A DNA stretch of 64,000 nucleotides from NCBI GenBank assembly GCA_016939335.1, contig JAFGHC010000039.1:2376-66375 (forward strand), read 5' to 3'. The notes below the pieces were generated by a model. That model was not told where the DNA came from, did no database searches, and saw only the letters and a list, made by a program, of their open reading frames with translations. The position numbers and the translations under genes are program-made. This document shows, piece by piece, positions 1 to 64,000 of this stretch; positions within the stretch are counted from its first letter, which is position 1, and every line of letters starts with the position of its first letter. This DNA comes from Candidatus Saganbacteria bacterium (lineage in GTDB: Bacteria; Margulisbacteria; WOR-1; O2-12-FULL-45-9; XYB2-FULL-48-7).

Positions 1-28
1 TTCGCGGCCTGAAAGTTCGGGTTTAGTT

Positions 29-319
29 TTGGTTGCAGCGGGGATATATGATCTGGCGGAAAAACATCCCGAGCTTAAAAAAGTTCCCCGGCGAAAGGCA
101 AAAAGGCAGTCAAACGTGTTTAATATTGTTTACGCTATACTTAGAGACGCTGGGCAAAAACTGACAGCGAGCGAGATACATAATAGAATATTAAAGAACT
201 ATGCCGGCTGTTCCTGGTCACGGCCAGCAGTCGATCTTGTTTTGACGTCAGCAGAACTTCACCAGGGCAACTTTACGGGAAAAGACGGCCGCTTTTGGTT
301 GTCCGGTAAAAAACGATAG
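29..319 (+). CDS. hypothetical protein with HARE-HTH-like winged-helix segment, possibly 5'-partial
   Basis: ORF starts with TTG at 29; the reading frame is open back to base 2, so the gene may begin upstream of the window. The segment IVYAILRDAGQKLTASEIHNRI resembles a HARE-HTH/winged-helix motif. Confidence 0.35.
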   Translation: MVAAGIYDLAEKHPELKKVPRRKAKRQSNVFNIVYAILRDAGQKLTASEIHNRILKNYAGCSWSRPAVDLVLTSAELHQGNFTGKDGRFWLSGKKR

Positions 320-418
320 TATTTTGGCCTCAAATTTTTTCTTACCGTTCACAATCTGCGCTTCTTCATGCGGATGATGGCGAAGGTCAGGCAGGAGATC
401 GCGGCGGGGGAGTTTTAA

Positions 419-491
419 TGGGCCCTATAGGACTCGAACCTATAACCAATCGGTTATGAGCCGATTGCTCTAACCATTGAGCTAAGGGCCC
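419..491 (-). tRNA. tRNA-Met (anticodon CAT); elongator or tRNA-Ile2-type
   Basis: Reverse complement folds as a cloverleaf: GGGCCCT acceptor stem, TAGCTCAATGGTTAGAGC D-arm, anticodon loop CT-CAT-AA, GGTTCGAGTCC T-arm, discriminator A. G1-C72 is paired so it is not the initiator. CCA is not encoded. Confidence 0.85.
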
Positions 492-542
492 TTTTAACTA
501 AAAACAGATAACTTATAACTGATAACCAAATCTTATCACGCC

Positions 543-571
543 TTGACTGACCAGAGCAAGATAAGTAAGAT
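543..571 (+). promoter_or_regulatory. putative sigma70 promoter for the tRNA-Val pair
   Basis: TTGACT (543-548), 17-nt spacer, TAAGAT (566-571), about 40 nt upstream of the tRNA 5' end. Flanked by imperfect inverted repeats ATAACTTATAACTGATAACC / GGTATAAGTTATCGGTTATAAGTT. Confidence 0.3.
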
Positions 572-611
572 AGTATGGTATAAGTTATCGGTTATAAGTT
601 ATAAGTTAAAA

Positions 612-683
612 GGGCGCGTAGTTTAGTGGTAGAACGCTTCCTTCACACGGAAGAGGTCAGAGGTTCAATCCCTCTCGCGCCCA
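612..683 (+). tRNA. tRNA-Val (anticodon CAC)
   Basis: GGGCGCG acceptor stem pairing with CGCGCCC; anticodon arm CTTCC-TTCACAC-GGAAG; T-arm GGTTCAATCC; discriminator A; no CCA. Confidence 0.85.
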
Positions 684-689
684 GTTTAC

Positions 690-761
690 GGGCACCTAGT
701 TCAGTGGTAGAATGCCTCGCTTACACCGAGGAGGTCGTTGGTTCGATCCCAACGGTGCCCA
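690..761 (+). tRNA. tRNA-Val (anticodon TAC)
   Basis: GGGCACC acceptor stem pairing with GGTGCCC; anticodon arm CCTCG-CTTACAC-CGAGG; T-arm GGTTCGATCC; discriminator A; 6 nt after the previous tRNA. Confidence 0.85.
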
Positions 762-781
762 GTTAAAAGGAGGGAGCGCAA

Positions 782-946
782 ATGGCGGAACAGAAAGCGA
801 AGAACCTCGACGAGCTGATGAAGCAGATCGAGGATTTTGAAAAGACGATCCAGGGTCTCGGCCAGAACGTCGCCGATCTCAAAAAGAAATTGCTCGAGAA
901 TCGCGACAAGTACGGGGCCGATATGACGAAGTGGCCGAAAGAATAA
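782..946 (+). CDS. small hypothetical protein (54 aa, predicted helical)
   Basis: ATG at 782 preceded by the strong SD AAAGGAGGGAG 8 nt upstream. GC-rich third codon positions. Sequence MAEQKAKNLDELMKQIEDFEKTIQGLGQNVADLKKKLLENRDKYGADMTKWPKE; stop TAA at 944-946. Absent from the supplied ORF track because it is under 60 aa. Confidence 0.5.
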   Translation: MAEQKAKNLDELMKQIEDFEKTIQGLGQNVADLKKKLLENRDKYGADMTKWPKE

Positions 947-978
947 AATTCGAATTTCGAAATTCGAATTTCGAAATT

Positions 979-985
<7 letters not shown>
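945..985. repeat. family-1 palindromic repeat (TTCGAA / TTTCGAAA units); probable bidirectional terminator
   Basis: AAAATTCGAATTTCGAAATTCGAATTTCGAAATTTT is a nested palindrome followed by TTTATTT. It sits between the small ORF and the convergent rpoD 3' end. Confidence 0.5.
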
Positions 986-2034
<1,049 letters not shown>

Positions 2035-2067
2035 GCGATCCCTCCCAAGTAGTTATCGGGCCGTTAG

Positions 2068-3813
2068 TCAGTAAATTTCATTTTTCAGGGCCGCGATCAA
2101 TTCCCGGATCTTCGGCCCGTCCCGGCGCTGTTCGGCTTCTTTCAGCTCCTGCTTGAGCGCCTCGATCCGGCGGCGGGCGCCGTCGTTCTTGATCACGGCG
2201 ATGCAGTCGCGCAACAGCTCGGCCGGGTTGCCCAGCTGCTCGCCCAAAAGCGCGCCGGTCAGATAACGCTGGTCGGCCTCGTCGGTCAGCCTGGCCAGGA
2301 CCTGATGCGAGAGCTCGGCCGATTCGTCCAGCGCCCCGTTGAACAGGACCGCGGCGATCCGGCCCGCCTCCGGGCCGGTAAAGTCCTGGACGGTCAGCTC
2401 CCGCTTCAGTTCCGTCGCTATCCCCGGGACGGCGGCCGCCAGCGCCAGCAGCTGCTTCTCGGCCGCCGCGCGCCGCGAACCGGGCTTCTCCGTGACGCGG
2501 CGCAGGTCCTTTTCGTTGCCGCGGTCGTAATAGCTTTGCCGCTTGACTTCGGTCAGGACGGTTTCCGGCTCGACCTTAAGCCGGGCGGCGACGCTGCGGG
2601 CGTACTCCTGCCGGGCGAAATCGTCCGGCTCCCCGCCCAGCACCCGGGCGGTCTCGCGCAACGCCTGCGAGCGGCCCTCGATCTCGTCGAGCCGGAAGCG
2701 CGCCAGCACACGGCGCAGCTTGAATTCCAGATAGGGCAGGGCCTGTGCGACCGCCTGGTCGAACGCGCCGGCCCCCTGTTTTTTGATCAGTTCATCGGGG
2801 TCCTTGGCGCCGGTCCAGACGGCGATCCTGGCTTTCAAGCCCTGGCTGCGGATGATCTCGGCGGAGCGCTCGGCGGCGGCTTCCCCGGCGGCATCGGCAT
2901 CAAAGGCCAACACCAGTGTATCGGCGAAACGGCCGAGCAACTTGCACTGGGCGGCCGTCAGCGCCGTGCCGAGCGGCGCGGTGACGTTCAGTCTGCCGCC
3001 CTGATGGACCGAGACCGTATCGAGATTCCCTTCGACCAGCACGGCGGTCTTTTCTTTTTTGACCGCCTCCCTGGCCAGGTTCAGCCCGAAGAGGGTTTCG
3101 CCTTTCTGGTAGACCGGCGTTTCGGGCGAGTTCAAGTATTTCGGCTCGCTGTCGTCGAGCGCGCGGCCGCTGAAGGCGATCACCCGGCCGCGCAGGTCGC
3201 AGACCGGGAAGATCAGCCGGTGGCGGAAACGGTCATAATAGCCGTCCTGGTTTTCCCGCGCCAGGACCAGCCCGGCGCGTTCGATCACCGCCGGGGCGAC
3301 CCCGCGGCCGATCAAATGCTTGAAAAGGCTGTCCCAGGAGTGCGGCGCGTAACCGAGGCCGAAAGTTTTGGCCGCCGCTTCATTGACCCCGCGGCCGGCC
3401 AGATAGTCGCGGGCGGGCCGGCCCGCTTCGGCCTCAAAGGCCGCCCGGAAGAACCTGGCCGCCAGCAGCATTGTCGAATAAAGCCTTTCTTTTTCCGACG
3501 TGGAAACGCCGGAGGAAGCAAGGGGCTGGCTGACCTTGACGCCGAGCTTCTCGCCCAGCTCGGCCGCCGCCTCGGCGAAACTGATCCCCTCGATCTTCAT
3601 CAGGAAGGAGAAGACGTTCCCCCCCTCGCCGCAGCCGAAACAATGGAAAAGCTGTTTCTCCTGGGAGACCGTGAACGAAGCGGTCTTCTCCGAATGGAAC
3701 GGGCAGAGGCCGAGGTAGCTCCTACCGCGCTTCTTGAGCGGGACGTATTCGGAAATTACCTGGACGATGTCCGATCTATTTCTAATATCTTCTATTAATT
3801 CTCGAGGTATCAT
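2068..3813 (-). CDS. dnaG: DNA primase
   Basis: Zinc-ribbon motif CPFHSEKTASF and a TOPRIM region; classic dnaG-rpoD arrangement. The track ORF runs to 3927 (TTG/CTG-type start), but the first 38 codons are a translation of the family-1 repeat. ATG at 3813 (MIPRELIEDIRNRSDIVQVISEYV) matches primase N-termini. Confidence 0.85.
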   Translation of the reverse strand: MIPRELIEDIRNRSDIVQVISEYVPLKKRGRSYLGLCPFHSEKTASFTVSQEKQLFHCFGCGEGGNVFSFLMKIEGISFAEAAAELGEKLGVKVSQPLASSGVSTSEKERLYSTMLLAARFFRAAFEAEAGRPARDYLAGRGVNEAAAKTFGLGYAPHSWDSLFKHLIGRGVAPAVIERAGLVLARENQDGYYDRFRHRLIFPVCDLRGRVIAFSGRALDDSEPKYLNSPETPVYQKGETLFGLNLAREAVKKEKTAVLVEGNLDTVSVHQGGRLNVTAPLGTALTAAQCKLLGRFADTLVLAFDADAAGEAAAERSAEIIRSQGLKARIAVWTGAKDPDELIKKQGAGAFDQAVAQALPYLEFKLRRVLARFRLDEIEGRSQALRETARVLGGEPDDFARQEYARSVAARLKVEPETVLTEVKRQSYYDRGNEKDLRRVTEKPGSRRAAAEKQLLALAAAVPGIATELKRELTVQDFTGPEAGRIAAVLFNGALDESAELSHQVLARLTDEADQRYLTGALLGEQLGNPAELLRDCIAVIKNDGARRRIEALKQELKEAEQRRDGPKIRELIAALKNEIY

Positions 3814-3820
3814 CTTTATT

Positions 3821-3910
3821 AAATCCGAATATCGAATTTCGAAATCCGAAACAAGTTCGAAATTCGAATTTATAATTTCCTTCGAATTTCGTGTTTCGGA
3901 TTTCGAATTT
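3821..3910. repeat. family-1 palindromic repeat (AATCCGAATATCGAATTTCGAAATCCGAAA ... TTCGAATTTCGTGTTTCGGATTTCGAATTT)
   Basis: Left arm AATCCGAAATCGAA, core TTCGAAATTCGAATTT..CCTTCGAATTTCG and right arm TTTCGGATTT are shared with copies at 33522, 34561 and 36153; the arms are reverse complements. Confidence 0.7.
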
Positions 3911-4903
3911 ACCCGGCCTGCCTCCACTCGTTAGGCACAAAAAGCTCCTGGAATTTCATGATGGCGTAGCGGTCGGTCATGCCGGCGATGAAATCAACCG
4001 TGTGCTGGAGCTGGTCATCCTGTTTGATGCCGTTCTGGAACGATTCGTCATAGTGATAGTGGCGGAAGAGCTGGGTGAGCAGTTCGGGGACCTTGGCCTC
4101 TTCGCTTTTGGCCGCCGGATTGGTGTAGACTTTCTCGTACATAAAGTCATAGAGCCCGTCCATGGCCGTCCGCGCCCGCTTGTCCATTTTGATCTCCGCC
4201 TGGTCCAGGCTGCTGTTGATGATGCTGGAGACCAGGACGTCGAGAATGTTGTGCCCGAGCGCCTTCATGTATTTGCCCGGTAGCTGCTTTTCCGTCAGCA
4301 CGCCGGCCCGGACCGCGTCCTCGATGTCGTGGCGCAGGTAAGCCAGCCGGTCGGCCAGCCGGACGATCTGGCCCTCGAGCGTCGCCGGCTGGGGATCGTC
4401 GGGCGTATGGTTGCGGACGCCGTCGATCACCTCGGCGCAGAGATTGAGCCCCTGGCCGTCGCGTTCGATCACTTCGACCACGCGCACGCTCTGCTCGTTA
4501 TGGAAAAAACGCCGGCCGTAGTTGGTCTTTAAAATATCGTCAAGGACGAACTCGCCGGCGTGGCCGAACGGCGTGTGGCCGAGGTCGTGCCCCAGGGCGA
4601 TCGCTTCGGTCAGGTCCTCATTGAGCCGCAGCGCGCGCGCGATGGTGCGGGCGATCTGGGAGACCTCGAGCGTGTGGGTCAGCCGCGTGCGGAAATGGTC
4701 CTTCACCGGCGAGATGAAAACCTGCGTCTTGTGCTTCAGGCGCCGGAAAGCCTTGCAATGGATGATCTTGTCGCGGTCGCGCTGGAAAGCGGTGCGGAAC
4801 TCGTCTTCCCGCTCCGGCCGCCGGCGGCCGCGGCTGTTCGCCGCCAGGGCCGCGTGGGGCGACAAAAATCGGGCTTCACGCTCTTCTATTTCCCGCCGAA
4901 TGA

Positions 4904-4907
<4 letters not shown>
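3909..4907 (-). CDS. dGTPase-like HD-domain phosphohydrolase
   Basis: HD motif HTLEVSQIARTIARAL...GHDLGHTPFGHAGE. Start overlaps the ppdK stop in an ATGA-type junction. Confidence 0.75.
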
Positions 4908-7648
<2,741 letters not shown>

Positions 7649-7755
7649 TGCCTTTTTCCTCCCTTTCCTTCTTTGTCGCGAGTCAGCGAGCCGCGGGTCG
7701 CGAGTCTTTTCGACCCGTGACTCGTAGACCCGCGACCCGTTGACTTGTAAAAAAA

Positions 7756-7828
7756 TGGAGCTGATGGGAGTTGAACCCACGACCTCTTGACTGCCAGTCA
7801 AGCGCTCTCCCAACTGAGCTACAGCCCC
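7756..7828 (-). tRNA. tRNA-Ala (anticodon GGC)
   Basis: Reverse complement GGGGCTGTAGCTCAGTTGGGAGAGCGCTTGACTGGCAGTCAAGAGGTCGTGGGTTCAACTCCCATCAGCTCCA; G3:U70 alanine identity pair; anticodon loop CT-GGC-AG. Confidence 0.85.
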
Positions 7829-7922
7829 ACACCCGCCTGCGGCGGTAAATTCAAAGTTCAAATTTCAGGGCCCCAAACAAATCAAAGATCACAGGCACAA
7901 ACATAACATTATAACACTTCTG

Positions 7923-8306
7923 TCAGTAATGATAGACGACCGCTTCTTTGCCCCAGAGCTCCTCCAGCTTGTAATATGCGCGTTCCTCTTCTTTTAAGAG
8001 ATGAACGACGATCGAACCAAGGTCAAGGATCAGCCAGCCAGAACCGGGCAGCCCCTCCCAGCGAAAATCCTTGAACCCATTCGCCCGCAGCCGCGCCTCG
8101 ATCTCTTTGGCGATCGCCCGCAGCTGCGGCTGCGAATCGGCGCCGCAGATCACCAGATAGTCGAGCAGCGCTGAACTTTGCCTGACGTCCAGGATCTTCA
8201 GGTCGAGCGCCTTTTTGCTCTCGGCCGCCCGGACGATCAGCTCCAGCGCAGCGGGCGCTTTTTTCCCGCCGGAGGCGGACCCGTCTTTGGCGGACTTCCT
8301 GGCCAC
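7923..8306 (-). CDS. rsfS: ribosomal silencing factor RsfS (Iojap family)
   Basis: 127 aa; segment LDYLVICGADSQPQLRAIAKEI...WLILDLGSIVVHLL is typical of RsfS. Confidence 0.8.
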   Translation of the reverse strand: MARKSAKDGSASGGKKAPAALELIVRAAESKKALDLKILDVRQSSALLDYLVICGADSQPQLRAIAKEIEARLRANGFKDFRWEGLPGSGWLILDLGSIVVHLLKEEERAYYKLEELWGKEAVVYHY

Positions 8307-8309
8307 TGA

Positions 8310-9194
8310 TCAGTTGGACGCCGCCAGCGTCCGGCTGGTCAGGTACAGGTCGGTGATACGCGCGATGTCCGCTTCGTTCGGTTTGTAATAATAGATCCCG
8401 TCGACCATCAGGTCGCTGCCGGGGAGCGTCGTCATGCTGATCTGGCCGAGCTCGCTGGCCGAACGCAGGGCCAGCGCCAGGCCGAGGATCTCCCGGGAAT
8501 TCAGGTTGGTGTTGATGCAGCTGACCATCGAAAGGAAGAGGGAAGGGGACTTGATCAGGTTCTCGCGCTTGATCATCTCGGCGGCCAGGTCGCGCAGGAA
8601 GTTTTGCTGCCGGCCGATCCGGGCGAAATCGTTGTCGGTGTGGCGGAAACGCAGGTAGCCCAAGGCCTGGCGGCCGTTGAGCTTTTGCAGGCCCGGCTGC
8701 AGGTCGATGTCGAGCCCGCCGGCGTAGTCGACGTAATACATCCTTTTTTCCACGTTGACCGTGATGCCGCCGAGCTTGTCGACGATCTTTTCGACCTCCG
8801 AGAGGTCGACGGTGATGTCATAGGGGATGGCGACGTGCAGCAGCTCTTCGGCGGTGCGGCGGGCGAGCTCACTGCCGCCGAAGGCGTAAGCGGCGTTGAT
8901 CTTATTAAGGCCGCGGTCCGGGATGATGACGACCGTGTCGCGCGGGATCGAAACGACCGCGGCCGATTTCTTGTCGGGATTGACGTGCAGGACCATGATC
9001 GTGTCCGACAGGCGGCCGCCGGTGTTATCGACGCCCAGGACGAGGAGGTTGGTCTCGCCGATGATCGGCAGCGACGGCGTCAGGCTCAGGAAGACGTCGA
9101 AAAGCGCCAGCCGGGCCGCCAGGCTGACGGTAAAGCCGACGAACGCCGCCAGGCAGATGAGGAACACCATGGTAACGATCAAAAACTTTTTCAT
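8310..9194 (-). CDS. LytR/CpsA/Psr (LCP) family cell-envelope phosphotransferase
   Basis: N-terminal TM segment, then VLGVDNTGGRLSDTIMVLHVNPDKKSAAVVSIPRDTVV, the LCP signature. Confidence 0.75.
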   Translation of the reverse strand: MKKFLIVTMVFLICLAAFVGFTVSLAARLALFDVFLSLTPSLPIIGETNLLVLGVDNTGGRLSDTIMVLHVNPDKKSAAVVSIPRDTVVIIPDRGLNKINAAYAFGGSELARRTAEELLHVAIPYDITVDLSEVEKIVDKLGGITVNVEKRMYYVDYAGGLDIDLQPGLQKLNGRQALGYLRFRHTDNDFARIGRQQNFLRDLAAEMIKRENLIKSPSLFLSMVSCINTNLNSREILGLALALRSASELGQISMTTLPGSDLMVDGIYYYKPNEADIARITDLYLTSRTLAASN

Positions 9195-9778
9195 AGTTTT
9201 GCCGAACCCCGCCTGCCGGCAGGCAGGTAATAGTTGCGCGTGACGACCGTCGGCGGATAGATCGGCCGCCCCTGTTTGACCAGGAACCGGATCATGGCCG
9301 AGGCCGATTCATAAATTGCCCTGTCGAGGTCGCGGAACGCCAGCCGCCGCAGTTTGTCTACCCCCGTAAAAGCCCGCCCTTCCTCGATGTGGTCGGCCAG
9401 GTAGATGATCTTGTCGAGCTTGGTCATCCCCGGCGCCCCCGTCGTGTGGCGGCGGATCGCGTTCAGGACGCCGGCCGACCTGACGCCGAACTCGCGCCGC
9501 GCCAGCCAGGCGCCGATCTCGCCGTGAAAGAGCTTGGGTTCGAATTTCCTGATGGGATCGATCAGCAGGCCGAGCCGCCGGGCCTTTTGCAAAAGCTCTT
9601 TCCGGTCATAGCGCCGCGCGCAGTCATGAAGCAGGGCCGCCAGCGACGCTTTTTTCTGGCCGACCCCGAACTTTTTTGCCAGGGCCAGGGCGATCTTTTC
9701 CGCTCTCAGACTGTGTGTGAACCGCTCGCGACCGAGTTCGGCCTCAAGTTTTTCGACGATCTCTTTTCGTTCCAGCAT
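9191..9778 (-). CDS. yqeK: HD-domain bis(5'-nucleosyl)-tetraphosphatase YqeK
   Basis: HSLRAEKIALALAKKFGV...LLHDCARRY HD motif; about 195 aa. Confidence 0.75.
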   Translation of the reverse strand: MLERKEIVEKLEAELGRERFTHSLRAEKIALALAKKFGVGQKKASLAALLHDCARRYDRKELLQKARRLGLLIDPIRKFEPKLFHGEIGAWLARREFGVRSAGVLNAIRRHTTGAPGMTKLDKIIYLADHIEEGRAFTGVDKLRRLAFRDLDRAIYESASAMIRFLVKQGRPIYPPTVVTRNYYLPAGRRGSAKL

Positions 9779-9800
9779 TAAGTTTTAGAGCGCTTTCAGG

Positions 9801-9847
9801 CCAAAAAAATACCAAGGCGGCAAAGACGGCCCGGCCTTGGTTTTTCG
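9801..9847 (-). terminator. rho-independent terminator (also reads as a hairpin plus T-run on the + strand)
   Basis: Stem CCAAGGC...GCCTTGG (9813-9840). On the minus strand it is followed by TATTTTTTTGG (complement of 9801-9810); on the plus strand it is followed by TTTTTCG. It lies downstream of the minus-strand oxidoreductase/radical-SAM operon. Confidence 0.6.
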
Positions 9848-9888
9848 CGAAAGGGTTTACAAAAAGCGCGTCCTCATCGAATGATTGA

Positions 9889-10752
9889 TTATAACTTTGA
9901 CGGCCGGAGTTTGTCAAGAGCGAAAGCAACTTCGAGCGCGCAGTCAACATTGGACGGGCCGCCTTGGGCGATCATTTGATAAAAAGCTTCGGCGGCCTGA
10001 GCAAGGTTGTCCTGTTCGCCGGGAGCGGAAAACATGTCGTATCCGGCGGCCCCCCGGCTGCCGTAAATTTCTATTTTTCTGGTTTTGTCCGGGCTGTGCA
10101 AGTTTAGGATCATCAGGCCGTTAAATGGCAGGGAATTATGCGTGAAGAAGATCAGTCCGCTTTCGGCGACGCCTTTTTGGGTTGAGGTGTCACTGCTGCT
10201 GAAGGAAAATTCATGGAGCGGGGCAAGCATGTTCAGTATGCTCAACATATGGCTGCCCAGGGTCAAATACACTCCTTCGGGTTTGAGCCGCCCGGGCTGG
10301 CCCATCTCAAAAGAGGCCGAAACCAGGCTGCCGATCTGTCCCGACCGGGCGGCCGCTACCATGTTCCTGACGCCCCGGGAAAAGGTAAAAGTAAAATCGA
10401 CCATGATCTTGAGCCCTTGCGAATCAGCTAAGACTTTCAGGCGCTCGGCTTCGGCGGCAGTTTCGGTGAAAGTTTTCTCGCAGAAAAGATGCTTGCCCGC
10501 GGCCAGAACTTTGCCGGCCAGCTCAAAGTGTGTCGCGACGGGGGTTGCGACGATGACGGCCTGAATATTCCTGTCTGTCAGGACATCTTCGGCCGTGGTC
10601 AGCCTGATCGCTGCTTTGCCCCGCTCTTTGGCCGCGTCCCGGACCGCGACCTTGGTCAGCTCAAAGCCGGGATGGGAGGTAAAATAGCGGTGGAGCTTTT
10701 GCCCCCAGTAACCGTAGCCGATCTGGCCGAGCCTGATCCGTTCGCCGGTCAT
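9889..10752 (-). CDS. Gfo/Idh/MocA family NAD(P)-dependent oxidoreductase
   Basis: N-terminal Rossmann signature MTGERIRLGQIGYGYWG. ATG at 10752 overlaps the stop of the upstream radical-SAM gene. The track extension to 10848 is an overlap artefact. Confidence 0.75.
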   Translation of the reverse strand: MTGERIRLGQIGYGYWGQKLHRYFTSHPGFELTKVAVRDAAKERGKAAIRLTTAEDVLTDRNIQAVIVATPVATHFELAGKVLAAGKHLFCEKTFTETAAEAERLKVLADSQGLKIMVDFTFTFSRGVRNMVAAARSGQIGSLVSASFEMGQPGRLKPEGVYLTLGSHMLSILNMLAPLHEFSFSSSDTSTQKGVAESGLIFFTHNSLPFNGLMILNLHSPDKTRKIEIYGSRGAAGYDMFSAPGEQDNLAQAAEAFYQMIAQGGPSNVDCALEVAFALDKLRPSKL

Positions 10753-11909
10753 GGTTTCACTTCCCCGGCCGGATAAAAACGCCGGTCGAATTCCCGGTTG
10801 ATCTCGATCGAGGCCCGGTTGCATCTGGCCCCGAGAGGCAGACAGCATTTTTGAGGATCAAAGCCCTCCTGCTGGTTTTTGCGGATCAAGGCGTAGAACT
10901 CATCAAGGTTGTCGGTGACCGGGCCGAGCTGGTGCCCCCGGAAGCCGGGATGGGCGACCGCGGAGCAGCGGTAAAAAAAGCCGTCGGCCCCGAGATTGAT
11001 CATATAATACCCGTAAAAACAGTGACGGAAATCGATGCTGGCCACGTCCTGCTTTTCGGGCGGCATGATGAAAACGCGGGTCCCGGTTTCATCGTCTTTG
11101 GTCAGGAACGGCGAGACGACCGGCCAGTATTTTTCATAGAAGGGCGCCTCGACCTGCTTTTTGTGCTCCAGGCACGCGTCAAGCGACGAGCCGTAAGGAG
11201 CGTAGGGAGCCGCGAACCTGACCGAGTCGACCTCGACCGATCTCATCAGCGCGACGAATTTCTCCAGTTCCGAAGGGTCGCTGTTAAAATCGTTAAGGAG
11301 ATAAGTTATCCTGACGGACAGGGCCGGCTTGGGCGCTTGCTGTCTGACTTGCTGCAGTATTTTTAACCCGGCGATGACCGCGTCATAATAGCCGGGCGGC
11401 GCTCTTTTGACCCGGGCGAATGATTCCGGACTGCAGGCGTCGATCGCCACGGTCACATAATCTTCTGGCGAAGAGGCGGCTGCGTGCAGCCTGGTCAGGA
11501 AGCCGTTCTTTTTTTCCAGCGCGCCGAGCAGCGTCCCGTTCGTATGCAGGCCGAAGCTAGCGCCCGAAGATTTGACGAGCTCAACCAGGTCGATCAGCTT
11601 GTGGTTCAAGGTCGGTTCCGTATAGGCTCCCGAGAGAACGAAGAGCGGGATCGCTCCCTTTAATTTAGCGATCAAAGAAGAGATCTTGTCGTAGAAAGGC
11701 ACGACCTCCTGCACGAGGTTCTGGCCCTGGCAGTGAACGCAATTAACGTTGCAGCGCTTGCCCTGGTCGTTGGAAAGATGTATCTCCAATTGCCGGGGGA
11801 GCGTCATTGCCCCGTCAAACGGCCGGAAGGCCGCGCCGCGCTGTCGCGCCAGATGCCTGGTCAATAATTGGGAGTATTTGTTGGCTTCAGGTATCAGGTT
11901 TGATCTCAT
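10749..11909 (-). CDS. radical SAM enzyme (sugar-modifying type context)
   Basis: CNVNCVHCQGQ is a CX3CX2C motif; 386 aa; embedded between the oxidoreductase and nucleotidyltransferase genes. Confidence 0.7.
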   Translation of the reverse strand: MRSNLIPEANKYSQLLTRHLARQRGAAFRPFDGAMTLPRQLEIHLSNDQGKRCNVNCVHCQGQNLVQEVVPFYDKISSLIAKLKGAIPLFVLSGAYTEPTLNHKLIDLVELVKSSGASFGLHTNGTLLGALEKKNGFLTRLHAAASSPEDYVTVAIDACSPESFARVKRAPPGYYDAVIAGLKILQQVRQQAPKPALSVRITYLLNDFNSDPSELEKFVALMRSVEVDSVRFAAPYAPYGSSLDACLEHKKQVEAPFYEKYWPVVSPFLTKDDETGTRVFIMPPEKQDVASIDFRHCFYGYYMINLGADGFFYRCSAVAHPGFRGHQLGPVTDNLDEFYALIRKNQQEGFDPQKCCLPLGARCNRASIEINREFDRRFYPAGEVKP

Positions 11910-13066
11910 AAAATATTTCTGCGGATCGTTGCGCTGCCGTTGTGCACTATGATCTGGTCAGCCGCGTCCTGTTCCAGCCGGCCGCTGCCGGCGGCGCAAT
12001 TGGTGACCGAGACCCCCGCCCCGACGCTGAAATATTCCGGATGGGAAAGCAGCCCTGCGTCCGCCGGCCAGAGTACCGAACGGGTGATCCGTGAATTGGC
12101 TCCCACCGTCCAGCCCGAACCGATCACCGCATACGGGCCCAAGAGACTGCCCGCTCCGATGTCGCAATTGTTGCCAATAACGCTCGGGCCGGCGATCCGG
12201 TGGTTGCCGATCCGGTAAGTCCGGCCGGCTGGATAAAAATCGCCAAGGCAGGGGAAGGCCAGCCTTTTCTCCAGCGCCAGCCGCTGGGCGTTCAAATAAT
12301 AGTCCGGCTCGCCGATGTCCGACCAAAGATCGTCAGTGGCGTAGCCCATGAATTTGGCGGCCCGGCTGCCGGCCAGCCAGGGGAAAATGTCCGCGCTAAG
12401 GTCGAGCGGTCGTTCGCCGAACTTATCCCTGACCAGATCGAAAAAATCGGTCTCGAAAAAATAAACTGAAGAGTTCCTGTGCGAACTCAAGGCCAGGGCC
12501 TCCGCCTGCGCCAGCTTGTGGCGGTAATCAATAACACGCCCGCTCTTTTGTCCCGGATTTTCCAGGGCGATTGGCGAACAGCTTCTGATGTCATCGGTGA
12601 TGGGGGTGGAGGCAATGGTAGCCGTTGCGTTTTCCCCCTGGTGATACTCCAGGATGGGGCGGGGATCGATATTGGAAACGATGTCCCCGCTCAAGACCAC
12701 GACGCTCCCCCTGAATCCTTTTGCCATCTCTTCCTCGGCCATTCTCTTTATGTCCCAAAAAGGGTTGGACCTTATGTCCCGGCGGATGACAACTTCCGCC
12801 GGCCCGGCGCTGGGCAGGTGCCGCGCGAACGCGTCGTGCCATTTCCCCGCGATGATGAATATTTTGTCGACCCCCAGGGAGTTCATCATCTTGAGCGACG
12901 AAGAGATCATCGGGCAATTCGTGACCGGAGCGAGGGGTTTTGGCCGGGCATTGATATTGAAATGGTCCGGGGGCAGTTTCTTTTCCAGGCTTACACTGTT
13001 GGGCTTGTCCAACGTTAAAGGATAAAGCCTCGACCCGTGGCCCGCGGCAAGGATAAAACCTATCAT
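11906..13066 (-). CDS. sugar-phosphate nucleotidyltransferase fused to a left-handed beta-helix (LbH) acyltransferase-like domain
   Basis: N-terminus MIGFILAAGHGSRLYPLT matches the RmlA/GlmU-type nucleotidyltransferase G-loop. The C-terminus carries hexapeptide repeats (VIGNNCDIGAGSLLGPYAVIGSGWTVGANSRI). Confidence 0.7.
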   Translation of the reverse strand: MIGFILAAGHGSRLYPLTLDKPNSVSLEKKLPPDHFNINARPKPLAPVTNCPMISSSLKMMNSLGVDKIFIIAGKWHDAFARHLPSAGPAEVVIRRDIRSNPFWDIKRMAEEEMAKGFRGSVVVLSGDIVSNIDPRPILEYHQGENATATIASTPITDDIRSCSPIALENPGQKSGRVIDYRHKLAQAEALALSSHRNSSVYFFETDFFDLVRDKFGERPLDLSADIFPWLAGSRAAKFMGYATDDLWSDIGEPDYYLNAQRLALEKRLAFPCLGDFYPAGRTYRIGNHRIAGPSVIGNNCDIGAGSLLGPYAVIGSGWTVGANSRITRSVLWPADAGLLSHPEYFSVGAGVSVTNCAAGSGRLEQDAADQIIVHNGSATIRRNIL

Positions 13067-13153
13067 GACTTGATTTCCGCCGATATTAAGGAAAATTTCA
13101 TTGAAAATCGCTATACGCTCACCGCTTTGATTTTTTTGTGATAAAATAACTTT

Positions 13154-13891
13154 ATGAACGATTTGGCCGCGATAATTTTAGCCGCCGGCAAAGGGACGCG
13201 GATGAAGTCAGACCTGCCCAAAGTTTTCCACGAGATCCTGGGGGAGCCGATGTTGAGCTATGTCCTGAAGACGGTGGCGAAGCTCGGGCCGGCGAAGACC
13301 ATCGTGGTGGTCGGCCACCGGCGGCGCCTGATCATGGACTATTACAAGGACTGGCCGGTCGAGTTCGCCGTCCAGTCGCCCCAGCTGGGGACCGGGCACG
13401 CCGTCATGCAGGCCGAACCGAAACTGCGGGAGTTTTCCGGGCAGGTGCTGGTCCTGGCCGGCGATGTGCCGCTCATTTCCGAACAGACGATGCGCCAGCT
13501 GGTCGATTTCAATGCCAAAAACAAAGCTGCCGCCACTGATCTGACGGCGGTTTTGCCTGACGCGGGCAATTACGGGAGAATAATCAGAGGTTCAGGAGAT
13601 CAGATCATCAGAATAGTCGAGAAAAAGGACGCTTCGCCGGAAGAGCTGAAGATCAAAGAGATCAACACCGGCACTTTCTGTTTTGAAAAATCCGCTTTAT
13701 TTTCCGCGCTCAAGGAAGTCAAGGCCGAGAACGCCCAGAAAGAGTATTACCTGACCGACACGATCCACATTTTGAGAAAGATGGGCCGGCCGGTCTTTGC
13801 CTTCCCCGCCGCCAACCCCGCCGAGACGCTCGGGATCAACACCAAAGAAGAGCTGGTTGAGATCGAGAAGGCCCTCTTGTCAGCCAAATAG
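13154..13891 (+). CDS. GlmU N-terminal-like nucleotidyltransferase (uridylyltransferase domain only)
   Basis: MNDLAAIILAAGKGTRMKSDLPKVFHEILGEPML matches the GlmU pyrophosphorylase domain; 245 aa with no LbH domain. Confidence 0.7.
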   Translation: MNDLAAIILAAGKGTRMKSDLPKVFHEILGEPMLSYVLKTVAKLGPAKTIVVVGHRRRLIMDYYKDWPVEFAVQSPQLGTGHAVMQAEPKLREFSGQVLVLAGDVPLISEQTMRQLVDFNAKNKAAATDLTAVLPDAGNYGRIIRGSGDQIIRIVEKKDASPEELKIKEINTGTFCFEKSALFSALKEVKAENAQKEYYLTDTIHILRKMGRPVFAFPAANPAETLGINTKEELVEIEKALLSAK

Positions 13892-13894
13892 GGT

Positions 13895-14584
13895 TTAATC
13901 GTTGGTCATGTAGAGATAATTGGCATAGCCGCGCAAATTACTTCCCAGGTCTCTCATTCCCGAGACAGCATCTATCACGGCTTTGTCCGGATCAGATAAG
14001 TTAAGTAGAATAGAATATTGAGCGCCGGTCGTGCCTATTACTCCGTATTCGCTGCAGGCGCAAAAATGGGCCCAAAAAGCATAAGTATTTCCTAATTCCC
14101 TGGCGATCTCTTGCTTCTTCGGCTCGAGCAGGGGGAACAACTCGCCAATTATGTCAGAGTCGGGCCTTCTATCTTCTTTTTTAGCGGTTCGGTGATTAAG
14201 GATCCCTTCCCAGACGTTCTTAGCCACCCAATATTTTGGGGCGCGAGGATCATCGGCCGGTTTCGACTCGGCAGCGTCAACAATCATCTGTTGCACAGTG
14301 GTTAAACGTTCTTCGGCATATTCCGCGATCAGGGCAGCCTTTCCCTCGATAGGTAAACTGCCAAAGGTACGCGATACCCGAAGGAACTCCGCTCGCATCT
14401 CTGGGTCACGCTCTGCAATATCGCAGCCAGCCTTGCTTGCAGTGGTAAAGGCCGCCTTTATTTCTTGTAGTGTGAGTTTAGGCGCAACCGCGGCCCCTCC
14501 GCCGGAAGCTTCCGAAGCTGCAAAACACATGGATCTGTAACTAGGCCTGTAGAAACCCGGATGCCATATCGTTTTCATTCCCAT
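13895..14584 (-). CDS. hypothetical protein in a low-GC segment
   Basis: 229-aa ORF in a segment of roughly 48-50% GC against about 63% for the neighbouring genes. No recognisable motifs. Confidence 0.5.
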   Translation of the reverse strand: MGMKTIWHPGFYRPSYRSMCFAASEASGGGAAVAPKLTLQEIKAAFTTASKAGCDIAERDPEMRAEFLRVSRTFGSLPIEGKAALIAEYAEERLTTVQQMIVDAAESKPADDPRAPKYWVAKNVWEGILNHRTAKKEDRRPDSDIIGELFPLLEPKKQEIARELGNTYAFWAHFCACSEYGVIGTTGAQYSILLNLSDPDKAVIDAVSGMRDLGSNLRGYANYLYMTND

Positions 14585-14794
14585 TTTATTCCTCCGTGCG
14601 GGTAGGGGGAGCCTTGAATTGTGCCCGCAGAAGAATATCAGAAACTTTGCTCAGGGATTTCACGCTTTTTTTGTGCCCTCAGTGTCCACGGTTAGCGATA
14701 GGTCTTCGTGCCTTGATGGTTAAATTACCCTTTCTGATTTTACCGCCAAGACGCAAAGGCACTAAGGGCACGAATAAGATGGTATAATTCTGTC

Positions 14795-16570
14795 ATGAAA
14801 CACCGCTTTATGAGCGTCGGCTTTCTCTTTCAGCGCGGCGCCGCCTACGCCGTTGCCACGATCATAATCATCCTGATCTTCAGCCTGGCCGCTATTTTTT
14901 CCGAAATGGTCCTGCAGCCGCTGATCGGTTACTGGTACATAATGGTCACGGCGCTGGTCGCTCTGGCACTCGCCATCCTCTACGCGCCGCTGGTCCGCGG
15001 CTTCGAGAGAGTGACCGACCGCCTCTTTTTCCGCGGCCGCTACGACTATCAGAAGATCCTGCGCAAGATCAGCCATGAGATCGCTTCGGTCATCAAGCTG
15101 GAACAACTGGCCAGGCTGGTCGCCGTCTCCTGCCTCGAAACGATGAAGCTCTCGGAGGTCTCCTTTCTCCTGCCGGACAAGGAAGGGGGGCGCTTCCGCT
15201 CCATCCCGCTCTCGGTCCAGCGCTACAAGAAGCTCGAGCTCGATCTTGACAATCCGATCGTCGCCTGGCTGAACAACGCCCGGGACATCCTGGCCCGTGA
15301 CGAGGTCCGGGTGGCCGAGGTCGCCGCCGCGCTCGACCGGCTCGGCATCCCGGTCTGGGTACCGATCATCGGCAAGAACCGGATGATCGGCATCATCGCC
15401 CTGGGCGGCAAGCTCTCCGGCGACGCTTTCACGCCGGAAGACCTCGGCCTGCTGACCACGCTGGCCAACCAGACCGCCGTCGCCCTCGACAACGCGCGCC
15501 TCTATGACGAGGTCGTGACGATGAAGAATTACAGCGAAGAGATCCTCCAGAGCATGACCAACGGCGTGCTGACGACCGACGCGAAAGGGAGGATCGTGAC
15601 CTACAACAGCATGGCCGAGCGGATCACCGGCCGCAAGCTCGGCGAAGTGATCGGCAAAACTAGCGAGGAGCTCTGGGGCAAGCGCGGCACGATCACCCAG
15701 GCGGTCGAGCAGACGTTCAAAGAGCGCAGTTATCTCAATTACGAGACCGGCATCTCCTCGCCGGAGCGGGGGCTGGTGCCGGTGGCGATCTCGACCACGC
15801 TGCTGCGGGACAGCCAGGGGAAGAAGACCGGCGCGCTGCTCTCGATCCATGACCGGTCTGAGCTCAAGGAACTCGAAGATAAGATTCGGCGGGCCGACAA
15901 GCTGACCGCGCTGGCGACCATGGCGGCCGGCATGGCCCATGAGATCAAGAACCCGCTCTCTTCCATGAAAGTTTTTGCCCAGCTGCTGCCGCTCAAGATC
16001 GACGATCCGGAGTACCGTAAGAAGCTCGAAGAGGTCCTGCCGCGCGAGATCGACCGGATCGACCGGATCGTCGAAAGCCTGCTCGGCTTCGCGCGCGGGG
16101 CGGCGCCGGCCTTTGCGGCGGCCAAGCTCGAGAGCATCCTTGACGAGACCCTGAAATATTTTGCCGACCAGGCGGCCGCGGCCGGCGTCCGCTTTAAAAC
16201 TAATTACGCGCCGCTGCCGGAGATCGAGGTCGACCGCGAGCAGATCGCCCGGGTCTTTTCCAACTTGCTGCTGAACGCGCTCCAGGCGCTGCCCGAGGGC
16301 GGCGAGATCACGGTCACCACCGCGCCCGGCAAAAAAGTCGAGGAACTGCTCCAGACGGTCAAGATCAAGGTCGCTGACACCGGCCACGGCATGCCGGCGG
16401 AGATGCTCAAGAAGCTGTTCGATCCTTTCTTCACGACCAAGTACGGCGGCACGGGGCTCGGCCTGACGATCGCGCACAGCGTTGTCGACGGCCATAAAGG
16501 TTTCATCGATGTCGAGAGCAAAGTCGGCAAAGGGACGACTTTTACCGTCACTTTACCCACTCACCAATGA
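14795..16570 (+). CDS. sensor histidine kinase (2 TM, GAF, PAS, HisKA, HATPase)
   Basis: Two N-terminal hydrophobic helices; GAF-like region (PIIGKNRMIGIIALGG...LANQTAVALDNARLY); PAS region (ILQSMTNGVLTTDAKGRIVTYNSMAERITG); H-box HEIKNPLSS; G-boxes DTGHGM and GGTGLGL. Confidence 0.85.
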   Translation: MKHRFMSVGFLFQRGAAYAVATIIIILIFSLAAIFSEMVLQPLIGYWYIMVTALVALALAILYAPLVRGFERVTDRLFFRGRYDYQKILRKISHEIASVIKLEQLARLVAVSCLETMKLSEVSFLLPDKEGGRFRSIPLSVQRYKKLELDLDNPIVAWLNNARDILARDEVRVAEVAAALDRLGIPVWVPIIGKNRMIGIIALGGKLSGDAFTPEDLGLLTTLANQTAVALDNARLYDEVVTMKNYSEEILQSMTNGVLTTDAKGRIVTYNSMAERITGRKLGEVIGKTSEELWGKRGTITQAVEQTFKERSYLNYETGISSPERGLVPVAISTTLLRDSQGKKTGALLSIHDRSELKELEDKIRRADKLTALATMAAGMAHEIKNPLSSMKVFAQLLPLKIDDPEYRKKLEEVLPREIDRIDRIVESLLGFARGAAPAFAAAKLESILDETLKYFADQAAAAGVRFKTNYAPLPEIEVDREQIARVFSNLLLNALQALPEGGEITVTTAPGKKVEELLQTVKIKVADTGHGMPAEMLKKLFDPFFTTKYGGTGLGLTIAHSVVDGHKGFIDVESKVGKGTTFTVTLPTHQ

Positions 16571-16646
16571 ATATTGGTGAAGTGGGTTTACCCGTCAGGC
16601 AGGGGCTGGTATAATTGGAAAAGTCAAAAGTTAAAAGTCAAAATTT

Positions 16647-17927
16647 ATGAAGAAAACAATACTTTTAATAACTCATGAGACGCCGGTCGAGCAGGCGGTC
16701 AGAAGTGCGCTGGACGGTTTTAGCATAGAAACAGCCGGCGCCCCCGAAGCCGCCGCTGAAAAGCTGCGCCAGAGCAAGCCCGCCCTCGTCATCCTCGATC
16801 ACGACCTGAAGCAGGACGAGGGCCTCCAGCTCTTCCGCCAGCTCCGGCTGCTGGCGCCCGCCACCGGCTTTATCCTCCTTTCACAGCAGAATGATATCCC
16901 CACCGCGGTGCAGGCGGCCAAGCTCGGCGCGGCCGATTTCCTGCAAAAACCGGCCGGAGCCAAGGCACTGCGGCTCTCCGTCGAGCGGAACCTGGCCGCG
17001 GCCGAAGGATCGGCCCTGGCCGCCGCCGGCCTCCCCTGGCTGCAGGGCGAGAGCCCGGCGCTGAAAAAGATGTTCGAAGCGATCGGCGGCGCGCTGCTGA
17101 CGCGCGCCAGCCTTATTCTGGTGGCGGAGCGGGGGATCGACAAAAGCGATGTGGCCGACTGCATCCACCGGCGCAGTCTCAAGCGCAAAAGCCGCCTGCG
17201 GGTGATCGACCTCGCCTCTTTCCGCCGGGAGGACCTGGAAGGGTCGTTCTGGGCGACGGTGCAGGAGGCGGCGGGGGAGAACCAGGCCGCCGACGAAGAG
17301 GACCGCTGCGGCACGCTTTATCTCGAGAATATCGAAAGTTTGGAAGAGAGCTTCCGCTTGAGCATTTTCGAGTTTTTCAAGGAGAAGAAACCGAAGCTCG
17401 ATCCCGAAGTTCTGATCGTGATCGGCCTCTACGACCCGCATGCTCTGCCGCCCGCGCTGGCCAAACATTACCTGCAGGTGCCGGTCCCGCCGCTCTGCGA
17501 GCGCAGGGGCGACCTGCCGCTTTTGGTCGGCCGCGAGCTGGCGGCGCTCTCGCTCCGGCACGGGAAGAACGTCAACGCTCTCTCCGCCGACCTGCTTTAT
17601 CTTCTCGGTCTTTACGATTTTCCCGGCAATTACCATGAGCTCTCGGCGCTGCTCGAGATCGGCGTGCTGGCGGCCGGCGGCGAGGTGATCGGGCTGGCCG
17701 ACCTGCCGCTCGATTTCCGGACGCTGCTGCAGGCGGCGGTCACCGCGGCGCACGTCAAAGGGGAGTTGAGTTTGGAAGCGGCCCGGCGCTGGCTGGAAAA
17801 GCTGGCTTACAAAACGCTGCTGGCCAAAACGAAGTCCGATCCCGGGGCGGTAGCGCGTTTCCTCGACCTGCCGCGCACGGCGCTGGCCGAGCGGGCGGCC
17901 GAACTAGGCACTGACCTGCTTAATTAA
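16647..17927 (+). CDS. NtrC-family response regulator with a degenerate sigma54-activator ATPase domain and a C-terminal Fis-type HTH
   Basis: REC-like N-terminus (ALVILDHDL). The central domain is AAA+-like, but the Walker A position reads AERGIDKS rather than GESGTGK. C-terminal HTH ARFLDLPRTALAERAAELG. Confidence 0.65.
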   Translation: MKKTILLITHETPVEQAVRSALDGFSIETAGAPEAAAEKLRQSKPALVILDHDLKQDEGLQLFRQLRLLAPATGFILLSQQNDIPTAVQAAKLGAADFLQKPAGAKALRLSVERNLAAAEGSALAAAGLPWLQGESPALKKMFEAIGGALLTRASLILVAERGIDKSDVADCIHRRSLKRKSRLRVIDLASFRREDLEGSFWATVQEAAGENQAADEEDRCGTLYLENIESLEESFRLSIFEFFKEKKPKLDPEVLIVIGLYDPHALPPALAKHYLQVPVPPLCERRGDLPLLVGRELAALSLRHGKNVNALSADLLYLLGLYDFPGNYHELSALLEIGVLAAGGEVIGLADLPLDFRTLLQAAVTAAHVKGELSLEAARRWLEKLAYKTLLAKTKSDPGAVARFLDLPRTALAERAAELGTDLLN

Positions 17928-19235
17928 CTCCTCGGCCCGTTCCTTCGTTTTGGCCTCGGCGATGATCCTGACGATCGGTTCGGTGTTGGACGGGCGGATA
18001 TGGATCCAGCCGTCGGGATAGACCGCTTTCACCCCTTCGGTCAGGACAAGGTTGCCGCCGCTGAACACTGCTTTGCTTTTTTCAAGGAAAGCAGCCGCCT
18101 CCGCCTGGCTCCCGCATTCGACTTTCGTCTTGATCATCTCGTAACGGGGGAGTTCGGCCGCGAGCTGCGAAATTTTTTTGCCGCTGCCCGCGACAAGGGA
18201 GAGAATGAGCGCGGCGCCGGAGAGACTGTCGCGGTTCCAGCCGACTCCCGGCAGGATCACCCCGCCGTTCCCTTCGCCGCCGATCACCCCGCCGAGGCGC
18301 TTGAGCTCTTCCGTCACGTTGACCTCGCCGACCTTGGTCCGGACGAGCGTCGCGCCCGCTTCGCGGCAGACATCGTCCATTACCTGGCTGGTCGAAAGAT
18401 TGACGACGACGGTCGGCTGGCCGCCCGGTTTCGTCCCCAGCAGGTATTTGGCCGCCAGGGCGAGCGTCAATTCTTCGCCGATCGCTTCCCCCGTATCGGA
18501 AACGATCGCCAGCCGGTCGGCGTCGGAATCGACGGCAAAACCGAGGTCGGCCTTTTTCTTCCCGACCAGTTCCATCAATTCCCCGAGATTGGCCGCGACC
18601 GGCTCGGGGTCGTGCGGAAAAGGGAGCGTGATGTCGCAGTTGAGCGGCAGGACGCGGCAGCCGAGTTTTTTGAGCAGTTTGACGAGCGCTTCCGAGCCGG
18701 CGCCGTTGCAGCCGTCGACGGCGACCTTGAGCCGCGCTTGTCTGACCGCGACGGCGTCGATCTGCTGTTCCAGCACTTTCTTGATGTGGCAGTCCGTCCC
18801 TTTGCGATAACCGATAACCTTTCCTCCGGGAGCCCGGCGGAACTTCTTCCCCTCATAGATCTTGAGGAAATCGGCCCCTTCCGCCCCGTTAAGGAAAATG
18901 CCGCTCCCGCGCATGAACTTGAGCCCGTTCCACGGCAGGGGATTGTGCGAAGCGGTGATGACGATCCCGCCGGCGGCCGCCAGCTCGCGCGTCATGATCC
19001 CGACGGTCGGCGTCGGCGCGACGCCGAGGTCGATAACTTTGCAGCCGGCCGAAAGGAGCCCGGCGAACATTATCCCTTTGATCGGTTCCGACGAGCGGCG
19101 CGGGTCGGTCCCGATGACGACCGTCCCCCCTTCAAGATAAGTGCCGAACGCTTTGGCCAGGTCGAGGCAGACGTCGGGGGTGAGCGAATCGGGGACGGTC
19201 CCTCTCACGCCGGAGATCGAGATGATGAGTGTCAT
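17904..19235 (-). CDS. glmM: phosphoglucosamine mutase / phosphohexomutase family (GlmM-like)
   Basis: SGVRGTV N-terminus, active-site TASHNP, four-domain length (443 aa). Confidence 0.75.
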   Translation of the reverse strand: MTLIISISGVRGTVPDSLTPDVCLDLAKAFGTYLEGGTVVIGTDPRRSSEPIKGIMFAGLLSAGCKVIDLGVAPTPTVGIMTRELAAAGGIVITASHNPLPWNGLKFMRGSGIFLNGAEGADFLKIYEGKKFRRAPGGKVIGYRKGTDCHIKKVLEQQIDAVAVRQARLKVAVDGCNGAGSEALVKLLKKLGCRVLPLNCDITLPFPHDPEPVAANLGELMELVGKKKADLGFAVDSDADRLAIVSDTGEAIGEELTLALAAKYLLGTKPGGQPTVVVNLSTSQVMDDVCREAGATLVRTKVGEVNVTEELKRLGGVIGGEGNGGVILPGVGWNRDSLSGAALILSLVAGSGKKISQLAAELPRYEMIKTKVECGSQAEAAAFLEKSKAVFSGGNLVLTEGVKAVYPDGWIHIRPSNTEPIVRIIAEAKTKERAEELIKQVSA

Positions 19236-19276
19236 GAGGTTATTATAACCAGCTGGGCAAGTTTAGGCAAACTTAT

Positions 19277-19314
19277 GAGCGGACAAAGGGCGGGACAAGG
19301 GCAAGGGAAGAAGG
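19277..19314. repeat. family-5 purine-rich G-tract element (GGACAAAGGGCGGGACAAGGGCAAGGGAAGAAGG)
   Basis: Four GGG runs separated by 1-4 nt (GGGcGGGacaaGGGcaaGGG), a canonical G-quadruplex motif. Related copies at 21253-21415 and 26901-27045. Confidence 0.55.
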
Positions 19315-19358
19315 TGCGTAACCGCGCCCCGGCCATTCGGGCATTCGCGGCTTATTCT

Positions 19359-20273
19359 TTATCCTTTACTGCCGGCCCTAGCCGCTTCGATCAGGCGCTG
19401 AAAGATCAGTGCGATATCCTTATTAGGGCTGTAAAGAAAGCTGAATTGCGAGTGGTTTTCACGATATGGCCCGTAGATCGGCACGCCGGCTCTGTCAAAA
19501 CCATAAAAATAGACAGGGTCATACCACTTTTTATCCATGGTCAAGCCATTGGTATCCAGATGCTTAAGCGGAACGTCCGCTTCGACGGTCGCCCACCAGG
19601 CATCAAAGTTGTTCGACAGCCAGAGACGGAAGCCCGGGTTGGCCAATGAGAGGGAGACCACAGGCAAAATGACCGACTTGCTGTTATGCGAACCAACCAC
19701 ATTAAAGATGCTCCCCTTTGGATCGGCTGCCAGCCCGGCTGCTCGCAGATCGTCCAGCATATTGAACTGGGCCCTGGCGTTTGATGCCCAGGCGCTGCGG
19801 TTGCCGTCCGGGGGATTGCGTCTGATCCATTGCCCCAGACTCAAGCAATCTTTAGTTTCGCAGAGCGCCGCCGCGGCGACGAGCCGGCCGAAAACAGTTT
19901 CAAAATTCGCGGCGGTAGCAAAGCTGAACGTCGAGCGATCTTCTTCGTAATTTAGGTAGATCGGGAAATTGCTCCCTTCGTAGCGTCCCTCGGAACTGGC
20001 CGGCCGCATTTCTTTGGTGTCCAGCCTGATCTCCCGGGCGAGGCTGACGGAAACCTGCAGCTTGCCCCCGGGCAGTTCGTGCGCGTGCAGCGTCAGGCCG
20101 AGCTGATCGAGTAAGATGGTGGAAACAGGCGAAGAGAAATCCCCCCGGATGTAAGTTCCTGACTGGCAGGCGAACCCGCTGCCAGTCCTGTCAAGCAGAG
20201 TGACTGCGGCCTGCAGCCTCCTGCTTAGGTTTGATCCGGCCGGTTGTGTTGGAGCGGTCCGTTCCATTCTCAT
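19359..20273 (-). CDS. hypothetical protein, paralog A of a tandem pair
   Basis: 304 aa; starts MRMERTAPTQ and ends AARAGSKG. Shares YGPYRENxxQFS, ADPxS and WLSN motifs with the adjacent gene. Preceded by the RBS AAAACGGAGGAAATTTTATG. Confidence 0.6.
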   Translation of the reverse strand: MRMERTAPTQPAGSNLSRRLQAAVTLLDRTGSGFACQSGTYIRGDFSSPVSTILLDQLGLTLHAHELPGGKLQVSVSLAREIRLDTKEMRPASSEGRYEGSNFPIYLNYEEDRSTFSFATAANFETVFGRLVAAAALCETKDCLSLGQWIRRNPPDGNRSAWASNARAQFNMLDDLRAAGLAADPKGSIFNVVGSHNSKSVILPVVSLSLANPGFRLWLSNNFDAWWATVEADVPLKHLDTNGLTMDKKWYDPVYFYGFDRAGVPIYGPYRENHSQFSFLYSPNKDIALIFQRLIEAARAGSKG

Positions 20274-20289
20274 AAAATTTCCTCCGTTT

Positions 20290-21171
20290 TTATCCTTTAC
20301 TGCCGACCTTGGCCGCGTCGATCACGCGCTGGCAGAGCGGCAGGAAATTGGCGCCGGCATAACGCAGGCTGAACTGTGCCCGGTTTTCCCTGTACGGACC
20401 GTAAACCGGCGCCGCGGCGTCGCGGAACCCTTTGAAAGCCGATGGCCTTGGCCGGTAAGCCCCCGCCCGACCCAGACGGAGAGCGATGGCCCGCGCGTTA
20501 ACCGACAGATGCGAGCGGAAAAGATCATTGGACAGCCAGCAGTCGAGTGCCAGGTTTGGCAGGGAAAAGCGGACCACGGGCAGGCCGAAAAGCTCCCGGC
20601 CGTAAAAGAGATCATGTTCGCCGATCACGCTGAAAACGCTCTCCGGATCGGCAGCAAGACAGGCGGCGCGCAGCCTCTCCAGCCTGGCGAACTGGCTTCC
20701 GGCTTTTGTTCCCGGGAGAACACACATGGTGTTCCGCTCTGACCATTCAGCCAGACTCAAACTGTGTTCGCCCTGGTGCCTCAAGGCCGCCGCCGCTGCC
20801 ATGACCAGCTGGCCGACGACGGTTACGGGGTTCCAATAGGTAGTAAAGCTGAAGCGCGAGTGATTTTGATGATAGTCCTGATAAAGTGGGAAGCTGTGGC
20901 CTTTATCGCCCGAAAGGTCTTGCTTCTCGGCCGGCAGCGTTCCCGTGGTATCGAAACTTATTTCCCTTCGCGTGGCGACCGACATCATCAGCCTTGGCGA
21001 GACGGCCTCTCGTATCGTTACTTGCAGCCCGACGCCCGGCAGCCAGAAGACCGCGTGGTTTCCGTGGATCATTGTTGAGCCGTGGTGGTCGAGGCCCGCG
21101 GCCGCTTGATGCAATCTATCCAGTTTTGCTCTTGATCTTAAAGTTGTTGTGCCGGTCCGTTCTATGTTCAT
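20290..21171 (-). CDS. hypothetical protein, paralog B of a tandem pair
   Basis: 293 aa; starts MNIERTGTT and ends AAKVGSKG. Same motifs and the same upstream leader (AAAACGGAGGGAATTTTATG) as paralog A. Confidence 0.6.
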   Translation of the reverse strand: MNIERTGTTTLRSRAKLDRLHQAAAGLDHHGSTMIHGNHAVFWLPGVGLQVTIREAVSPRLMMSVATRREISFDTTGTLPAEKQDLSGDKGHSFPLYQDYHQNHSRFSFTTYWNPVTVVGQLVMAAAAALRHQGEHSLSLAEWSERNTMCVLPGTKAGSQFARLERLRAACLAADPESVFSVIGEHDLFYGRELFGLPVVRFSLPNLALDCWLSNDLFRSHLSVNARAIALRLGRAGAYRPRPSAFKGFRDAAAPVYGPYRENRAQFSLRYAGANFLPLCQRVIDAAKVGSKG

Positions 21172-21252
21172 AAAATTCCCTCCGTTTTTATCGGGCAGTT
21201 TCCACCTTGAATTTATCTTAACCTTCCGGCGGAAATTTCACTTTTTTCAGAC

Positions 21253-21415
21253 AGGGGGCAAGAGAAAAGGCAAGGGAAGGCAAGGAAGGGCGGGATAAAG
21301 GGCAAGACAAAAGGCGCCTTCTGTTCCGCCTTTTGCCCCGCCTTCTGTCCCGCCCTCACGTGCCTTCATGTGCCGTTTGTCCCGCCTTCTGTCCCGCCCT
21401 CTGTCCCCATTGCAG
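21253..21415. repeat. family-5 purine-rich / pyrimidine-rich palindromic repeat
   Basis: Purine arm GGGGGCAAGAGAAAAGGCAAGGGAAGGCAAGGAAGGGCGGGATAAAGGGCAAGACAAAAGGCG. It is followed by its complement-like pyrimidine arm, with CCGCCTTCTGTCCCGCCCT repeated three times. Located in the divergent promoter region between paralog B and the Memo gene. Confidence 0.6.
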
Positions 21416-21446
21416 TTTTATTTCATTTATATTATATTAATGAGCA

Positions 21447-22229
21447 ATGAGCATCGTTTTCGCCGCGATCATGCCGCATCCGCCGATCCTTGTTCCGCCG
21501 ATCGGCAAAGAGCGCTTAAAGGACGCGGAAAAAAGCAAGCTGGCGCTGGAAGAGATCTCCCGCCGTTTTAAAAATCTTGATTTCGATACTATCGTCGTCA
21601 TCACGCCGCACGGCGACGTCGGCCAGGCCTCGGTCCCCGTCTACACCGGCCACGTTTTCGAGGGGAACTTCGGGGCGTTCGGCCTGCCCAAGCCTTCTTT
21701 CGTCTATAAAGGCGACCCGCAGCTCGGCCTGGCCGTCGTCAAGGATTCGCCGCTTGCCACCGCCTGCCCGGAGACGATCCTCGACCACGGCGTCCTCGTG
21801 CCGCTCTATTATCCGACCGCCGCCGGGATCAGGAAACTCCTCCTGCCGATCGCCGTCGGCTTTCTGCCGCTCTCAAAATTGTTCGAGTTCGGGCGGTCGC
21901 TCGCGCGGACGATCGACCGGCTCGGCCGGAAAGTTCTGCTGATCGCTTCCGCCGACCTGTCGCACCGGCTGACGCACGAGGGGCCGGGCGGCTACTCGCC
22001 GCGCGGCAAGGAATTCGACGACAAGCTGGTCGGGCTGGTCGGCAGTTACGACGTGAACGGGCTCCTGAAATTCGATCCCGACCTGGCGGAAGAGGCCGGG
22101 CAGGACGCCCTCTGGTCGATCGCGATCCTGCTCGGCGCGCTCGACGGTAAAAAGGTCGGGCCCGAGGTCATTTCTTACGAGGGGCCGTTCGGCGTCGGTT
22201 ATCTGGTCGCCGCTTTAGAGGTGAACTGA
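21447..22229 (+). CDS. AmmeMemoRadiSam system protein B (MEMO1 / extradiol-dioxygenase class III-like)
   Basis: N-terminus [20 protein letters not shown] and HGDVG are typical of the Memo/LigB family; 260 aa. Confidence 0.75.
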
Positions 22230-22741
22230 TGGGCGAGCACCCGCTGGTCCAGCTGGCCAGAAGGACGATCGAAAAATATATCCGCGAAGGTTTGGTGCTT
22301 GAAACGCCGGCGGAGCCGACGCCGGAAATGAAGGAGCGGGCGGGCGTTTTCGTTTCGCTCCACCGCCGCGGCGAACTGCGCGGCTGTATCGGCACGTTCC
22401 AGCCGGCGGCGGAGAACGTTGCCAAGGAGATCATTAACAACGCGATCGAGGCGGCGACGCGCGACCCGCGCTTCCCGCCGCTCACGCCGGCCGAGCTGGC
22501 GGACCTGGAAATTTCGGTCGACGTCCTGGGCCGGCCCGAACCGGTCGCTTCGCAAGCCGAGCTTGACCCGAAGCAATACGGCTGTATCGTCCGGGCCGGC
22601 GCCCGCCGCGGGCTGCTCCTCCCCGACCTGCCGGGGGTGGAGACGGCCGGCCAGCAGATCGCCAGCTGCAAGGCGAAGGCCGGCATCCCGGAGCGGGACG
22701 AAGTGGAACTGTACAGGTTCGAAGTTAAGCGCTATCATTGA
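22229..22741 (+). CDS. AmmeMemoRadiSam system protein A (AMMECR1 domain)
   Basis: [19 protein letters not shown] core with a conserved Cys; 170 aa; start overlaps the stop of the Memo gene. Confidence 0.75.
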
Positions 22742-22744
22742 GAC

Positions 22745-22865
22745 AAAGTCAAAATTAAAAAGTCAAAAGTCAAAAGTGCAATTCAAAAGTAAAAAGTTGA
22801 CGAGCGTGGGTAAATTTTGAATTTTTACTTGTAATTTTGAATTTTTACTTTTGACTTTTGAATTA
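22745..22865. repeat. family-3 inverted repeat built from TCAAAAG and CAAAAGTAAAAA units
   Basis: Left arm AAGTCAAAATTAAAAAGTCAAAAGTCAAAAGTGCAATTCAAAAGTAAAAAG. The right arm is its near reverse complement (TAAATTTTGAATTTTTACTTGTAATTTTGAATTTTTACTTTTGACTTTTGAATT). AT-rich island in a GC-rich intergenic region. Confidence 0.7.
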
Positions 22866-22905
22866 GAAGGCCGTATCTTATGTTAAAGGGGAGTCGATGT
22901 AAGCT

Positions 22906-23958
22906 ATGTTGAAAGTTGGTATTATCGGGGCGGGCGGCTACGCCGGGGCGACGCTGATCAATCTTTTGCTGCGCCACCCGGAAGCCGCGATCGTCTGGCT
23001 GATGTCGGAGGACGCGCACCAGGGGAAAAAGATCGCCGATCTCTATCCGCATTTGACGGGGCAACTCAACCTCGCCTGCCAGACGCTGGCCGACCTTGAC
23101 AAGAATTTAAGCTCCATTGATCTCGTTTTCCTGGCCCTGCCGCACGGCATCGCTATTAATTATGTCCCCAGGATCATTGACGCCGGCAAGCGGGTCGTCG
23201 ACCTCGGGGCCGATTACCGCTTCGCCGACAACGCCGTCTTTAAAAAATGGTACGGCCTCGAGCACGCGACGGAAAAATATTTAAAACAGGCGGTCTTCGG
23301 CCTGCCCGAGCTCTACCGCGCCGAGATCAAGAAGACAAAGCTCGTCGGCAACCCCGGCTGTTATCCGACCGCCGCGATCCTCGGCGCGGCGCCGCTCGTG
23401 AAGCACGGCCTGGTCGAGCTCGATTCGCTCATCGTCGACGCCAAATCGGGCGTTTCCGGCGCGGGGCGCGGCGTCTCGCTCAAGGCCCACTTCTGCGAGC
23501 GGAACGAGGGGCTCGAGGCTTACGCCGTCACCACCCACCGCCATATGGGGGAGATAGAATATCAGATCAGCAGAATATCAGGGGGCCAGATAAACGTAAC
23601 GTTCGTCCCCCACCTGACGCCGATGACGCGCGGGATTTTGGCGACGATCTATGCCAAAGTCAAAAGTCAAAAGTCAAAAGTCAAAAATGAGGAATTAACG
23701 CAATTATATAAAGATTTTTATAAGGGCGAGCCGTTTGTCCGGGTCTTTGACGATAAATTGCCTAACACCAAGTTCGTGGCGGGGACCAATTATTGCGACA
23801 TCGGCGTGCAGTACAACGAAGCGACCGGGCAGGTGATCGTCATTTCGGCGATCGATAACCTCGTGAAAGGCGCGGCCGGCCAGGCCGTCCAGAACATGAA
23901 CCTTCTCTGCGGCTTCCCGGAAACGACTGCGCTCCAGCAGCTCGCCGTCTACCCATGA
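22906..23958 (+). CDS. argC: N-acetyl-gamma-glutamyl-phosphate reductase
   Basis: MLKVGIIGAGGYAG Rossmann N-terminus and catalytic GNPGCYPTA motif. An in-frame AAGTCAA x4 tract lies at 23656-23688. Confidence 0.9.
   Translation: MLKVGIIGAGGYAGATLINLLLRHPEAAIVWLMSEDAHQGKKIADLYPHLTGQLNLACQTLADLDKNLSSIDLVFLALPHGIAINYVPRIIDAGKRVVDLGADYRFADNAVFKKWYGLEHATEKYLKQAVFGLPELYRAEIKKTKLVGNPGCYPTAAILGAAPLVKHGLVELDSLIVDAKSGVSGAGRGVSLKAHFCERNEGLEAYAVTTHRHMGEIEYQISRISGGQINVTFVPHLTPMTRGILATIYAKVKSQKSKVKNEELTQLYKDFYKGEPFVRVFDDKLPNTKFVAGTNYCDIGVQYNEATGQVIVISAIDNLVKGAAGQAVQNMNLLCGFPETTALQQLAVYP
23656..23688 (+). repeat. tandem heptanucleotide tract (AAGTCAA x4) inside the argC coding sequence
   Basis: AAAGTCAAAAGTCAAAAGTCAAAAGTCAAAAAT encodes KVKSQKSKVK in frame. 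The same heptamer builds the intergenic family-3 repeats at 16621 and 22745. Confidence 0.75.
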
Positions 23959-25061
23959 GCATCACCGCGCCGGAGGGCTTTACCGCGGCGGCGCTCGCCG
24001 CCGGCATCAAACAGTCGGGCAACCTCGACCTCGCCCTCATTTATTCCGAGGCGCCGGCGGCGGTCGCCGGAGTTTTTACCGGCAATAAATTCAAGGCGGC
24101 GCCCGTTCTTATTTCGCGGAAGCACATCAAGTCCGGTCTCTGCCAGGCGATCATCGCGAACGCCGGCTGCGCCAACTGCGGCACCGGCCGGCAGGGCCTG
24201 GCCGACGCCGAACTGATGGCGGCCGAGGCCGCCCGGGCGCTCGGCCTCAAACCGGAACATGTCCTTGTCACCTCGACCGGCTCGATCGGCAAGTTCCTGC
24301 CGATGAAAAATATCGTGCCGGCCATCCGGCCGCTGGCCGCGAAACTCGCGAAAGCGGGCGGGGCGGACGCCGCGCGGGCGATCATGACGACCGACACGCG
24401 CCCGAAGGAGATCGCCGTCAAAGTTGACGGCTACACCGTCGCCGGGATCGCCAAGGGCTCCGGCATGATCCATCCGGATCTGGCGACGATGCACGCCTTT
24501 ATCACCACCGACGCGGCGGTCCCGCGTGCGCTGCTGCAGAAATTCCTCAAGCAGGCGGTCGCCGTTTCGTTCAACATGACGACGGTCGATCAGTGCCAGT
24601 CGACCAACGACTGCGTCTTCGCGCTGGCGAACGGTCTCTCCGGGTCGCGGGTCACGAGTCACGGGTCGCAGGCGCGGTTTTACAAGGCGCTGGCAGCGGT
24701 CTGCGTTTATCTGGCCAAGGAGATCGCGCGCGACGGGGAGGGGGCGACCCAGCTGATCGAAGTACGGGTCAGCGGCGCGCGCAGCGACAAGGAAGCGCGG
24801 CTGGCCGCGCGCGCCATCGCCGGTTCCGATCTTTTGAAATGCGCCGCCTACGGCAGGGACTATAATCCCGGCCGGGTCCTGGCGGCGGCGGGCGCGACCG
24901 GCGTCCGGCTCGATCAGGACCGGATGACCGCTGACATGAAATTCCTTGATAAAGAAACGATCGTTACCTGTGACCTGGGCGTTGGCAAAGCTTCGGCCGT
25001 CGCCTGGGGCTGTGATCTGACCGAAGGGTACATTAAAATAAACGCGGAGTACCATACGTGA
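23955..25061 (+). CDS. argJ: bifunctional glutamate N-acetyltransferase / amino-acid acetyltransferase
   Basis: Autoprocessing motif GMIHPDLATMHAFITTDA (ATM-T) and DGEGATQLIEVRVSGA. Confidence 0.9.
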   Translation: MSITAPEGFTAAALAAGIKQSGNLDLALIYSEAPAAVAGVFTGNKFKAAPVLISRKHIKSGLCQAIIANAGCANCGTGRQGLADAELMAAEAARALGLKPEHVLVTSTGSIGKFLPMKNIVPAIRPLAAKLAKAGGADAARAIMTTDTRPKEIAVKVDGYTVAGIAKGSGMIHPDLATMHAFITTDAAVPRALLQKFLKQAVAVSFNMTTVDQCQSTNDCVFALANGLSGSRVTSHGSQARFYKALAAVCVYLAKEIARDGEGATQLIEVRVSGARSDKEARLAARAIAGSDLLKCAAYGRDYNPGRVLAAAGATGVRLDQDRMTADMKFLDKETIVTCDLGVGKASAVAWGCDLTEGYIKINAEYHT

Positions 25062-25197
25062 ACAATCAAATAACAAACAACAAATTACAGACAATACCAA
25101 ATTGCCGAAATTCTAATGTTCAAAACGGCGCTGTTTATTCACTTTGATCATTGTGATTTAGAAATTGTTTGTTATTTGATGCTTGTTATTTGTTATT
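25062..25197. repeat. family-2 AT-rich MITE-like element, copy A
   Basis: Terminal inverted repeats CAAATAACAAACAA ... TTGTTTGTTATTTGATGCTTGTTATTTGTTATTT. An internal GTTTGTTATTTGATGCTTGT 20-mer and ATACCAAATT are identical to copy B at 41323-41455. Confidence 0.7.
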
Positions 25198-25217
25198 TAT
25201 GAGGAATGGAGGCATGA

Positions 25218-26084
25218 ATGTTTAAGCATCTGATCAGACGCGCTAACGCGGTCCTGGAAGCTCTGCCGTACCTGACCAAGTTCAACGGCAAGACGATCGT
25301 CGTTAAATACGGCGGCGCGGCGATGCAGAGCGACGAGCTCAAACAGGGAGTGATCCAGGATATCGTCCTGCTCAAGATGTGCGGCATGGAGCCGATTCTT
25401 GTCCACGGCGGCGGCCCCGAGATCAACAAGTACCTGCGCAAGAAGGGGATCGAGCCGAAGTTCGTCGGCGGTTACCGCGTCACCGATAAGGAGACGATGA
25501 AGATCGTCCAGAAAGTGCTCGGCGAAAAGATCAACCAGCAGATCGTTTCGCTGATCAAAAAAGCGGGCGGCAAGGCCAAGGGGTTCTACGGCAAAAAGGG
25601 CCGCGTGATCAAAGCTTTCAAATACTGGAAGAAGGATGCCGAGGGGAACAAGCTCGACCTCGGCTTCACCGGCCAGGTCGGCGGCATCCGCTACCGCTAT
25701 CTCAACAAGTGGATGAAGCTCGGCTACATCCCGGTGCTGACCTCGATCGGGGTGGGGAAGCGCGGCGGCATCTACAATATAAATGCCGACAAGGCGGCGG
25801 CGGCGATCGCCGCCTACCTCAAGGCGGAAAAGCTGATCATGATGACCGACGTGCAAGGGGTCCTGGAGGGCGGCAAGCTGGTCTCCGAGCTGAACACCTA
25901 CCGGGCGGAGAAGATGATCAGGCAGGGCTCGATCTCCGGCGGCATGATCCCCAAGGTCAAGTCGTGCCTCTACGCCCTGCGCAAAGGGGTCAAGACCGCG
26001 CACATCATCGACGGCCGCCTGCCGCACTCGATCCTCCTCGAGCTCTTCACCGACCACGGCATCGGCACGATGGTAAGGAAATAG
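25218..26084 (+). CDS. argB: acetylglutamate kinase
   Basis: KTIVVKYGGAAM N-terminus; 288 aa. The 3' end is duplicated downstream (see the insertion finding). Confidence 0.9.
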   Translation: MFKHLIRRANAVLEALPYLTKFNGKTIVVKYGGAAMQSDELKQGVIQDIVLLKMCGMEPILVHGGGPEINKYLRKKGIEPKFVGGYRVTDKETMKIVQKVLGEKINQQIVSLIKKAGGKAKGFYGKKGRVIKAFKYWKKDAEGNKLDLGFTGQVGGIRYRYLNKWMKLGYIPVLTSIGVGKRGGIYNINADKAAAAIAAYLKAEKLIMMTDVQGVLEGGKLVSELNTYRAEKMIRQGSISGGMIPKVKSCLYALRKGVKTAHIIDGRLPHSILLELFTDHGIGTMVRK

Positions 26085-26092
26085 GGGGCAAG

Positions 26093-26284
26093 ATGACTTG
26101 GCTGTCTAAAATACTTCATCGCAGTGGCCGGCCCCAAATTCCGGTTGGCATTTCCCCGAAGCCGAGTATTGATAGCCCAAATTGTCCGCGCTCATTTCTG
26201 GAGGAACGCTATCTGAGCGATGGACGACATTTTAGTATTGCCCAAAGGATTACGAGTAACCCGACAGTAGTGGCAAATGATTAA
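26093..26284 (+). CDS. small hypothetical protein (63 aa), first gene of the inserted cassette
   Basis: ATG 3 nt after the argB-end direct repeat. Lower GC. Stop overlaps the next ATG (aaATGAttaa). Confidence 0.4.
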   Translation: MTWLSKILHRSGRPQIPVGISPKPSIDSPNCPRSFLEERYLSDGRHFSIAQRITSNPTVVAND

Positions 26285-26870
26285 CAAGGCTTCGATCAGC
26301 CGGGGTCAGGGGGAGTTGGCCGATCTGGCCCGCAGCCCGATCCATGATGTGAAAATACCGGTGGCCAAGAATTCAGCGGCAGGCGGCGATACACTACGAG
26401 AACTGGCGGTTGCGGCTGAGAAAGAGTTGCAGGATGTTAAATTGCCTGACTGGCAGGCCTGGCAGAAAGAGCCCAACAACAACATCTTAGCGGCTTGCGC
26501 CGCCCATCTGAATACCCCGCCGGATATTTTGGGGAGACTGGTAAAGGGCCCGAACTCGGGACGAATAGCCGTGCTTAATCCCCGGACGCCAGCGCAGGCA
26601 GTAGTTGATTATTTGAAGGCAAATGAGGAAAAGATAGCGGAAACAGAGCTTGGCTTGGCAGATCAATATTTTGTCGATCATTATCCGCTAGAAGAGACCC
26701 TGGTCGATCCAGCGGCGGTAAGGGAAATCGAGTTTTTATTGCAACTGGTCGGATCATTAGATAAGCGCTCGGACAGGCAAGACATTGAACAGAAATTGTC
26801 GACTGAAATGAAAGATCAGTTTGCGCAGCTGCGGCGAATTAATCAGCAAATGCTTGGTTCGCGCGCATAG
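26277..26870 (+). CDS. hypothetical protein (196 aa), second gene of the inserted cassette
   Basis: Translationally coupled to the preceding small ORF. No recognisable motifs. Its stop codon is the first triplet of the second copy of the argB-end repeat. Confidence 0.5.
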   Translation: MINKASISRGQGELADLARSPIHDVKIPVAKNSAAGGDTLRELAVAAEKELQDVKLPDWQAWQKEPNNNILAACAAHLNTPPDILGRLVKGPNSGRIAVLNPRTPAQAVVDYLKANEEKIAETELGLADQYFVDHYPLEETLVDPAAVREIEFLLQLVGSLDKRSDRQDIEQKLSTEMKDQFAQLRRINQQMLGSRA

Positions 26871-26900
26871 ACCACGGCATCGGCACGATGGTACGCAAAT

Positions 26901-27045
26901 AGGGGGCGGGACAAAAGGCAAGTAAGGGCAAGTGAGGGCGGAACAAACGGTGGGAAAGAGAAAAAGGGCGCCCTTTGTTCCGCCTTTTGTTTTGCCCTTT
27001 CCCCCTTTCCTTGCCCTCCCTTGCCCTTTGTTCCGCCCTTTCCCT
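26901..27045. repeat. family-5 purine-rich / pyrimidine-rich palindromic repeat
   Basis: GGGGGCGGGACAAAAGGCAAGTAAGGGCAAGTGAGGGCGGAACAAACGG ... GGGCGCC ... CCTTTGTTCCGCCTTTTGTTTTGCCCTTTCCCCCTTTCCTTGCCCTCCCTTGCCCTTTGTTCCGCCCTTTCCC. Central hairpin GGCGGAACAAA / TTTGTTCCGCC. Confidence 0.6.
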
Positions 27046-27089
27046 AATTCCCTGAAATTTCCCGGCCCCCCTGCCGAAGAATAACTGTT

Positions 27090-27608
27090 ATGGCATATAT
27101 GCGAATAGTCAGGGGGGATTCGGGAGACGCGATATTCCAGGCCAGGGCCGAGAGGTATTTCAATAGTTCGCGCTTTCCTCTGAACATGAAACATGAAGTG
27201 CTGGCCCTCTTCATGGGCAGGTGCCTGAATATCTCGAACTCTCCCCGTAGCGCCGTCCATCTGACCGGCGAGACCGTGGAGTCGCTGTCACGCAAATTTC
27301 CCGTAAGCCACCACGCCTTTGCCCAGACGGTACTGCTTGGCCCGGCAGACGGCTTTCTTTTTGAAATAACGCAGGCGGAATGGACCTTGAACCGGCACTG
27401 TTCTCTCTTTTCTTTACGGTTGCAGTATTCAAGCGGCGCCGACCTGGCCAAACCCCGGCAGGCCGCAGAAGTCGATTGGCCGGCGGTAGTAGCGAACCTC
27501 CGCGCTTACGTCATGTCTCGCATTCCGGAGTATTTGCGTTCCCAGACCCAGGCTTACTTCGAGGTTGAAAACAACGCCATCGATGGCCTGCTGATCGTCC
27601 CCCGCTAA
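27090..27608 (+). CDS. hypothetical protein
   Basis: 172-aa ORF with GC-rich codon usage; no recognisable motifs. Confidence 0.45.
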   Translation: MAYMRIVRGDSGDAIFQARAERYFNSSRFPLNMKHEVLALFMGRCLNISNSPRSAVHLTGETVESLSRKFPVSHHAFAQTVLLGPADGFLFEITQAEWTLNRHCSLFSLRLQYSSGADLAKPRQAAEVDWPAVVANLRAYVMSRIPEYLRSQTQAYFEVENNAIDGLLIVPR

Positions 27609-27614
27609 AAACTT

Positions 27615-27790
27615 TCTTCAACCACCCAACCCCTCTCCCCCTGGGAGAGGGCGTAAACGACAAAATATTGTATGACGAGAAATTGGGTGAGGGCTGTTCG
27701 CTTCTCCAGCTTCACCGCCTTTCCCCTCTCCCTCTGGGAGAGGGGGGCCGGTTTGTGTAAGCGGGTGAGGGCTGTCTCAAAGTGCCGCTA
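27615..27790. repeat. tandemly duplicated ~85-bp unit, each copy with a CCCCTCTCCC..GGGAGAGGG hairpin and a GGGTGAGGGCTGT motif
   Basis: Hairpins at 27630-27653 and 27723-27747; GGGTGAGGGCTGT at about 27685 and about 27764. Lies between the convergent 27090 gene and gltX. The hairpins are not followed by T-runs. Confidence 0.5.
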
Positions 27791-29207
27791 TCGCCTTGTC
27801 CAGCCTCGCGCCGACCTTCTCTTTCCCCAGAATGGCGACCACATCGTACATCGGCGGGGTTTCGGCGCGGCCGGAGAGGGCGAGGCGGCACGGGTGGATG
27901 ACGGCGCCGAGTTTCAGCTTCATCTCTTCTGCCAGAGTTTTGAAAACCGGCTCGATCTTCTCTTTGGCGAAAGGCTCAAGCGCGGCCAGGCGGTCCTTCA
28001 AAGTCGTCAGGATAACTTTTGCGTTCGCCGTCTTAAAATGCTTCTCGGCCGCCTTGGGGTCATATTCAAAATCATCTTTAAAGAAATAAGCCGAGAGCCC
28101 GACGATCTCGGGGATGAGGACCAGCCGGTCCTGGAAGACCGCGACGACTTTTTTCATGTACGCCAGGTCGTGCCTGCCGTAAGCGTCGATGAGGAGCGGT
28201 TCGCACAGGTCGAAGAGCCGCTCCGGCAGCAGCTTGCGGATATACTGGCCGTTCAGCCACTTGAGCTTTTCCATGTCGAAGACCGCCGGGTTCTTCGTCA
28301 CCCCGTCGAGCGAAAAGAACTCGATCAGCTCCTGCCGGGAAAAGACCTCCTGGTCGCCGTGCCCCCAGCCGAGCCGGGCGATGTAATTGATCATCGCTTC
28401 GGGCAGATATCCCAGGCCGTTGTACTCGATGACCGAGGTCGCGCCGTGCCGCTTCGACAGCCGCGCTTTGTCCCGGCCGAGGATCATCGGCAGGTGGGCG
28501 AATTTGGGGAGCGCCCAGCCGAACGCCTGGTATAATAAAATTTGGCGCGGCGTGTTGGAAAGATGGTCGTCCCCGCGGATGACGTGCGAGATTTCCATCA
28601 GGTGGTCGTCGACCACGCAGGCGAAATTGTAGGTCGGGAAGCCGTCCGACTTCAAGATGACGAAGTCGTCGAGCACTTCGTTCTGGAAAACGACCCGCCC
28701 GCGGACCAGGTCGTCGACCGCCGTCTCGCCGACCGGCGGCAGCCGGAACCGGATGACGTACGGCGTCCCGGCGGCCAGTTTGGCCTTGAGCTCTTCGGCG
28801 GAGCGTTTGCGGCAGGTGCCGTCGTAGCGCGGCGCCTCTTTTCTGGCTTCGGCTTCTTTCCGGCGCTGCGCTAGCTCTTCCGCCGTGCAGAAACAGTAGT
28901 AGGCTTTGCCTTCGTCGACCAATTGTTGCGCGTATTTCTGGTGGAGCGCCAATCTTTCCGTTTGGTAATAGGGGCCGAATGGGCCGCCGGTGTTGGGACC
29001 TTCGTCCCAGTCGATCCCCAGCCATTCGAGGCCGTGAAAGATCGCTTTGTTGGCCTCAAGCGTCGAGCGCTCCCGGTCGGTGTCCTCGATCCGCAGGATG
29101 AACTTGCCGTTCAGGTGGCGGGCGAAGAGCCAATTGAAGAGCGCGGTCCGCGCGCCGCCGATGTGCAGGGCGCCGGTGGGGCTGGGTGCAAAGCGTACTC
29201 GTACCAT
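27777..29207 (-). CDS. gltX: glutamate--tRNA ligase
   Basis: MVRVRFAPSPTGALHIGGARTALFNWLFARH (HIGH motif) and KLSKRHG (KMSKS). Confidence 0.9.
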   Translation of the reverse strand: MVRVRFAPSPTGALHIGGARTALFNWLFARHLNGKFILRIEDTDRERSTLEANKAIFHGLEWLGIDWDEGPNTGGPFGPYYQTERLALHQKYAQQLVDEGKAYYCFCTAEELAQRRKEAEARKEAPRYDGTCRKRSAEELKAKLAAGTPYVIRFRLPPVGETAVDDLVRGRVVFQNEVLDDFVILKSDGFPTYNFACVVDDHLMEISHVIRGDDHLSNTPRQILLYQAFGWALPKFAHLPMILGRDKARLSKRHGATSVIEYNGLGYLPEAMINYIARLGWGHGDQEVFSRQELIEFFSLDGVTKNPAVFDMEKLKWLNGQYIRKLLPERLFDLCEPLLIDAYGRHDLAYMKKVVAVFQDRLVLIPEIVGLSAYFFKDDFEYDPKAAEKHFKTANAKVILTTLKDRLAALEPFAKEKIEPVFKTLAEEMKLKLGAVIHPCRLALSGRAETPPMYDVVAILGKEKVGARLDKAIAAL

Positions 29208-29222
29208 GTATAATATTCTATC

Positions 29223-31613
29223 ATGTTATTAAGGCAGGCGATCGTTTGTTGCTTGCTGGCGGCGCTTGCTGGCGCGTCTTTCGCCGACGACCTTGGCCAT
29301 CTGCTCTTGAAAGGCGGCGTCAGCACGCGCGCGCTCGGGATGGGCGGGGCGTTCTCCGCCGTGGCGGACGACGCCGGCGCCGTCTTCTGCAATCCGGCCG
29401 GGCTGGCCGAGCCGGGGTTCGGCTACACCACCGGCAGCCTTGATTCGCAGCTGACCAGGAACGAGTTCACTTACAGCGCGCTCAAACTTGGCTACCTCGG
29501 TTACTCCGAAGGGAAAGTGGCCGGCCCCGGCGTCGGTCAGGTCACTTTCTCCGCCTTTGGTTTCGGCAACCGCTACGGCTGGCTCAACTGGGGGACCAAT
29601 TACAAGACGTTTAGCGCGACGATCGGCGGAGCGGCCAGTGAAGGCTGGAGCGGCGATCTCGGCCTGCTGCTGCGCATCACGCCGCAGTTCAAGGTCGGGG
29701 TCGTGGCGCGCGAAGTCCTGACGACGCAGGCGCGGCTGGCGCCGGCTTCCCTGCGGCTCGGCCTCGGCTACAGGCCGTTCAACAATAATCAGCTCGTGCT
29801 GGCGGCCGACGCCGAGCTCTATCGCTCACTCCCTTACGAAGGCCACCTGGGGGTCGAATCGAGCCTGGTCCCGGGGCTGACTTTCCGCGGCGGCCTTGAC
29901 GGCAGCCACCCGACCGCCGGCGCTTCGCTCGACCTCGCCTTTTTCACGCTCGATTACGCGCTCCAGTTCCTCCCGGGCGACCAAAATATCCAGCGCTTCG
30001 AGGCGGGGCTGAAATTCAACCTTGGCCGCGAGCGCCCCTTCTCCTTTATCAAGCCGAAGGAATTCGTCATCATCGACGTCAACGGCTTGCTCAAGGGCGG
30101 GCAGTCGGAGATCAGCCTGCTCGGCGGCTACCGGTCGGGGCTTGATAGCCTGCTCGAGCAGGTCCGCGCCGCCGAAAAGGACGGCTCGATCGACGGGATC
30201 TTCCTCCGCCTGGGCGGCTTTTCCGGCGGGCTGGGGGGCGCGGCAGTCGTCCAAGAACTGCGCGCCGAGCTGCTGCGCGCCAAAAACAAGGGGAAGAAGA
30301 TTATCGCCTATGTCGAGGACTCGGCGCTCGGCGACGAATATTATCTTGCCTCGGTCGCCGACAAGATCGTGGCGGCCCCGGGGGCGGCGATCGGCGGCTT
30401 CGGCCGCAGCCTCGAGATTTACCGCTTCGGCGGCCTGTTCAAGAAATTCGGCGTCGATTACCAGGTGAAGTATAAAGGCAAGTACAAGTCTTCCTTCGAC
30501 TGGCTTGCCGGTTCGCTGAGCGCCGAGCAAAAAGAGATGATGGAAGGGCTCGTTGGCGATATTTACCGGCAGATGCTGACCGATATCGCGGCCAGCCGTA
30601 AGATGAAGATCGAGAAGGTCAAGGAGATCGGCGACGGGATGATCTTCCCGGCCGGCCTGGCGCTCAAGATGGGGCTGATCGACCGGGTCGGTTTCTTCCG
30701 CGACGCCTCGGTCGCCGCCAACGAGCTTTACGGCAACAAGGACGAAGTCAAGATCGTCCAGCCCAACCTGCTTGAGCCCGAAGAGTCGTTCTTCAGCCAG
30801 CTCTTCGGCGTGGCGGTGATCGAGGTTGACGGCGAGATCGTCGAGGGCGACAGCGGCCAGAACCTAGTCTTCGGCGGCAGCTATGTCGGCGCCGACAAGC
30901 TCGCGCGCGACATCCGCGGCGCGGCCGATGATCCGTTCGTCAAGGCGCTGCTCGTGCGCGTCAACAGCCCGGGCGGCTCGGCGGTCGCCGCCGGCGAGAT
31001 CTACCAGGCGCTCCAGTACGCGCGGGAAAAGAAAAAAGTCATTATCGCCTCGCTGGGCGACGTCGCCGCCTCGGGCGGCTATTATGTGGCGGTCGCCGCC
31101 GACAAGATCGTGGCCGATCCTTCCAGCATCACCGGCAGCATCGGCGTGATCGGCGCCTTCCCCGTCTATCACCGGCTGATGGAAAACTGGGACGTGGCCG
31201 CCGACGAGGTCAAGGAGGGGGCGCACGCCGACATGTTCTCCGGCCTCCGCCGCTTCTCGACGATCGAGAGCGAAGCGGTCGACCGGATCTTTGACGAAAC
31301 ATACCGGACGTTCGTCAATGCGGTGGCGGCCGGCCGGAAGCTGGCGACCGCCGAAGTGGAAAAGCTGGCGCAGGGCCGCGTCTATACCGGCAACCAGGCG
31401 CTGGCGGTCAAACTGGTCGACAAGCTTGGCGGCTTCAGCGACGCGGTCGAACTGGCCAAGTCGGAGGGAAAGGTCAAAGGCGAGGTGCGGCTCATCTATT
31501 ACCGGCGGCTCAATCCGCTGCTGCAGTTCGGGCAGGGGGTCAGTTCAGCTCTCGGCTTCCGCCAGCCGTTGCTCGATCTGCCGGCCCTGGGCCGGACGTT
31601 ACAATATAAGTGA
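29223..31613 (+). CDS. sppA: signal peptide peptidase SppA (67K tandem-domain type) fused to an N-terminal PorV/FadL-like outer-membrane beta-barrel domain
   Basis: Residues 1-270: signal peptide, then GGVSTRALGMGGAFSAVADDAGAVFCNPAGLA (FadL/OMPP1/PorV-type N-terminal signature), alternating beta-strand pattern, ending ...EAGLKFNLG. Residues 280-796: two ClpP/crotonase-fold SppA repeats (GGFSGGLGGAAVV...IAYVEDSALGDEYYLASVADKIVAAP and LVRVNSPGGSAVAAGEIYQAL...IASLGDVAASGGYYVAVAADKIV). Confidence 0.75.
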   Translation: MLLRQAIVCCLLAALAGASFADDLGHLLLKGGVSTRALGMGGAFSAVADDAGAVFCNPAGLAEPGFGYTTGSLDSQLTRNEFTYSALKLGYLGYSEGKVAGPGVGQVTFSAFGFGNRYGWLNWGTNYKTFSATIGGAASEGWSGDLGLLLRITPQFKVGVVAREVLTTQARLAPASLRLGLGYRPFNNNQLVLAADAELYRSLPYEGHLGVESSLVPGLTFRGGLDGSHPTAGASLDLAFFTLDYALQFLPGDQNIQRFEAGLKFNLGRERPFSFIKPKEFVIIDVNGLLKGGQSEISLLGGYRSGLDSLLEQVRAAEKDGSIDGIFLRLGGFSGGLGGAAVVQELRAELLRAKNKGKKIIAYVEDSALGDEYYLASVADKIVAAPGAAIGGFGRSLEIYRFGGLFKKFGVDYQVKYKGKYKSSFDWLAGSLSAEQKEMMEGLVGDIYRQMLTDIAASRKMKIEKVKEIGDGMIFPAGLALKMGLIDRVGFFRDASVAANELYGNKDEVKIVQPNLLEPEESFFSQLFGVAVIEVDGEIVEGDSGQNLVFGGSYVGADKLARDIRGAADDPFVKALLVRVNSPGGSAVAAGEIYQALQYAREKKKVIIASLGDVAASGGYYVAVAADKIVADPSSITGSIGVIGAFPVYHRLMENWDVAADEVKEGAHADMFSGLRRFSTIESEAVDRIFDETYRTFVNAVAAGRKLATAEVEKLAQGRVYTGNQALAVKLVDKLGGFSDAVELAKSEGKVKGEVRLIYYRRLNPLLQFGQGVSSALGFRQPLLDLPALGRTLQYK

Positions 31614-31857
31614 TGTCGTCAGGGTAGATCATCCCCAGCTTCGTTTTTGCCGTTTTTTCGATATAAGCGAGGTCCTCTTCCCGGGCCGCCTGGCTTCCCA
31701 GCGTCCGCGCCAGGCTGCTCAATTCCGCCCGCTTGATCTTCAGGTCGGTGATCCGGTAGGTCAGCGCCATGTTCTGCGCGTACATGTATAAATGGGCGGC
31801 GGCCAGGACCAGGAAGAGGATGAGGACCGCGACCGCTTTCCGGAAATTACTGTTCAT
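31540..31857 (-). CDS. ftsL: FtsL-like cell-division protein (single TM)
   Basis: MNSNFRKAVAVLILFLVLAAAHLYMYAQNMALTYRITDLKIKRAELSSLARTL: short cytoplasmic tail, TM helix and coiled coil. Immediately downstream of rsmH with an ATGA overlap. C-terminal part has low-complexity composition and overlaps the sppA 3' end convergently. Confidence 0.5.
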   Translation of the reverse strand: MNSNFRKAVAVLILFLVLAAAHLYMYAQNMALTYRITDLKIKRAELSSLARTLGSQAAREEDLAYIEKTAKTKLGMIYPDDITYIVTSGPGPADRATAGGSRELN

Positions 31858-32723
31858 AGTTTCTCCGCCGCCCGCAGCTTGGCGCTCCGCGCCCGCGGGT
31901 TGCCCGCCAGTTCGGCCACCCCGGCCGTCACCGGCTTTTTGGTCAGCGGCTTCAGTATACCATTTTGGGCGGCTGACCTGAACAGCCGCTTGACGGCCCG
32001 GTCCTCCAGCGAATGGTAAGAAATAACGACGAGCCGCCCCCCCGGTTTGAGGAGCCCCAGCGCCTGGCCAAGCGCCAGTTTCAAGCTGTTCAGCTCGTCG
32101 TTGACGGCGATGCGCAGCGCCTGGAAGACGCGGGTGACCGACTCTCTTTTCTTCCACGTCGGGATCGCCTTTTCCACGATCCCTTTTAACTCAAAGGTGC
32201 TTGTCACGGGCCGCGAGTCGCGGGTCGCGACGATCGCCTTGCTGATCCGGCGGGAGAACTTCTCTTCCCCGCACTCATAAAAGAGCTTCGTCAGCTCTTC
32301 GGCCGGCCAGTTATTGACGATCTCGGCGGCGGTCAGCTTGCCGCGCCGGTCCATCCTCATGTCGAGCGGCCCGTCATGCTGCAGGCTGAAGCCGCGCCCC
32401 CCTTCGTCGAGCTGGTAGGAGGAAACTCCGAGGTCAAAAAGTATCCCGTCGACTTTTTCTTTGACGTGCTCTTTTAGGCGCGCGAAGTTATCGTGGACGT
32501 ATTCGATGTCCGAAAAGCCGGCTAAGTTCTTCCGGGCAGCTGCCAACGCGTCGGCGTCCCGGTCAAAGCCGATAATTTTGATTTTTGATCTTTGATCTTT
32601 GATTTTAGACGCGTGCCCCCCGCCGCCCAGCGTTGCGTCCACAAAAACCTTGCCGTCCGCCGGTTTCAGGAACGCCGCCGCCGCTTCGGCCAGCACGGGC
32701 TCGTGTTGATAGGCAATGGTCAT
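31854..32723 (-). CDS. rsmH: 16S rRNA (cytosine1402-N4)-methyltransferase
   Basis: GGGGHASKI...IGFDRD and DLGVSSYQLD motifs. An in-frame ATCAAAG x4 heptamer tract lies at 32575-32606. Confidence 0.85.
   Translation of the reverse strand: MTIAYQHEPVLAEAAAAFLKPADGKVFVDATLGGGGHASKIKDQRSKIKIIGFDRDADALAAARKNLAGFSDIEYVHDNFARLKEHVKEKVDGILFDLGVSSYQLDEGGRGFSLQHDGPLDMRMDRRGKLTAAEIVNNWPAEELTKLFYECGEEKFSRRISKAIVATRDSRPVTSTFELKGIVEKAIPTWKKRESVTRVFQALRIAVNDELNSLKLALGQALGLLKPGGRLVVISYHSLEDRAVKRLFRSAAQNGILKPLTKKPVTAGVAELAGNPRARSAKLRAAEKL
32575..32606 (-). repeat. tandem heptanucleotide tract (ATCAAAG / ATCAAAA x4 on the coding strand) inside rsmH
   Basis: Plus strand TTTTGATTTTTGATCTTTGATCTTTGATTTTA. It encodes SKIKDQRSKIKI between the GGGH and IDRD motifs. 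Confidence 0.7.
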
Positions 32724-32740
32724 TATGCTAGCATTATAGC

Positions 32741-33520
32741 ATGACCGTTCTCGACGATATTATTGCCGACAAGCGCCGGGAAGTCGCCGCCCTCAAGGCC
32801 CGCGGGGGCCCCGGCAAGCTCGAGACGCTGGTCGGTCAGCTTCCCGCCCCGCGAGATTTCCTGGCCGCGCTGCCGCGCGGCAGGATGTCGCTCATCGCCG
32901 AGATCAAGAAAGCTTCCCCTGCGGCCGGCGTGCTGGCGGAGCGGTTCGAGCCGGCCGCTCTCGCCCGGGCTTATGAGGAGGGCGGGGCGGCGGCGCTCTC
33001 GGTCCTGACCGACGGCAAGTATTTCCAGGGGAAGCTCGCTGACCTCAAGGCCGCCAAGGACCCGACCACCATCCCCGTCCTGCGCAAGGACTTCATCATC
33101 GACGAGGCGCAGCTTTATGAATCGCGTATCAACGGCGCCGACGCCGTCCTGCTGATCGCCGCCGTCCTCGCGCCGGCGCAGCTGAAGAATTATCTTGAGC
33201 TTGCGCACCGGCTGCGAATGCCCTGCCTGGTCGAGATCAGGGACGGGGCGGAGGCCGAGCGGGCCCTGAAGGCCGGCGCGCGGCTTATTGGCATCAATAA
33301 CCGCGACCTTAAGACATTTAAAGTGGATTTCAGGACGACCCTGGACCTGCTGGCAAAATATCCGGAACTGAAAAAAAAGGTCATCGTTTCCGAAAGCGGC
33401 ATCATTGCCGCGGAGCAGGTCGGGGAGTTGCGAGCGGCCGGCGTTTCCGCTGTCCTGGTCGGCACCAGCCTCATGACCAGCCCTGACATTGGGAAGAAGA
33501 TAAGGGAACTGTTGGGATGA
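32741..33520 (+). CDS. trpC: indole-3-glycerol phosphate synthase
   Basis: LIAEIKKASPAAGVL (conserved E-K-S-P), VLTDGKYFQG and IGINNRDL motifs. Confidence 0.85.
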   Translation: MTVLDDIIADKRREVAALKARGGPGKLETLVGQLPAPRDFLAALPRGRMSLIAEIKKASPAAGVLAERFEPAALARAYEEGGAAALSVLTDGKYFQGKLADLKAAKDPTTIPVLRKDFIIDEAQLYESRINGADAVLLIAAVLAPAQLKNYLELAHRLRMPCLVEIRDGAEAERALKAGARLIGINNRDLKTFKVDFRTTLDLLAKYPELKKKVIVSESGIIAAEQVGELRAAGVSAVLVGTSLMTSPDIGKKIRELLG

Positions 33521-34560
33521 AAATCCGAAATCCGAAATCAGAAATACGAAATAATTTCGAAATTCGAAATTCGAATTTCCTTCGAATTTCGTTATTCGTA
33601 TTTCGGATTTGCGCGCTCTCATTAGTGGCGGCATCCGCTTTCGCCCTCGGCGAGGTCCCCGCCACTAGCGAAATAATCAACCCGTCGGTCGCTTACGTCC
33701 GGGAGTTCGGTTCGGGCGGCTCCGGTGAGCGCCAGTTCTACTTTCCGCAGGACGTCAGGTCGGCCCAGCTCGGCGACCTCGAGACGGCGCTCAATAATCT
33801 CTATATCGCCGACACCGGCAACAACCGGGTCCAGCGGCTCGACGAGAACGGCGGTTTCGTCTACCAGTTCGGCGGCTTCGGCCACGAGGACGGCAGGTTC
33901 AACACGCCGGTCGGCATCGCCGTCGACTTCAATTTCCGCCTTTATGTTTCGGAAAAAGACAGCGACCGGATCCAGCAGTTCGACATACGCGGCAACTTCC
34001 TCCGCGAGGTCGGCAGCGGCGAGGTCAACCTGCGCGCCCTCCAGGACCCGGCCGGCCTCGACGTCGACTCGCTCGGTTATCTTTACGTCGCCGATTCGGG
34101 CAACGACCGGGTGCTGAAGTTCGATCCCGCGGGCAATTTCGTCAGCGAAGTCGGCGGCTTCGGCATCGGCCCCGGCTTTCTCAACAAGCCGCTCGATGCG
34201 GCGGCCGACCGCGACCGCAACATTTACGTGGCCGACACCGGCAATAACCGGGTCCAGAAGTTCGATTTTGACGGCCGCCCCGTCTTCTCCTTCGGCCGCT
34301 CCGGCGGCGGGCCGGGCGAGCTGTCGGCCCCTTCGGCGCTCGCGGTCGACGACAAGTTCATTTATGTTTCCGACACCGGCAACGACCGCCTCTGCCTTTT
34401 TTCCCGGCAGGGGAAGTTCCTCCTTGCTTTCGGCCAGAAAGGGGCGGGGCCGGGCGAATTCAACGCGCCGCTCGGGCTCAGCCTCGGCCGGCAGGGGCGC
34501 ATTTACGTTGCCGACAGCGGCAATCACCGGATCGTTGAGCTTAGGGTAAAATGGCGCTAA
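33517..34560 (+). CDS. NHL-repeat six-bladed beta-propeller protein (secreted)
   Basis: Six repeats of the DxxGNIYVADTGNNRVQKFD type. ATG at 33517 overlaps the trpC stop. Codons 2-30 run through a family-1 repeat copy; alternative GTG at about 33622 within the hydrophobic segment. Confidence 0.7.
   Translation: MKIRNPKSEIRNNFEIRNSNFLRISLFVFRICALSLVAASAFALGEVPATSEIINPSVAYVREFGSGGSGERQFYFPQDVRSAQLGDLETALNNLYIADTGNNRVQRLDENGGFVYQFGGFGHEDGRFNTPVGIAVDFNFRLYVSEKDSDRIQQFDIRGNFLREVGSGEVNLRALQDPAGLDVDSLGYLYVADSGNDRVLKFDPAGNFVSEVGGFGIGPGFLNKPLDAAADRDRNIYVADTGNNRVQKFDFDGRPVFSFGRSGGGPGELSAPSALAVDDKFIYVSDTGNDRLCLFSRQGKFLLAFGQKGAGPGEFNAPLGLSLGRQGRIYVADSGNHRIVELRVKWR
33522..33610. repeat. family-1 palindromic repeat
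   Basis: AAATCCGAAATCCGAAATCAGAAATACGAAATAATTTCGAAATTCGAAATTCGAATTTCCTTCGAATTTCGTTATTCGTATTTCGGATTT. Confidence 0.7.
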
Positions 34561-34680
34561 AATCCGAATATCGAAATTCGAAATACGAAACGAATTCGAA
34601 ATCCGAAACAGAGAAAACCGTTTTAGAAATTCGAATTTTCCCCGTTTGTTTCGAGATTCGATATTCGAATTTCGGATTTA
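34561..34680. repeat. family-1 palindromic repeat (long copy)
   Basis: AATCCGAATATCGAAATTCGAAATACGAAACGAATTCGAAATCCGAAACAGAG...TTCGAGATTCGATATTCGAATTTCGGATTT. Confidence 0.7.
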
Positions 34681-34710
34681 AACCGGCAAGCCGGCAAGGG
34701 GGCAGGTTAA

Positions 34711-35049
34711 ATGAATGATTGCCTCTTCTGTAAAATAGCGGCGAAGCAAATACCGAGCAGCGCGGTCTACGAAGACGACAAAGTCTTTGCCTTTAACGAC
34801 ATCGCTCCCCAGGCGCCGACGCACATCCTCGTCATACCGAAAGAGCATGTCGCCACGCTGGCCGACGTCAAGGATTACTCCGTCCTGGCCGACATTTTCC
34901 GCGTCGTCAATAAACTGGCGGCCGAGCGCGGCCTTGACAAGACCGGCTACCGCACGGTGATCAACACCGGCCGCGCCGCCGGCATGGCCGTGCATCATCT
35001 GCATATCCATCTGCTTGGTGGCCGCGACTTCTCCTGGCCGCCGGGCTGA
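34711..35049 (+). CDS. HIT-family (histidine triad) nucleotide hydrolase
   Basis: Histidine triad HHLHIHLLGG at the C-terminus; 112 aa. Confidence 0.85.
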   Translation: MNDCLFCKIAAKQIPSSAVYEDDKVFAFNDIAPQAPTHILVIPKEHVATLADVKDYSVLADIFRVVNKLAAERGLDKTGYRTVINTGRAAGMAVHHLHIHLLGGRDFSWPPG

Positions 35050-35105
35050 CAAAATTCCCCGAAATTTTTTCCGGCTTCCCCCGATAAGCTTATTGAGGTG
35101 AGACC

Positions 35106-36152
35106 ATGGCTGCTTCGGCTTTGTACCTGAAGGGCAACTATTCAAAACGCTTTTACCCGCTGCTGATCGATAAAAGAGTCATCGCGAGCGACCCCCGGCT
35201 GCACGCGACTCCCGGCGTCAGGGCGCAGGTCAGGCGGGCCGGTGATTTTATCATTGATCTGACGACGGAGGGGGTGCAGACAAGGGAACAAGGTATTATG
35301 CCGTTCCCCTCAATTTATATCAGGCTTGCGCACGGCCATGGCAATGAAGGAGTGCGCCAGATATTTTCGACCGAGGAGGAACTTGACCGGCTCGGCGGTC
35401 CGTTCGACCTTGCCGCGCGGGTCGTGTCAGGGGCGTTTTTCGTTTACCGGGGCGGTTTGCGCGGCGCGGAGATCATGGTATCGCCCGCCTGGCATGAATT
35501 GCTGGAACCCGACTGGCGCCAGGCCCAGCATGTCTGGGTGCGCGATCCCGTCGCCAACCCGGAGCCCGATCCACCCGGCTTGCCCTGGCGGACGATCCCT
35601 TATTTTCTGCCGGTCCCGGGGATGGTGCTCAAGGCGAGTTTTATGGAAAACAGCCAAAAGATCGTCCGGGGCGAGTTCTTTTTCCGGACGGTGAACGGCC
35701 AGGCGCGCGGCTTTTTTCGTTATAACGGGACGGCCCGCACTTATTTGATCCGGCCTGACAAGATCACGTATCTCGGCGATGAACAGGCGGGGCGTGCCAG
35801 CTTCGAGCTGGCGAAGTTCAGGACGATGCTGGGCGAGCGCCCTGCGCTAACCGACTACTCATTCTATAAAAAATGCTGGGGCGAACAGATCCAATTTGGC
35901 GATAAACTGCTCATCTTTATCCAGCCGGCCGATTTCCAATTCCTGGACAGGGAAGGGGTCTATTTCTTACGGTTGGTCCGGCACGAGCGCGATCTTTATC
36001 TTTTTTGTCACCGGGACGCTTCCTCCCCGCGTCCGCTCGCCTGGGGCTGCCGGTTCCTGACCGAAGATGGGCAGCTGCCGCTCAGTCCGTTTATGACCGC
36101 CCGCCGCCCTGAGGATAATATGCCGGAGTTTGGTATAATAGCGAACACCTAA
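35106..36152 (+). CDS. hypothetical protein
   Basis: 348-aa ORF with GC-rich codon usage; no recognisable motifs. Bracketed by family-1 repeats at 34561 and 36153. Confidence 0.5.
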   Translation: MAASALYLKGNYSKRFYPLLIDKRVIASDPRLHATPGVRAQVRRAGDFIIDLTTEGVQTREQGIMPFPSIYIRLAHGHGNEGVRQIFSTEEELDRLGGPFDLAARVVSGAFFVYRGGLRGAEIMVSPAWHELLEPDWRQAQHVWVRDPVANPEPDPPGLPWRTIPYFLPVPGMVLKASFMENSQKIVRGEFFFRTVNGQARGFFRYNGTARTYLIRPDKITYLGDEQAGRASFELAKFRTMLGERPALTDYSFYKKCWGEQIQFGDKLLIFIQPADFQFLDREGVYFLRLVRHERDLYLFCHRDASSPRPLAWGCRFLTEDGQLPLSPFMTARRPEDNMPEFGIIANT

Positions 36153-36245
36153 ATCAGAATATTGAATATCGAAACTCGAAATAATTGGGGCAAAATTCGA
36201 ATTTCGAATTCCCTTCGAATTTCGAGATTCGGTTTTCGAATTTAG
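36153..36245. repeat. family-1 palindromic repeat
   Basis: AATCAGAATATTGAATATCGAAACTCGAAATAATTGGGGCAAAATTCGAATTTCGAATTCCCTTCGAATTTCGAGATTCGGTTTTCGAATTT. Confidence 0.65.
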
Positions 36246-36255
36246 AAGGCATGAG

Positions 36256-36543
36256 GTGACTAAAATGAACATGTTCGGCAATTTAGGCAAGATGGGCGAG
36301 ATGATCAAGCAGGCGAGGGCGATGAAGGACGCGATGTCGAAGATCAGGTGCGAAGGCGAGGCGGGCGGCGTCAGAGTTGCCGTGAGCGGCGAGATGAACA
36401 TTCTCGAGGTCAGGATCCCGCCCGACATGAACGGCGCGAAAGCCGAAGGCCTGGTCAAAGAAGCGGCGAACAAGGCTTTACGCTCGGCGCAGATGGAAGC
36501 GGCCAAGCGGATGCAGGGGATGGGCGGGTTTCCGGGGATGTAG
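36256..36543 (+). CDS. ybaB: nucleoid-associated protein YbaB/EbfC
   Basis: NMFGNLGKMGEMIKQARAMKDAMSKI ... VKVAVSGEMNILEVRI pattern; 95 aa. Confidence 0.8.
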   Translation: MTKMNMFGNLGKMGEMIKQARAMKDAMSKIRCEGEAGGVRVAVSGEMNILEVRIPPDMNGAKAEGLVKEAANKALRSAQMEAAKRMQGMGGFPGM

Positions 36544-36548
36544 GCCCC

Positions 36549-36953
36549 CTAGCCCCTAGCCCCTTTGTCAATAAGCTCGGCAAATTTCCAGGCCATCATA
36601 AAGATCTCCCGCAGTTGTCTGGAAGTAGGCCTTTCAATAACGCTAATGCTGTGCCCGCTTTTGCCGGGTCCAAGCGGTTCGATCCAGAGAAAACGCTGGC
36701 GGACTGGCGGCCTGGCCCTGTTCGTCCCTTCGCCTCCCAATATATTTGTCATCAGCGCGTCCACTTCTGAACTGGAAAGGCGGGGAAGTTTTCTCCCCGG
36801 GGCGGCGGCGCCATTTTTTTGCGGCCCAAAATATATTTCAGCCGAGGTGAGAGTGGCGATGCCGCTGGCCGCCAGGCGCGCATTATAAGCCGCTACCCGC
36901 AGTGTTCTTAATGTGATCGGTTTCGGCCTGACCATCAGTTCATTCCCGCTCAT
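36549..36953 (-). CDS. hypothetical protein
   Basis: About 134 aa from ATG at 36953 (MSGNELMVRPKP...). The track ORF extends to 37010. Confidence 0.4.
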   Translation of the reverse strand: MSGNELMVRPKPITLRTLRVAAYNARLAASGIATLTSAEIYFGPQKNGAAAPGRKLPRLSSSEVDALMTNILGGEGTNRARPPVRQRFLWIEPLGPGKSGHSISVIERPTSRQLREIFMMAWKFAELIDKGARG

Positions 36954-37050
36954 AGTAATTTCCTTTCCGCGCTCCTGGTTCCCGGCCGCAGCGTTCGCGC
37001 GTTCGTACATATGTATATCGGGGGATTTCGGGGGGGGATTTCAGGGGAAT

Positions 37051-38856
37051 TTATTTGTTGCGCGCGCGCTCATTCTCCGTCAGCAGCTTCTTCCGCAGGC
37101 GTATGTTATGCGGCGTCACTTCCACCAGCTCGTCGTCGTCGATGAATTCGAGCGCCTGCTCGAGCGTCAGCCTGATCGGCGGCGTCAGCTTGATCGCCTC
37201 GTCGGCGCCGGCCGCGCGGATGTTCGTCTGCTTCTTCTCCTTGGTCGGGTTGACCGTCATGTCGGAACGGCGGGCGTTCTCTCCCACGATCATCCCCTCA
37301 TAAACTTCGACCCCGGGCCCGACGAACAGCCGCGAGCGCTCCTGCAGGTTGTCGAGCGCGTAAGAAGCGGTCTTGCCGAAGTTGCCGGAGACCAGCACCC
37401 CGTTCTGCCGCTTGGCGATCTCCCCCTTCATCCGCTCGTAACGGGCGAAGGCGTGGTGGAGCAGCCCTTCGCCCTTCGTGTCCATGATGAACTGGGCGCG
37501 GAAGCCGAGGAGGCCCCGCGTCGGCACCAGGTAGACCAGCGTCGTCGTCCCGCTGCGCGACGACATCTCCTGCATCTCGCCGCGGCGCTTGCCCAGGCTT
37601 TCGATCACCACGCCGGCGTGCTCGTCGGGGACGCTGATGATCGCCTGTTCGATCGGCTCCATCTGCTCGCCGTGCACCGTCTTGAAGATCACCTGCGGCT
37701 GGGAGACCTGCACCTCGTACCCCTCGCGCCGCATCGTCTCCAGCAGGATCGAGAGATGGAGCTCGCCGCGCCCCGAGACCCTGAAGCCCTCGGCCCCGCC
37801 CAGGTCCTCCACCTTTAGCCCGACGTTCGTCTGCAGCTCGCGCTCCAGCCGCTCCCGCAGGTGGCGGTTGGTCACGTACTTCCCTTCGCGCCCGGCGAAG
37901 GGCGAGTCGTTGACCAGGAAGTCCATGTTCAGCGTCGGCTCGTCGATCTGGAGTAGCGGCATCGGCCGGGGATTGTCGGCCGCGCAGATCGTTTCGCCGA
38001 TCGTGATCCCTTCGATCCCGGCGACCGCGGCGATGTCGCCGCACTCGACAGTTTCGACTTCGACCTGCTTCAGCCCCTCGAAGATGGAGAGCCTGCTGAT
38101 CTTGCCGGGCTGGACCGAGCCATCGCGCTTGCAGACGGCGATGGTCATGTTCTTCTCCAGCCGGCCGCCCGTCACCCGCCCGATCGCGATCCGGCCGACG
38201 TAGTCGTCATAAGCCAGGTTGGTCACCTGCATTTGCAGCAGAGCGGCGCTCCGGTCGGGGTAAGGGGAAACGCGCCCGAAGATCGCGTCGAAGAGCGGCC
38301 CCAGGTCTTTCCGCTCGTCGGTCATCTCCTTCATTGCCACCCCTTCACGCGAAACGCAGTAAACCACCGGAAAATCCAGTTGTTCATCAGTCGCGTCCAG
38401 TTTAACGAAAAGGTCGAAGATCAGGTCGATCACCTTGTGGGCGCGCCGTCCTTCTTTGTCGACCTTGTCGATCTTGTTGATGACAACGATCGGCCGCAGG
38501 CCGAGCTTGAGCGATTTGGCCAGCACGAACTTGGTCTGGGGCATCGGCCCTTCCTTGGCGTCGACCAGGAGGAGGACGCTGTCGACCATCTTCAGCACCC
38601 GCTCGACCTCCGAACCGAAGTCGGCGTGGCCCGGCGTATCGACGATGTTGAGCTTGACCCCCTGATAGCGGATCGAGCAGTTCTTGGAGAGGATCGTGAT
38701 GCCGCGCTCCCGCTCGAGGTCGTTCGAGTCCATCACCAGCTCCGGGACCTCGTCCCGCTCGCCGAAGGCGCCCCCCTGGCGGAGCAGGTGGTCGGTCAGC
38801 GTCGTTTTGCCGTGGTCGACGTGCGCGATGATCGCGAGATTTATTATCTTCGTCAC
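37051..38856 (-). CDS. typA: translational GTPase TypA/BipA
   Basis: GTG start at 38856 gives [20 protein letters not shown] (G1), DTPGHADF (G3) and NKIDK (G4). The track ORF (to 39063) has a spurious 69-codon N-terminal extension. Confidence 0.9.
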
Positions 38857-38890
38857 AAATTCATTATAGCATGGGAAATCACCGCAAATT

Positions 38891-38944
38891 CCACACACTT
38901 TAGTGTGTGGTTTCAATCTTATTCGCTTTGGCCAGATTCTGGGG
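38891..38944. repeat. palindromic hairpin pair CCACACAC-TTTA-GTGTGTGG plus CCAGATTCTGGGG; inverted copy of the element at 62648-62693
   Basis: Perfect 8-bp stem with 4-nt loop. The 26-nt context (AATTCCACACACTTTAGTGTGTGGTTTC) matches the reverse complement of 62644-62670. Lies in the typA/greA divergent region. Confidence 0.6.
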
Positions 38945-39026
38945 GAAACTCCACAGCACTTGACATTTGTAACTGTTAACTTGCCGGCCCGTTCAAATTG
39001 CATCGTGATGAAACGCCCGGGAATGG

Positions 39027-39055
39027 TTAAGCTTCCCCATCTTATTTGATATAAT
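39027..39055 (+). promoter_or_regulatory. putative extended -10 promoter for greA (leaderless or near-leaderless transcript)
   Basis: TTGATATAAT (TGn-TATAAT) at 39046-39055. The greA ATG at 39062 is only 7 nt downstream, and there is no SD. Confidence 0.3.
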
Positions 39056-39061
39056 AACTCC

Positions 39062-39526
39062 ATGGCCGAACGGATGACCCAGGAGAACTACGACAAGATC
39101 GGGCAGAAGCTCGCCGCGCTCAAGAAGCGCCGCGCCGCCATCTCCAAGACGATCGGCGAGGCGCGCGAGCACGGCGACCTGCGCGAGAATTCCGCTTACC
39201 ACACCGCCAAGGACGAGCAGGGGCTCAACGAGATGCGGATCCGCGAGCTGGAGGCCAAGCTGGCCGGCGCCACGATCGTCGACAAGAGCGAACTGGCCGC
39301 CGCCGGCTGCGTCACGCTCGGTTCGACGGTGCGGATCAAGGCGCTCGACACCGGCCAGGAGTTCGAGTACGCCATCGTGGCCGAGGACGAGGCCGACGTC
39401 CTGGAGGACAAGATCTCGACCGCTTCGCCGATCGGCGGCGCGGTCGTCAACGAGCCGGTCGGCGCCGTCGTCGAGGCCGAACTGCCGCGCGGCAAGGTCA
39501 AGTTCAAGGTCCTCGAAATAAAATGA
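39062..39526 (+). CDS. greA: transcription elongation factor GreA
   Basis: MAERMTQENYDKIGQKLAALKKRRAAISKTIGEAREHGDLRENSAYHTAKDEQ: the GreA N-terminal coiled coil with conserved D and E; 154 aa. Confidence 0.85.
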   Translation: MAERMTQENYDKIGQKLAALKKRRAAISKTIGEAREHGDLRENSAYHTAKDEQGLNEMRIRELEAKLAGATIVDKSELAAAGCVTLGSTVRIKALDTGQEFEYAIVAEDEADVLEDKISTASPIGGAVVNEPVGAVVEAELPRGKVKFKVLEIK

Positions 39527-40296
39527 CAATACTTCAGTCGGTCGTGCTCGGTGTCGTCCAGGGGATCGCCGAATTCCTCCCGATCAGCAGTTCCGCCCAC
39601 CTTGTCTTCATCCCCTGGCTTCTTGGCTGGCCGGAACATACGCTCACCTTCGACGTCGCCCTCCATCTGGGGACGCTCGTTTCCCTGCTCGCCTTTTTCT
39701 GGCGTGAGTGGTGGGGGATCATCAGGGGCAAACTTGTCTGGCTGCTTCTCCTCGGCTCCGTCCCCGGCGCGCTCGCGGGGGTGCTGGGCGAGAAATATTT
39801 TGAGGAGACTTTCCGCGGTCCGGTGACGATCGCTGTTTTCCTGATCAGCCTCGGCTTGCTGCTCTGGGCGGCCGAAGTCTTCAGCCGGCGCCGGCGTGAG
39901 TTGGCGTCGGTCGGCTGGCTCGACGCGGGGGCGATCGGCCTGGCGCAGGCGCTGGCGCTGATGCCGGGGGTGTCGCGCGCCGGCATCACCATGACGGCCG
40001 GCCTTTTCCTGGGACTCAAGCGGGAGACGGCCGCCAAATTCTCTTTTCTCCTTTCGGCGCCGATCATTCTCGGGGCCGGACTGTACAAAAGTTACGGCCT
40101 CTTCAAGCACGGCGGCCTGCCGGCCGATGAGCGCATGCCGTTCCTCGCCGGCCTGCTCACCGCCGCGCTGGTCGGCTTCTTTGCCATCAAATATCTTCTC
40201 CGCTATCTGCAGAAGAACACTTTTTATCTCTTCATCTGGTACCGGCTGCTGGTCGGCGCGGGGTTGATTGCGCTGGTTTTGCTTAGGCTCCGTTGA
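39523..40296 (+). CDS. uppP: undecaprenyl-diphosphate phosphatase
   Basis: GVVQGIAEFLPISSSAHL N-terminal signature and ALMPGVSRAGITMTAG motif; polytopic membrane protein. Confidence 0.85.
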   Translation: MTILQSVVLGVVQGIAEFLPISSSAHLVFIPWLLGWPEHTLTFDVALHLGTLVSLLAFFWREWWGIIRGKLVWLLLLGSVPGALAGVLGEKYFEETFRGPVTIAVFLISLGLLLWAAEVFSRRRRELASVGWLDAGAIGLAQALALMPGVSRAGITMTAGLFLGLKRETAAKFSFLLSAPIILGAGLYKSYGLFKHGGLPADERMPFLAGLLTAALVGFFAIKYLLRYLQKNTFYLFIWYRLLVGAGLIALVLLRLR

Positions 40297-41305
40297 TCGC
40301 CCGGATCAGTTCGTTCAGCCGCCCGTAGCTCTCCCGGTCGAAGCGCATGACGAGGCGCGGCAGGTCGGGCAGGTCTTTGTCCTTGAGCTCCTCGGCGGTC
40401 GGCCCGCCCGCTTCGATCTTCCCCCCGGTCAGCAGATCGGCGAACTTCTTGTTCAATTGCTTAAGTTTGGCCGCCGGCAGCGGCTGGTTGAGCCGGAGCA
40501 CGGTCAGCGGCCCGACGTAGCGGAGCGAATTGTAAACGCTGTAAAAATCGAGTATTTCCTTAACTGCCGCTTTGGCCGAGTGGACCAGCGTGAAAAGCTT
40601 GAGGTCATGCTTGGCGATGAAGCCGCGCCGCGCCATCTCGCGCCTGATGAAGTTCAGCCACCCCCGCCAGAAGCCCCAGCGCGGCTCGATCAGGACGATG
40701 GGGCGGGGGACGCTCTTGCCGGTCTGGTAAAGCGTCAGCATCTCAAACGCCTCGTCGCAGGTGCCGAAGCCGCCGGGGAAAAGGACGGTGGCGTTCGATT
40801 CCTTGACGAAGATCAGCTTCCGGTCGAAGAAGTATTTGAACGAGATCAGTTTTTCGCACCGCGCCACGTAAGGGTTCGGCTTTTGCTCGTGCGGCAGACT
40901 GATGTTGACGGCAAAGCTCCGGCCGCCGGCGCCGCAGTTGCCCGCCGCCATTGCCCCGCCGCCCCCGCCGGTGATCACCAGGTAGCCGGCCCGCGTGATC
41001 AGCCGCGAGAACTCGGCCGCCATCCGGTACTCGGCCGAGGCCGGCTTGATCCGGGCCGAACCCCAGACGGCGACCTTGGGGACGCCGCGGTACTGGCGGA
41101 AAACGCGGAAAGCGTGGCGCAGCTCCTTGAGCGAAGTGTTGAGGAGGCGCAACTCGTAACTGTCGGCCCCGTCGAGGTGGAGCTTGACGACCGAAGTGAA
41201 CATTTGCCGGATCAACTCGGCCGTCGCCGGCGCGCTGTATTTTTCCGCCAGCGCCCCGATCTCCCGGTCGATCTCCGCTTGCCCGGTCGCGTATTTGCCG
41301 CGCAT
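40283..41305 (-). CDS. LOG-family (TIGR00730 / PpnN-like) nucleotide 5'-monophosphate nucleosidase
   Basis: AVWGSARI...VITGGGGGAMAAGN...PGGFGTCDEAFE motifs; 340 aa. Confidence 0.7.
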   Translation of the reverse strand: MRGKYATGQAEIDREIGALAEKYSAPATAELIRQMFTSVVKLHLDGADSYELRLLNTSLKELRHAFRVFRQYRGVPKVAVWGSARIKPASAEYRMAAEFSRLITRAGYLVITGGGGGAMAAGNCGAGGRSFAVNISLPHEQKPNPYVARCEKLISFKYFFDRKLIFVKESNATVLFPGGFGTCDEAFEMLTLYQTGKSVPRPIVLIEPRWGFWRGWLNFIRREMARRGFIAKHDLKLFTLVHSAKAAVKEILDFYSVYNSLRYVGPLTVLRLNQPLPAAKLKQLNKKFADLLTGGKIEAGGPTAEELKDKDLPDLPRLVMRFDRESYGRLNELIRAINGA

Positions 41306-41322
41306 TACTATAGTATATAATA

Positions 41323-41455
41323 ATCAAATCACAAATAACAAACAATACCAAATTACCGGAATTCGAATGACTAAAACAGGCAACGTTTATTTCATTGGGT
41401 AATTGTGGTTTGGGATTTGTTTGTTATTTGATGCTTGTGATTTGTTATTTTGTTA
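41323..41455. repeat. family-2 AT-rich MITE-like element, copy B
   Basis: CACAAATAACAAACAATACCAAATTACCGGAATTCGAATG...GTTTGTTATTTGATGCTTGTGATTTGTTATTT; aligns with copy A at 25062-25197. Confidence 0.7.
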
Positions 41456-41465
41456 TACTGGCCCC

Positions 41466-42779
41466 ATGGTTGGCATGGATAAACAGGCCGCTCTTGACGC
41501 TTGCCTGACTCGCCTCGGGATCAAACTTTCCGATGTGGTGGAGAAGTTTATCCATTCGGGCGGCCCCGGCGGCCAGAACGTCAATAAGGTCGCCAGCGGC
41601 GTCTATCTCAAGCATCTGCCGACCGGCCTCGAGGTCAAGATGAGCCGCGCCCGCTCGCAGGCGCTCAACCGCTTCCTCGCCTGGCGGCTGCTGGCCGACA
41701 AGCTCGCGGCCCGGCTCCTCGGCAAGAAGAGCGCCGAACGGGCGAAGGCCGAAAAACTCCGCCGCCAGAAGCGCCGCCGCTCCCGCCGCGCCAAAGAAAA
41801 AGTTTTGCGGGAGAAAAAGCTGACCGCCGAAAAGAAACGCCTCCGCCGGCGGCCGCTCTTCTTGCTCTGTCTGGCCGTCCTGCTGACCGCGGCTGCCGCC
41901 TGGGCGGCCGTCCCGTCACTGGCCGGCCTGATGCAGCGCGATTATCACGGACGCGATCTGCAGCTGAAAAAAGTCCTGGCCGAGAACAACGTTTACACCC
42001 GCTATCTCATCACTTACAAAAGCGATGACCTGACGATCTCCGGCATCATGAATTTGCCGAAGGGGAAGGGGCCGTTCCCCGTCCTGATACTTAACCACGG
42101 CTTCATCGATCCGAAAATCTATACGAACGGCCGCGGCTTGAAGCGCGAACAGGATTATCTGGCGCGCCGTGGTTATATAGTGATTCATCCCGATTACCGC
42201 AATCACGCGTTTTCCGATCAGGACCCGGACGACCTGGCCGGCTTCCGGCTCGGCTACGTCATCGACGCGATCAACTGCGTCATGGCGGTCAAGGGGAGCG
42301 ACAAGCCGTATTTCAATAAGGAGAAGATCGGGCTGCTGGGCCATTCGATGGGGGGCGGGGTCGTCCTGAACTTTCTGGCCGTGAAACCCGGGCTGGCCAA
42401 AGCGGCGGTCCTTTTGGCGCCGGTCAGCGCCGATTACCGCGACAATTTCACCCGCTGGCTCTGGCGGCGCAAGCGCCATCCGGAAGTGGCTGAAAGAATC
42501 ATCGCCGAATACGGCTCGCCCGAATCAAACCCCGCCTTCTGGGCCGGCCTCTCGGCCGTCAGTTACTTAAATAATGTTAAGGCGCCGGTCATGCTCAACC
42601 ACGGCACCGCCGACGAGTCCGTCCCCTTTGACTGGTCGGTCCGGCTGGAAAAAGAGCTGAAGGCCCGCGGCAAAAGCGTCGTCTTCTACCGGTATCCCGG
42701 CGAGCGCCACGAGTTCGGCCCGCAGTGGCCGCTCATGATGGCGCGGATCGTCAAGTTCTTTGACGGATATTTAAAATGA
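41466..42779 (+). CDS. in-frame fusion: ArfB-like GGQ-domain peptidyl-tRNA hydrolase, basic tail, TM helix, alpha/beta-hydrolase (S9/dienelactone-hydrolase-like)
   Basis: N-terminus SGGPGGQNVNKVASGVYLKH (class-I release-factor GGQ domain), then the basic tail KKSAERAKAEKLRRQKRRRSRRAKEKVLREKKLTAEKKRLRRR. Then hydrophobic PLFLLCLAVLLTAAAAWAAV, then a hydrolase with nucleophile elbow GHSMGG and a C-terminal HGTADESVP ... ERHEF triad region. No stop codon between the parts. Confidence 0.55.
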   Translation: MVGMDKQAALDACLTRLGIKLSDVVEKFIHSGGPGGQNVNKVASGVYLKHLPTGLEVKMSRARSQALNRFLAWRLLADKLAARLLGKKSAERAKAEKLRRQKRRRSRRAKEKVLREKKLTAEKKRLRRRPLFLLCLAVLLTAAAAWAAVPSLAGLMQRDYHGRDLQLKKVLAENNVYTRYLITYKSDDLTISGIMNLPKGKGPFPVLILNHGFIDPKIYTNGRGLKREQDYLARRGYIVIHPDYRNHAFSDQDPDDLAGFRLGYVIDAINCVMAVKGSDKPYFNKEKIGLLGHSMGGGVVLNFLAVKPGLAKAAVLLAPVSADYRDNFTRWLWRRKRHPEVAERIIAEYGSPESNPAFWAGLSAVSYLNNVKAPVMLNHGTADESVPFDWSVRLEKELKARGKSVVFYRYPGERHEFGPQWPLMMARIVKFFDGYLK

Positions 42780-42991
42780 TGATCAGCGTCCGCGTCGTCC
42801 CCCGCGCCAGGCAGAATAAAGTTGTTGAAGAAGCGGACCGCTTGAAAGTTTATTTGACCGCTCCGCCGGTCGAAGGGAAGGCGAACGAAGCTTTAATTGA
42901 GGTTCTAGCCAAGCACTTCGGCGTCAAGAAAAGGCGGCTGCGCCTCCTCCGCGGCGAGAAGGGCCGGGACAAGGTCGTCGAGCTTCAGTAG
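42776..42991 (+). CDS. DUF167 (YggU-like) protein
   Basis: 71 aa; VRVVPRARQNKVVEEADRLKVYLTAPPVEGKANEALIEVLAKHFGV matches the YggU pattern. Confidence 0.65.
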   Translation: MMISVRVVPRARQNKVVEEADRLKVYLTAPPVEGKANEALIEVLAKHFGVKKRRLRLLRGEKGRDKVVELQ

Positions 42992-43509
42992 TAGAACGTC
43001 AGCCCGCCGATCTCGCAGCCGATGTAAAAATGTTTGACTTCATACGGCATCCCCGGCACGTGGCTCAACGCGTCATAATACTCTTCGATCATCATCACGG
43101 CCCCCGACGGCAGTTCCCAGCGCTGCCGGCCGGAGAAACAGAAATTGTATCCCTCCTGGAGCAGAAATGATTTGATCGGGGCGGCGTTCTTCTCCGGCTT
43201 TTGCTCTTGCCAGAGGGTGTGCACCTGCGCCACGGTCGCTGCCGGTTGTTTGGCCAGCAGTTTGAAGAAGTCCGGCAGGGCAATGGCCGGCGGCTGCCGG
43301 CCGAAAAGCGGCTGGTTCGCATTATGGACGGAGCAGAAGAAATCCATTTGTTTTATTGCCGCTCTTTTTTCCGCCGGGCTCTGCTCCCCCGTTAATATCT
43401 TGAGCGCCAGCCGGGGCTGGCCCTGGACGCGGGCGGGCGGCGGCACTCTGCCGGGCCGGGCCTCCCGCGCCGGCAAAAACAATCTCCCGATCCCTGCCAG
43501 TAAATTCAT
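42985..43509 (-). CDS. hypothetical protein
   Basis: 174-aa ORF (possibly starting at the internal M of MDFFCSVHN). No confident family assignment. Confidence 0.4.
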   Translation of the reverse strand: MNLLAGIGRLFLPAREARPGRVPPPARVQGQPRLALKILTGEQSPAEKRAAIKQMDFFCSVHNANQPLFGRQPPAIALPDFFKLLAKQPAATVAQVHTLWQEQKPEKNAAPIKSFLLQEGYNFCFSGRQRWELPSGAVMMIEEYYDALSHVPGMPYEVKHFYIGCEIGGLTFYY

Positions 43510-43599
43510 TCTGTGTTTTCTTCGTCCGTTCCCGCCGATAATTTCAGCCGTAATATTCGGGAAGTAATTCGTGCATTCGGGTCGTAAGGCGGTAATTCA

Positions 43600-44313
43600 G
43601 TGAAATTTTCCGGCCGGGGCGCCGAAAGAAAGAAGATGGCAACAACACAAACGGCAAGGATCAGGGAGCATGTTCCGGGGATCAGCCCCCGCACCCGTAA
43701 TGGCAAGGGCGCAGCTGCCAGGTTGGCGCGCTGGGAACCGCTGGAAACTTTCCATATCTCGAGTCTTGATCTTCGCCTCAAAGCCGAACGCTTGTATCTT
43801 CTGGCTAGGACAACGGGAGAGGGCGCCGACCGGAGATTTAAGGAAGCGATCGAACTCCAGGTCGGGACCCTCGGTTTTGGCTTGGCGGATATAAATATCT
43901 GGGGCCGTCTCCTGCAGTGCTTCGCCGGGAAAAATAATCCTCAAGCCAGCGCCCGGCTGTTGACCTCGCTCGGCTCTCTTTTGTGCGCCAGCCCGCAAAT
44001 GGGCGTAAATCCCGACCAGAGACGGGCGGAAACCGTCCGGTTTCTCGGCGACCTCCTTTTCGCTTATGATGCGAGCATTATTAATGATCTCCTTAGCCGT
44101 CAGGCCGATCCGCTCATGGTGAGCGTGGTCGAGGCGCGCGCCGGGATCAATTTGAGACAGGTTGTGGCGCTGTTAAGGGCGGAGAACGTTGATCCGGGGT
44201 TCGCCCGCGCCCTGCTGGCCCGGCTCCGGGGGAGCCAAACTTACGATGCTTTGGCTGCCAAACTGCCGCCCGAGGTACTGGCAAGGATAGCGCCTCCGGC
44301 GACGGCTCCGTGA
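43600..44313 (+). CDS. hypothetical protein
   Basis: 237-aa ORF; start may be the internal ATG (MATTQTARI...). No recognisable motifs. Confidence 0.45.
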   Translation: MKFSGRGAERKKMATTQTARIREHVPGISPRTRNGKGAAARLARWEPLETFHISSLDLRLKAERLYLLARTTGEGADRRFKEAIELQVGTLGFGLADINIWGRLLQCFAGKNNPQASARLLTSLGSLLCASPQMGVNPDQRRAETVRFLGDLLFAYDASIINDLLSRQADPLMVSVVEARAGINLRQVVALLRAENVDPGFARALLARLRGSQTYDALAAKLPPEVLARIAPPATAP

Positions 44314-44325
44314 ACCGGTTTTTGC

Positions 44326-44355
44326 TTGACAAAAAGGGGGTTTAGGTAGTAATAT
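44326..44355 (+). promoter_or_regulatory. putative sigma70 promoter of the collagen-like protein gene
   Basis: TTGACA (44326-44331), 18-nt spacer, TAATAT (44350-44355). The gene has a strong SD GAGGAGGAG 6 nt before the ATG at 44454. Confidence 0.4.
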
Positions 44356-44453
44356 TATTAATGTACAAAGGGAAAGAATCGCACTGGTTAAAACCTCGCA
44401 ATTCTCTTCACTTCGGACGATTAATAATTTCCAAATTAATGAGGAGGAGTCAA

Positions 44454-45824
44454 ATGAAAAAGGTATTTCTGTTCTTATTTTTGGTGATCATGGTCGGGGC
44501 GGCTTTTGGCATTGCCGTGCCCAAACTGTCGGCGGTCCCGGAGAAATTATCTTATGAAGGGAGACTGCTCGACTCCGCCGGCAATCCGGTGATTGCCGCC
44601 AAGACCTTTGACGTCAGGATCTACGATGCCCCGACCGGCGGCAACGCCGTCTGGGGGCCCGAGAGCCAGACGGTCACGCCGAACGAACAGGGGGTTTTCA
44701 GCCTGATCTTGGGTGATAGCGTGCCGGTCACCGCCGCGGTCTTCAGCGGAACACCCCGATACGTCGAAGTCACCGTTGCCGGTGAAACGATCTCCCCCCG
44801 CACCCAGCTTGTCTCCGTCGGCACCGCTTTAAAAGCGGCGGTCGCGGAGAGCGTGGATAATGGTTCGATAACGAATAACAGTCTTGCCAACGCCACGATC
44901 CAGAACACTAAAGTTGCCCCCGGCCAATTTGTCAAACAGATCGTGGCCGGCGCCGGCATCGGCGTTTCCGATGATGAAGGCGGCGGCACCGGGATTGTGA
45001 CCCTGACGGCGACCGGCACCAGCGGCGGCACCGTCACGCGGGTCAATGCCGGGACCGGTTTGCTTGGCGGGCCGATCACGTCAAGCGGCACGATTTCGGT
45101 GGATGTCGGCACCGGCGCCCGCAAGATCGTTCAGCTTGACAATTTTGGAAGATTACCGGCGGTCAATGGTTCAAATTTAACGGCGCTGGATGCCGACAAC
45201 ATTTCCAGCGGCACGCTCGACGAAAGACGGGGCGGGACCGATCAATCAAGTTTTGCTCGCGGCGACATTCTTTACGCTTCAGGAACGAATAGATTGTCGA
45301 GATTGTCAATTGGCTCGAGCGGGCAAGTCCTGAAGGTCAGTGGCGGAGTACCCACCTGGAGTACTGGAGCAGCTGGCCCTGCCGGACCGCAAGGGCCGAC
45401 CGGCGAGGCCGGACCGAAGGGTGACAAAGGTGAGAAAGGTGATCCTGGGCCAGCCGGAGCCGATGGTGTTGCCGGACCAGCCGGGCCGATGGGGCCGACC
45501 GGCGAGGCCGGACCTGCGGGGACGGGGGGGAATGCTGACACAGTTGGTGGCAAATATTTCCTGGCCAAAACCGCCACTTGGATGTCAACGGCCTCGAGTA
45601 CTAAAACAATTACTGATTCCGATGTCACAACCGGGAGTATTATTATTGTTAATCTGGTCGATCAACCAGCCCCAGCATGGGGTTCTTCTTATAAATATAT
45701 TAGCAAAGTTGTTCCGGGCGACCAAGCTTTTACCTTAACTTTTGATGGAAATTTAAGGAACAATCAATCGCACACCGTAAATTATATTGTTATTAATAGT
45801 AGCGCGGCTCCTATACCGCAATAA
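44454..45824 (+). CDS. secreted collagen-like triple-helix repeat protein with a tail-fibre/BclA-like N-terminal region
   Basis: Signal peptide [19 protein letters not shown]. Uninterrupted G-X-Y run [50 protein letters not shown]-terminal globular domain about 110 aa. The track ORF starts 31 codons earlier at 44361. Confidence 0.75.
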
Positions 45825-45859
45825 ATTAAATAAACTAAGCGAAGGTTAAAAAGGTTAAA

Positions 45860-46693
45860 ATGGGCCGAAATTTGGTTTTACTGTTACTGCTCGCTCTGCT
45901 GATCGGCAGTCCGGCCGCCGCATACCAGATCACCGGCGGCGCGGCCAACAGCGGCTCGCTTGCGGGCGGTTCGGCCGGCTACAACATCCAGGGCGCCGGC
46001 TACGGCTCGGCCGGCACGTTCGGCACCAGCAGCGGCTATTCGCTCTTTTCCGGCTCGGCTAACTGGCTGCTCTTGTTCACCACCGCCGCCAGCGCCACGT
46101 TCGATACGCCGGCGATCCTCTCCATCACTCCCGACGCCGGCCCGCCCGGCGCCAAGTTCACCGTCATCGGCAGCAAGTTCGGCGCCGCCCAGGGGGGCAG
46201 TTCACTCGTTTTTGAAAATGATCTCACCCACATCACTTACACGGCTGCCATCCTCTCCTGGAGCGACACGCTGATCGAGGCGATCAGGCCGAACCTGGCG
46301 ACGTCCGGCAGCTACACCGTCAAAGTCATCAGGAGCACGTTCTTGAGCGGCGCCACCTACTTTGTTGATTCAAATGCCGTCGCCCAGCGGATCAACGCCG
46401 CCGCGGCGGGAGAGGCGACCGTCTATCCCAATCCGTTCAACCCGCTGGCGGCGCCGATTAATCTGCTGATCGCCAATACCAGCGGGGCGACTAACGTCGG
46501 CTTTTACATATATGATATGACCGCGGAACTGGTCAGCCGGCAGATCGTCAGCGCCGCCCCTTATTCGGTCACCTGGGACGGCAAGGACCGGTCCGGCGCC
46601 CAGCTGGCCGACGGCGTCTACCTGCTGCGGGTCGTCAACGAAGATACCCATGCCCTGATCGCCAAAGGGAAGATCTTGCTGGTGAAGAAGTAA
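45860..46693 (+). CDS. secreted Gly/Ser-rich protein with an IPT/TIG-like domain and a T9SS-type (Por_Secre_tail-like) C-terminal sorting domain
   Basis: Signal peptide. SITPDAGPPGAKFTVIGSKFG (IPT-like). C-terminal about 85 aa ATVYPNPFNP...VGFYIYDMTAELVSRQIV...VTWDGKDRSGAQLADGVYLLRVVNEDTHALIAKGKILLVKK fits the VYPNP...YD..G......WDG.D..G..L..GVY..R..LL(K) CTD pattern. Confidence 0.65.
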   Translation: MGRNLVLLLLLALLIGSPAAAYQITGGAANSGSLAGGSAGYNIQGAGYGSAGTFGTSSGYSLFSGSANWLLLFTTAASATFDTPAILSITPDAGPPGAKFTVIGSKFGAAQGGSSLVFENDLTHITYTAAILSWSDTLIEAIRPNLATSGSYTVKVIRSTFLSGATYFVDSNAVAQRINAAAAGEATVYPNPFNPLAAPINLLIANTSGATNVGFYIYDMTAELVSRQIVSAAPYSVTWDGKDRSGAQLADGVYLLRVVNEDTHALIAKGKILLVKK

Positions 46694-46694
46694 A

Positions 46695-48515
46695 ATGAAA
46701 CAATTCATGATTTTAGCTTTGTGCCTCTGCCTGGCCTCCGCCGCCGGGGCGGTGGGCAGCCTTAGCGATCCGCTGGCGATCGGCGTCGGCGCGCGCGCCC
46801 TCGGCATGGGGAAAGCTTACGTCGGCCTGGCGGAGAACAGCGACGCCCTCTTCATGAACCCGGCCGGGTTGGCCCGGATCAACGGCCTGCAGTTCTCCAG
46901 CATGTCCGGCTCGCTGCTCGGCGAGGTCAATTACCAGCTCGGCGGCGTGGTCTATCCGCTCGGCGGCCTTGGCACGGTCGGCTTCGGCTACGTCGGCACT
47001 TCGGTCGGCGGCATCCAGTTCACCGACGCGACCGCCGCGCCGACGGGGACCGGCGACTGGGGCAATAGCGTCATGTTCCTCTCCTACGGTTCACAGTTGC
47101 TCAATACGCCGCTCCTCTTCGGCGGCAGCCTCAAGTACTTTAAGGTCGGGGGGAGCGGCACGGCCGACGCGGTCTCCGCCGCCGGCTCCGGCTACGACCT
47201 CGACCTCGGCCTGCTTTATCCGGTGAACGGCTTCACTACGCTCGGCGCCAACTGGCAGGACTGCCTCCCCGCTTCGCTCGGCGGCAAGATCAGCAAGACG
47301 GCGGGCGACGAAAATATCCCCGCCACGTTGAAGCTGGGCGGCAAGATGACCTTGCTCGGCCGGGAAGGAGAGGCGCTGCTGGCCAGCAATTCGCGCCGCC
47401 TCTACGGCTGTCTGGATTACGATCTCTGTCAGAATTCCGGTAAGACCGGCGCGCTCCACGCCGGGCTCGAATTCTGGCCGAGCCGCAATTTCGCGTTGCG
47501 GGCCGGCAGCGACAGGAGCGACCTGACCGCCGGGGTCGGCCTCCGCTTCTCCGGCTTTGAGTTCGATTACGCCTACCATCTCTACGGCGAGATCAGCGAG
47601 AACGCCACCCATTACTTCTCGCTCGCTTACCTCGGGGAGGGGCCGACCGAGCTCAACGTGAAACTGAATACGCCGCGCGACCATATGGTGGTTTACGACG
47701 ACCATGTTTCGCTCTCGGGCCAGGTCAAGGCGCTGACCGATGACGGCTGGGAAAAAGACGGGCCGTTCAAGGTCAAGGTCAACGGCCAGCCGCTCCAGCT
47801 CCTTCCCGGCAACAGTTTTGAGAGCGAAGTGCCGGTCGAGAGTTACGGCAAGAAGAAGCTGGTTGTCGAGGTCGTCGACGACGGCGGCAACCGCCGCGTG
47901 GCCGAGCTCGAGATCGTCCGGCTGACCGCCTTCGCCGACGTGCCCGACGGCTACTGGGCGAAACAGTCGATCGAACGGAACGGCACGCTCGGGCTGGTCC
48001 CCGGCTACGCCGACGGCACGTTCAAGCCGGAAAACCCGCTGACCCGGGCCGACATGGTCGCGCTCCTCCTGCGCGCCAAAGGTTTGACCCCGCCGGCCGA
48101 AGGGACCGCCAAGGCCGTGTTCAAAGATGTTAAGCCCGATTTCTGGGCGGCCAAATACCTTGAGCTGGCCTGGAAAGAAGGGCTGGTCAGGGGCTATCCC
48201 GACGGCACTTTCCGGCCGAACAATCACACTTCGCGGGTCGAGAGCGTCGTGCTGATGACCCGGTTTGACGGGGTCCGGCCGGTCGCGATGGTCGAGGGAA
48301 GACCGTACAATGATGTTGCGGCCGACCACTGGGCGGCCGGCTCCGTTGCCGCCGCGCGCGACGCGGGGATGATCGGCTTCACTTCAGCCAACCGCTTGGA
48401 ACCGCAGGCCGCGGTCACCCGCTCGCAGCTCGCCGACATGTTCTCCCGCACGGCGGTGGCGGGCGGCCGGATCAAAGACCTCCTGACCTGGGAAAAAGGC
48501 CGGACCGGCTACTAA
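46695..48515 (+). CDS. outer-membrane PorV/FadL-like beta-barrel fused to three C-terminal SLH domains
   Basis: Signal peptide. GVGARALGMGKAYVGLAENSDALFMNPAGLA (same signature as the sppA N-domain). Barrel about 300 aa ending ...HYFSLAYL. Ig-like linker, then three SLH repeats (FADVPDGYWAKQSIER..., FKDVKPDFWAAKYLELAWKEGLVRGYPDGTFRPN..., YNDVAADHWAAGSVAAARDAGMI...). Confidence 0.7.
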   Translation: MKQFMILALCLCLASAAGAVGSLSDPLAIGVGARALGMGKAYVGLAENSDALFMNPAGLARINGLQFSSMSGSLLGEVNYQLGGVVYPLGGLGTVGFGYVGTSVGGIQFTDATAAPTGTGDWGNSVMFLSYGSQLLNTPLLFGGSLKYFKVGGSGTADAVSAAGSGYDLDLGLLYPVNGFTTLGANWQDCLPASLGGKISKTAGDENIPATLKLGGKMTLLGREGEALLASNSRRLYGCLDYDLCQNSGKTGALHAGLEFWPSRNFALRAGSDRSDLTAGVGLRFSGFEFDYAYHLYGEISENATHYFSLAYLGEGPTELNVKLNTPRDHMVVYDDHVSLSGQVKALTDDGWEKDGPFKVKVNGQPLQLLPGNSFESEVPVESYGKKKLVVEVVDDGGNRRVAELEIVRLTAFADVPDGYWAKQSIERNGTLGLVPGYADGTFKPENPLTRADMVALLLRAKGLTPPAEGTAKAVFKDVKPDFWAAKYLELAWKEGLVRGYPDGTFRPNNHTSRVESVVLMTRFDGVRPVAMVEGRPYNDVAADHWAAGSVAAARDAGMIGFTSANRLEPQAAVTRSQLADMFSRTAVAGGRIKDLLTWEKGRTGY

Positions 48516-48604
48516 GCCCGGCCTCGCCGCCCCCCGCTCCGCATCGAATCCTTGGCACTAAATTCTCCGCGCTGTGCTATAATCCCGGCCAGAGGTGAGC
48601 TTAA

Positions 48605-49636
48605 ATGAAAAAGAAAGCCCTGGTCTCCGCCGTCTTTGGCCCGGTAATGATCGTTGCCTGCGTTCTGCTCGTCGTTCACGGTTGCGGCCAGACGGGAGGG
48701 GGCGGCAGTGCCGGCATCCAGTCGATCAGTTTTTACAGCGTGGGGGCCAGCACCACCCCCGTTTTTGATCCGCTCGCTTCGGCCTCTGCTGCCATCTCCG
48801 GCGGCTGGGGTTCGGGCAATACCATGTATGCGCTTTATTACACGCTCCGGGAATATGTCAACAGCCGCGACGGCGGCACGATCGACCGGGCGAACCTTTA
48901 CCGTCTGCTCTACGACGTTGAAACGCTTTTCAGCGCCATGACCCACCAGGTCGTTGCCTTGCCGTCGGCGGAGGTGATCGCGCCGCCGTTCGATTTCGGC
49001 AATAATCTTGCCTATTCGGCCGCGCTCAATAACGAGACCGAAAAAATGGCCGCCGCCATGACCCAGGAAGGGAACGTTACTAAAGGGATCGTTTCCTGGA
49101 TCTGGACCGAAAGCTCCGACGGCCACAAAGAGTACGGCGTCCTCGAGGCGGTGATGGACCAGAGCACCAAGGATATCACCGTCGATTTCGTCTTCAGCGT
49201 CGATTACACACCGGGCGACACGACTTGCGATTACAACAACCGGACCCATATTTCCGGCAACTCCGATACGCACGCTTTCCAGTTCGTCCAGACGCTCGGC
49301 AACACCGGCGAGGCCGTCACCCAGCTGGTCGGCAAGGGCGTTTCCCGGGGGGCGGGGAACTATTTCCTCTTCAAGGTGCAGAGCAGCAACGGCGACGGCT
49401 TCGGTTCGCCGCTCTACGTGGTGCTGAGCGCCGAAGCGGACGAGGCGACGCTCAAGAACTTCGACGTTTCCGCCGAAGCGTATAGCAGCGCGGCCAGCCT
49501 GCCGGCCAGCGTGGCGTCTTATGTGAATTATGTCGAGAACACGCCGTTCTTCGCCTGGTCGGACCTTTTGGTCGATCTCAACGACCTTAATCGCGGCATC
49601 ACCGGCAAACAGGGCACGATCTATCTTAATTACTGA
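48605..49636 (+). CDS. hypothetical lipoprotein/secreted protein
   Basis: Signal peptide with lipobox-like LVVHGCG, then a Gly-rich linker GQTGGGGSAG; 343 aa; no known domain. Confidence 0.5.
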   Translation: MKKKALVSAVFGPVMIVACVLLVVHGCGQTGGGGSAGIQSISFYSVGASTTPVFDPLASASAAISGGWGSGNTMYALYYTLREYVNSRDGGTIDRANLYRLLYDVETLFSAMTHQVVALPSAEVIAPPFDFGNNLAYSAALNNETEKMAAAMTQEGNVTKGIVSWIWTESSDGHKEYGVLEAVMDQSTKDITVDFVFSVDYTPGDTTCDYNNRTHISGNSDTHAFQFVQTLGNTGEAVTQLVGKGVSRGAGNYFLFKVQSSNGDGFGSPLYVVLSAEADEATLKNFDVSAEAYSSAASLPASVASYVNYVENTPFFAWSDLLVDLNDLNRGITGKQGTIYLNY

Positions 49637-49637
49637 C

Positions 49638-50351
49638 CTGAGGCTTAAATTCACTGCCGGCATTTTGCTCCTGATGCTGGCCGCGCCCGCGCCGGCGGAA
49701 ACGGTCATCGACCGCAAGCTCTCCCTCGGCGGCAAGCTGGCCGCCGGCAACACCGACCTCCAGTCGGTCAGCTTCGTCTTCCGGCTCAACCGGAACCGGC
49801 GGCTGACCGACGAGACGACGCTCAAGGGGCGGTTCGACCGCGAGTACGCCGACGGGCTGGAAACGGCTTACAAGCTTTACGGCTCCGGCCGCTACGCCCG
49901 CTCCTGGAACGAGCGGCTGTACAATTATTATAAGCTGGAAGCGGAGCACGACCGGTTCCAGGACATCGCCCTCCGGCTGATCCCAACGGTCGGCCTCGGC
50001 TACTGGTTCGCGACCGGCGCGGAGGAGAGCGCCATGATCGAGGCGGCGGCCGGCTACCAGTGGGAAAGCCTGATCAGCCGTGAGGAGCGGGACGTTCTCC
50101 TCCTGACCGTCAGCGCCGATTACGGCCGCGGGCCGTTCTCCAACGACTTCGACCTCTACCTGGCGGCCGGCGACCTTGCCAATTACCGTTTCACCAACCT
50201 GGCCGGGCTGGCCGCCAGGCTGAACGGCCGCTTCGCCCTCAAGCTGACGCTCAAGGAAGAGTACAACAACCGGCCCGCCGCCGGCGTCGAACGCAACGAC
50301 CTGGTCCTGACCGTGGCGCTGGAGTATTCGTCCAGGGGCCAAGAAGAGTGA
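49638..50351 (+). CDS. DUF481 (YdiY-like) outer-membrane beta-barrel protein; start uncertain
   Basis: Signal-like LKFTAGILLLMLAAPAPAETV, then DUF481-type repeats, C-terminal aromatic-rich strand LTVALEYSS. The track ORF begins at 49530 inside the previous gene; the true start is probably a non-ATG codon near 49638-49665. Confidence 0.5.
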   Translation: MRLKFTAGILLLMLAAPAPAETVIDRKLSLGGKLAAGNTDLQSVSFVFRLNRNRRLTDETTLKGRFDREYADGLETAYKLYGSGRYARSWNERLYNYYKLEAEHDRFQDIALRLIPTVGLGYWFATGAEESAMIEAAAGYQWESLISREERDVLLLTVSADYGRGPFSNDFDLYLAAGDLANYRFTNLAGLAARLNGRFALKLTLKEEYNNRPAAGVERNDLVLTVALEYSSRGQEE

Positions 50352-50422
50352 GCCGGGGAACATTGTCACCGCAGCGGGCCGCTGTTCATTATGAGTTTTA
50401 GTTGTGCTAAAATAGCGGTAAG

Positions 50423-51217
50423 ATGCTGATCTGGATAATCGCCAGCACGGTCGTTATCAGTCTTTTCTCCCTCGCCGGGGTGGCCGCCCTCGGCCTGAAG
50501 GAAAAGACGTTAAAAGAGCTGCTGCTCCTCCTGGTCGGTTTTTCCGCCGGCGCGCTGGCGGGGGGCGCTTTCCTTCATTTGCTGCCGGAGGCGCTTGAAG
50601 AGCTGCCGGCGGGACGGGCGTTCGTTTACGCCCTGCTCGGTTTCTCGCTTTTCTTCCTGATGGAGCGGCTCTTCTACTGGCGCCACTGCCACAAAGGGAA
50701 GTGCGACGTCCACGCCTTCACCTATCTCAACCTCTTCGGCGACGGCCTGCACAACTTTATCGACGGCCTGGTCATCGCCGCCAGCTTCCTCGGCGGCCTC
50801 CCGCTCGGGATCGCGACCAGCGTCGCGGTCGCCTCGCACGAGATCCCGCAGGAGCTGGGCGACTTCGGGGTCCTCGTCTACGGAGGTTTTCCCGTCGGCC
50901 GGGCGCTGTTTTTTAACCTGCTTTCGGCCCTGACGGCGGTCGCGGGCGGGGTCGCTGGCTTTTATCTCTCGTCGGCCGTGGCCGGCCTGGCCGTGGCGCT
51001 GCTGCCGTTCACCGCCGGCGGCTTTATCTACATCGCGGCTTCCGACCTGATCCCGGAGCTCCACAAGGAAAAGGACAACCGCAAGGCCAACCTGGCGTTC
51101 GTCCTTTTTCTCCTCGGGTTGCTTTTTATGTGGGGGATGACGTTTTTGGCCGGCCATGACCATGCCGGCGGTCACGCGGAAAATCATCCCGCTCTTAGCC
51201 GGCAGCACGCCCGGTAA
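50423..51217 (+). CDS. zupT: ZIP-family metal transporter
   Basis: HEIPQELGDFGVL signature and His-rich HCHKGKCDVH loop; eight predicted TM segments. Confidence 0.8.
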   Translation: MLIWIIASTVVISLFSLAGVAALGLKEKTLKELLLLLVGFSAGALAGGAFLHLLPEALEELPAGRAFVYALLGFSLFFLMERLFYWRHCHKGKCDVHAFTYLNLFGDGLHNFIDGLVIAASFLGGLPLGIATSVAVASHEIPQELGDFGVLVYGGFPVGRALFFNLLSALTAVAGGVAGFYLSSAVAGLAVALLPFTAGGFIYIAASDLIPELHKEKDNRKANLAFVLFLLGLLFMWGMTFLAGHDHAGGHAENHPALSRQHAR

Positions 51218-51223
51218 ATCCTC

Positions 51224-51252
51224 TTGACAAGGCGCGCGGCGGCTTTTATACT
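51224..51252 (+). promoter_or_regulatory. putative sigma70 promoter of feoAB
   Basis: TTGACA (51224-51229), 17-nt spacer, TATACT (51247-51252). Confidence 0.45.
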
Positions 51253-51257
51253 AAAAG

Positions 51258-51271
51258 TTAGGCATACCTAA
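51258..51271 (+). promoter_or_regulatory. putative DtxR/IdeR-type metalloregulator operator (TTAGGCATACCTAA)
   Basis: Perfect inverted repeat TTAGG-CATA-CCTAA directly downstream of the -10. Half-sites match the TTAGG...CCTAA iron-box half-sites. The DtxR-like regulator gene is 2 kb downstream. Confidence 0.4.
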
Positions 51272-51294
51272 TAAATGGAAAGAAGTAACGGGCA

Positions 51295-51540
51295 ATGGCT
51301 AAAAAAATGATCGTTTCGCTGGCGGAGATGAGGGTGGGGGAGGGCGGCCTGGTGGCCGGGTTCGCCGCCGGCCGCGGGGCGGCCCATCGTTTCGTGGCGC
51401 TGGGGATCAGGGTGGGGCGGCCGATCACCAAAAAAAGCCGGGGGCTCTTCGGGGGGCCGGTGATCGTCCAGGCCGGCGGCACGCAGATCGGCCTGGGGCG
51501 CGGCATGGCCCGCAAGGTGATGGTCGAGGTGGAACGGTGA
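51295..51540 (+). CDS. feoA: ferrous iron transport protein A
   Basis: 81 aa; SLAEMRVGEGGLVAGF...GIRVGRPITK SH3-like FeoA pattern. Confidence 0.8.
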   Translation: MAKKMIVSLAEMRVGEGGLVAGFAAGRGAAHRFVALGIRVGRPITKKSRGLFGGPVIVQAGGTQIGLGRGMARKVMVEVER

Positions 51541-53270
51541 AAAAGATACTGCTGATGGGGAATCCCAACGTCGGCAAGAGCGCCTTCTTCTCCCGCCTGA
51601 CCGGCGTCGAGGTCATCACCTCCAATTACCCCGGCACGACCGTCGAGTACACCCGGGGCTACGCGCTGATCGCCGGCGAAAAATACGAGGTCCTTGATGT
51701 GCCGGGCACCTACACGCTGGAGCCGACCTGCAAGGCGGAAGAGATCGCCCGCGAGATGCTCAAGGAGGCCGTCAGCCGGATGGTCGGCGAAGCTGATATC
51801 GTCATCAATATCGTGGACGCCACCAATCTGGAGCGGAACCTTTACCTGACGCTGGAATTGCTGGAGCGGCCGCTGCCGGTGATCGTTGCCCTGAACCTGT
51901 GGGACGAAGCCAGGCACCACGGCATCGAGATCGACGTCGAAAAATTAAAGGAATGGCTGCGCGTCCCGGTGGTGCCGACCGTGGCGGTGACCGGCGAGGG
52001 TTTTATCGGCCTGAACACCGAGATCTACAAGGCTTACGCCCCCCGGGTGCGCCCCCATTCCGCCGAAGAGCGGTTGCTCGATGTCGGCAAATTGGTCAAG
52101 GACGTCCAAACGATCCATTACCGGCGCCACACGCTCCGGGACCGGCTGGAGGAGCTGACGGTCCACCAGCTGACCGGTCTGCCGATCGCGCTGCTGGTCA
52201 TGGTCGCCGCCTTTTTCGTCATCCGGCAGATCGGCGAGGGTTTGATCGGTTATCTGCTGGACCCCGCTTTCGAGAATTTTTACACGCCGCTGCTGATGAA
52301 ATTGAGCGGCTGGCTGGGCGGGGCCGGTTTTTGGCATGACTTGCTGGTGGGCCATCTAATCGCCAGTAAAGTTGATTACCTGCAATCGTTCGGGCTGTTA
52401 AGCACCGCCATCTACATCGAGATCGGGGCGGTACTGCCTTACATTATTGCCTTTTACCTTGTCCTGGGGATACTGGAAGATTCCGGTTATTTGCCCCGCC
52501 TGGCGGTGCTGATGGACAATCTCCTTCACCGGATCGGCCTGCACGGCTTTGCCATCGTGCCGACCCTCTTGGCTTTCGGCTGCAACGTGCCGGGGATCAT
52601 GGCGACCAGGATACTGGAGAGCCGGCGGGAGCGCTTTATCGCTGCCACGCTGATCTCGATCGGCGTTCCCTGCGCGGCGCTCCAGGCGATGATCATCGGC
52701 GTGCTGGGCAAGCATGGCGGCGGGCCGATCGCTATCGTTTACGCAGCGCTCTTCGGCTCCTGGTTCATTCTGGGATTTATCCTGAACCGGCTGCTTCCCG
52801 GTTTCAGCCCGGAGCTTTTGCTCGAGATCCCCCCTTATCGTCTGCCGCCGCTGCGGCTGCTGTTTAAAAAGCTTTGGTGGCGGGTCAAGGCCTTCCTCAA
52901 GGAGGCGCTGCCGATTGTGATGCTTGGCGTCCTGGCCGTGGACCTGCTGTATTTAGCCGGCGTCTTTAATTTACTGATAGGCTTGTTCGCTCCGGTGATG
53001 CGCGGCCTTTTAGGCTTGCCGAAAGAGGCGGTGACGGCGATCATTATCGGTTTCTTGAGAAAAGACGTGGCGGTCGGCCTGCTGCTGCCGCTCGGCCTGT
53101 CGGTCAAACAGCTGATCGTCGGCTGCGTGGTGCTCTCGATGTTCTTCCCCTGCGTGGCGACGTTCGTCGTCCTCTGCCGGGAGCTGGGCTGGCGCGACAT
53201 GCTCAAGTCGACGGCGATCATGATCGCGGCGGCGCTGGCGGCCGGCGGGCTCCTTAATCTGGTCCTCTAA
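51537..53270 (+). CDS. feoB: ferrous iron transport protein B
   Basis: G-domain MGNPNVGKSAFFSRLTG followed by a polytopic membrane domain; 577 aa; start overlaps the feoA stop. Confidence 0.9.
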   Translation: MKKILLMGNPNVGKSAFFSRLTGVEVITSNYPGTTVEYTRGYALIAGEKYEVLDVPGTYTLEPTCKAEEIAREMLKEAVSRMVGEADIVINIVDATNLERNLYLTLELLERPLPVIVALNLWDEARHHGIEIDVEKLKEWLRVPVVPTVAVTGEGFIGLNTEIYKAYAPRVRPHSAEERLLDVGKLVKDVQTIHYRRHTLRDRLEELTVHQLTGLPIALLVMVAAFFVIRQIGEGLIGYLLDPAFENFYTPLLMKLSGWLGGAGFWHDLLVGHLIASKVDYLQSFGLLSTAIYIEIGAVLPYIIAFYLVLGILEDSGYLPRLAVLMDNLLHRIGLHGFAIVPTLLAFGCNVPGIMATRILESRRERFIAATLISIGVPCAALQAMIIGVLGKHGGGPIAIVYAALFGSWFILGFILNRLLPGFSPELLLEIPPYRLPPLRLLFKKLWWRVKAFLKEALPIVMLGVLAVDLLYLAGVFNLLIGLFAPVMRGLLGLPKEAVTAIIIGFLRKDVAVGLLLPLGLSVKQLIVGCVVLSMFFPCVATFVVLCRELGWRDMLKSTAIMIAAALAAGGLLNLVL

Positions 53271-53274
53271 TCCG

Positions 53275-53679
53275 ATGAAGAAACACAGGCTGACGCCGAA
53301 CATGGAGAATTACCTGGAGACGGTGCTCGTCCTGGAGCGGGAGCATGGCCACGCCCACGTCAAGGATATCGCCCAAACGCTCGGGATCAAGATGCCGAGC
53401 GTGACCCAGGCGCTGGGCAAGCTGAAGAAAGCGAGCTTGGTCAACTACGGCCGCTACGGCGCCGTTACTTTAACCGCCCGGGGGAGGGCGATCGGCCGGC
53501 GGTTCATGAAAGACCATCGCGTCCTGGCCCGTTTTTTCCGCGGGGTCCTGGGGGTTGACCCGGCCGTGGCTGAAGAGGACGCCTGCCGGATCGAGCACGT
53601 GATCAGCCGCCGGACGCTGGACAAGCTGGAGAAGTTGAGCCGGCGGCTGGCCGGCGCTAAGCGGCGGAGTAAACGGTGA
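53275..53679 (+). CDS. DtxR/MntR-family metal-dependent transcriptional repressor
   Basis: MENYLETVLVLEREHGHAHVKDIAQTLGIKMPSVTQALGKLKKASLV HTH plus a metal-binding/dimerisation domain; 134 aa. Confidence 0.8.
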   Translation: MKKHRLTPNMENYLETVLVLEREHGHAHVKDIAQTLGIKMPSVTQALGKLKKASLVNYGRYGAVTLTARGRAIGRRFMKDHRVLARFFRGVLGVDPAVAEEDACRIEHVISRRTLDKLEKLSRRLAGAKRRSKR

Positions 53680-54217
53680 ACGACTGCTCCGGGAGGAACG
53701 AATATTCCGCGGTCTTTTTATAGCCGGCCCGCTCCGCTTCGCTGACGATCTTTTCCTGCGGCACATTATGCCCGAAGAACCGCCGGAAGTGGAAAAGACT
53801 GCCGCCCGGTTTATATTCGACGATAGCCAGCCGGCCGTTCGTTTTTAGCTTGGTTTTCAGGCCCGCCAGCAGCGCGACGCGGTCCGTCAAGTGGTGATAG
53901 ACGTTGCGCATGAAGATCAGGTCGAAATGGCTGCCGGGCAAAGTTGAGGCGGCCCCGGCCGGCGCGGTCTTAACGTTATTCAGTCCCCTGGCCTGGCCGA
54001 GCCGCTCGATCAGCCGGAGATGCTCGCGGTCCTTGTCGAGGGCGACGACCTCGCCGGCCGGCCCGACCAGTTCGGCGAAGCGGAGCGCGAAGTAGCCGCC
54101 GCCGGCGCCGTAGTCAAGGGCGTTCTGCCCCGGCCTTAGGCCCAGCGCCCCGATGATCTCGTCCGGCCGGCTTTTCGCGGTGGCGGCTTTCTTGTTGAAC
54201 ATTTCGGCGCGGCACAT
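53657..54217 (-). CDS. class I SAM-dependent methyltransferase
   Basis: ALDYGAGGGYFALRFA motif I and VVALDKD motif II; 186 aa. Confidence 0.75.
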   Translation of the reverse strand: MCRAEMFNKKAATAKSRPDEIIGALGLRPGQNALDYGAGGGYFALRFAELVGPAGEVVALDKDREHLRLIERLGQARGLNNVKTAPAGAASTLPGSHFDLIFMRNVYHHLTDRVALLAGLKTKLKTNGRLAIVEYKPGGSLFHFRRFFGHNVPQEKIVSEAERAGYKKTAEYSFLPEQSFTVYSAA

Positions 54218-54340
54218 GGGAGTATTTTATCATGAGCATAAGCGCTTGACAAACGGAGCGGCCAGGCTGTATAATGTGCGTATGCACGTAACGGATCATC
54301 AGATTATCAGAGTATCAGAATATCAGGGGGAGGGGAGAAC

Positions 54341-54679
54341 ATGACGCCGCGGCAAAGGAAATGGCGTGTTTGCCAGCCGTTCGGCGGGGATGCGTTTTAC
54401 AAGCCGCGCGCCGTCCCTTTGTCCGCTCTGGAGATAATAAAGCTCGGCCATGACGAGGTCGAAGCGATGCGCCTGTGCGATTATGAAGAGCTGGAACAGG
54501 AAGCGGCGGCCCAAAAAATGAATATTTCCCGGGGGACGGTGCAGCGGCTGCTTTATTCCGGCAGGAAAAAGGTCGTCGAGGCGATCACGCGGGCCAGGGC
54601 CTTGCAGATCGAAGGCGGGGAGCACATTGTGCCGCCGGGTTTTGGCGGCCGGGGACGCGGTTGGTGTGGAAGGAGGTGA
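54341..54679 (+). CDS. DUF134 / UPF0251 family predicted DNA-binding protein
   Basis: LSALEIIKLGHDEVEAMRLCDYEELEQEAAAQKMNISRGTVQRLLYSGRKKV: a sigma-70 region-4-like HTH typical of DUF134. Confidence 0.65.
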   Translation: MTPRQRKWRVCQPFGGDAFYKPRAVPLSALEIIKLGHDEVEAMRLCDYEELEQEAAAQKMNISRGTVQRLLYSGRKKVVEAITRARALQIEGGEHIVPPGFGGRGRGWCGRR

Positions 54680-54940
54680 ATGATCATGCCGGGAGGAGAT
54701 GGAACAGGACCGTGGGGCCAGGGGCCGGGGACCGGTTGGGGCCGGGGCGGCTGCGTGCCCTGGGGCCGCGGCGCCCGCGTTGGCCGGGGTCGCGGCGGTT
54801 GGTGGGGCAGGGCGTTCGGAGCGTTTAGGGATGTTTTTGCCCCGTACAATCCCGCTGACGAAGAGGCGGAACTCAAAGCGGAGCGCGACGCGGTCAACGC
54901 GCGGTTAGCGGAGATCGAAAAGGGGAAAAAAGTAAAATGA
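54680..54940 (+). CDS. DUF5320-type glycine-rich small protein
   Basis: MPGGDGTGPWGQGPGTGWGRGGC...GRGRGGWWG followed by a short helical tail EEAELKAERDAVNARLAEIEK. Immediately follows DUF134. Confidence 0.6.
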   Translation: MIMPGGDGTGPWGQGPGTGWGRGGCVPWGRGARVGRGRGGWWGRAFGAFRDVFAPYNPADEEAELKAERDAVNARLAEIEKGKKVK

Positions 54941-55332
54941 AAATAGCCATATCTACCGACAACGGGCAGGTATCGGCGCATTTTGGGCGGTGCCCCGAGT
55001 TCACGGTCGTCACGATCGAGAACGGCACGGTCGTCGATCAGGAGACCGTGCCCAATCCGGGGCACCAGCCCGGGTTCCTGCCGAAGTTCCTGCGCCAGCG
55101 AGGAGTGCAAATGATCGTGGCGGGGGGGATGGGGGCGCGCGCCCAAATGCTCTTTGCCGAAGAGCAGATCGAGACCGTGGTCGGCGTTACCGGCAGTGTC
55201 ATGGAAGCGGTCAAAGGGCTGCAGGCCGGAACTTTGCGGAGCGGAACATCGCTCTGCAGTCCGGGAGCCGGGCGAGGCTACGGTTTAAATAAAACGGAGT
55301 GCGATCATCCGCACCATGAGGAGGAAAAATGA
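54937..55332 (+). CDS. NifX/NifB-type dinitrogenase FeMo-cofactor-binding domain protein
   Basis: MKIAISTDNGQVSAHFGRCPEFTVVTIENGTV ... MIVAGGMGARAQ: the Nitro_FeMo-Co (PF02579) pattern. Confidence 0.7.
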   Translation: MKIAISTDNGQVSAHFGRCPEFTVVTIENGTVVDQETVPNPGHQPGFLPKFLRQRGVQMIVAGGMGARAQMLFAEEQIETVVGVTGSVMEAVKGLQAGTLRSGTSLCSPGAGRGYGLNKTECDHPHHEEEK

Positions 55333-55703
55333 AGATCTGTGTGACCGCCGCGGCCGGCTCACTTGACGCGGCTATCGACCCGCGCTTCGGACGCTGCGCT
55401 TTTTTTATCATCATCGACCCGGCCACGCTCGAATTTAAGGCGTTGCCCAATCCTAATCTGGAATCTTCCGGAGGGGCCGGGATCCAGTCGGCCCAGCTGG
55501 TGGCTAACGAAGGGGTTGAGGCGGTGGTCACGGGGAATGTCGGGCCGAACGCCCATCAGACCTTATCCGCCCTGGGGATCAAGGTCCTGATCGGAGCGTC
55601 GGGGACCGTCAGCCAGGCGGTCGCCGACTACCGGGCCGGCAGACTTCAGGAAGCGGCCGGTCCGTCGGTTAGCGGCCACTTTGGACAGGGAGGGGGGAAA
55701 TGA
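55329..55703 (+). CDS. second NifX/NifB-type FeMo-cofactor-binding domain protein
   Basis: MKICVTAAAGSLDAAIDPRFGRCAFFIIIDPATLEF ... AVVTGNVGPNAHQTLSALGIKV. Confidence 0.7.
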   Translation: MKICVTAAAGSLDAAIDPRFGRCAFFIIIDPATLEFKALPNPNLESSGGAGIQSAQLVANEGVEAVVTGNVGPNAHQTLSALGIKVLIGASGTVSQAVADYRAGRLQEAAGPSVSGHFGQGGGK

Positions 55704-56035
55704 GCGATTTACCGTCGGTCACAGGAGAGAATTTCCAGTCAGAAGTATTGCAAGGCCAGAAACCGGTCCTGGTCGATTTCTGGGCGCCCTGGTGCGTTCC
55801 CTGCAAGATGATCGGCCCGGTGCTGGAAAAGGCCGCCGCCAAGCTCGGCGACCGGCTCAGGGTGGTCAAACTGAACGTGGAAGAGGAGAAGGCGACGGCC
55901 GACAGCCACGGGGTGATGAGCATCCCTTCGCTGGTCATGTTTGCCGGGGGAAAGGAGGTCGGCCGGATCGCCGGGTTCATGGACGAGGCGCGCTTGAGCG
56001 CCGAGATCGCCGACCTCTTGGAAATGGCGGGATGA
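55700..56035 (+). CDS. thioredoxin (WCVPC variant)
   Basis: PVLVDFWAPWCVPCKMIGP active site; 111 aa. Confidence 0.8.
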   Translation: MSDLPSVTGENFQSEVLQGQKPVLVDFWAPWCVPCKMIGPVLEKAAAKLGDRLRVVKLNVEEEKATADSHGVMSIPSLVMFAGGKEVGRIAGFMDEARLSAEIADLLEMAG

Positions 56036-56355
56036 CGGCCCCGTCCTTTGCCGAGGTCGACCAGGCCCGCAAGGTTCTGGGCCTGGGAGATAAAGCGGAC
56101 CTGGCAGAAGTCAAGCGGGCGCAGCGGCGGCTGGTAAAGGAGTGGCACCCCGACAAACGCCGTAAGGCTGAGCAGGCGGAATGCCATGAAAAGATGAAAG
56201 AGATCAACCGGGCCTATAAGATCATTATGAAGTACATTGAGAACTACCGTTATGACTTCGTCGAAAGTAAAGTGAGCGAGGACGATCCCATCGCCCGCTG
56301 GAAAGCGCAATTCGGCGACGACCCGACCTGGGGAACGGGCAAAGGGTGGTCTTAG
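56031..56355 (+). CDS. J-domain (DnaJ-like) protein
   Basis: ATG overlapping the thioredoxin stop; LGLGDKADLAEVKRAQRRLVKEWHPDK carries the HPD motif. The track lists only a longer out-of-context ORF (55681-56355). Confidence 0.6.
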
Positions 56356-56356
56356 G

Positions 56357-57043
56357 ATGGCGCTGGAGTTCCGGGGAGCGATCGCCGGCGGTTATGAAGC
56401 CTGGTTCTCGACAGTAAGAGGTCGGTACGCCGACCGGCTGGAGAAAAAGGTCATTTCTGGTCTGGTCAAAATAAGGCCGGGCGAAAAGATTTTAGATGTC
56501 GGTTGCGGCACCGGCCATTTTTCCGCTTTTTTCCGGAAGATGGGCGGTCAAGTCACCGGGCTTGAGCCGTCGCCGGAGATGCTGGCCGAAGCAAGGCGTC
56601 TGTACGGTGAAAGAGGGATAAATTTCATTGCGGGGAACGCCGAACGGTTGCCCTTTGCCGACCGCTCTTTTGACCTGGTCACGCTGATCACGGTCCTGGA
56701 ACTGCTCGACGATCCAGGTCAAGCCTTAGCGGAGGCTTTTCGGGTCGGCAAGGGGAAGGTCTTTCTCGGTATTCTGAACCGGGACAGCATTATTAACCGG
56801 CAGAGGGCAAAAACGGGTAAAGGGATCTGGCGGCAGGTCCATTTTTATACTTTACGGGAGATCAGGGCACTGCTGGGGAAGGGGGCCAAGGTCGTCTGGC
56901 GCGGGGCCCTTCATTTGCCGCTGCCGGCGTCGGAGCGAAGCGCCGTCTGGCGCTATCCGCTCGAAAGCTTATTGTCGAACCTGAAAATGCTCGGCGGCGC
57001 TTTTATTGGGATGATGGCGGAAAGAAAAGATGGGAGGGAATGA
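56357..57043 (+). CDS. class I SAM-dependent methyltransferase (Methyltransf_11 type)
   Basis: ILDVGCGTGHFS motif I; 228 aa. Confidence 0.75.
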   Translation: MALEFRGAIAGGYEAWFSTVRGRYADRLEKKVISGLVKIRPGEKILDVGCGTGHFSAFFRKMGGQVTGLEPSPEMLAEARRLYGERGINFIAGNAERLPFADRSFDLVTLITVLELLDDPGQALAEAFRVGKGKVFLGILNRDSIINRQRAKTGKGIWRQVHFYTLREIRALLGKGAKVVWRGALHLPLPASERSAVWRYPLESLLSNLKMLGGAFIGMMAERKDGRE

Positions 57044-57044
57044 A

Positions 57045-57218
57045 ATGGCTTATATTATTGATCAGGAAAAGTGTATCGGTTGCGGGGCCTGCGCTCCTCA
57101 ATGCGCGGCGGAGGCGATCGCCCCGGATGAGGATAAATACAGGATAGACAGGGAAAAATGCACGGAATGCGGCGCCTGCGTCGATTCCTGCCCGGTCGGA
57201 GCGATCAGCAAGCCATGA
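57045..57218 (+). CDS. 2x[4Fe-4S] ferredoxin
   Basis: CIGCGACAPQC and CTECGACVDSC motifs. ATG at 57045 preceded by GGGAGGGAA. Confidence 0.8.
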   Translation: MAYIIDQEKCIGCGACAPQCAAEAIAPDEDKYRIDREKCTECGACVDSCPVGAISKP

Positions 57219-57556
57219 ACGCCAAGCGCAAGATCGGGATCATCAGGTGTCAGCAAACTGAGGATATGTGCCCGGGGAATACCGGTTTGAAAGCGGCGGC
57301 CGAGGGCAAACTGGCTTTTGCCGAAATTGGCCCGTGCGAGATCGTCGGTTTTGTTACCTGCGGCGGCTGCCCGGGCAAAAGGGCGGTTACCAGGGCGAAA
57401 ATGCTGGTCGAGCGGGGAACGGACACGATCGTCATCGCGTCGTGCATCAGCAAGGGGCATCCGGTCGGAGTTCCCTGCCCGCATTTTGCGCAAATGAAGG
57501 AAAGTATTGCCAAAAAAGTCGGTCCGGAGATAAAAATAATCGATTGGACGCATTGA
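57215..57556 (+). CDS. CGGC-domain protein
   Basis: MNAKRKIGIIRCQQTEDMCPG ... VGFVTCGGCPGKR ... IASCISKG conserved-cysteine pattern of PF08821. ATGA overlap with the ferredoxin stop. Confidence 0.65.
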   Translation: MNAKRKIGIIRCQQTEDMCPGNTGLKAAAEGKLAFAEIGPCEIVGFVTCGGCPGKRAVTRAKMLVERGTDTIVIASCISKGHPVGVPCPHFAQMKESIAKKVGPEIKIIDWTH

Positions 57557-57996
57557 AATTGATAATTAAGTCAAGGCCGATAGGCATAATTCATTCCCCT
57601 TTCAAGACCAAGGAAGAAGCGCCGATCCAGCCGTTCAAGTCGGACGCTGAAGGGCGGGTGGAAGTCTATGAAAAATATGCCGCGGGGCTGGAAGGGATCG
57701 AGCAGTTCTCCCACGTGATCCTGGCCTATTATTTCCACCAGATCAAGGACGAACGGCTCAAGGTAAAACCGTATCTTGACGACAACGAATACGGGGTGTA
57801 TGCCACGCGGCATCCCCACCGGCCGAACCACATCGGTATTTCAACGGTCAGGCTGCTCGGGAGGAAAGGGAAGATCCTGCGGGTCAAGAATATTGACATT
57901 GTTGACGGCAGTCCGTTGCTGGATATCAAGCCGTACGTTTCGGCCTTTGACCGCCGGGATAACGTCAAAGACGGCTGGCTGGAGGGGAAGATATGA
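57556..57996 (+). CDS. tsaA: tRNA (adenine37-N6)-methyltransferase TsaA/TrmO (YaeB family)
   Basis: TTG start; PIGIIHSPFKTKEEAPIQP ... HPHRPNHIGISTVRLL ... LDIKPY. Confidence 0.7.
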   Translation, partial: KLIIKSRPIGIIHSPFKTKEEAPIQPFKSDAEGRVEVYEKYAAGLEGIEQFSHVILAYYFHQIKDERLKVKPYLDDNEYGVYATRHPHRPNHIGISTVRLLGRKGKILRVKNIDIVDGSPLLDIKPYVSAFDRRDNVKDGWLEGKI

Positions 57997-58718
57997 ACAA
58001 AGGCCCGGGGGGGCTGGAGATCAAAGGTTTTATCGAAACCTCTTTCCTCGATTGGGACGGAAAGATCGTTTCGACTTTATACGTGGCCGGGTGTAATTTC
58101 CGCTGTCCCTTTTGTCATAACGCCGGACTCATTGAGAGGCCGCACGAGTATGAAACGATCCCTCTGGAGCGCATAGAGAATTACCTGCTGGCCCATAAGG
58201 ATTTTATAGACGGGATCTGCCTGACCGGCGGCGAACCCTGTTTGCATAAGGGCCGGGGGCTTTTTGAGTTCATGAAGCGGGTTAAGGACAAGGGGTTTGA
58301 AATAAAATTAGACAGCAATGGGACGGACCCGGAATGCTTGAAGACGGCGCTCGACCAAAAACTGGCCGATTATTTCGCCATGGATATCAAGGGGCCGCTG
58401 GACGAAAGGTACGACGGCCTTTCCGGGGTAAAGACGGACCTGGCCGGGATCAAAGAGAGCGTTAAAACCATCAGAGAAAGCGGCGTCCCACATGAGTTCC
58501 GCACGACGGTGCTGCCGACCCTGCTGGGAGAGGAAGAGATCGCGGCGATCGCCGGTTACCTGGCCGGCGCGGAGAAGTTCGTGCTTCAGCAGTTCGCGCC
58601 GGACCATGCCTGGGACGAGAAGCTGCGTTCGGTCAAGCCGTATGAAAAGCCGGAGCTTGAGCGTCTGGCCCGGGTTGCCAGAACGCACGTGCCCAATGTC
58701 CTGATCCGGGGGGTATGA
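57993..58718 (+). CDS. NrdG-like radical SAM activating enzyme
   Basis: SFLDWDGKIVSTLYVAGCNFRCPFCHN matches the NrdG/PFL-AE N-terminal cluster motif; 241 aa. No glycyl-radical enzyme gene is present in the window. Confidence 0.65.
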   Translation: MNKGPGGLEIKGFIETSFLDWDGKIVSTLYVAGCNFRCPFCHNAGLIERPHEYETIPLERIENYLLAHKDFIDGICLTGGEPCLHKGRGLFEFMKRVKDKGFEIKLDSNGTDPECLKTALDQKLADYFAMDIKGPLDERYDGLSGVKTDLAGIKESVKTIRESGVPHEFRTTVLPTLLGEEEIAAIAGYLAGAEKFVLQQFAPDHAWDEKLRSVKPYEKPELERLARVARTHVPNVLIRGV

Positions 58719-58753
58719 TGACGGCAGCCAATTAAAGCAAGGGAGGAAAAAGG

Positions 58754-60103
58754 ATGAAAGAGAAAGAAGCCGATGTCATTGTTGTCGGGGGCGGCCCGGC
58801 GGGGGTGATCAGCGCGGTGACGGCGCGCCGGTATTATCCCGACAAGAAAATATTGGTCATTAAGAGCGTCGGCCGGGGCGTGATCCCCTGCGGCATACCT
58901 TACATGTTCGCCACCCTGGAAAAACCCGAGGACAACGCCATGAGCGATCTTCCCCTGGAAAAGAGCAATGTGGAGTTGCTGGTGGACGAGGTGACCGCGG
59001 TCAACAGGCAAGGGAAGACCGTCAGCACCAAAAGCGGCAGGGAGCTGGCCTACGACAAGCTGGTCCTGGCCCACGGCTCCGAACCGGTCGTCCCGCCGGT
59101 CAAAGGGATAGAGAAGAAAGGCGTTTATCCGATTTACAAAGACCTGGATTATCTGAAGGCGATGAAGGAGGAGATAAGGAAAGCCAAAAGCGTCCTGATC
59201 ATCGGCGGCGGCTTTATCGGCGTCGAATTTGCGGATGAATTGGCCGGCCTTAAGGGGCTAAAGGTTTACCTGGTCGAGCTTTTGCCGGGCCTTCTGGCGA
59301 ACTCGTTTGACGCGGAATTCGGGCAAATGGCGCTGGCCAAGCTTAAGGCCAAAGGGGTGGAGGTCATCTGCGGGGAAAAAGTGGAGGAGCTTACCGGGGG
59401 GGATCAAGTGACCGGCGTCCTCTTGTCCGACGGGACCAGGCGGCCGGTGGAGGCCGTGGTCCTGGGTATCGGCGCGCGGCCGAACGTGAAACTCGCCGAA
59501 GCGGCCGGTATCGATCTGGGCCGTGGTCAGGGCATTTGGACGGACGAGTATATGCGCACTTCGGACCCGGATATTTTCGCCGTCGGCGACTGCGCGGGGA
59601 AAAGGGATTTCTTTACCCGCAAAAGTTTGCCGGTCATGCTGGCGTCCACCGCCACGGCGGAAGCCAGGATCGCCGGGGCCAACCTGTTCCAGCTGAAAGT
59701 GGTGCGTGAGAACAAAGGGACGATAGCGATCTATTCGACTTATGTGAACGGGCTGGTGCTCGGTTCGGCCGGATTAAATGAGGCGACCGCGGGGAAAGAG
59801 GGCTTTGATTACATAGCAGGCGAGGCGGAGGCGCCGGACAAACATCCGGGCGGGATCCCGGGGATGGTCAAGATGAGGGTTAAACTCGTTTTTTCCAGGC
59901 AATCGGAGATACTTTTGGGCGGCCAGGTGTCCGGCGGGATGTCGGCCGGTGAAGTTATAAATATAATCGGGATGGCGCTGCAAAAGCGGGTATCCGCCAC
60001 GGAACTCGAGACCCTGCAGATAGCGACCCATCCCTGTTTGACCGCCGCGCCGACGATGTACCCGCTGGTCCTGGCGGCGCAGGACGCGGCGGGCAAGATC
60101 TGA
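58754..60103 (+). CDS. FAD-dependent pyridine nucleotide-disulfide oxidoreductase (NADH oxidase / CoA-disulfide reductase-like)
   Basis: VIVVGGGPAGV FAD motif, single redox Cys in VIPCGIPY, second Rossmann LIIGGGFIGVE; 449 aa. Confidence 0.75.
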   Translation: MKEKEADVIVVGGGPAGVISAVTARRYYPDKKILVIKSVGRGVIPCGIPYMFATLEKPEDNAMSDLPLEKSNVELLVDEVTAVNRQGKTVSTKSGRELAYDKLVLAHGSEPVVPPVKGIEKKGVYPIYKDLDYLKAMKEEIRKAKSVLIIGGGFIGVEFADELAGLKGLKVYLVELLPGLLANSFDAEFGQMALAKLKAKGVEVICGEKVEELTGGDQVTGVLLSDGTRRPVEAVVLGIGARPNVKLAEAAGIDLGRGQGIWTDEYMRTSDPDIFAVGDCAGKRDFFTRKSLPVMLASTATAEARIAGANLFQLKVVRENKGTIAIYSTYVNGLVLGSAGLNEATAGKEGFDYIAGEAEAPDKHPGGIPGMVKMRVKLVFSRQSEILLGGQVSGGMSAGEVINIIGMALQKRVSATELETLQIATHPCLTAAPTMYPLVLAAQDAAGKI

Positions 60104-60870
60104 TGAAATATATTTACGGCCCGGTGCCGTCGTGGCGTCTGGGGCGGTCGCTGGGGGTCGACCTGGTTTCCGGGGATAAAACCTGCTCTTTCGATTGCGT
60201 CTATTGCCAGCTGGGCAAAACGGTCAGGCACTATATCAAGCGCCAGCTTTTTGTCCCGATCGCGGAGATTGTTGAAGAGCTGGAAAGCGTCCCCCGTTTG
60301 AACATCGATTACATCACTTTATCAGGGACCGGAGAGCCGACGCTGGCGCTGAACCTGGGTGACGCCATTGAGAAGATCAAGGGGCATTTCACCAAGCCGG
60401 TGGCGGTTCTGACCAATTCTTCGCTGTTGCACGATTCGCAGGTGAGAAAGGAACTGGGGGCCGCAGACCTGGTCGTAGCCAAGCTGGACGCGCCAAACGA
60501 AGAAATTTTTCATCGTGTCAGCCGGCCATCCGGGGGGATAACCTTTCACATGATCGTGGATGGGATCAAGCGCTTCAATCAGGAATATCCCGGCAAGCTC
60601 GCTTTGCAGATGATGTTCGTGCCGCAAAACAAGGAACACGCGGCGGCCATGGCCCGGCTGGCCAAGGAGATCGGTCCGGTTGAGGTCCAGCTCAATACCC
60701 CCCTGCGGCCCAGCCCGGTCAAACCGCTGACGGTTGAAGAGCTGGCCGAAGTCAAAAAAATATTCCTGGCCGCCGGGCTGGAAAGAGTCTATTCCGTTTA
60801 CGATGTCGAGCGCCCGGAAACGCGGCCGCTCGACGAGAGCGAAACGAGGCGCCGGAGGCCGGAAGCTTGA
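60103..60870 (+). CDS. radical SAM protein (COG0731-like)
   Basis: YGPVPSWRLGRSLGVDLVSGDKTCSFDCVYCQLG: CX3CX2C 30 residues from the N-terminus; 255 aa. Confidence 0.65.
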   Translation: MKYIYGPVPSWRLGRSLGVDLVSGDKTCSFDCVYCQLGKTVRHYIKRQLFVPIAEIVEELESVPRLNIDYITLSGTGEPTLALNLGDAIEKIKGHFTKPVAVLTNSSLLHDSQVRKELGAADLVVAKLDAPNEEIFHRVSRPSGGITFHMIVDGIKRFNQEYPGKLALQMMFVPQNKEHAAAMARLAKEIGPVEVQLNTPLRPSPVKPLTVEELAEVKKIFLAAGLERVYSVYDVERPETRPLDESETRRRRPEA

Positions 60871-62249
60871 TCATCAATGATAAACAAATCGAGTCCTTAT
60901 TGGCCGGAGCAGCCAAATCCGGTCCATCATTAGTCGCTGATATCTTAGCCAAGGCCCGGGAGACTAAAGGGCTGACTCCGGCCGAAACCGCGGTTCTTTT
61001 GCAGTGCGAAGATAAAGGCTTGATCCAGCAGATACTCCAGGCCGCTAAGCATGTGAAAGAAGAAATATATGGCAAGCGGCTGGTCCTTTTTGCCCCGCTT
61101 TACGTGACGAACGAGTGTATTAACAATTGCCTTTATTGCGGTTTTCGCAAGGACAATACCAGTTTAACAAGGAAAACCCTCTCGCTGGACGAACTGGCGG
61201 AAGAAGTTACTATCCTTGAAGATATGGGGCACAAAAGAATCCTGATGGTTTTTGGGGAGCATCCCCGGCATTCGAACATCGATTTCATTGAAAAATCAAT
61301 TGCAAGGGCCTATGCCACCAAGTCAAAAAAGGGAGAAATGCGGCGGATAAATGTGAACCTGGCTCCGCTTTCCCTGGAAGATTTTAAGCGGCTGAAAGCG
61401 GCCAAGATCGGTACCTATCAGGCTTTTCAGGAGACCTACCACCGGGAAACTTATAAATACCTTCATCCTTCAGGCAAAAAAGCCGATTACGACTGGCGGG
61501 TGACCGCTTTTGACCGGGCCCAGCAGGCCGGGATCGATGATATCGGCGCCGGAGTTTTATTTGGCCTGTACGATTATAAATTCGAGGTCCTGGCCCTGCA
61601 GTACCATTCTATGCATCTCGAAAAGGAATATGGGTCCGGCCCGCACACCATTTCCGTCCCACGCCTCGAGCCGGCCTTAAACGCCCCGGCGGCGAATTGC
61701 CCGCCCCATCCCGTTTCTGACGAGGAGTTTAAAAAACTGGTGGCGATCATCCGCCTGGCCGTTCCTTACACCGGCATGATCCTTTCCACCAGGGAAGCGC
61801 CCGCCTTAAGGGATGAGCTGGTCGGCCTGGGCATTTCCCAGCTCTCCGCCGGCTCGCGAACCTATCCCGGCGGGTACAAGGACCAGCTGGCCCATGTCGA
61901 AGTCGAAGAGCAGTTCCAGATCGAAGATACACGGCCGCTCGATCAGGTTATTTATGACCTGTGCAAGATCGGCTATATTCCCAGCTTTTGCACGGCTTGT
62001 TACCGGTTGGGCCGGACCGGGGAAAATTTCATGGGGTTTGCCAAAACCGGCTTTATTCGCAACTTTTGCACCCCCAACGCTTTGCTGACATTTAAAGAAT
62101 ACTTGCTCGACTACGCTTTGCCGGCGACCCGGGAGCTGGGAGAGCGGGTCTTTAAAGAGCACCTGGACAAGTTGCCTGAAAATATCCGCGAAAAAACCTT
62201 GGCCAAGTGCCGGGAACTGGAGGCGGGAGAAAGGGACAGGTATTTCTAG
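60867..62249 (+). CDS. hydG: HydG-like radical SAM enzyme ([FeFe]-hydrogenase H-cluster maturase family; ThiH-related)
   Basis: N-terminal CINNCLYC radical-SAM cluster. C-terminal CTAC-(22 aa)-C (CX2CX22C), which distinguishes HydG from ThiH. 460 aa. Confidence 0.6.
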   Translation: MIINDKQIESLLAGAAKSGPSLVADILAKARETKGLTPAETAVLLQCEDKGLIQQILQAAKHVKEEIYGKRLVLFAPLYVTNECINNCLYCGFRKDNTSLTRKTLSLDELAEEVTILEDMGHKRILMVFGEHPRHSNIDFIEKSIARAYATKSKKGEMRRINVNLAPLSLEDFKRLKAAKIGTYQAFQETYHRETYKYLHPSGKKADYDWRVTAFDRAQQAGIDDIGAGVLFGLYDYKFEVLALQYHSMHLEKEYGSGPHTISVPRLEPALNAPAANCPPHPVSDEEFKKLVAIIRLAVPYTGMILSTREAPALRDELVGLGISQLSAGSRTYPGGYKDQLAHVEVEEQFQIEDTRPLDQVIYDLCKIGYIPSFCTACYRLGRTGENFMGFAKTGFIRNFCTPNALLTFKEYLLDYALPATRELGERVFKEHLDKLPENIREKTLAKCRELEAGERDRYF

Positions 62250-62250
62250 T

Positions 62251-62568
62251 ATGGATAAGATCAAACATAAAATAATGGTCATGAGCAATAAAGGGGGCGT
62301 CGGTAAAAGCACCGTGTCCGTCAACCTGGCCTTTGGCTTGAGCGAGCAGGGCAAAAAAGTCGGGCTCCTCGACGCCGATCTGCACGGGCCGAGCCTGGCG
62401 AAAATGAGCGGCTCACAGGGCAATCTGCTCTCCGCCCGGGAGGGGAGGATCGCGCCCTTGGAAATGGGCGGGAACATGAAAATTGTCAGTTTAGCTTTAT
62501 TGTTCGGCCGGCAAGACGAGCCCATTATCTGGCGCGGCCCGCTAAAAATGAAAGCGATCAAACAATGA
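62251..62568 (+). pseudogene. Mrp/ApbC/NBP35-family ATPase, truncated after 105 codons
   Basis: MVMSNKGGVGKSTVSVNLAFGL P-loop and IIWRGPLKMKAIKQ match the Mrp family. Reading frame terminates at TGA 62566. The following about 190 bp is a hairpin-rich element, not coding. Confidence 0.55.
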
Positions 62569-62570
62569 AA

Positions 62571-62760
62571 AGATATCCCCGCCGCTTGCGGCGCGGGTAC
62601 CTTATGGTGGCCGAAGGGGTAAGGGGCAATAAAGAAAGGGTTTGGAACCACACACTAAAGTGTGTGGAATATTCCCCAGACTTTAGTCTGGGGTTACAGC
62701 CAAAAAACAGGAGAAGAAACGTGAAAGCTAAAGATACCCCACCGCTTGCGGTGGGGAGTT
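62571..62760. repeat. hairpin-rich element with two terminal CCCC(A/G)CCGCTTGCGG(T/C)GGGG hairpins flanking two internal palindromes (H2, H3)
   Basis: H1 62577-62597 imperfect. H2 CCACACAC-TAAA-GTGTGTGG 62648-62667. H3 CCCCAGAC-TTTA-GTCTGGGG 62674-62693. H4 CCCCACCGC-TTGC-GGTGGGG 62737-62756. H2 plus flank is an inverted copy of 38891-38910. Confidence 0.6.
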
Positions 62761-63081
62761 AGGTCATTTAGCAAGGGGCAGGGGAATTTCGAGGCCTTAT
62801 CGGATGAGGAGCGGCCGATCTTTTTTATGTTCAAGGTCAAATGCCCGGTCATCGGCAAAGATGTCAAAGGGGAAATGGGCGAAGCGGTCCTAAAAGCCCA
62901 TGCTTACCGTGACTAAGGCGGGGAGCGCGGTCCCGCTGGCGAAGAATGCGGCCAAAGCGCCGACGGCCGAGCTGCCGTACCCGGGCAAAATCTTCGGCCC
63001 GGTCGTTTCGGTCAACGCTTGCCGTCGCTTCGAGCGGGCCGAAGGCCGTTGCCGGGCGGTTCATAAAACGGAGGGAAAAAG

Positions 63082-63936
63082 ATGATCATCGCGGTCGCTT
63101 CGGGGAAAGGCGGGACCGGCAAGACGCTGGTCGCGACCTCGCTGGCCCTGTCCCTCGGCCAGAACGTCCAGCTGCTCGATTGCGACGTGGAGGAGCCGAA
63201 CGCAGCCATTTTTATCAAACCAAAGATCGAACAGAGTATGACGGCTTCCGTTCCGGTCCCGACGGTCGATGAAAGCAAGTGCGACTATTGCGGTAAATGC
63301 GCCGAAGTTTGTGAATACCACGCCATCGTGGTCGCGAAGAATAAAGTCTTGATCTTTCCCGAGCTTTGCCATAGTTGCGGCGCGTGCACGCTGCTTTGTC
63401 CGCGGCAGGCGATAACCGAGCGGGAACGGGTTATCGGCCGGATCGACATTGGTCATAAAGAGGGGCTCAGGTTCGTCCAGGGGTGCCTTAATGTCGGCGA
63501 AGCGATATCGCCGCCGCTGATCAGGCGGGTTAAAGAGTTGATCGATCCCGGGCGTACGGTGATCATCGATTCGCCGCCGGGAACATCATGTCCGGTCATT
63601 GCCGCGGTTAAAGGATGCGATTTTTGCCTGTTAGTGACCGAGCCGACCCCATTCGGCTTGAATGACCTGGTTTTGGCGGTGGAGACGGTCCGCAAGCTTG
63701 GGATCCCGTTCGGCGTGATCATTAACCGCGCCGACCTGGGAGATAATAAGACGGAAGAGTACTGCGCGGCGGAAAATATCCCGGTGCTGTTAAGGATCCC
63801 GTTCAAAAAAGAGATCGCGGAGGCGTATGCAAAAGGGACCGCGGCCGTTGAGATAATGCCGGAATGCGGGCCAAAGTTCAGGGGAGCGTTCGAGGCGGCC
63901 GGCAGGATCGTTGAGCGGCGAGGCGGGAAAACGTGA
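63082..63936 (+). CDS. MinD/ParA-superfamily P-loop ATPase with an inserted 2x[4Fe-4S] ferredoxin domain (CooC-like)
   Basis: MIIAVASGKGGTGKT P-loop, two CxxCxxCxxxC ferredoxin motifs (CDYCGKCAEVCE, CHSCGACTLLCP), then DSPPGTSCPVIAAV. RBS AACGGAGGGAAAAAG. Confidence 0.7.
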   Translation: MIIAVASGKGGTGKTLVATSLALSLGQNVQLLDCDVEEPNAAIFIKPKIEQSMTASVPVPTVDESKCDYCGKCAEVCEYHAIVVAKNKVLIFPELCHSCGACTLLCPRQAITERERVIGRIDIGHKEGLRFVQGCLNVGEAISPPLIRRVKELIDPGRTVIIDSPPGTSCPVIAAVKGCDFCLLVTEPTPFGLNDLVLAVETVRKLGIPFGVIINRADLGDNKTEEYCAAENIPVLLRIPFKKEIAEAYAKGTAAVEIMPECGPKFRGAFEAAGRIVERRGGKT

Positions 63937-64000
63937 AAGCTAAAAGAGCGGTCGAACATTTTATCGGGAGAGGGGGGCGGGGGCGGCTTAATTGCGCGCA

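Follow-up and report, generated by a model that had tools for sequence, protein, structure and literature searches.

What does a bacterial operon do when it joins NifX-like proteins and a MinD-type ATPase to a complete HydG and further radical-SAM enzymes, and encodes no obvious client for them? We analysed a 64,000-nucleotide stretch (the window) of a genome from an uncultured anaerobe, a Candidatus Saganbacteria bacterium. It holds no hydrogenase or nitrogenase structural gene, as first reported; motif searches and a Pfam search of 30 additional ORFs in 1–54217 bear this out. The original prediction saw seventeen genes forming one dedicated system with no described function. We instead favour, at a probability of roughly 55%, a single operon that serves orange-protein (ORP)-type handling of metal-sulfur clusters at low redox potential and also encodes enzymes that use the clusters or support their handling.

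The island is a tightly packed, co-directional set rich in metal-cluster-handling proteins. Its coordinates (54341–63936) and most of the gene identities first proposed were confirmed. The run on one strand (+) and its tight junctions also held up: genes overlap by 1–4 nt or lie 0–2 nt apart, except at one 35-nt and one 513-nt gap. The number of genes did not, since the Mrp/NBP35 and DUF89 ORFs are truncated, leaving 15 intact genes and two remnants, and a methyltransferase (g07, 56357–57043) and a TrmO/TsaA-like protein (g10, 57559–57996) had gone unnamed. The island has no gene for a cysteine desulfurase and none for an obvious client enzyme. Its clustering is far beyond chance, given the single-strand run and the recurrence of the same order in other genomes; three relatives (L002, L165 and L166) share it, and with one exception their gene products are 64–83% identical to those of the island. 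The simplest reading of the island is a single transcription unit, because a perfect promoter precedes it, terminator-like sites on the + strand are no commoner than chance across it, and start and stop codons of its genes overlap.

A strong promoter and a conserved palindrome lie ahead of the first gene. The sigma-70-type promoter, TTGACA-18 nt-TATAAT (54246..54275, +), matches the consensus at 12 of 12 positions and ends 65 nt before the DUF134 start codon; a TTGACA −35 box and a TATAAT-like −10 box occupy the same position in L002, L090, L088, L092 and L093. The predicted operator, a 16-bp palindrome (ATGTGCGTATGCACGT, 54274..54289, unstranded), reaches 2 nt into the end of the −10 box and spans the probable transcription start. 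It is the sole match in the window. The exact consensus, ATG(T/G)GCATATGC(A/C)CAT, occurs once per locus and always upstream of DUF134 in L002, L083, L165, L166, L088 and L090; the 1.97 Mb of loci retrieved contain no other copy. L088 carries a symmetric variant with a double change (GGGC..GCCC), and L092, L093, L137 and L138 have near-matches. The position upstream of DUF134 is kept across loci whose DUF134 proteins are 43–100% identical, and in each of the relatives inspected the palindrome is followed first by DUF134. A tandem repeat with an 8-nt period (GATTATCA x4.1, 54294..54326, +) lies in the 5' leader immediately ahead of the ribosome-binding site and is not conserved in L002 or L090.

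The palindrome, which appears to be a new element, points to autorepression. DUF134 (g01, 54341..54679, +) is a helix-turn-helix protein (PF02001, 68.7 bits) that also matches sigma-70 region 4-like domains. As the conserved palindrome upstream of its gene overlaps the −10 box, DUF134 is predicted to repress its own operon, with a dimer binding over the −10 box and start site. The protein has no universally conserved set of cysteines suggestive of a sensor cluster.

Judged by sequence and domain architecture, the island core corresponds to the ORP complex of sulfate-reducing Desulfovibrio, which has already been partly studied. Likely counterparts exist there for both NifX-like proteins, for Mrp and for the pair of MinD-Fer4 ATPases. 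NifX-like protein 1 (g03, 54937..55332, +; PF02579, 75 bits) matches positions 265–357 of the NCBIfam MrpORP model at 100.8 bits and has PDB relatives 1T3V/1O13 and 2YX6; together with the Mrp gene, g15, it matches the two halves of that model. NifX-like protein 2 (g04, 55329..55703, +; PF02579, 81 bits) is homologous to the orange protein (ORP/Orp8), and its best solved-structure match is nearly full length (2WFB, D. gigas ORP, E 1.3e-20). Near the window end lies g17 (63082..63936, +; PF01656, PF10609 and Fer4 matches), a P-loop ATPase of the MinD/ParA type that carries a 2x[4Fe-4S] ferredoxin domain as an insert and shares 76% identity with its counterpart in L002. The operon then continues past the window, first with a C_GCAxxG_C_C protein (g18, beginning at 63933..64000, +; PF09719, 32 bits) and then with a second MinD-Fer4 ATPase, g19, of the same P-loop plus 2xFer4 architecture. 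A contig from the source organism (L001) is identical to the window over 62732–64000 and extends 818 nt further. Both ATPases resemble Orp3/Orp4, and are likened to DVU2103/DVU2104 by architecture alone.

Work on the Desulfovibrio complex suggests how such a core might operate. In vitro, Fe-S clusters pass from MrpORP to Orp3/4/8 (PMC6345978). Expression of the complex is confined to low redox potential, and cell morphology is altered in mutants (PMC6345978, PMC8359166). Those who studied the complex lean towards a connection with cell division (PMC8359166), and the literature calls its physiological role 'still unclear'. A system wholly lacking described function, as first proposed, is thus not what the core represents. 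By analogy, g03 and g04 would hold preformed Fe-S or heterometal-sulfur clusters. The two MinD-type ATPases, originally together with Mrp/NBP35, would receive clusters and pass them on using ATP; we infer this direction of flow from the in vitro transfer.

Mrp itself is a pseudogene here, cut short by a deletion. The start of the Mrp/NBP35 gene is present as first listed, but g15 (62251..62568, +) encodes only residues 1–105 of an MrpORP-type carrier that is 266 aa long when intact, in L002. It covers positions 1–102 of 246 in PF10609 and 1–105 of 365 in NCBIfam MrpORP, and its stop codon and the next 36 nt are confirmed in a second assembly (L082). A cluster of four hairpins resembling REP/BIME elements, about 190 nt long, marks the joint (62569..62760, unstranded). 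It has a fold z-score of −6.9 and matches no Rfam family, one of its hairpins recurs at 38888–38912, and both Logan contigs break inside it, L082 ending at 62604 and L001 starting at 62732. Next comes a 56-codon ORF (g16, 62746..62916, +), of which residues 9–48 match the C-terminal end of PF01937 (positions 267–311 of 311), the family of DUF89/ARMT1 damage-control phosphatases. The relative L084 has a full Mrp gene followed directly by a full DUF89 gene (237 bits). The Mrp stump, hairpins and DUF89 tail therefore form a deletion scar. With Mrp decayed in this way, the one biochemically supported step, transfer by MrpORP, is missing from this genome. Mrp is also absent in L090 and L167.

Redox and accessory proteins fill much of the remaining island. 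They include a thioredoxin with a WCVPC motif (g05, 55700..56035, +; TIGR01068, 113 bits, cut-off 96.8), a small protein with a J domain and its HPD motif (g06, 56032..56355, +; PF00226, 44.7 bits; gene call confirmed in L082) and a 2x[4Fe-4S] ferredoxin (g08, 57045..57218, +; NCBIfam FdxA_fam, 67.6 bits against 65; 57-aa gene call taken from L082). A CGGC-domain protein (g09, 57215..57556, +; PF08821, 106.6 bits) adjoins the ferredoxin. Further on lies a pyridine-nucleotide-disulfide oxidoreductase of the CoADR/NADH-oxidase type (g12, 58754..60103, +; PF07992, 212 bits), which scores 208–218 bits on CoADR models, well under their cut-offs of 458–579. These five proteins may hold thiols and clusters in the reduced state and act as a source of low-potential electrons. 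Two more genes encode the DUF5320 protein (g02, 54680..54940, +; PF17253, 53.3 bits), with a glycine-rich N-terminus and a short helical C-terminus, and the class I SAM-dependent methyltransferase g07 (+; PF08241, 90 bits), which passes no NCBIfam model and is conserved in L002, L090 and L089.

Two radical-SAM proteins and the TrmO-like protein recur with ORP-like genes. The TrmO/TsaA-like g10 (+) is a single-domain protein (TIGR00104, 141 bits against a cut-off of 93). An NrdG2-type, activase-like radical SAM protein (g11, 57993..58718, +; TIGR02495, 189 bits against 131) adjoins g13 or lies one gene apart from it in L088, L089, L090 and L002. The third, g13 (60103..60870, +), is a compact 255-aa COG0731-type radical SAM protein with an N-terminal YGPVPSWRLGRSLG motif and no auxiliary-cluster cysteines. 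All three recur beside ORP-like genes on many independent metagenome contigs, with g13 relatives 39–72% identical, an association that appears to be new. Among 75 metagenome loci, genes near g13 relatives encode P-loop ATPases in 24 (Mrp and MinD-Fer4 clustered together), DUF134 in 14, NifX-like proteins in 13, NrdG2-like proteins in 11 and DUF5320 in 11. The recurrent neighbourhood first proposed is thus found again, both here and in L002, L165 and L166.

This recurrence bears on whether the island has any common function at all. It could be a mosaic 'supraoperon', a set of anaerobic housekeeping genes that share no pathway and are only expressed together, with g11 as an NrdD activase, g10 as a TrmO tRNA methyltransferase, and thioredoxin, ferredoxin and J-protein in general roles. 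Indeed, g05, g08, g10 and g11 each pass a curated NCBIfam housekeeping model, gene content differs between relatives, and a related complete genome with a syntenic island is small (MEUD01000001, 1.67 Mb). We nevertheless consider a mosaic quite unlikely given the repeated pairing with ORP-like genes. The TrmO-like gene even sits between two MinD-Fer4 genes in L128 and L132, and alongside both in L133 and L155. Moreover, no nrdD was seen in the window, and a dedicated regulator and predicted operator precede the whole set.

Gene content around the ORP-type core is flexible. Ferredoxin, TrmO-like, thioredoxin, HydG and GCAxxG genes come and go among relatives. A looser assembly of functions would fit this variation.

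One of these variable genes encodes a full HydG, the tyrosine lyase that makes the Fe-CO/CN synthon, rather than merely the HydG-like maturase first described. The protein (g14, 60867..62249, +) reaches 534.5 bits on TIGR03955, where the cut-off is 312, keeps both cluster motifs, and aligns full-length with T. italicus HydG (4WCX, 557 bits), including the C-terminal CX2CX22C motif. It might be an ordinary [FeFe]-hydrogenase maturase serving a canonical HydA, with hydE, hydF and hydA elsewhere in the genome and the rest of the island unrelated. Its wide margin over the equivalog model fits this, as does its composition, with the lowest GC, GC3 and GC skew of the island. Solitary hydG genes also occur in several other lineages (L169, L171 and L172), and our view of this genome spans 64 kb. 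We nonetheless judge an ordinary maturase unlikely. A hyd partner directly past the window would have made this a hydrogenase maturation locus; hydE, hydF and hydA are all missing from the window, from L001 and from the 20-kb loci of relatives (0 of 6 related loci). Other HydG loci do carry partners, HydF in 25 and each of two large conserved proteins, provisionally hydrogenase subunits, in about 20. According to the one survey found, no Saganbacteria representative has an [FeFe]-hydrogenase, and its sample included the complete genome with the syntenic island (PMC6349859); no later paper among those searched contradicts it. A full-featured HydG without nearby partners in such a group appears to be new.

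Could HydG instead feed a pathway devoted to making a complex or organometallic cofactor? Its Fe(CO)2(CN)-cysteine synthon would be tailored by the radical-SAM enzymes for an enzyme other than [FeFe]-hydrogenase, with NifX-fold and MinD-Fer4 proteins replacing HydE and HydF as carrier and scaffold. A radical SAM enzyme, a NifX-fold carrier and a SIMIBI-class ATPase together parallel the component logic of NifB-NifX-NifH/NifEN. HydG is translationally coupled to g13 and Mrp and conserved at 66–100% identity across a dozen related sequences, and the missing hyd partners and the reported lack of [FeFe]-hydrogenase in Saganbacteria suit such a pathway. Scattered hydE/F/G genes are, however, common in organisms that have HydA, and our search covered the window, L001 and relatives' loci; the composition of HydG and the lack of auxiliary-cluster cysteines in g13 also weigh against it. 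HydG and the ORP module are also separable: L163 and L164 carry HydG at the syntenic site with no ORP gene, and L090 has an otherwise similar island lacking HydG, Mrp and thioredoxin. HydG is found in 0 of 79 other g13-anchored metagenome loci. A single dedicated pathway of seventeen genes is not supported by these observations, and we regard the synthon route as very unlikely. We propose that HydG is a lineage-specific addition to the ORP-type operon, not a core part. There, g11, g13 and HydG may be expressed together with the carriers as clients that depend on the clusters, or as tailoring enzymes.

Metal-uptake genes form a linked context just outside the operon. This tie to metal supply favours the cluster-handling reading, as do the NifU_N (IscU-like), rubrerythrin-like and DUF2099 genes that lie downstream in relatives. 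Pfam matches identify a ZIP transporter (50423–51217, +), FeoA (51295–51540, +), FeoB (51537–53270, +) and a DtxR-type iron-dependent repressor (53275–53679, +) upstream. Such genes also adjoin the island in relatives, as FeoAB in L002 and L165, FeoAB-DtxR in L167 and CbiM-PDGLE-ZIP in L090, so that FeoAB, DtxR, ZIP or CbiMN flank it in four different arrangements.

The genes from 54341 to the end of the window form an unbroken run on the + strand, which we read, with a probability of roughly 0.55, as a DUF134-controlled operon of cluster carriers of the orange protein (ORP) type, together with redox support and radical-SAM enzymes. Profile scans with Pfam and NCBIfam models identified, in order, DUF134 (g01, 54341-54679), DUF5320 (g02, 54680-54940), two NifX-like (Nitro_FeMo-Co) proteins (g03, 54937-55332; g04, 55329-55703), a thioredoxin (g05, 55700-56035), a J-domain protein (g06, 56032-56355), a class I SAM methyltransferase (g07, 56357-57043), a 2x[4Fe-4S] ferredoxin (g08, 57045-57218), a CGGC protein (g09, 57215-57556) and a TrmO/TsaA-like protein (g10, 57559-57996). 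These are followed by an NrdG2-type radical-SAM protein (g11, 57993-58718), a flavoprotein resembling CoADR and NADH oxidase (g12, 58754-60103), a 255-aa radical-SAM protein that passed no curated model (g13, 60103-60870), HydG (g14, 60867-62249; 534.5 bits on TIGR03955, cut-off 312), fragments of Mrp/NBP35 (g15, 62251-62568) and DUF89 (g16, 62746-62916), and a MinD-type ATPase with a 2xFer4 insert (g17, 63082-63936). The original prediction had named 14 of these correctly; it left out the methyltransferase and the TrmO-like protein and missed the truncation of Mrp. Below all CoADR cut-offs (217.9 bits against 578.8 for TIGR03385, 207.5 against 458 for NF007123), g12 is related to CoA-disulfide reductase at the family level only.

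The gene junctions fit a single operon. Neighboring genes overlap by 1-4 nt or are separated by 0-2 nt, the exceptions being 35 nt before g12 and a damaged stretch of 513 nt before g17, and terminator-like sites are no more frequent than chance predicts. Beyond the end of the window the operon goes on: an identical independent contig (L001, from Logan) carries there a C_GCAxxG_C_C gene (g18) and a second MinD-Fer4 ATPase (g19). GC3 is 62-81% in the island as against 82-88% in the adjacent ZIP/Feo/DtxR genes (50423-53679), and most island genes have a strong positive GC skew, HydG being the lowest; island and flanks may differ in their history.

A conserved promoter and palindrome precede DUF134. 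The window carries a perfect sigma-70-type promoter (TTGACA-18-TATAAT, 12/12) at 54246-54275. Alignment of the regions 5' of DUF134 from the window and three relatives (L002, L090 and L088) revealed -35 and -10 boxes common to all, with a palindrome directly after them. It reads ATGTGCATATGCACAT in L002 and L090 and ATGTGCGTATGCACGT in the window; in L088 it reads ATGGGCATATGCCCAT, a symmetric double change that keeps the palindromy. Near-matches occupy the same position in L092, L093, L137 and L138, where DUF134 is 43-48% identical. The exact consensus occurs once per locus in six loci, always 5' of DUF134, and nowhere else in the 1.97 Mb of DNA fetched; the window holds one palindrome match. 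DUF134 is an HTH protein encoded by the first gene; we infer that it probably binds the palindrome as a dimer and represses its own operon. Such a regulatory role would be the first concrete one for DUF134 (UPF0251); a literature search found no useful published account of DUF134 or DUF5320. Conserved cysteines were considered as a DUF134 sensor site and rejected, no cysteine being universal.

The island shares its core with the ORP complex of Desulfovibrio, a metal-cluster system. In D. vulgaris, Orp3 and Orp4 are paralogues with two [4Fe-4S] ferredoxin motifs each, Orp5 is a homologue of a [2Fe-2S] protein, Orp8 is an ORP that binds a Mo-Cu-S cluster, and Orp9 is MrpORP, which passed Fe-S clusters to Orp3, Orp4 and Orp8 in vitro (PMC6345978). 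Common to both systems are an ORP/NifX-fold protein, here g04, whose best solved-structure match is D. gigas ORP (2WFB, E 1.3e-20; residues 2-113 of 124 aligned), and a second NifX-fold protein. Both also have an Mrp/NBP35 carrier of the MrpORP type and, judged by architecture, a pair of paralogous MinD-type ATPases, each of which carries two [4Fe-4S] motifs. The latter are g17 and g19, whose CbiA/ParA + 2xFer4 architecture is that of Orp3/Orp4; they were compared with DVU2103/DVU2104 by architecture, not sequence. Restriction to anaerobes is shared as well, as is, in relatives L104 and L106, a layout of two divergent operons (Mrp-g13 divergent from MinD-MinD-NifX-NifX). Candidate counterparts of Orp5 are g18 (C_GCAxxG_C_C) and g09 (CGGC); the literature search yielded no useful published account of Orp5/GCAxxG.

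The island differs from the ORP complex in gene structure, control and content. Against an NCBIfam MrpORP cut-off of 450 bits, g15 scored 135 bits (positions 1-105) and g03 101 bits (positions 265-357): the two MrpORP domains are encoded apart here, by g03 and by Mrp, the latter a truncated pseudogene. Sigma-54 and OrpR drive the orp operons, whose expression is limited to low redox potential, and OrpR is confined to Deltaproteobacteria (PMC8359166). In place of sigma-54/OrpR/IHF control, the island has a sigma-70-type promoter, a DUF134 gene in that position and a palindromic predicted operator. DUF134 and its 16-bp palindrome would be a different, simple and testable control element outside Deltaproteobacteria. 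The alignment places an FGRC cysteine in g04 that is absent from D. gigas ORP. Relative to the ORP complex, the island adds DUF5320, thioredoxin, the J-domain protein, the methyltransferase, the ferredoxin, CGGC, the TrmO-like protein, two further radical-SAM enzymes, the CoADR-like flavoprotein and HydG. It probably works like an ORP system, as a variant rather than a strict member.

Published ORP-complex biochemistry makes the original claim of a system with no described function too strong (PMC6345978, PMC8359166). The ORP core has been reported before; the DUF134 operator, the wider range of partners and the setting of HydG are apparently new, being absent from the literature searched, of which coverage was incomplete. 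ORP is widespread in anaerobes, and its cellular job is unsettled after more than 10 years' work in one organism. The locus and its relatives offer an ORP system outside Deltaproteobacteria.

Under our preferred reading, DUF134 would control the operon, the NifX-fold proteins would hold clusters, and the MinD-Fer4 and Mrp proteins would act as ATP-driven carriers, all of ORP type. Thioredoxin, the CoADR-like reductase, CGGC, the ferredoxin and the J-protein would supply thiol and low-potential redox support. The radical-SAM enzymes, putative clients like any others of this system, would depend on the carried clusters or modify clusters. The operon is physically linked to the import of iron, zinc or nickel. 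By analogy with transfer from MrpORP to Orp3/4/8, clusters would move in the same direction here.

The island and its partners recur in relatives. The window's HydG and g13 are the same, residue for residue, as NCBI proteins of a Candidatus Saganbacteria MAG, encoded on a 68.9-kb contig. The complete WOR-1 genome RIFOXYB2_FULL_45_9 (L002, the same as L083; L165 and L166 are near-identical) has the same island in the same order, with 64-83% amino-acid identity to the window except for g03 (32%). Its copy is without the ferredoxin, TrmO-like and GCAxxG genes, its Mrp is intact, and downstream lie genes for DUF2099, NifU_N, rubrerythrin-like, MBL-fold, MJ1433-like and YibE/F proteins. In each of the arrangements observed, the island has metal-uptake genes next to it. 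Those upstream are ZIP-FeoAB-DtxR in the window, FeoAB in L002 and CbiM-PDGLE-ZIP in L090; in L167, FeoAB-DtxR lies downstream. The gene at 3010-3471 of L002 is GreA-like, and that at 53275-53679 of the window is DtxR-type. In L002 and L163, TypA and GreA flank FeoAB, immediately upstream of the island site; the window instead has TypA next to GreA (37051-39526), and FeoAB and the island follow 12 kb later. The region has undergone rearrangement.

A metagenome scan anchored on g13 extended the survey, which took in 64 kb of source genome and stretches of 20 kb from relatives. It gave 80 loci, many on short contigs; after all ORFs were clustered, 75 had a g13-family ORF. Near g13 relatives we found P-loop ATPases in 24 of the 75 loci (Mrp and MinD-Fer4 falling in one cluster), DUF134 and an MBL-fold protein in 14 each, NifX-like proteins in 13, NrdG2-like proteins and DUF5320 in 11 each, the g07 methyltransferase family in 9 and TrmO-like proteins in 5. 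Gene orders are variable, as in L087 (MinD-MinD-NifX-NifX-Mrp-g13) or L128 and L132 (MinD-TrmO-MinD-g13). A mosaic of unrelated housekeeping genes would have the varying gene content of relatives on its side and the return of the same partners against it; we consider it improbable. The recurrent partners, namely the compact radical-SAM family, the NrdG2-like radical SAM, the TrmO-like protein, thiol-redox enzymes and adjoining metal-uptake genes, point to metal-cluster chemistry rather than cell division. In L090, the g13 homologue (10001-10749) lies in two frames, split at codon 26 (tblastn pieces 1-26 and 26-253), either by a frameshift or by a sequencing error in the contig.

Two of the radical-SAM proteins resemble glycyl-radical-enzyme activases (NrdG, PFL-AE) but keep different company. 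g11 belongs to the NrdG2 equivalog (189.1 bits on TIGR02495, cut-off 131.15), and the predicted fold of g13 is like that of PFL-AE, both being small single-cluster radical-SAM proteins. Unlike NrdG and PFL-AE, they have no glycyl-radical enzyme or nrdD gene nearby: no NrdD was found among the window ORFs scanned, leaving g11 unlinked to nrdD. Instead they travel with ORP-like genes, and g11 homologues adjoin g13 and NifX-like genes in L088, L089 and L090. Only three cysteines are invariant in g13, and it scores below the equivalog cut-off for TYW1, JGI's label for its relatives. A NifB-like identity for g13 was rejected: despite a similar fold, the auxiliary ligands are absent and PFL-AE and viperin score equally well.

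The window copy of Mrp is a pseudogene. Where an intact Mrp/NBP35 had been expected, Mrp and MrpORP profile matches reveal 105 codons: g15 covers positions 1-102 of the 246-position Mrp profile and 1-105 of MrpORP, then reaches a stop codon. It begins with the deviant Walker A segment of the Mrp/NBP35/ApbC family (bacterial ApbC, eukaryotic Nbp35-Cfd1, Ind1) and matches the ApbC and MrpORP models over residues 1-105, but unlike its L002 orthologue, a complete, single-domain member of 266 aa, it ends before the CXXC cluster-binding part and therefore cannot function as a carrier. We rejected read-through and recoding at this stop because none of the three frames after 62568 holds Mrp-like sequence.

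A deletion best accounts for this scar. Four hairpins fill about 190 nt after g15 (62569-62760; fold z-score -6.9), followed by g16, an ORF of 56 codons in which residues 9-48 match the C-terminal end of a DUF89 phosphatase. L084 has a full Mrp and, directly downstream, a full DUF89 gene; no Mrp lies between the radical-SAM and MinD-Fer4 genes of L090 or of L167, the closest relative, whose HydG is 90% identical. A loss of about 1.2 kb between mid-Mrp and the late part of DUF89, in a lineage losing Mrp, explains this most simply. The hairpin cluster interrupts two Logan contigs of one sample, at 62604 and 62732, so the central 127 nt of the joint are supported by one assembly only. A chimeric assembly is nevertheless less likely than a real deletion, since L084 has both genes in full, L167 is without Mrp and the stop codon is present in a second assembly. 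The hairpins at the Mrp/DUF89 joint are GC-rich (CCCCGCCGCTTGCGGCGCGGG, CCACACACTAAAGTGTGTGG, CCCCAGACTTTAGTCTGGGG and CCCCACCGCTTGCGGTGGGG), and short-read assemblies break at them. The second is repeated exactly over 25 nt at 38888-38912, upstream of the TypA/BipA gene, and the set looks like REP/BIME-type repeats. A permissive Rfam search of 62400-63150 assigned the cluster to no family, and an Rfam search of the whole window returned tRNAs only.

HydG is complete and, in the window and related loci, without its usual partners. It aligns over its full length with T. italicus HydG (4WCX, residues 3-460, 557 bits) and has both the radical-SAM CX3CX2C motif and the C-terminal CX2CX22C motif (CTACYR...C segment aligned). 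The latter sets it apart from ThiH, for which it scored 301 bits, below the cut-off of 380. We clustered HydG-anchored loci from 80 other genomes, 70 of which had a clustered HydG ORF. A GTPase family read as HydF was present in 25 of the 70 and a family read as aspartate ammonia-lyase in 14; two large conserved families (~614 and ~645 aa), each upstream of HydG in about 20, may provisionally be taken as the bifurcating-hydrogenase subunits HydB and HydA. Among these loci, ORP-type genes occurred in the WOR-1 genome only.

The island has HydG itself, with both cluster motifs, in common with HydE-HydF-HydG maturation. It differs in that its neighbors are ORP-type and HydE, HydF, HydA and aspartate ammonia-lyase are absent from the window and related loci. 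No frame of the 64-kb window holds the HydA motif (TSCCPxW, MPCxxKxxE, ExMxCxxGCxxGG), and the window, L001 and six related loci (L002/L165/L166, L163/L164 and L167) all came up empty for HydE, HydF and the HydA motif. The view that hydA, hydE and hydF do not lie just past the window agrees with L001 and those six loci. Equally, the window has no hydrogenase or nitrogenase structural gene, as first proposed: no such model or motif matched, including those for NifB, NifE/N and NifH/D/K. The island further differs from nitrogenase cofactor assembly, with its NifB, NifEN and NifHDK, in that g13 is without NifB's extra cluster ligands and the NifX-like proteins are domain-level relatives only.

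The host phylum is reported to be without [FeFe]-hydrogenase. The key-gene table for eight Saganbacteria representatives lists none, the hydrogenases reported are [NiFe]-type only, and the complete genome RIFOXYB2_FULL_WOR1_45_9 was included in the survey's trees (PMC6349859). We found no later report in the literature contradicting this absence, and no useful published account of an orphan HydG. That HydG serves a canonical hydrogenase encoded elsewhere, a reading compatible with an ORP-type operon for the rest of the island, draws on its full set of motifs and runs against this survey; we regard it as rather unlikely.

HydG is not tied to the ORP genes, because L163 and L164 carry HydG (80% identical) with no ORP gene, L090 has the island without HydG, and HydG is the island minimum in GC (52%), GC3 (63%) and GC skew (0.00). 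In L163 and L164 it lies between the same flanks, FeoAB-GreA-RRM and GT4-GH130, beside an Rce1-like protease and an aminotransferase, and solitary hydG genes are present in other lineages too. This separability weighs against a dedicated organometallic-cofactor pathway in which ORP-type proteins stand in place of HydE/HydF; the pairing of a complete HydG with ORP-type neighbors would suit such a pathway, yet we find it quite improbable. A long shot is that HydG makes Fe-CO/CN units for a non-[FeFe] client, with ORP-type NifX-fold carriers and MinD-Fer4 ATPases replacing HydE/HydF. Such a client might be a new organometallic cofactor or the Fe(CO)(CN)2 unit of [NiFe]-hydrogenase; to our knowledge, the CO source for that unit in anaerobes is not settled. 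A conserved, complete HydG in a phylum with no reported [FeFe]-hydrogenase would, if that absence holds genome-wide, imply a second use of HydG chemistry.

Other solitary HydG genes have neighbors of their own. In L172 (7398-18557), 1.8 kb separate such a HydG (59% identity to that of the window) from HypA and a complete group-4 [NiFe]-hydrogenase cluster; this placement beside a membrane-bound [NiFe]-hydrogenase is a single observation and may be coincidence. At 10001-12979 of L163 and 6115-9093 of L164, HydG comes directly after the Rce1-like CPBP protease gene; downstream of it lie a 523-aa class I/II aminotransferase and an Asp-Al_Ex family transporter. This HydG lineage may have a tyrosine or amino-acid link.

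Repeats are scattered across the rest of the window. A tandem duplicate of 78 nt at 612-764 (76% identical) consists of two tRNA genes, with a third, divergent tRNA beside it at 419-491. Segments of 48-65 nt recur at a spacing of about 900-930 nt in 19358-21209, which suggests a small tandem array of paralogous genes; 20290-21171 had no Pfam match. Many intergenic regions of this 60% GC genome contain AT-rich tandem repeats with a 7-nt period, or 8 nt in the island leader (946-978, 3826-3910, 16619-16647, 22745-22864, 23656-23686, 25061-25198, 32576-32606, 33521-33610, 34560-34668, 36196-36247, 41319-41456 and 54294-54326). The unit is site-specific (TTCGAAT, AAAGTCA, TTTGTTA, TTTTGAT, GATTATCA and others), and inverted pairs are frequent. 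An intergenic element of about 125 nt is present in two copies, at 25074-25198 and 41325-41450, that are 79-81% identical; both end in TTTGTTA-type heptamer repeats, and the element could be a shared promoter/leader or a small RNA.

Follow-up and report, generated by a model that had tools for sequence, protein, structure and literature searches.

IS200 of Salmonella, IS608 and ISDra2 are the members of the IS200/IS605 family that have been studied biochemically and structurally, and to our knowledge the REP/RAYT systems described so far are found in bacteria. Both the definition of PATEs and the hairpin-dependent transposition carried out by TnpA have been set out previously (PMC10055086, PMC7290912, PMC3119063). 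Known examples come from Haloquadratum walsbyi (PMC3119063), Halanaerobium hydrogeniformans (PMC7290912) and Geobacillus stearothermophilus (ISGst, PATE-like; PMC10055086).

The window analyzed here is the whole 64,000-nucleotide stretch of a Candidatus Saganbacteria contig, and positions refer to it unless another contig is named. We read positions 62564–62769, with a probability of roughly 80%, as an insertion sequence derivative of the IS200 type (IS200/IS605; PATE/MITE) that lacks a transposase gene and lies at a deletion junction. Like PATEs, the elements considered here are geneless and measure ~130–270 bp. Of an insertion sequence whose Y1/HUH TnpA acts on single-stranded DNA hairpins, they keep just the left end (LE) and the right end (RE), each with its hairpin, and mobilization in trans is presumed. 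The window element differs from PATEs in that its parent is a very compact, tnpA-only insertion sequence of 589 bp, in that tnpA is replaced by a hairpin doublet from another, REP-like family, and in that it sits at a deletion junction instead of a clean insertion. It also departs from the classical description of the IS200/IS605 family, as its termini carry a short inverted symmetry (AATGA...TCATT).

A relative of the element on metagenome contig L237 is built like IS200, IS608 and ISDra2, with an LE hairpin, a tnpA gene (149 aa, HUH motif and tyrosine) and an RE hairpin, the hairpins being subterminal. The short conserved right terminus (TTCATT-type) may be a counterpart of the RE cleavage motif of IS608. 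In contrast to these three elements, the window element has no tnpA, and the end sequences are unrelated to theirs. The inner palindromes recall REP/REPIN–RAYT systems in being ~20 nt long, in lying between genes, alone or as inverted doublets, in several Saganbacteria, and in flanking the Y1 gene of another contig, L127. Unlike in those systems, however, the Y1 proteins are placed with the IS200 transposases by their scores and fall under the RAYT cutoff, the copies in the window are sparse, and a high-copy 120-nt repeat of DPANN archaea is built around the identical inner 20-mer.

Anatomy of the element and its relatives

The two near-identical outer hairpins and the palindromes between them, pointed out in an earlier note on this DNA, are all present (Table 1), the palindromes being CCACACAC-TAAA-GTGTGTGG at 62648–62667 and CCCCAGAC-TTTA-GTCTGGGG at 62674–62693. 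Hairpin 1 pairs over 9 bp with one bulged C, and hairpin 2 (CCCCACCGC-TT-GCGGTGGGG) over a perfect 9 bp; each is subterminal, 13 nt from its respective terminus, and the RE terminates in ...GGTCATTT. The element as a whole is larger than first proposed, at 206 bp rather than the 190 bp of 62571–62760. The outer-hairpin pattern has three matches against 0.26 expected from shuffles, and the expectation for the inner palindromes is 0.00. An apparent third copy of the end hairpin at 16893 was rejected as a coincidence within a response-regulator gene, and the 64-kb window holds no further copy of the end hairpins.

Table 1. Features of the element and its surroundings, in window positions.
Feature	Positions	Strand	Remarks
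Solitary inner-type hairpin (ATTCCACACACTTTAGTGTGTGGTTTC), inverse orientation, not part of the element	38888..38914	+	typA/greA divergent intergenic region
hydG, [FeFe]-hydrogenase radical-SAM maturase, intact upstream neighbor	60867..62249	+	NCBIfam TIGR03955 rSAM_HydG
Mrp/MrpORP-type Fe-S carrier ATPase, 5' stump	62251..62568	+	Codons 1–105 intact, P-loop to WRGPLKMKAIKQ
Probable non-autonomous IS200/IS605-family element (PATE/MITE), 206 bp	62564..62769	+	Left end, hairpin doublet, right end
Left end (LE)	62564..62632	+	Subterminal hairpin (hairpin 1) 62577–62597, CCCCGCCGC-TT-GCGGCGcGGG
Internal inverted doublet of REP-like hairpins, in the place of tnpA	62643..62698	+	Also in the L127 copy
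Right end (RE)	62729..62769	+	AAAGATA + hairpin 62737–62756 (hairpin 2) + AGTTAGGTCATTT
DUF89/ARMT1-like gene, 3' fragment (SKGQGNFEALSDEERPIFFMFKVKCPVIGKDV...)	62770..62916	+	Pfam PF01937; homology to ~62892, stop 62914–62916
SAM-dependent methyltransferase, in-frame remnant, 61 codons	62900..63085	+	blastn/tblastn to L003, L245
MinD/ParA-type ATPase with 2x[4Fe-4S] insert, intact downstream neighbor	63082..63936	+	Profile matches, synteny

The flanks of the element (..ATCAAACA / AGCAAGGGG..) have no direct repeat in common; they belong to two different genes, and a duplication may have been lost. The left flanks available for this subfamily are three in number (ACAAT, TTAAT and ATAAT) and have ..AAT alone in common. 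A single ORF of 65 aa lies inside the element and matches nothing in Pfam, and the GC profile contains no compositional break. As a separate observation, 62717–62732 is an exact 16-nt copy of 63929–63944, where the MinD-like gene stops and the next gene starts, and the PATE model leaves this copy unexplained.

The element shares homology at its left and its right end with a transposase-bearing insertion sequence. The 589-bp insertion sequence on L237 begins with an LE at 1460, continues with tnpA at 1540–1989 and closes with an RE that reaches 2048, the LE lying immediately 5' of tnpA and the RE 22 nt past its stop codon. The window LE matches the L237 LE (1460–1530) in 65 of 72 aligned columns, with 90% identity over the left 69 nt, and 40 of the 41 nt of the RE are identical. 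The L237 TnpA carries the HUH motif DHVHVF and the tyrosine motif RYIENQ, and scores 117.9 bits against Pfam Y1_Tnp (PF01797) and 131.9 bits against NCBIfam transpos_IS200 (NF033573, cutoff 55). Its nearest solved structures are 2EC2, 2F4F, 2XM3 (ISDra2) and 2A6M (IS608), and its identity to annotated plasmid-borne TnpAs is at most 48%. The IS200-type family found here is previously undescribed.

L127 carries, at an unrelated locus, another geneless copy in which LE, doublet and RE follow in the same order (blastn, 79% over 159 nt, E 3e-23), and four compensatory stem pair changes distinguish it from the window copy. When sequences from other contigs, with the window excluded, were made into a covariance model (R1), it matched the window only at 62566–62611 (31.6 bits, E 1.9e-6) and 62727–62771 (42 bits, E 1.8e-9), both on the + strand. 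No Y1 transposase gene was found in the 64-kb window, tblastn with both Y1 transposases giving nothing significant. Under the preferred IS200-derivative reading, the retained LE and RE would be the modules that the family's Y1/HUH TnpA recognizes as single-stranded DNA hairpins, the REP-like doublet would have taken over the place of tnpA, and a TnpA from another locus would mobilize the element in trans.

The earlier note had offered a structured RNA gene as its alternative. In such a case the locus would specify an sRNA or a guide-RNA-like transcript, as in some PATEs, and the truncated genes would be incidental. A 216-nt stretch does fold much better than its shuffles on both strands (z = -5.3 on +, -6.3 on -), the stems are kept by compensatory changes, and PATEs of the TnpB/IscB type often encode omega-RNAs (PMC10055086). 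However, DNA hairpins bound by TnpA predict stem conservation equally, the sequence between the hairpins is poorly conserved in the two copies, and the autonomous relative is of the tnpA-only IS200 type, with no tnpB/iscB guide RNA to retain. Rfam 15 returned only tRNAs for the whole window at the gathering threshold, and a search of 62400–63200 at E ≤ 10 gave chance-level matches, the best being mir-762 (24 bits against 80, E 0.75); no family scored even marginally. A promoter and terminator scan of 62200–63200 found nothing above chance, and the interval has no promoter-like site. We consider an RNA gene very improbable.

The REP-like character of the inner hairpins raises another interpretation, in which the locus is a REP/BIME-type cluster of host palindromes that is kept or moved by a single-copy RAYT-like Y1 protein, or has a structural or terminator role, and that piled up in dead DNA with no insertion sequence origin. 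Inner-family hairpins do occur outside the element, as the solitary typA/greA copy and as inverted doublets in intergenic DNA of Saganbacteria L025 and L046, in addition to those of the window and L127. On L127, a 130-aa Y1 transposase gene lies between an inner-family hairpin and the element, and the sole terminator-like site of the region is the minus-strand reading of hairpin 2. Nevertheless, the homology of the outer modules to the ends of the compact tnpA-bearing insertion sequence extends over 69 and 41 nt, beyond the hairpin itself. The L127 Y1 protein passes the IS200 cutoff, as does that of L237 (65.7 bits against 55 for L127), and the two reach only 40.2 (L127) and 23.1 bits (L237) on the RAYT model NF047646, whose cutoff is 80. 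Three inner-type (0.04 expected) and two outer-type hairpins per 64 kb are far below a REP-like density, and a clean 105-codon Mrp frame that ends right at the LE boundary is unlike slow build-up in decayed DNA. A palindrome cluster of this kind is, in our estimation, improbable.

Two further candidates were rejected. A CRISPR-like mini-array does not agree with two repeats that lie 160 nt apart, occur as single copies at other loci, and have flanks homologous to insertion sequence ends. In the case of an integron attC site, the GTTAGGT after hairpin 2 fits GTTRRRY, but the inverse core site is absent and the motif is a conserved part of the RE.

Gene remnants and the deletion junction

The upstream neighbor HydG is intact, with 534.5 bits on TIGR03955 (cutoff 312) and 85% amino acid identity to the partial upstream gene of the relative L245. 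As the earlier note had it, the Mrp frame that follows is sound through the P-loop (KGGVGKS) and WRGP and then meets a TGA. The 105-aa product, which ends in IIWRGPLKMKAIKQ*, is a partial match to both Pfam ParA/NUBPL (positions 1–102 of 246, E 5.5e-36) and NCBIfam MrpORP (positions 1–105 of 365, 135 bits against a cutoff of 450). In tblastn it is 74% identical to residues 1–105 of the 257-aa Mrp of L245 and 65% identical to residues 1–105 of the 250-aa Mrp of L004. Mrp homologues run on past the end of the stump with FL.EV.WG.LDYL.VDSPPGTGDEP (FxxxxxWGxLDY). The stump is not a complete Mrp domain, as it lacks Walker B (DxPPGTGD) and the C-terminal CxxC ligands, and the intact Mrp proteins of relatives (250–257 aa) have DSPPGTGDE and CPxCG. 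Homology to Mrp stops at 62565/6, and the TGA at 62566–62568 comes from the first bases of the element. The claim that no frame continues Mrp also holds: tblastn with the intact Mrp of two relatives matched residues 1–105 only, with no continuation after the element and no frameshifted part. The string CPVIGKDV was considered as a decayed CPxCG motif and rejected, since the match has an E of only 0.39 and the stretch belongs to the DUF89 tail.

To the right of the element, 62770–62892 corresponds to the 41–43 C-terminal codons of a DUF89 gene (PF01937 positions 267–311 of 311, E 2.7e-7, 30.5 bits against a cutoff of 25) and is 67% identical to residues 247–289 of the L245 DUF89 protein. A search for close homologues of this fragment gave only short split DUF89 ORFs on unrelated contigs. 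The 61-codon ORF reported ahead of the MinD-like gene exists, but its identity, listed as unknown, is that of a methyltransferase remnant. In blastn, 62961–63020 matches L003 1339–1400 (85%) and 63030–63100 matches L003 1599–1669 (84.5%); in tblastn the remnant aligns to residues 75–133 and to the C-terminus of the L003 methyltransferase, and 62957–63037 matches residues 99–125 of that of L245. The remnant still overlaps the following gene through an ATGA stop/start, and the MinD-like orthologues of relatives keep their position at 77–88% amino acid identity.

The gene order in L245 is HydG, Mrp (257 aa), DUF89 (295 aa), a 213-aa gene, M24, methyltransferase and MinD, with DUF89 directly 3' of Mrp, and in L004 it is Mrp (250 aa), the 213-aa gene, methyltransferase and MinD. 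Neither hairpin type is present at these two loci with intact Mrp, and the sites are empty. Compared with L245, the element stands in the place of Mrp codons 106–257, the missing 3' portion that the earlier note had proposed to look for by alignment, and of DUF89 codons 1–247.

That note's proposal of gene disruption by a non-autonomous structured element is supported: the homology to insertion sequence ends, the lack of genes, the L127 copy and the element-free relatives agree with it, with the qualification that the event is not a plain insertion. The element instead marks the junction of a ~1.2-kb deletion within a once contiguous HydG–Mrp–DUF89–(213-aa gene)–(M24)–methyltransferase–MinD block, bordered by Mrp up to codon 105 on the left and DUF89 from about codon 248 on the right. 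A second deletion took out further genes and left the tail of DUF89 joined to mid-gene methyltransferase sequence; the methyltransferase gene has two more in-frame deletions. Because the right flank is DUF89 and not Mrp, an insertion into mrp cannot be reconstructed, and we infer the mechanism of deletion. One conceivable route is homologous recombination between two copies in the same orientation, one in mrp and one in DUF89. Another would be a TnpA- or microhomology-mediated adjacent deletion to a TCAT site in DUF89, where L245 reads GATCATC at the right breakpoint.

A MAG contig could also have misjoined two loci through repeated hairpins, so that the order of Mrp stump, element and DUF89 tail would exist in no cell. 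The hairpins are indeed repeated sequences. In the Logan assembly of the same run, one contig ends at 62604 and the next begins at 62732, and the central 127 nt (62605–62731) are present in the MAG contig only. Such breaks, within the LE and at the RE, would be the natural outcome of ends that exist in several copies in the sample. Yet both outer junctions (Mrp|LE and RE|DUF89–methyltransferase remnant–MinD) are found at 100% identity in independent Logan contigs, and those contigs carry the expected syntenic neighbors, HydG–Mrp and methyltransferase–MinD–C_GCAxxG–MinD (compare L245, L004 and L003). The internal LE–doublet–RE join recurs on the unrelated metagenome contig L127, and even if the contig were misjoined, the LE would still truncate mrp and the RE would still truncate DUF89. 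An assembly artefact therefore seems highly doubtful.

The net effect at the locus is that a dispensable Mrp paralogue and its neighbors are dead while the hydG and MinD-like genes are intact. Gene decay of this sort, brought about by a mobile element, is ordinary and leaves the current understanding of the IS200/IS605 family unchanged. The accessory Mrp–DUF89–methyltransferase block is kept in L245, partly lost in L003 and wholly lost in L244, and the window locus records its stepwise loss beside hydG. For annotation, pseudogene fragments are the proper label for the 105-aa "P-loop NTPase" as well as for the small ORFs that follow.

Wider hairpin families

The end hairpin with its GATA flank is present in at least 120 metagenome stretches. 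Among the matches listed, 11 have an IS200 tnpA directly adjoining the hairpin, and others are ~130-bp geneless units with two hairpins (for example L134 7779–7905). TCAT lies within 16 nt 3' of the hairpin in 76 of the 112 matches listed, and homology ends past TTCATT. The RE family consensus, GATACCCCRCCGCTTGCGGYGGGGnnnTTCATT, is followed by unrelated flank, and its terminal motif (TTCATT/GTCATTT) is well supported. At the R/Y stem position pairing is maintained, with G–C in 85, A–T in 21, A.C in 4 and G.T in 2 of the 112 listed relatives. A scan of viral contigs for the LE hairpin gave 0 matches, and a literature search with the four hairpin sequences found no paper.

The element offers a worked example of a PATE of the IS200 type from a candidate phylum, one for which the autonomous parent is identified. 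The conserved end module GATACCCCRCCGCTTGCGGYGGGG(N3-9)TCATT could serve the annotation of many geneless elements in environmental assemblies, where similar elements also break contigs.

A bolder reading is that LE–doublet–RE is a currently mobile chimeric element in its own right, the inner hairpin (CCACACAC-TTTA-GTGTGTGG) being the substrate of a second Y1 lineage common to Saganbacteria and DPANN; we allow this an outside chance. If it were true, the window would preserve a single trace of hairpin transposons that form an undescribed family across domains, in lineages that are ultra-small or uncultured, and some of these transposons may have been exapted too, with roles in transcription or replication structures as examples.

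The solitary inner-type hairpin of the window is identical to 62646–62670 at 25 of 25 nt, on the opposite strand. More broadly, each hairpin type belongs to a large repeat family that is undescribed. The end-hairpin family is spread over at least 120 metagenome contigs, and the inner-hairpin family occurs chiefly in DPANN archaea, where the 120-nt repeat with the identical 20-mer as its core is present in many copies per genome.

The mrp stump and the locus in relatives

The Mrp-family reading frame described in the earlier note, with its P-loop and WRGP motif ending at a TGA, was borne out, and its product covers profile positions 1–102 of 246 in Pfam ParA/NUBPL (E 5.5e-36) and 1–105 of 365 in NCBIfam MrpORP. 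Beyond this end homologues read F(L/V)xxVxWGxLDYLxxDxPPGTGDEP. A tblastn search of the window with the intact Mrp of two relatives recovered residues 1–105 only, in agreement with the claim that no Mrp continuation lies downstream. The 105-aa stump (P0001) is publicly annotated as a protein, "P-loop NTPase"; with neither Walker B nor the cluster ligands, it calls for a pseudogene-fragment flag.

The history of the locus was read from the genes that surround orthologues of the downstream MinD/Fer4 ATPase. In the relative L245 (HydG 85% and MinD 77% amino acid identity to the window) the order is HydG, Mrp (257 aa), DUF89/ARMT1 (295 aa), a 213-aa gene, an M24 peptidase, a methyltransferase (203 aa), and MinD. 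L004 and L005 carry Mrp (250 aa), the 213-aa gene, methyltransferase, and MinD; L003 (88%) has HydG, methyltransferase, and MinD; and in L244 HydG is followed directly by MinD. Compared with window 60867–63936, the block is thus full in L245, without DUF89 and M24 in L004, reduced to the methyltransferase in L003, and empty in L244. In close relatives the variable block is flanked on one side by hydG (or the preceding radical-SAM gene) and on the other by the MinD/Fer4 pair. This suggests that accessory genes of an ORP-like Fe-S cluster locus have been lost repeatedly.

Coordinates of features in the window
Feature	Position	Strand	Description
Mrp-like ORF	62251–62568	+	105 residues; deviant Walker A (KGGVGKS) and WRGP; end ...PLKMKAIKQ-TGA; 62251–62565 = L245 Mrp residues 1–105, 74% identity
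Element	62564–62769		206 bp
Hairpin 1	62577–62597		directly after Mrp stop region
Inner palindromes	62648–62667, 62674–62693		between hairpins 1 and 2
16-nt repeat AAACGTGAAAGCTAAA, first copy	62717–62732		inside element, right before right end; AGGAG precedes
Hairpin 2	62737–62756		near right end
DUF89 remnant	62767–62895		L245 DUF89 residues 247–289, 67%; PF01937 positions 267–311 of 311
Methyltransferase remnant	62900–63085		61 codons; 62957–63037 = L245 residues 99–125
16-nt repeat AAACGTGAAAGCTAAA, second copy	63929–63944		covers MinD/Fer4 stop and GTG start of C_GCAxxG_C_C gene
Solitary hairpin ATTCCACACACTTTAGTGTGTGGTTTC	38888–38914		divergent typA/bipA-greA intergenic region

The 61-codon frame previously considered to be of unknown identity is a methyltransferase remnant, as it aligns with the L245 gene and, in frame, with residues 75–96, 109–133, and 194–211 of the L003 methyltransferase. 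Two more pieces emerged from a blastn comparison with L003; they take in the final codons of the gene and its ATGA overlap with MinD. At least three deletions have removed about 70% of the methyltransferase gene; one open frame runs from ATG to the original stop. Its stop still overlaps the start of the MinD-like gene in an ATGA, and this overlap and the open frame may reflect chance or selection for translational coupling; speculatively, translation of the MinD-like gene may remain coupled to that of the remnant. By comparison with L245, nothing of the 213-aa and M24 genes was found in the window. For the cell this means that the Mrp paralogue, which is dispensable, is dead together with its neighbours; hydG and the MinD-like genes are intact.

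A transposase-less IS200/IS605-family element

The two bounding hairpins and the inner palindromes said to follow the Mrp stop are all present. Their patterns far exceed chance expectation, and the fold of this part has a z-score of -5.3 on one strand and -6.3 on the other. A structured RNA gene had been offered as an alternative, and an Rfam search of the element region matched no family.

A metagenome scan with the hairpin and its GATA flank as query returned at least 120 stretches, which share an end module, TTGATACCCCRCCGCTTGCGGYGGGGnnnTTCATT, past which similarity ends. Among the contigs recovered, L237 and L127 are decisive. The first (L237) holds a compact 589-bp IS that begins AATGAAAGAAATCCCCGCCGCTTGCGGCGCGGGTTACCTTATGGTGGCCGAAGGGGTA..., continues with a 149-aa ORF and terminates ...AAAGATACCCCACCGCTTGCGGTGGGGAGTTAGGTCATTT. 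The ORF encodes an IS200/IS605 Y1 transposase (PF01797, 117.9 bits; NF033573, 131.9 bits against a cutoff of 55) with HUH (DHVHVF) and tyrosine (RYIENQ) motifs; its nearest solved structures are 2EC2, 2F4F, ISDra2 2XM3, and IS608 2A6M. The left 69 nt of the window element match the left end (LE) of this IS in 65 of 72 aligned columns, and its right 41 nt match the right end (RE) at 40 of 41 positions. A second geneless copy, ordered LE, hairpin doublet, RE, is found on contig L127 (E 3e-23; 79% identity across 159 nt). Its site there is unrelated, and it follows at 10 nt the stop codon of another Y1 transposase gene (130 aa; 174–566, minus strand; IS200 model, 65.7 bits). CCCCACAATGAATTGTGGGG precedes that gene, and two hairpin-transposon families are possibly nested there.

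The window was left out of a covariance model based on 70 hairpin modules from metagenomes; this model matched the window only at 62566–62611 (31.6 bits) and 62727–62771 (42 bits), both on the plus strand. Pairing is kept at the R/Y stem position among 112 listed modules (G-C in 85, A-T in 21, mismatched in 6), and between the copies in the window and in L127, four base pairs in three hairpins have changed in a compensatory manner. Because its ends match the L237 IS, and given the L127 copy, the covariance model, and the kept stems, the element is an IS200/IS605-family member without a transposase. Elements of this kind have been named PATEs (PMC3119063, PMC7290912, PMC10055086). An IS200 tnpA immediately adjoins the hairpin in 11 of the at least 120 metagenome loci listed, and geneless two-hairpin units of ~130 bp occur in intergenic DNA at others (e.g., L134 7779–7905). 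The members of a large subgroup have ~70 nt of extra upstream sequence in common, TGAATGGCGAGGCGAACCGCGCCGAAGCTC...GGCGGAATTCCGCTT, and make up such ~130-bp units.

The finding is ordinary in kind. Described PATEs differ from the window element in their end sequences, and in the latter a second hairpin family replaces tnpA. Annotated plasmid TnpAs are at most 48% identical to the L237 TnpA. A literature search on all four hairpin sequences found no paper.

In IS608 and ISDra2, TnpA acts as a dimer on DNA that is transiently single-stranded, binding the hairpins of both ends on one strand; excision yields a circle, and the element goes in 3' of a short target motif with no duplication (PMC7290912). 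By analogy, the window element would most likely have moved in a similar manner. As it is geneless, TnpA from another copy is needed, and there is no tnpA in the 64-kb window. Only the substrate half of this scheme is demonstrated, through ends homologous to a tnpA-bearing IS and kept stems. The left flanks of three elements read ACAAT, TTAAT, and ATAAT.

The deletion junction

The loci of the relatives contain neither hairpin type, so the element sites are empty there. The element stands in for L245 1196–2391, ~1.2 kb comprising Mrp codons 106–257 and DUF89 codons 1–247; a second deletion of ~1.0–1.8 kb fused what is left of DUF89 with the central part of the methyltransferase gene. At the left junction L245 reads ...ATCAAGCAA/TTTGTC and the window ...ATCAAACAA/TGAAAAGATATCCCC; at the right, ...GAGCTGATCATC/AGCAAAGGCCAG and ...GTTAGGTCATTT/AGCAAGGGGCAG, respectively. 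Mrp and DUF89 homologies both end exactly at the element termini set by L237 and L127. The earlier proposal of gene disruption by a non-autonomous structured element is supported with a correction: the locus is more than a simple insertion, and the element marks a 1.2-kb deletion junction in a small gene graveyard.

An assembly chimera could also produce such a join. The same sequencing run has been assembled independently in Logan, where the region breaks into two contigs, one ending at 62604 (inside LE) and the other starting at 62732 (at RE), both 100% identical to the window. Such breaks are usual de Bruijn assembler behaviour at multi-copy ends; the two contigs confirm both outer junctions and are the neighbours expected from synteny, and the inner join is seen again in L127. 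We consider a chimera very improbable.

Two routes to the deletion may be envisaged. Same-orientation copies in mrp and DUF89 could have recombined, deleting the intervening DNA. Alternatively, a single copy could have been followed by an adjacent deletion to a terminus-like TCAT site, via TnpA or microhomology. TCAT is common to the right breakpoint and the RE terminus, and AAT to the left breakpoint and the LE start. The L127 and L237 relatives lack the 16-nt exact repeat (BLAST E 0.005, none expected in shuffles).

Inner hairpins and other repeats

The inner CCACACAC-TAAA-GTGTGTGG hairpin is found again in inverse orientation at 38891–38910, between divergent typA and greA, and palindrome 62674–62693 is an inverted, compensated variant of its neighbour. 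Two other Saganbacteria (L025, L046) carry inverted doublets of similar hairpins between genes, and an inner-type hairpin is also upstream of the second Y1 gene in L127. In Saganbacteria DeMMO3_43 (L025 1383–1412) the solitary typA/greA hairpin recurs with identical flanks (ATTCC...GGTTTCAATC) and sits beside a partner hairpin. These hairpins look like REP/REPIN sequences, and their associated transposases are IS200, not RAYT, by profile score.

When GTDB species representatives were scanned for the inner 20-mer CCACACACTTTAGTGTGTGG, more than 113 stretches were listed (L009–L121; e.g., L010 133–152 and 1586–1605, L084, L085). Hosts of the listed matches are nearly all DPANN (Woesearchaeota, Nanoarchaeota, Pacearchaeota, Archaeon BMS3Abin17), and contig ends are the site of many matches. 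Archaeon BMS3Abin17 has 15 copies with a common 120-nt two-module unit, TTATGCCAAGGATTCTGGAGAAAA-hairpin-ATGAATCCTTGGACATCCTAAAGTCCAAACAAACCGCACCTTTTAAGGTGCGGTAAAACACAAGGACTTTTTGAT, whose hairpin and ATGAAT motif is similar to LE-type modules of the bacterial family. This repeat has no match in Rfam, and a literature search on its sequence found no paper. These data suggest that Y1-type hairpin elements form a large set, as yet undescribed, in both domains.

Other repeats were observed elsewhere in the window. An intergenic region holds two copies of CCCCTCTCCC(C/T)CTGGGAGAGGG(G), at 27631–27651 and 27723–27745 (spacing 92 nt), both with GGGTGAGGGCTGT after them; the CCCTCTCCC...GGGAGAGGG..GGGTGAGGGG motif of this region also adjoins GATACCCC hairpins in two metagenome contigs (L187, L229). 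AT-rich palindromes of AAATTCGAAATTTCG-type units occupy intergenic positions 946–978 and 33520–33608, the latter a palindrome of ~90 nt.
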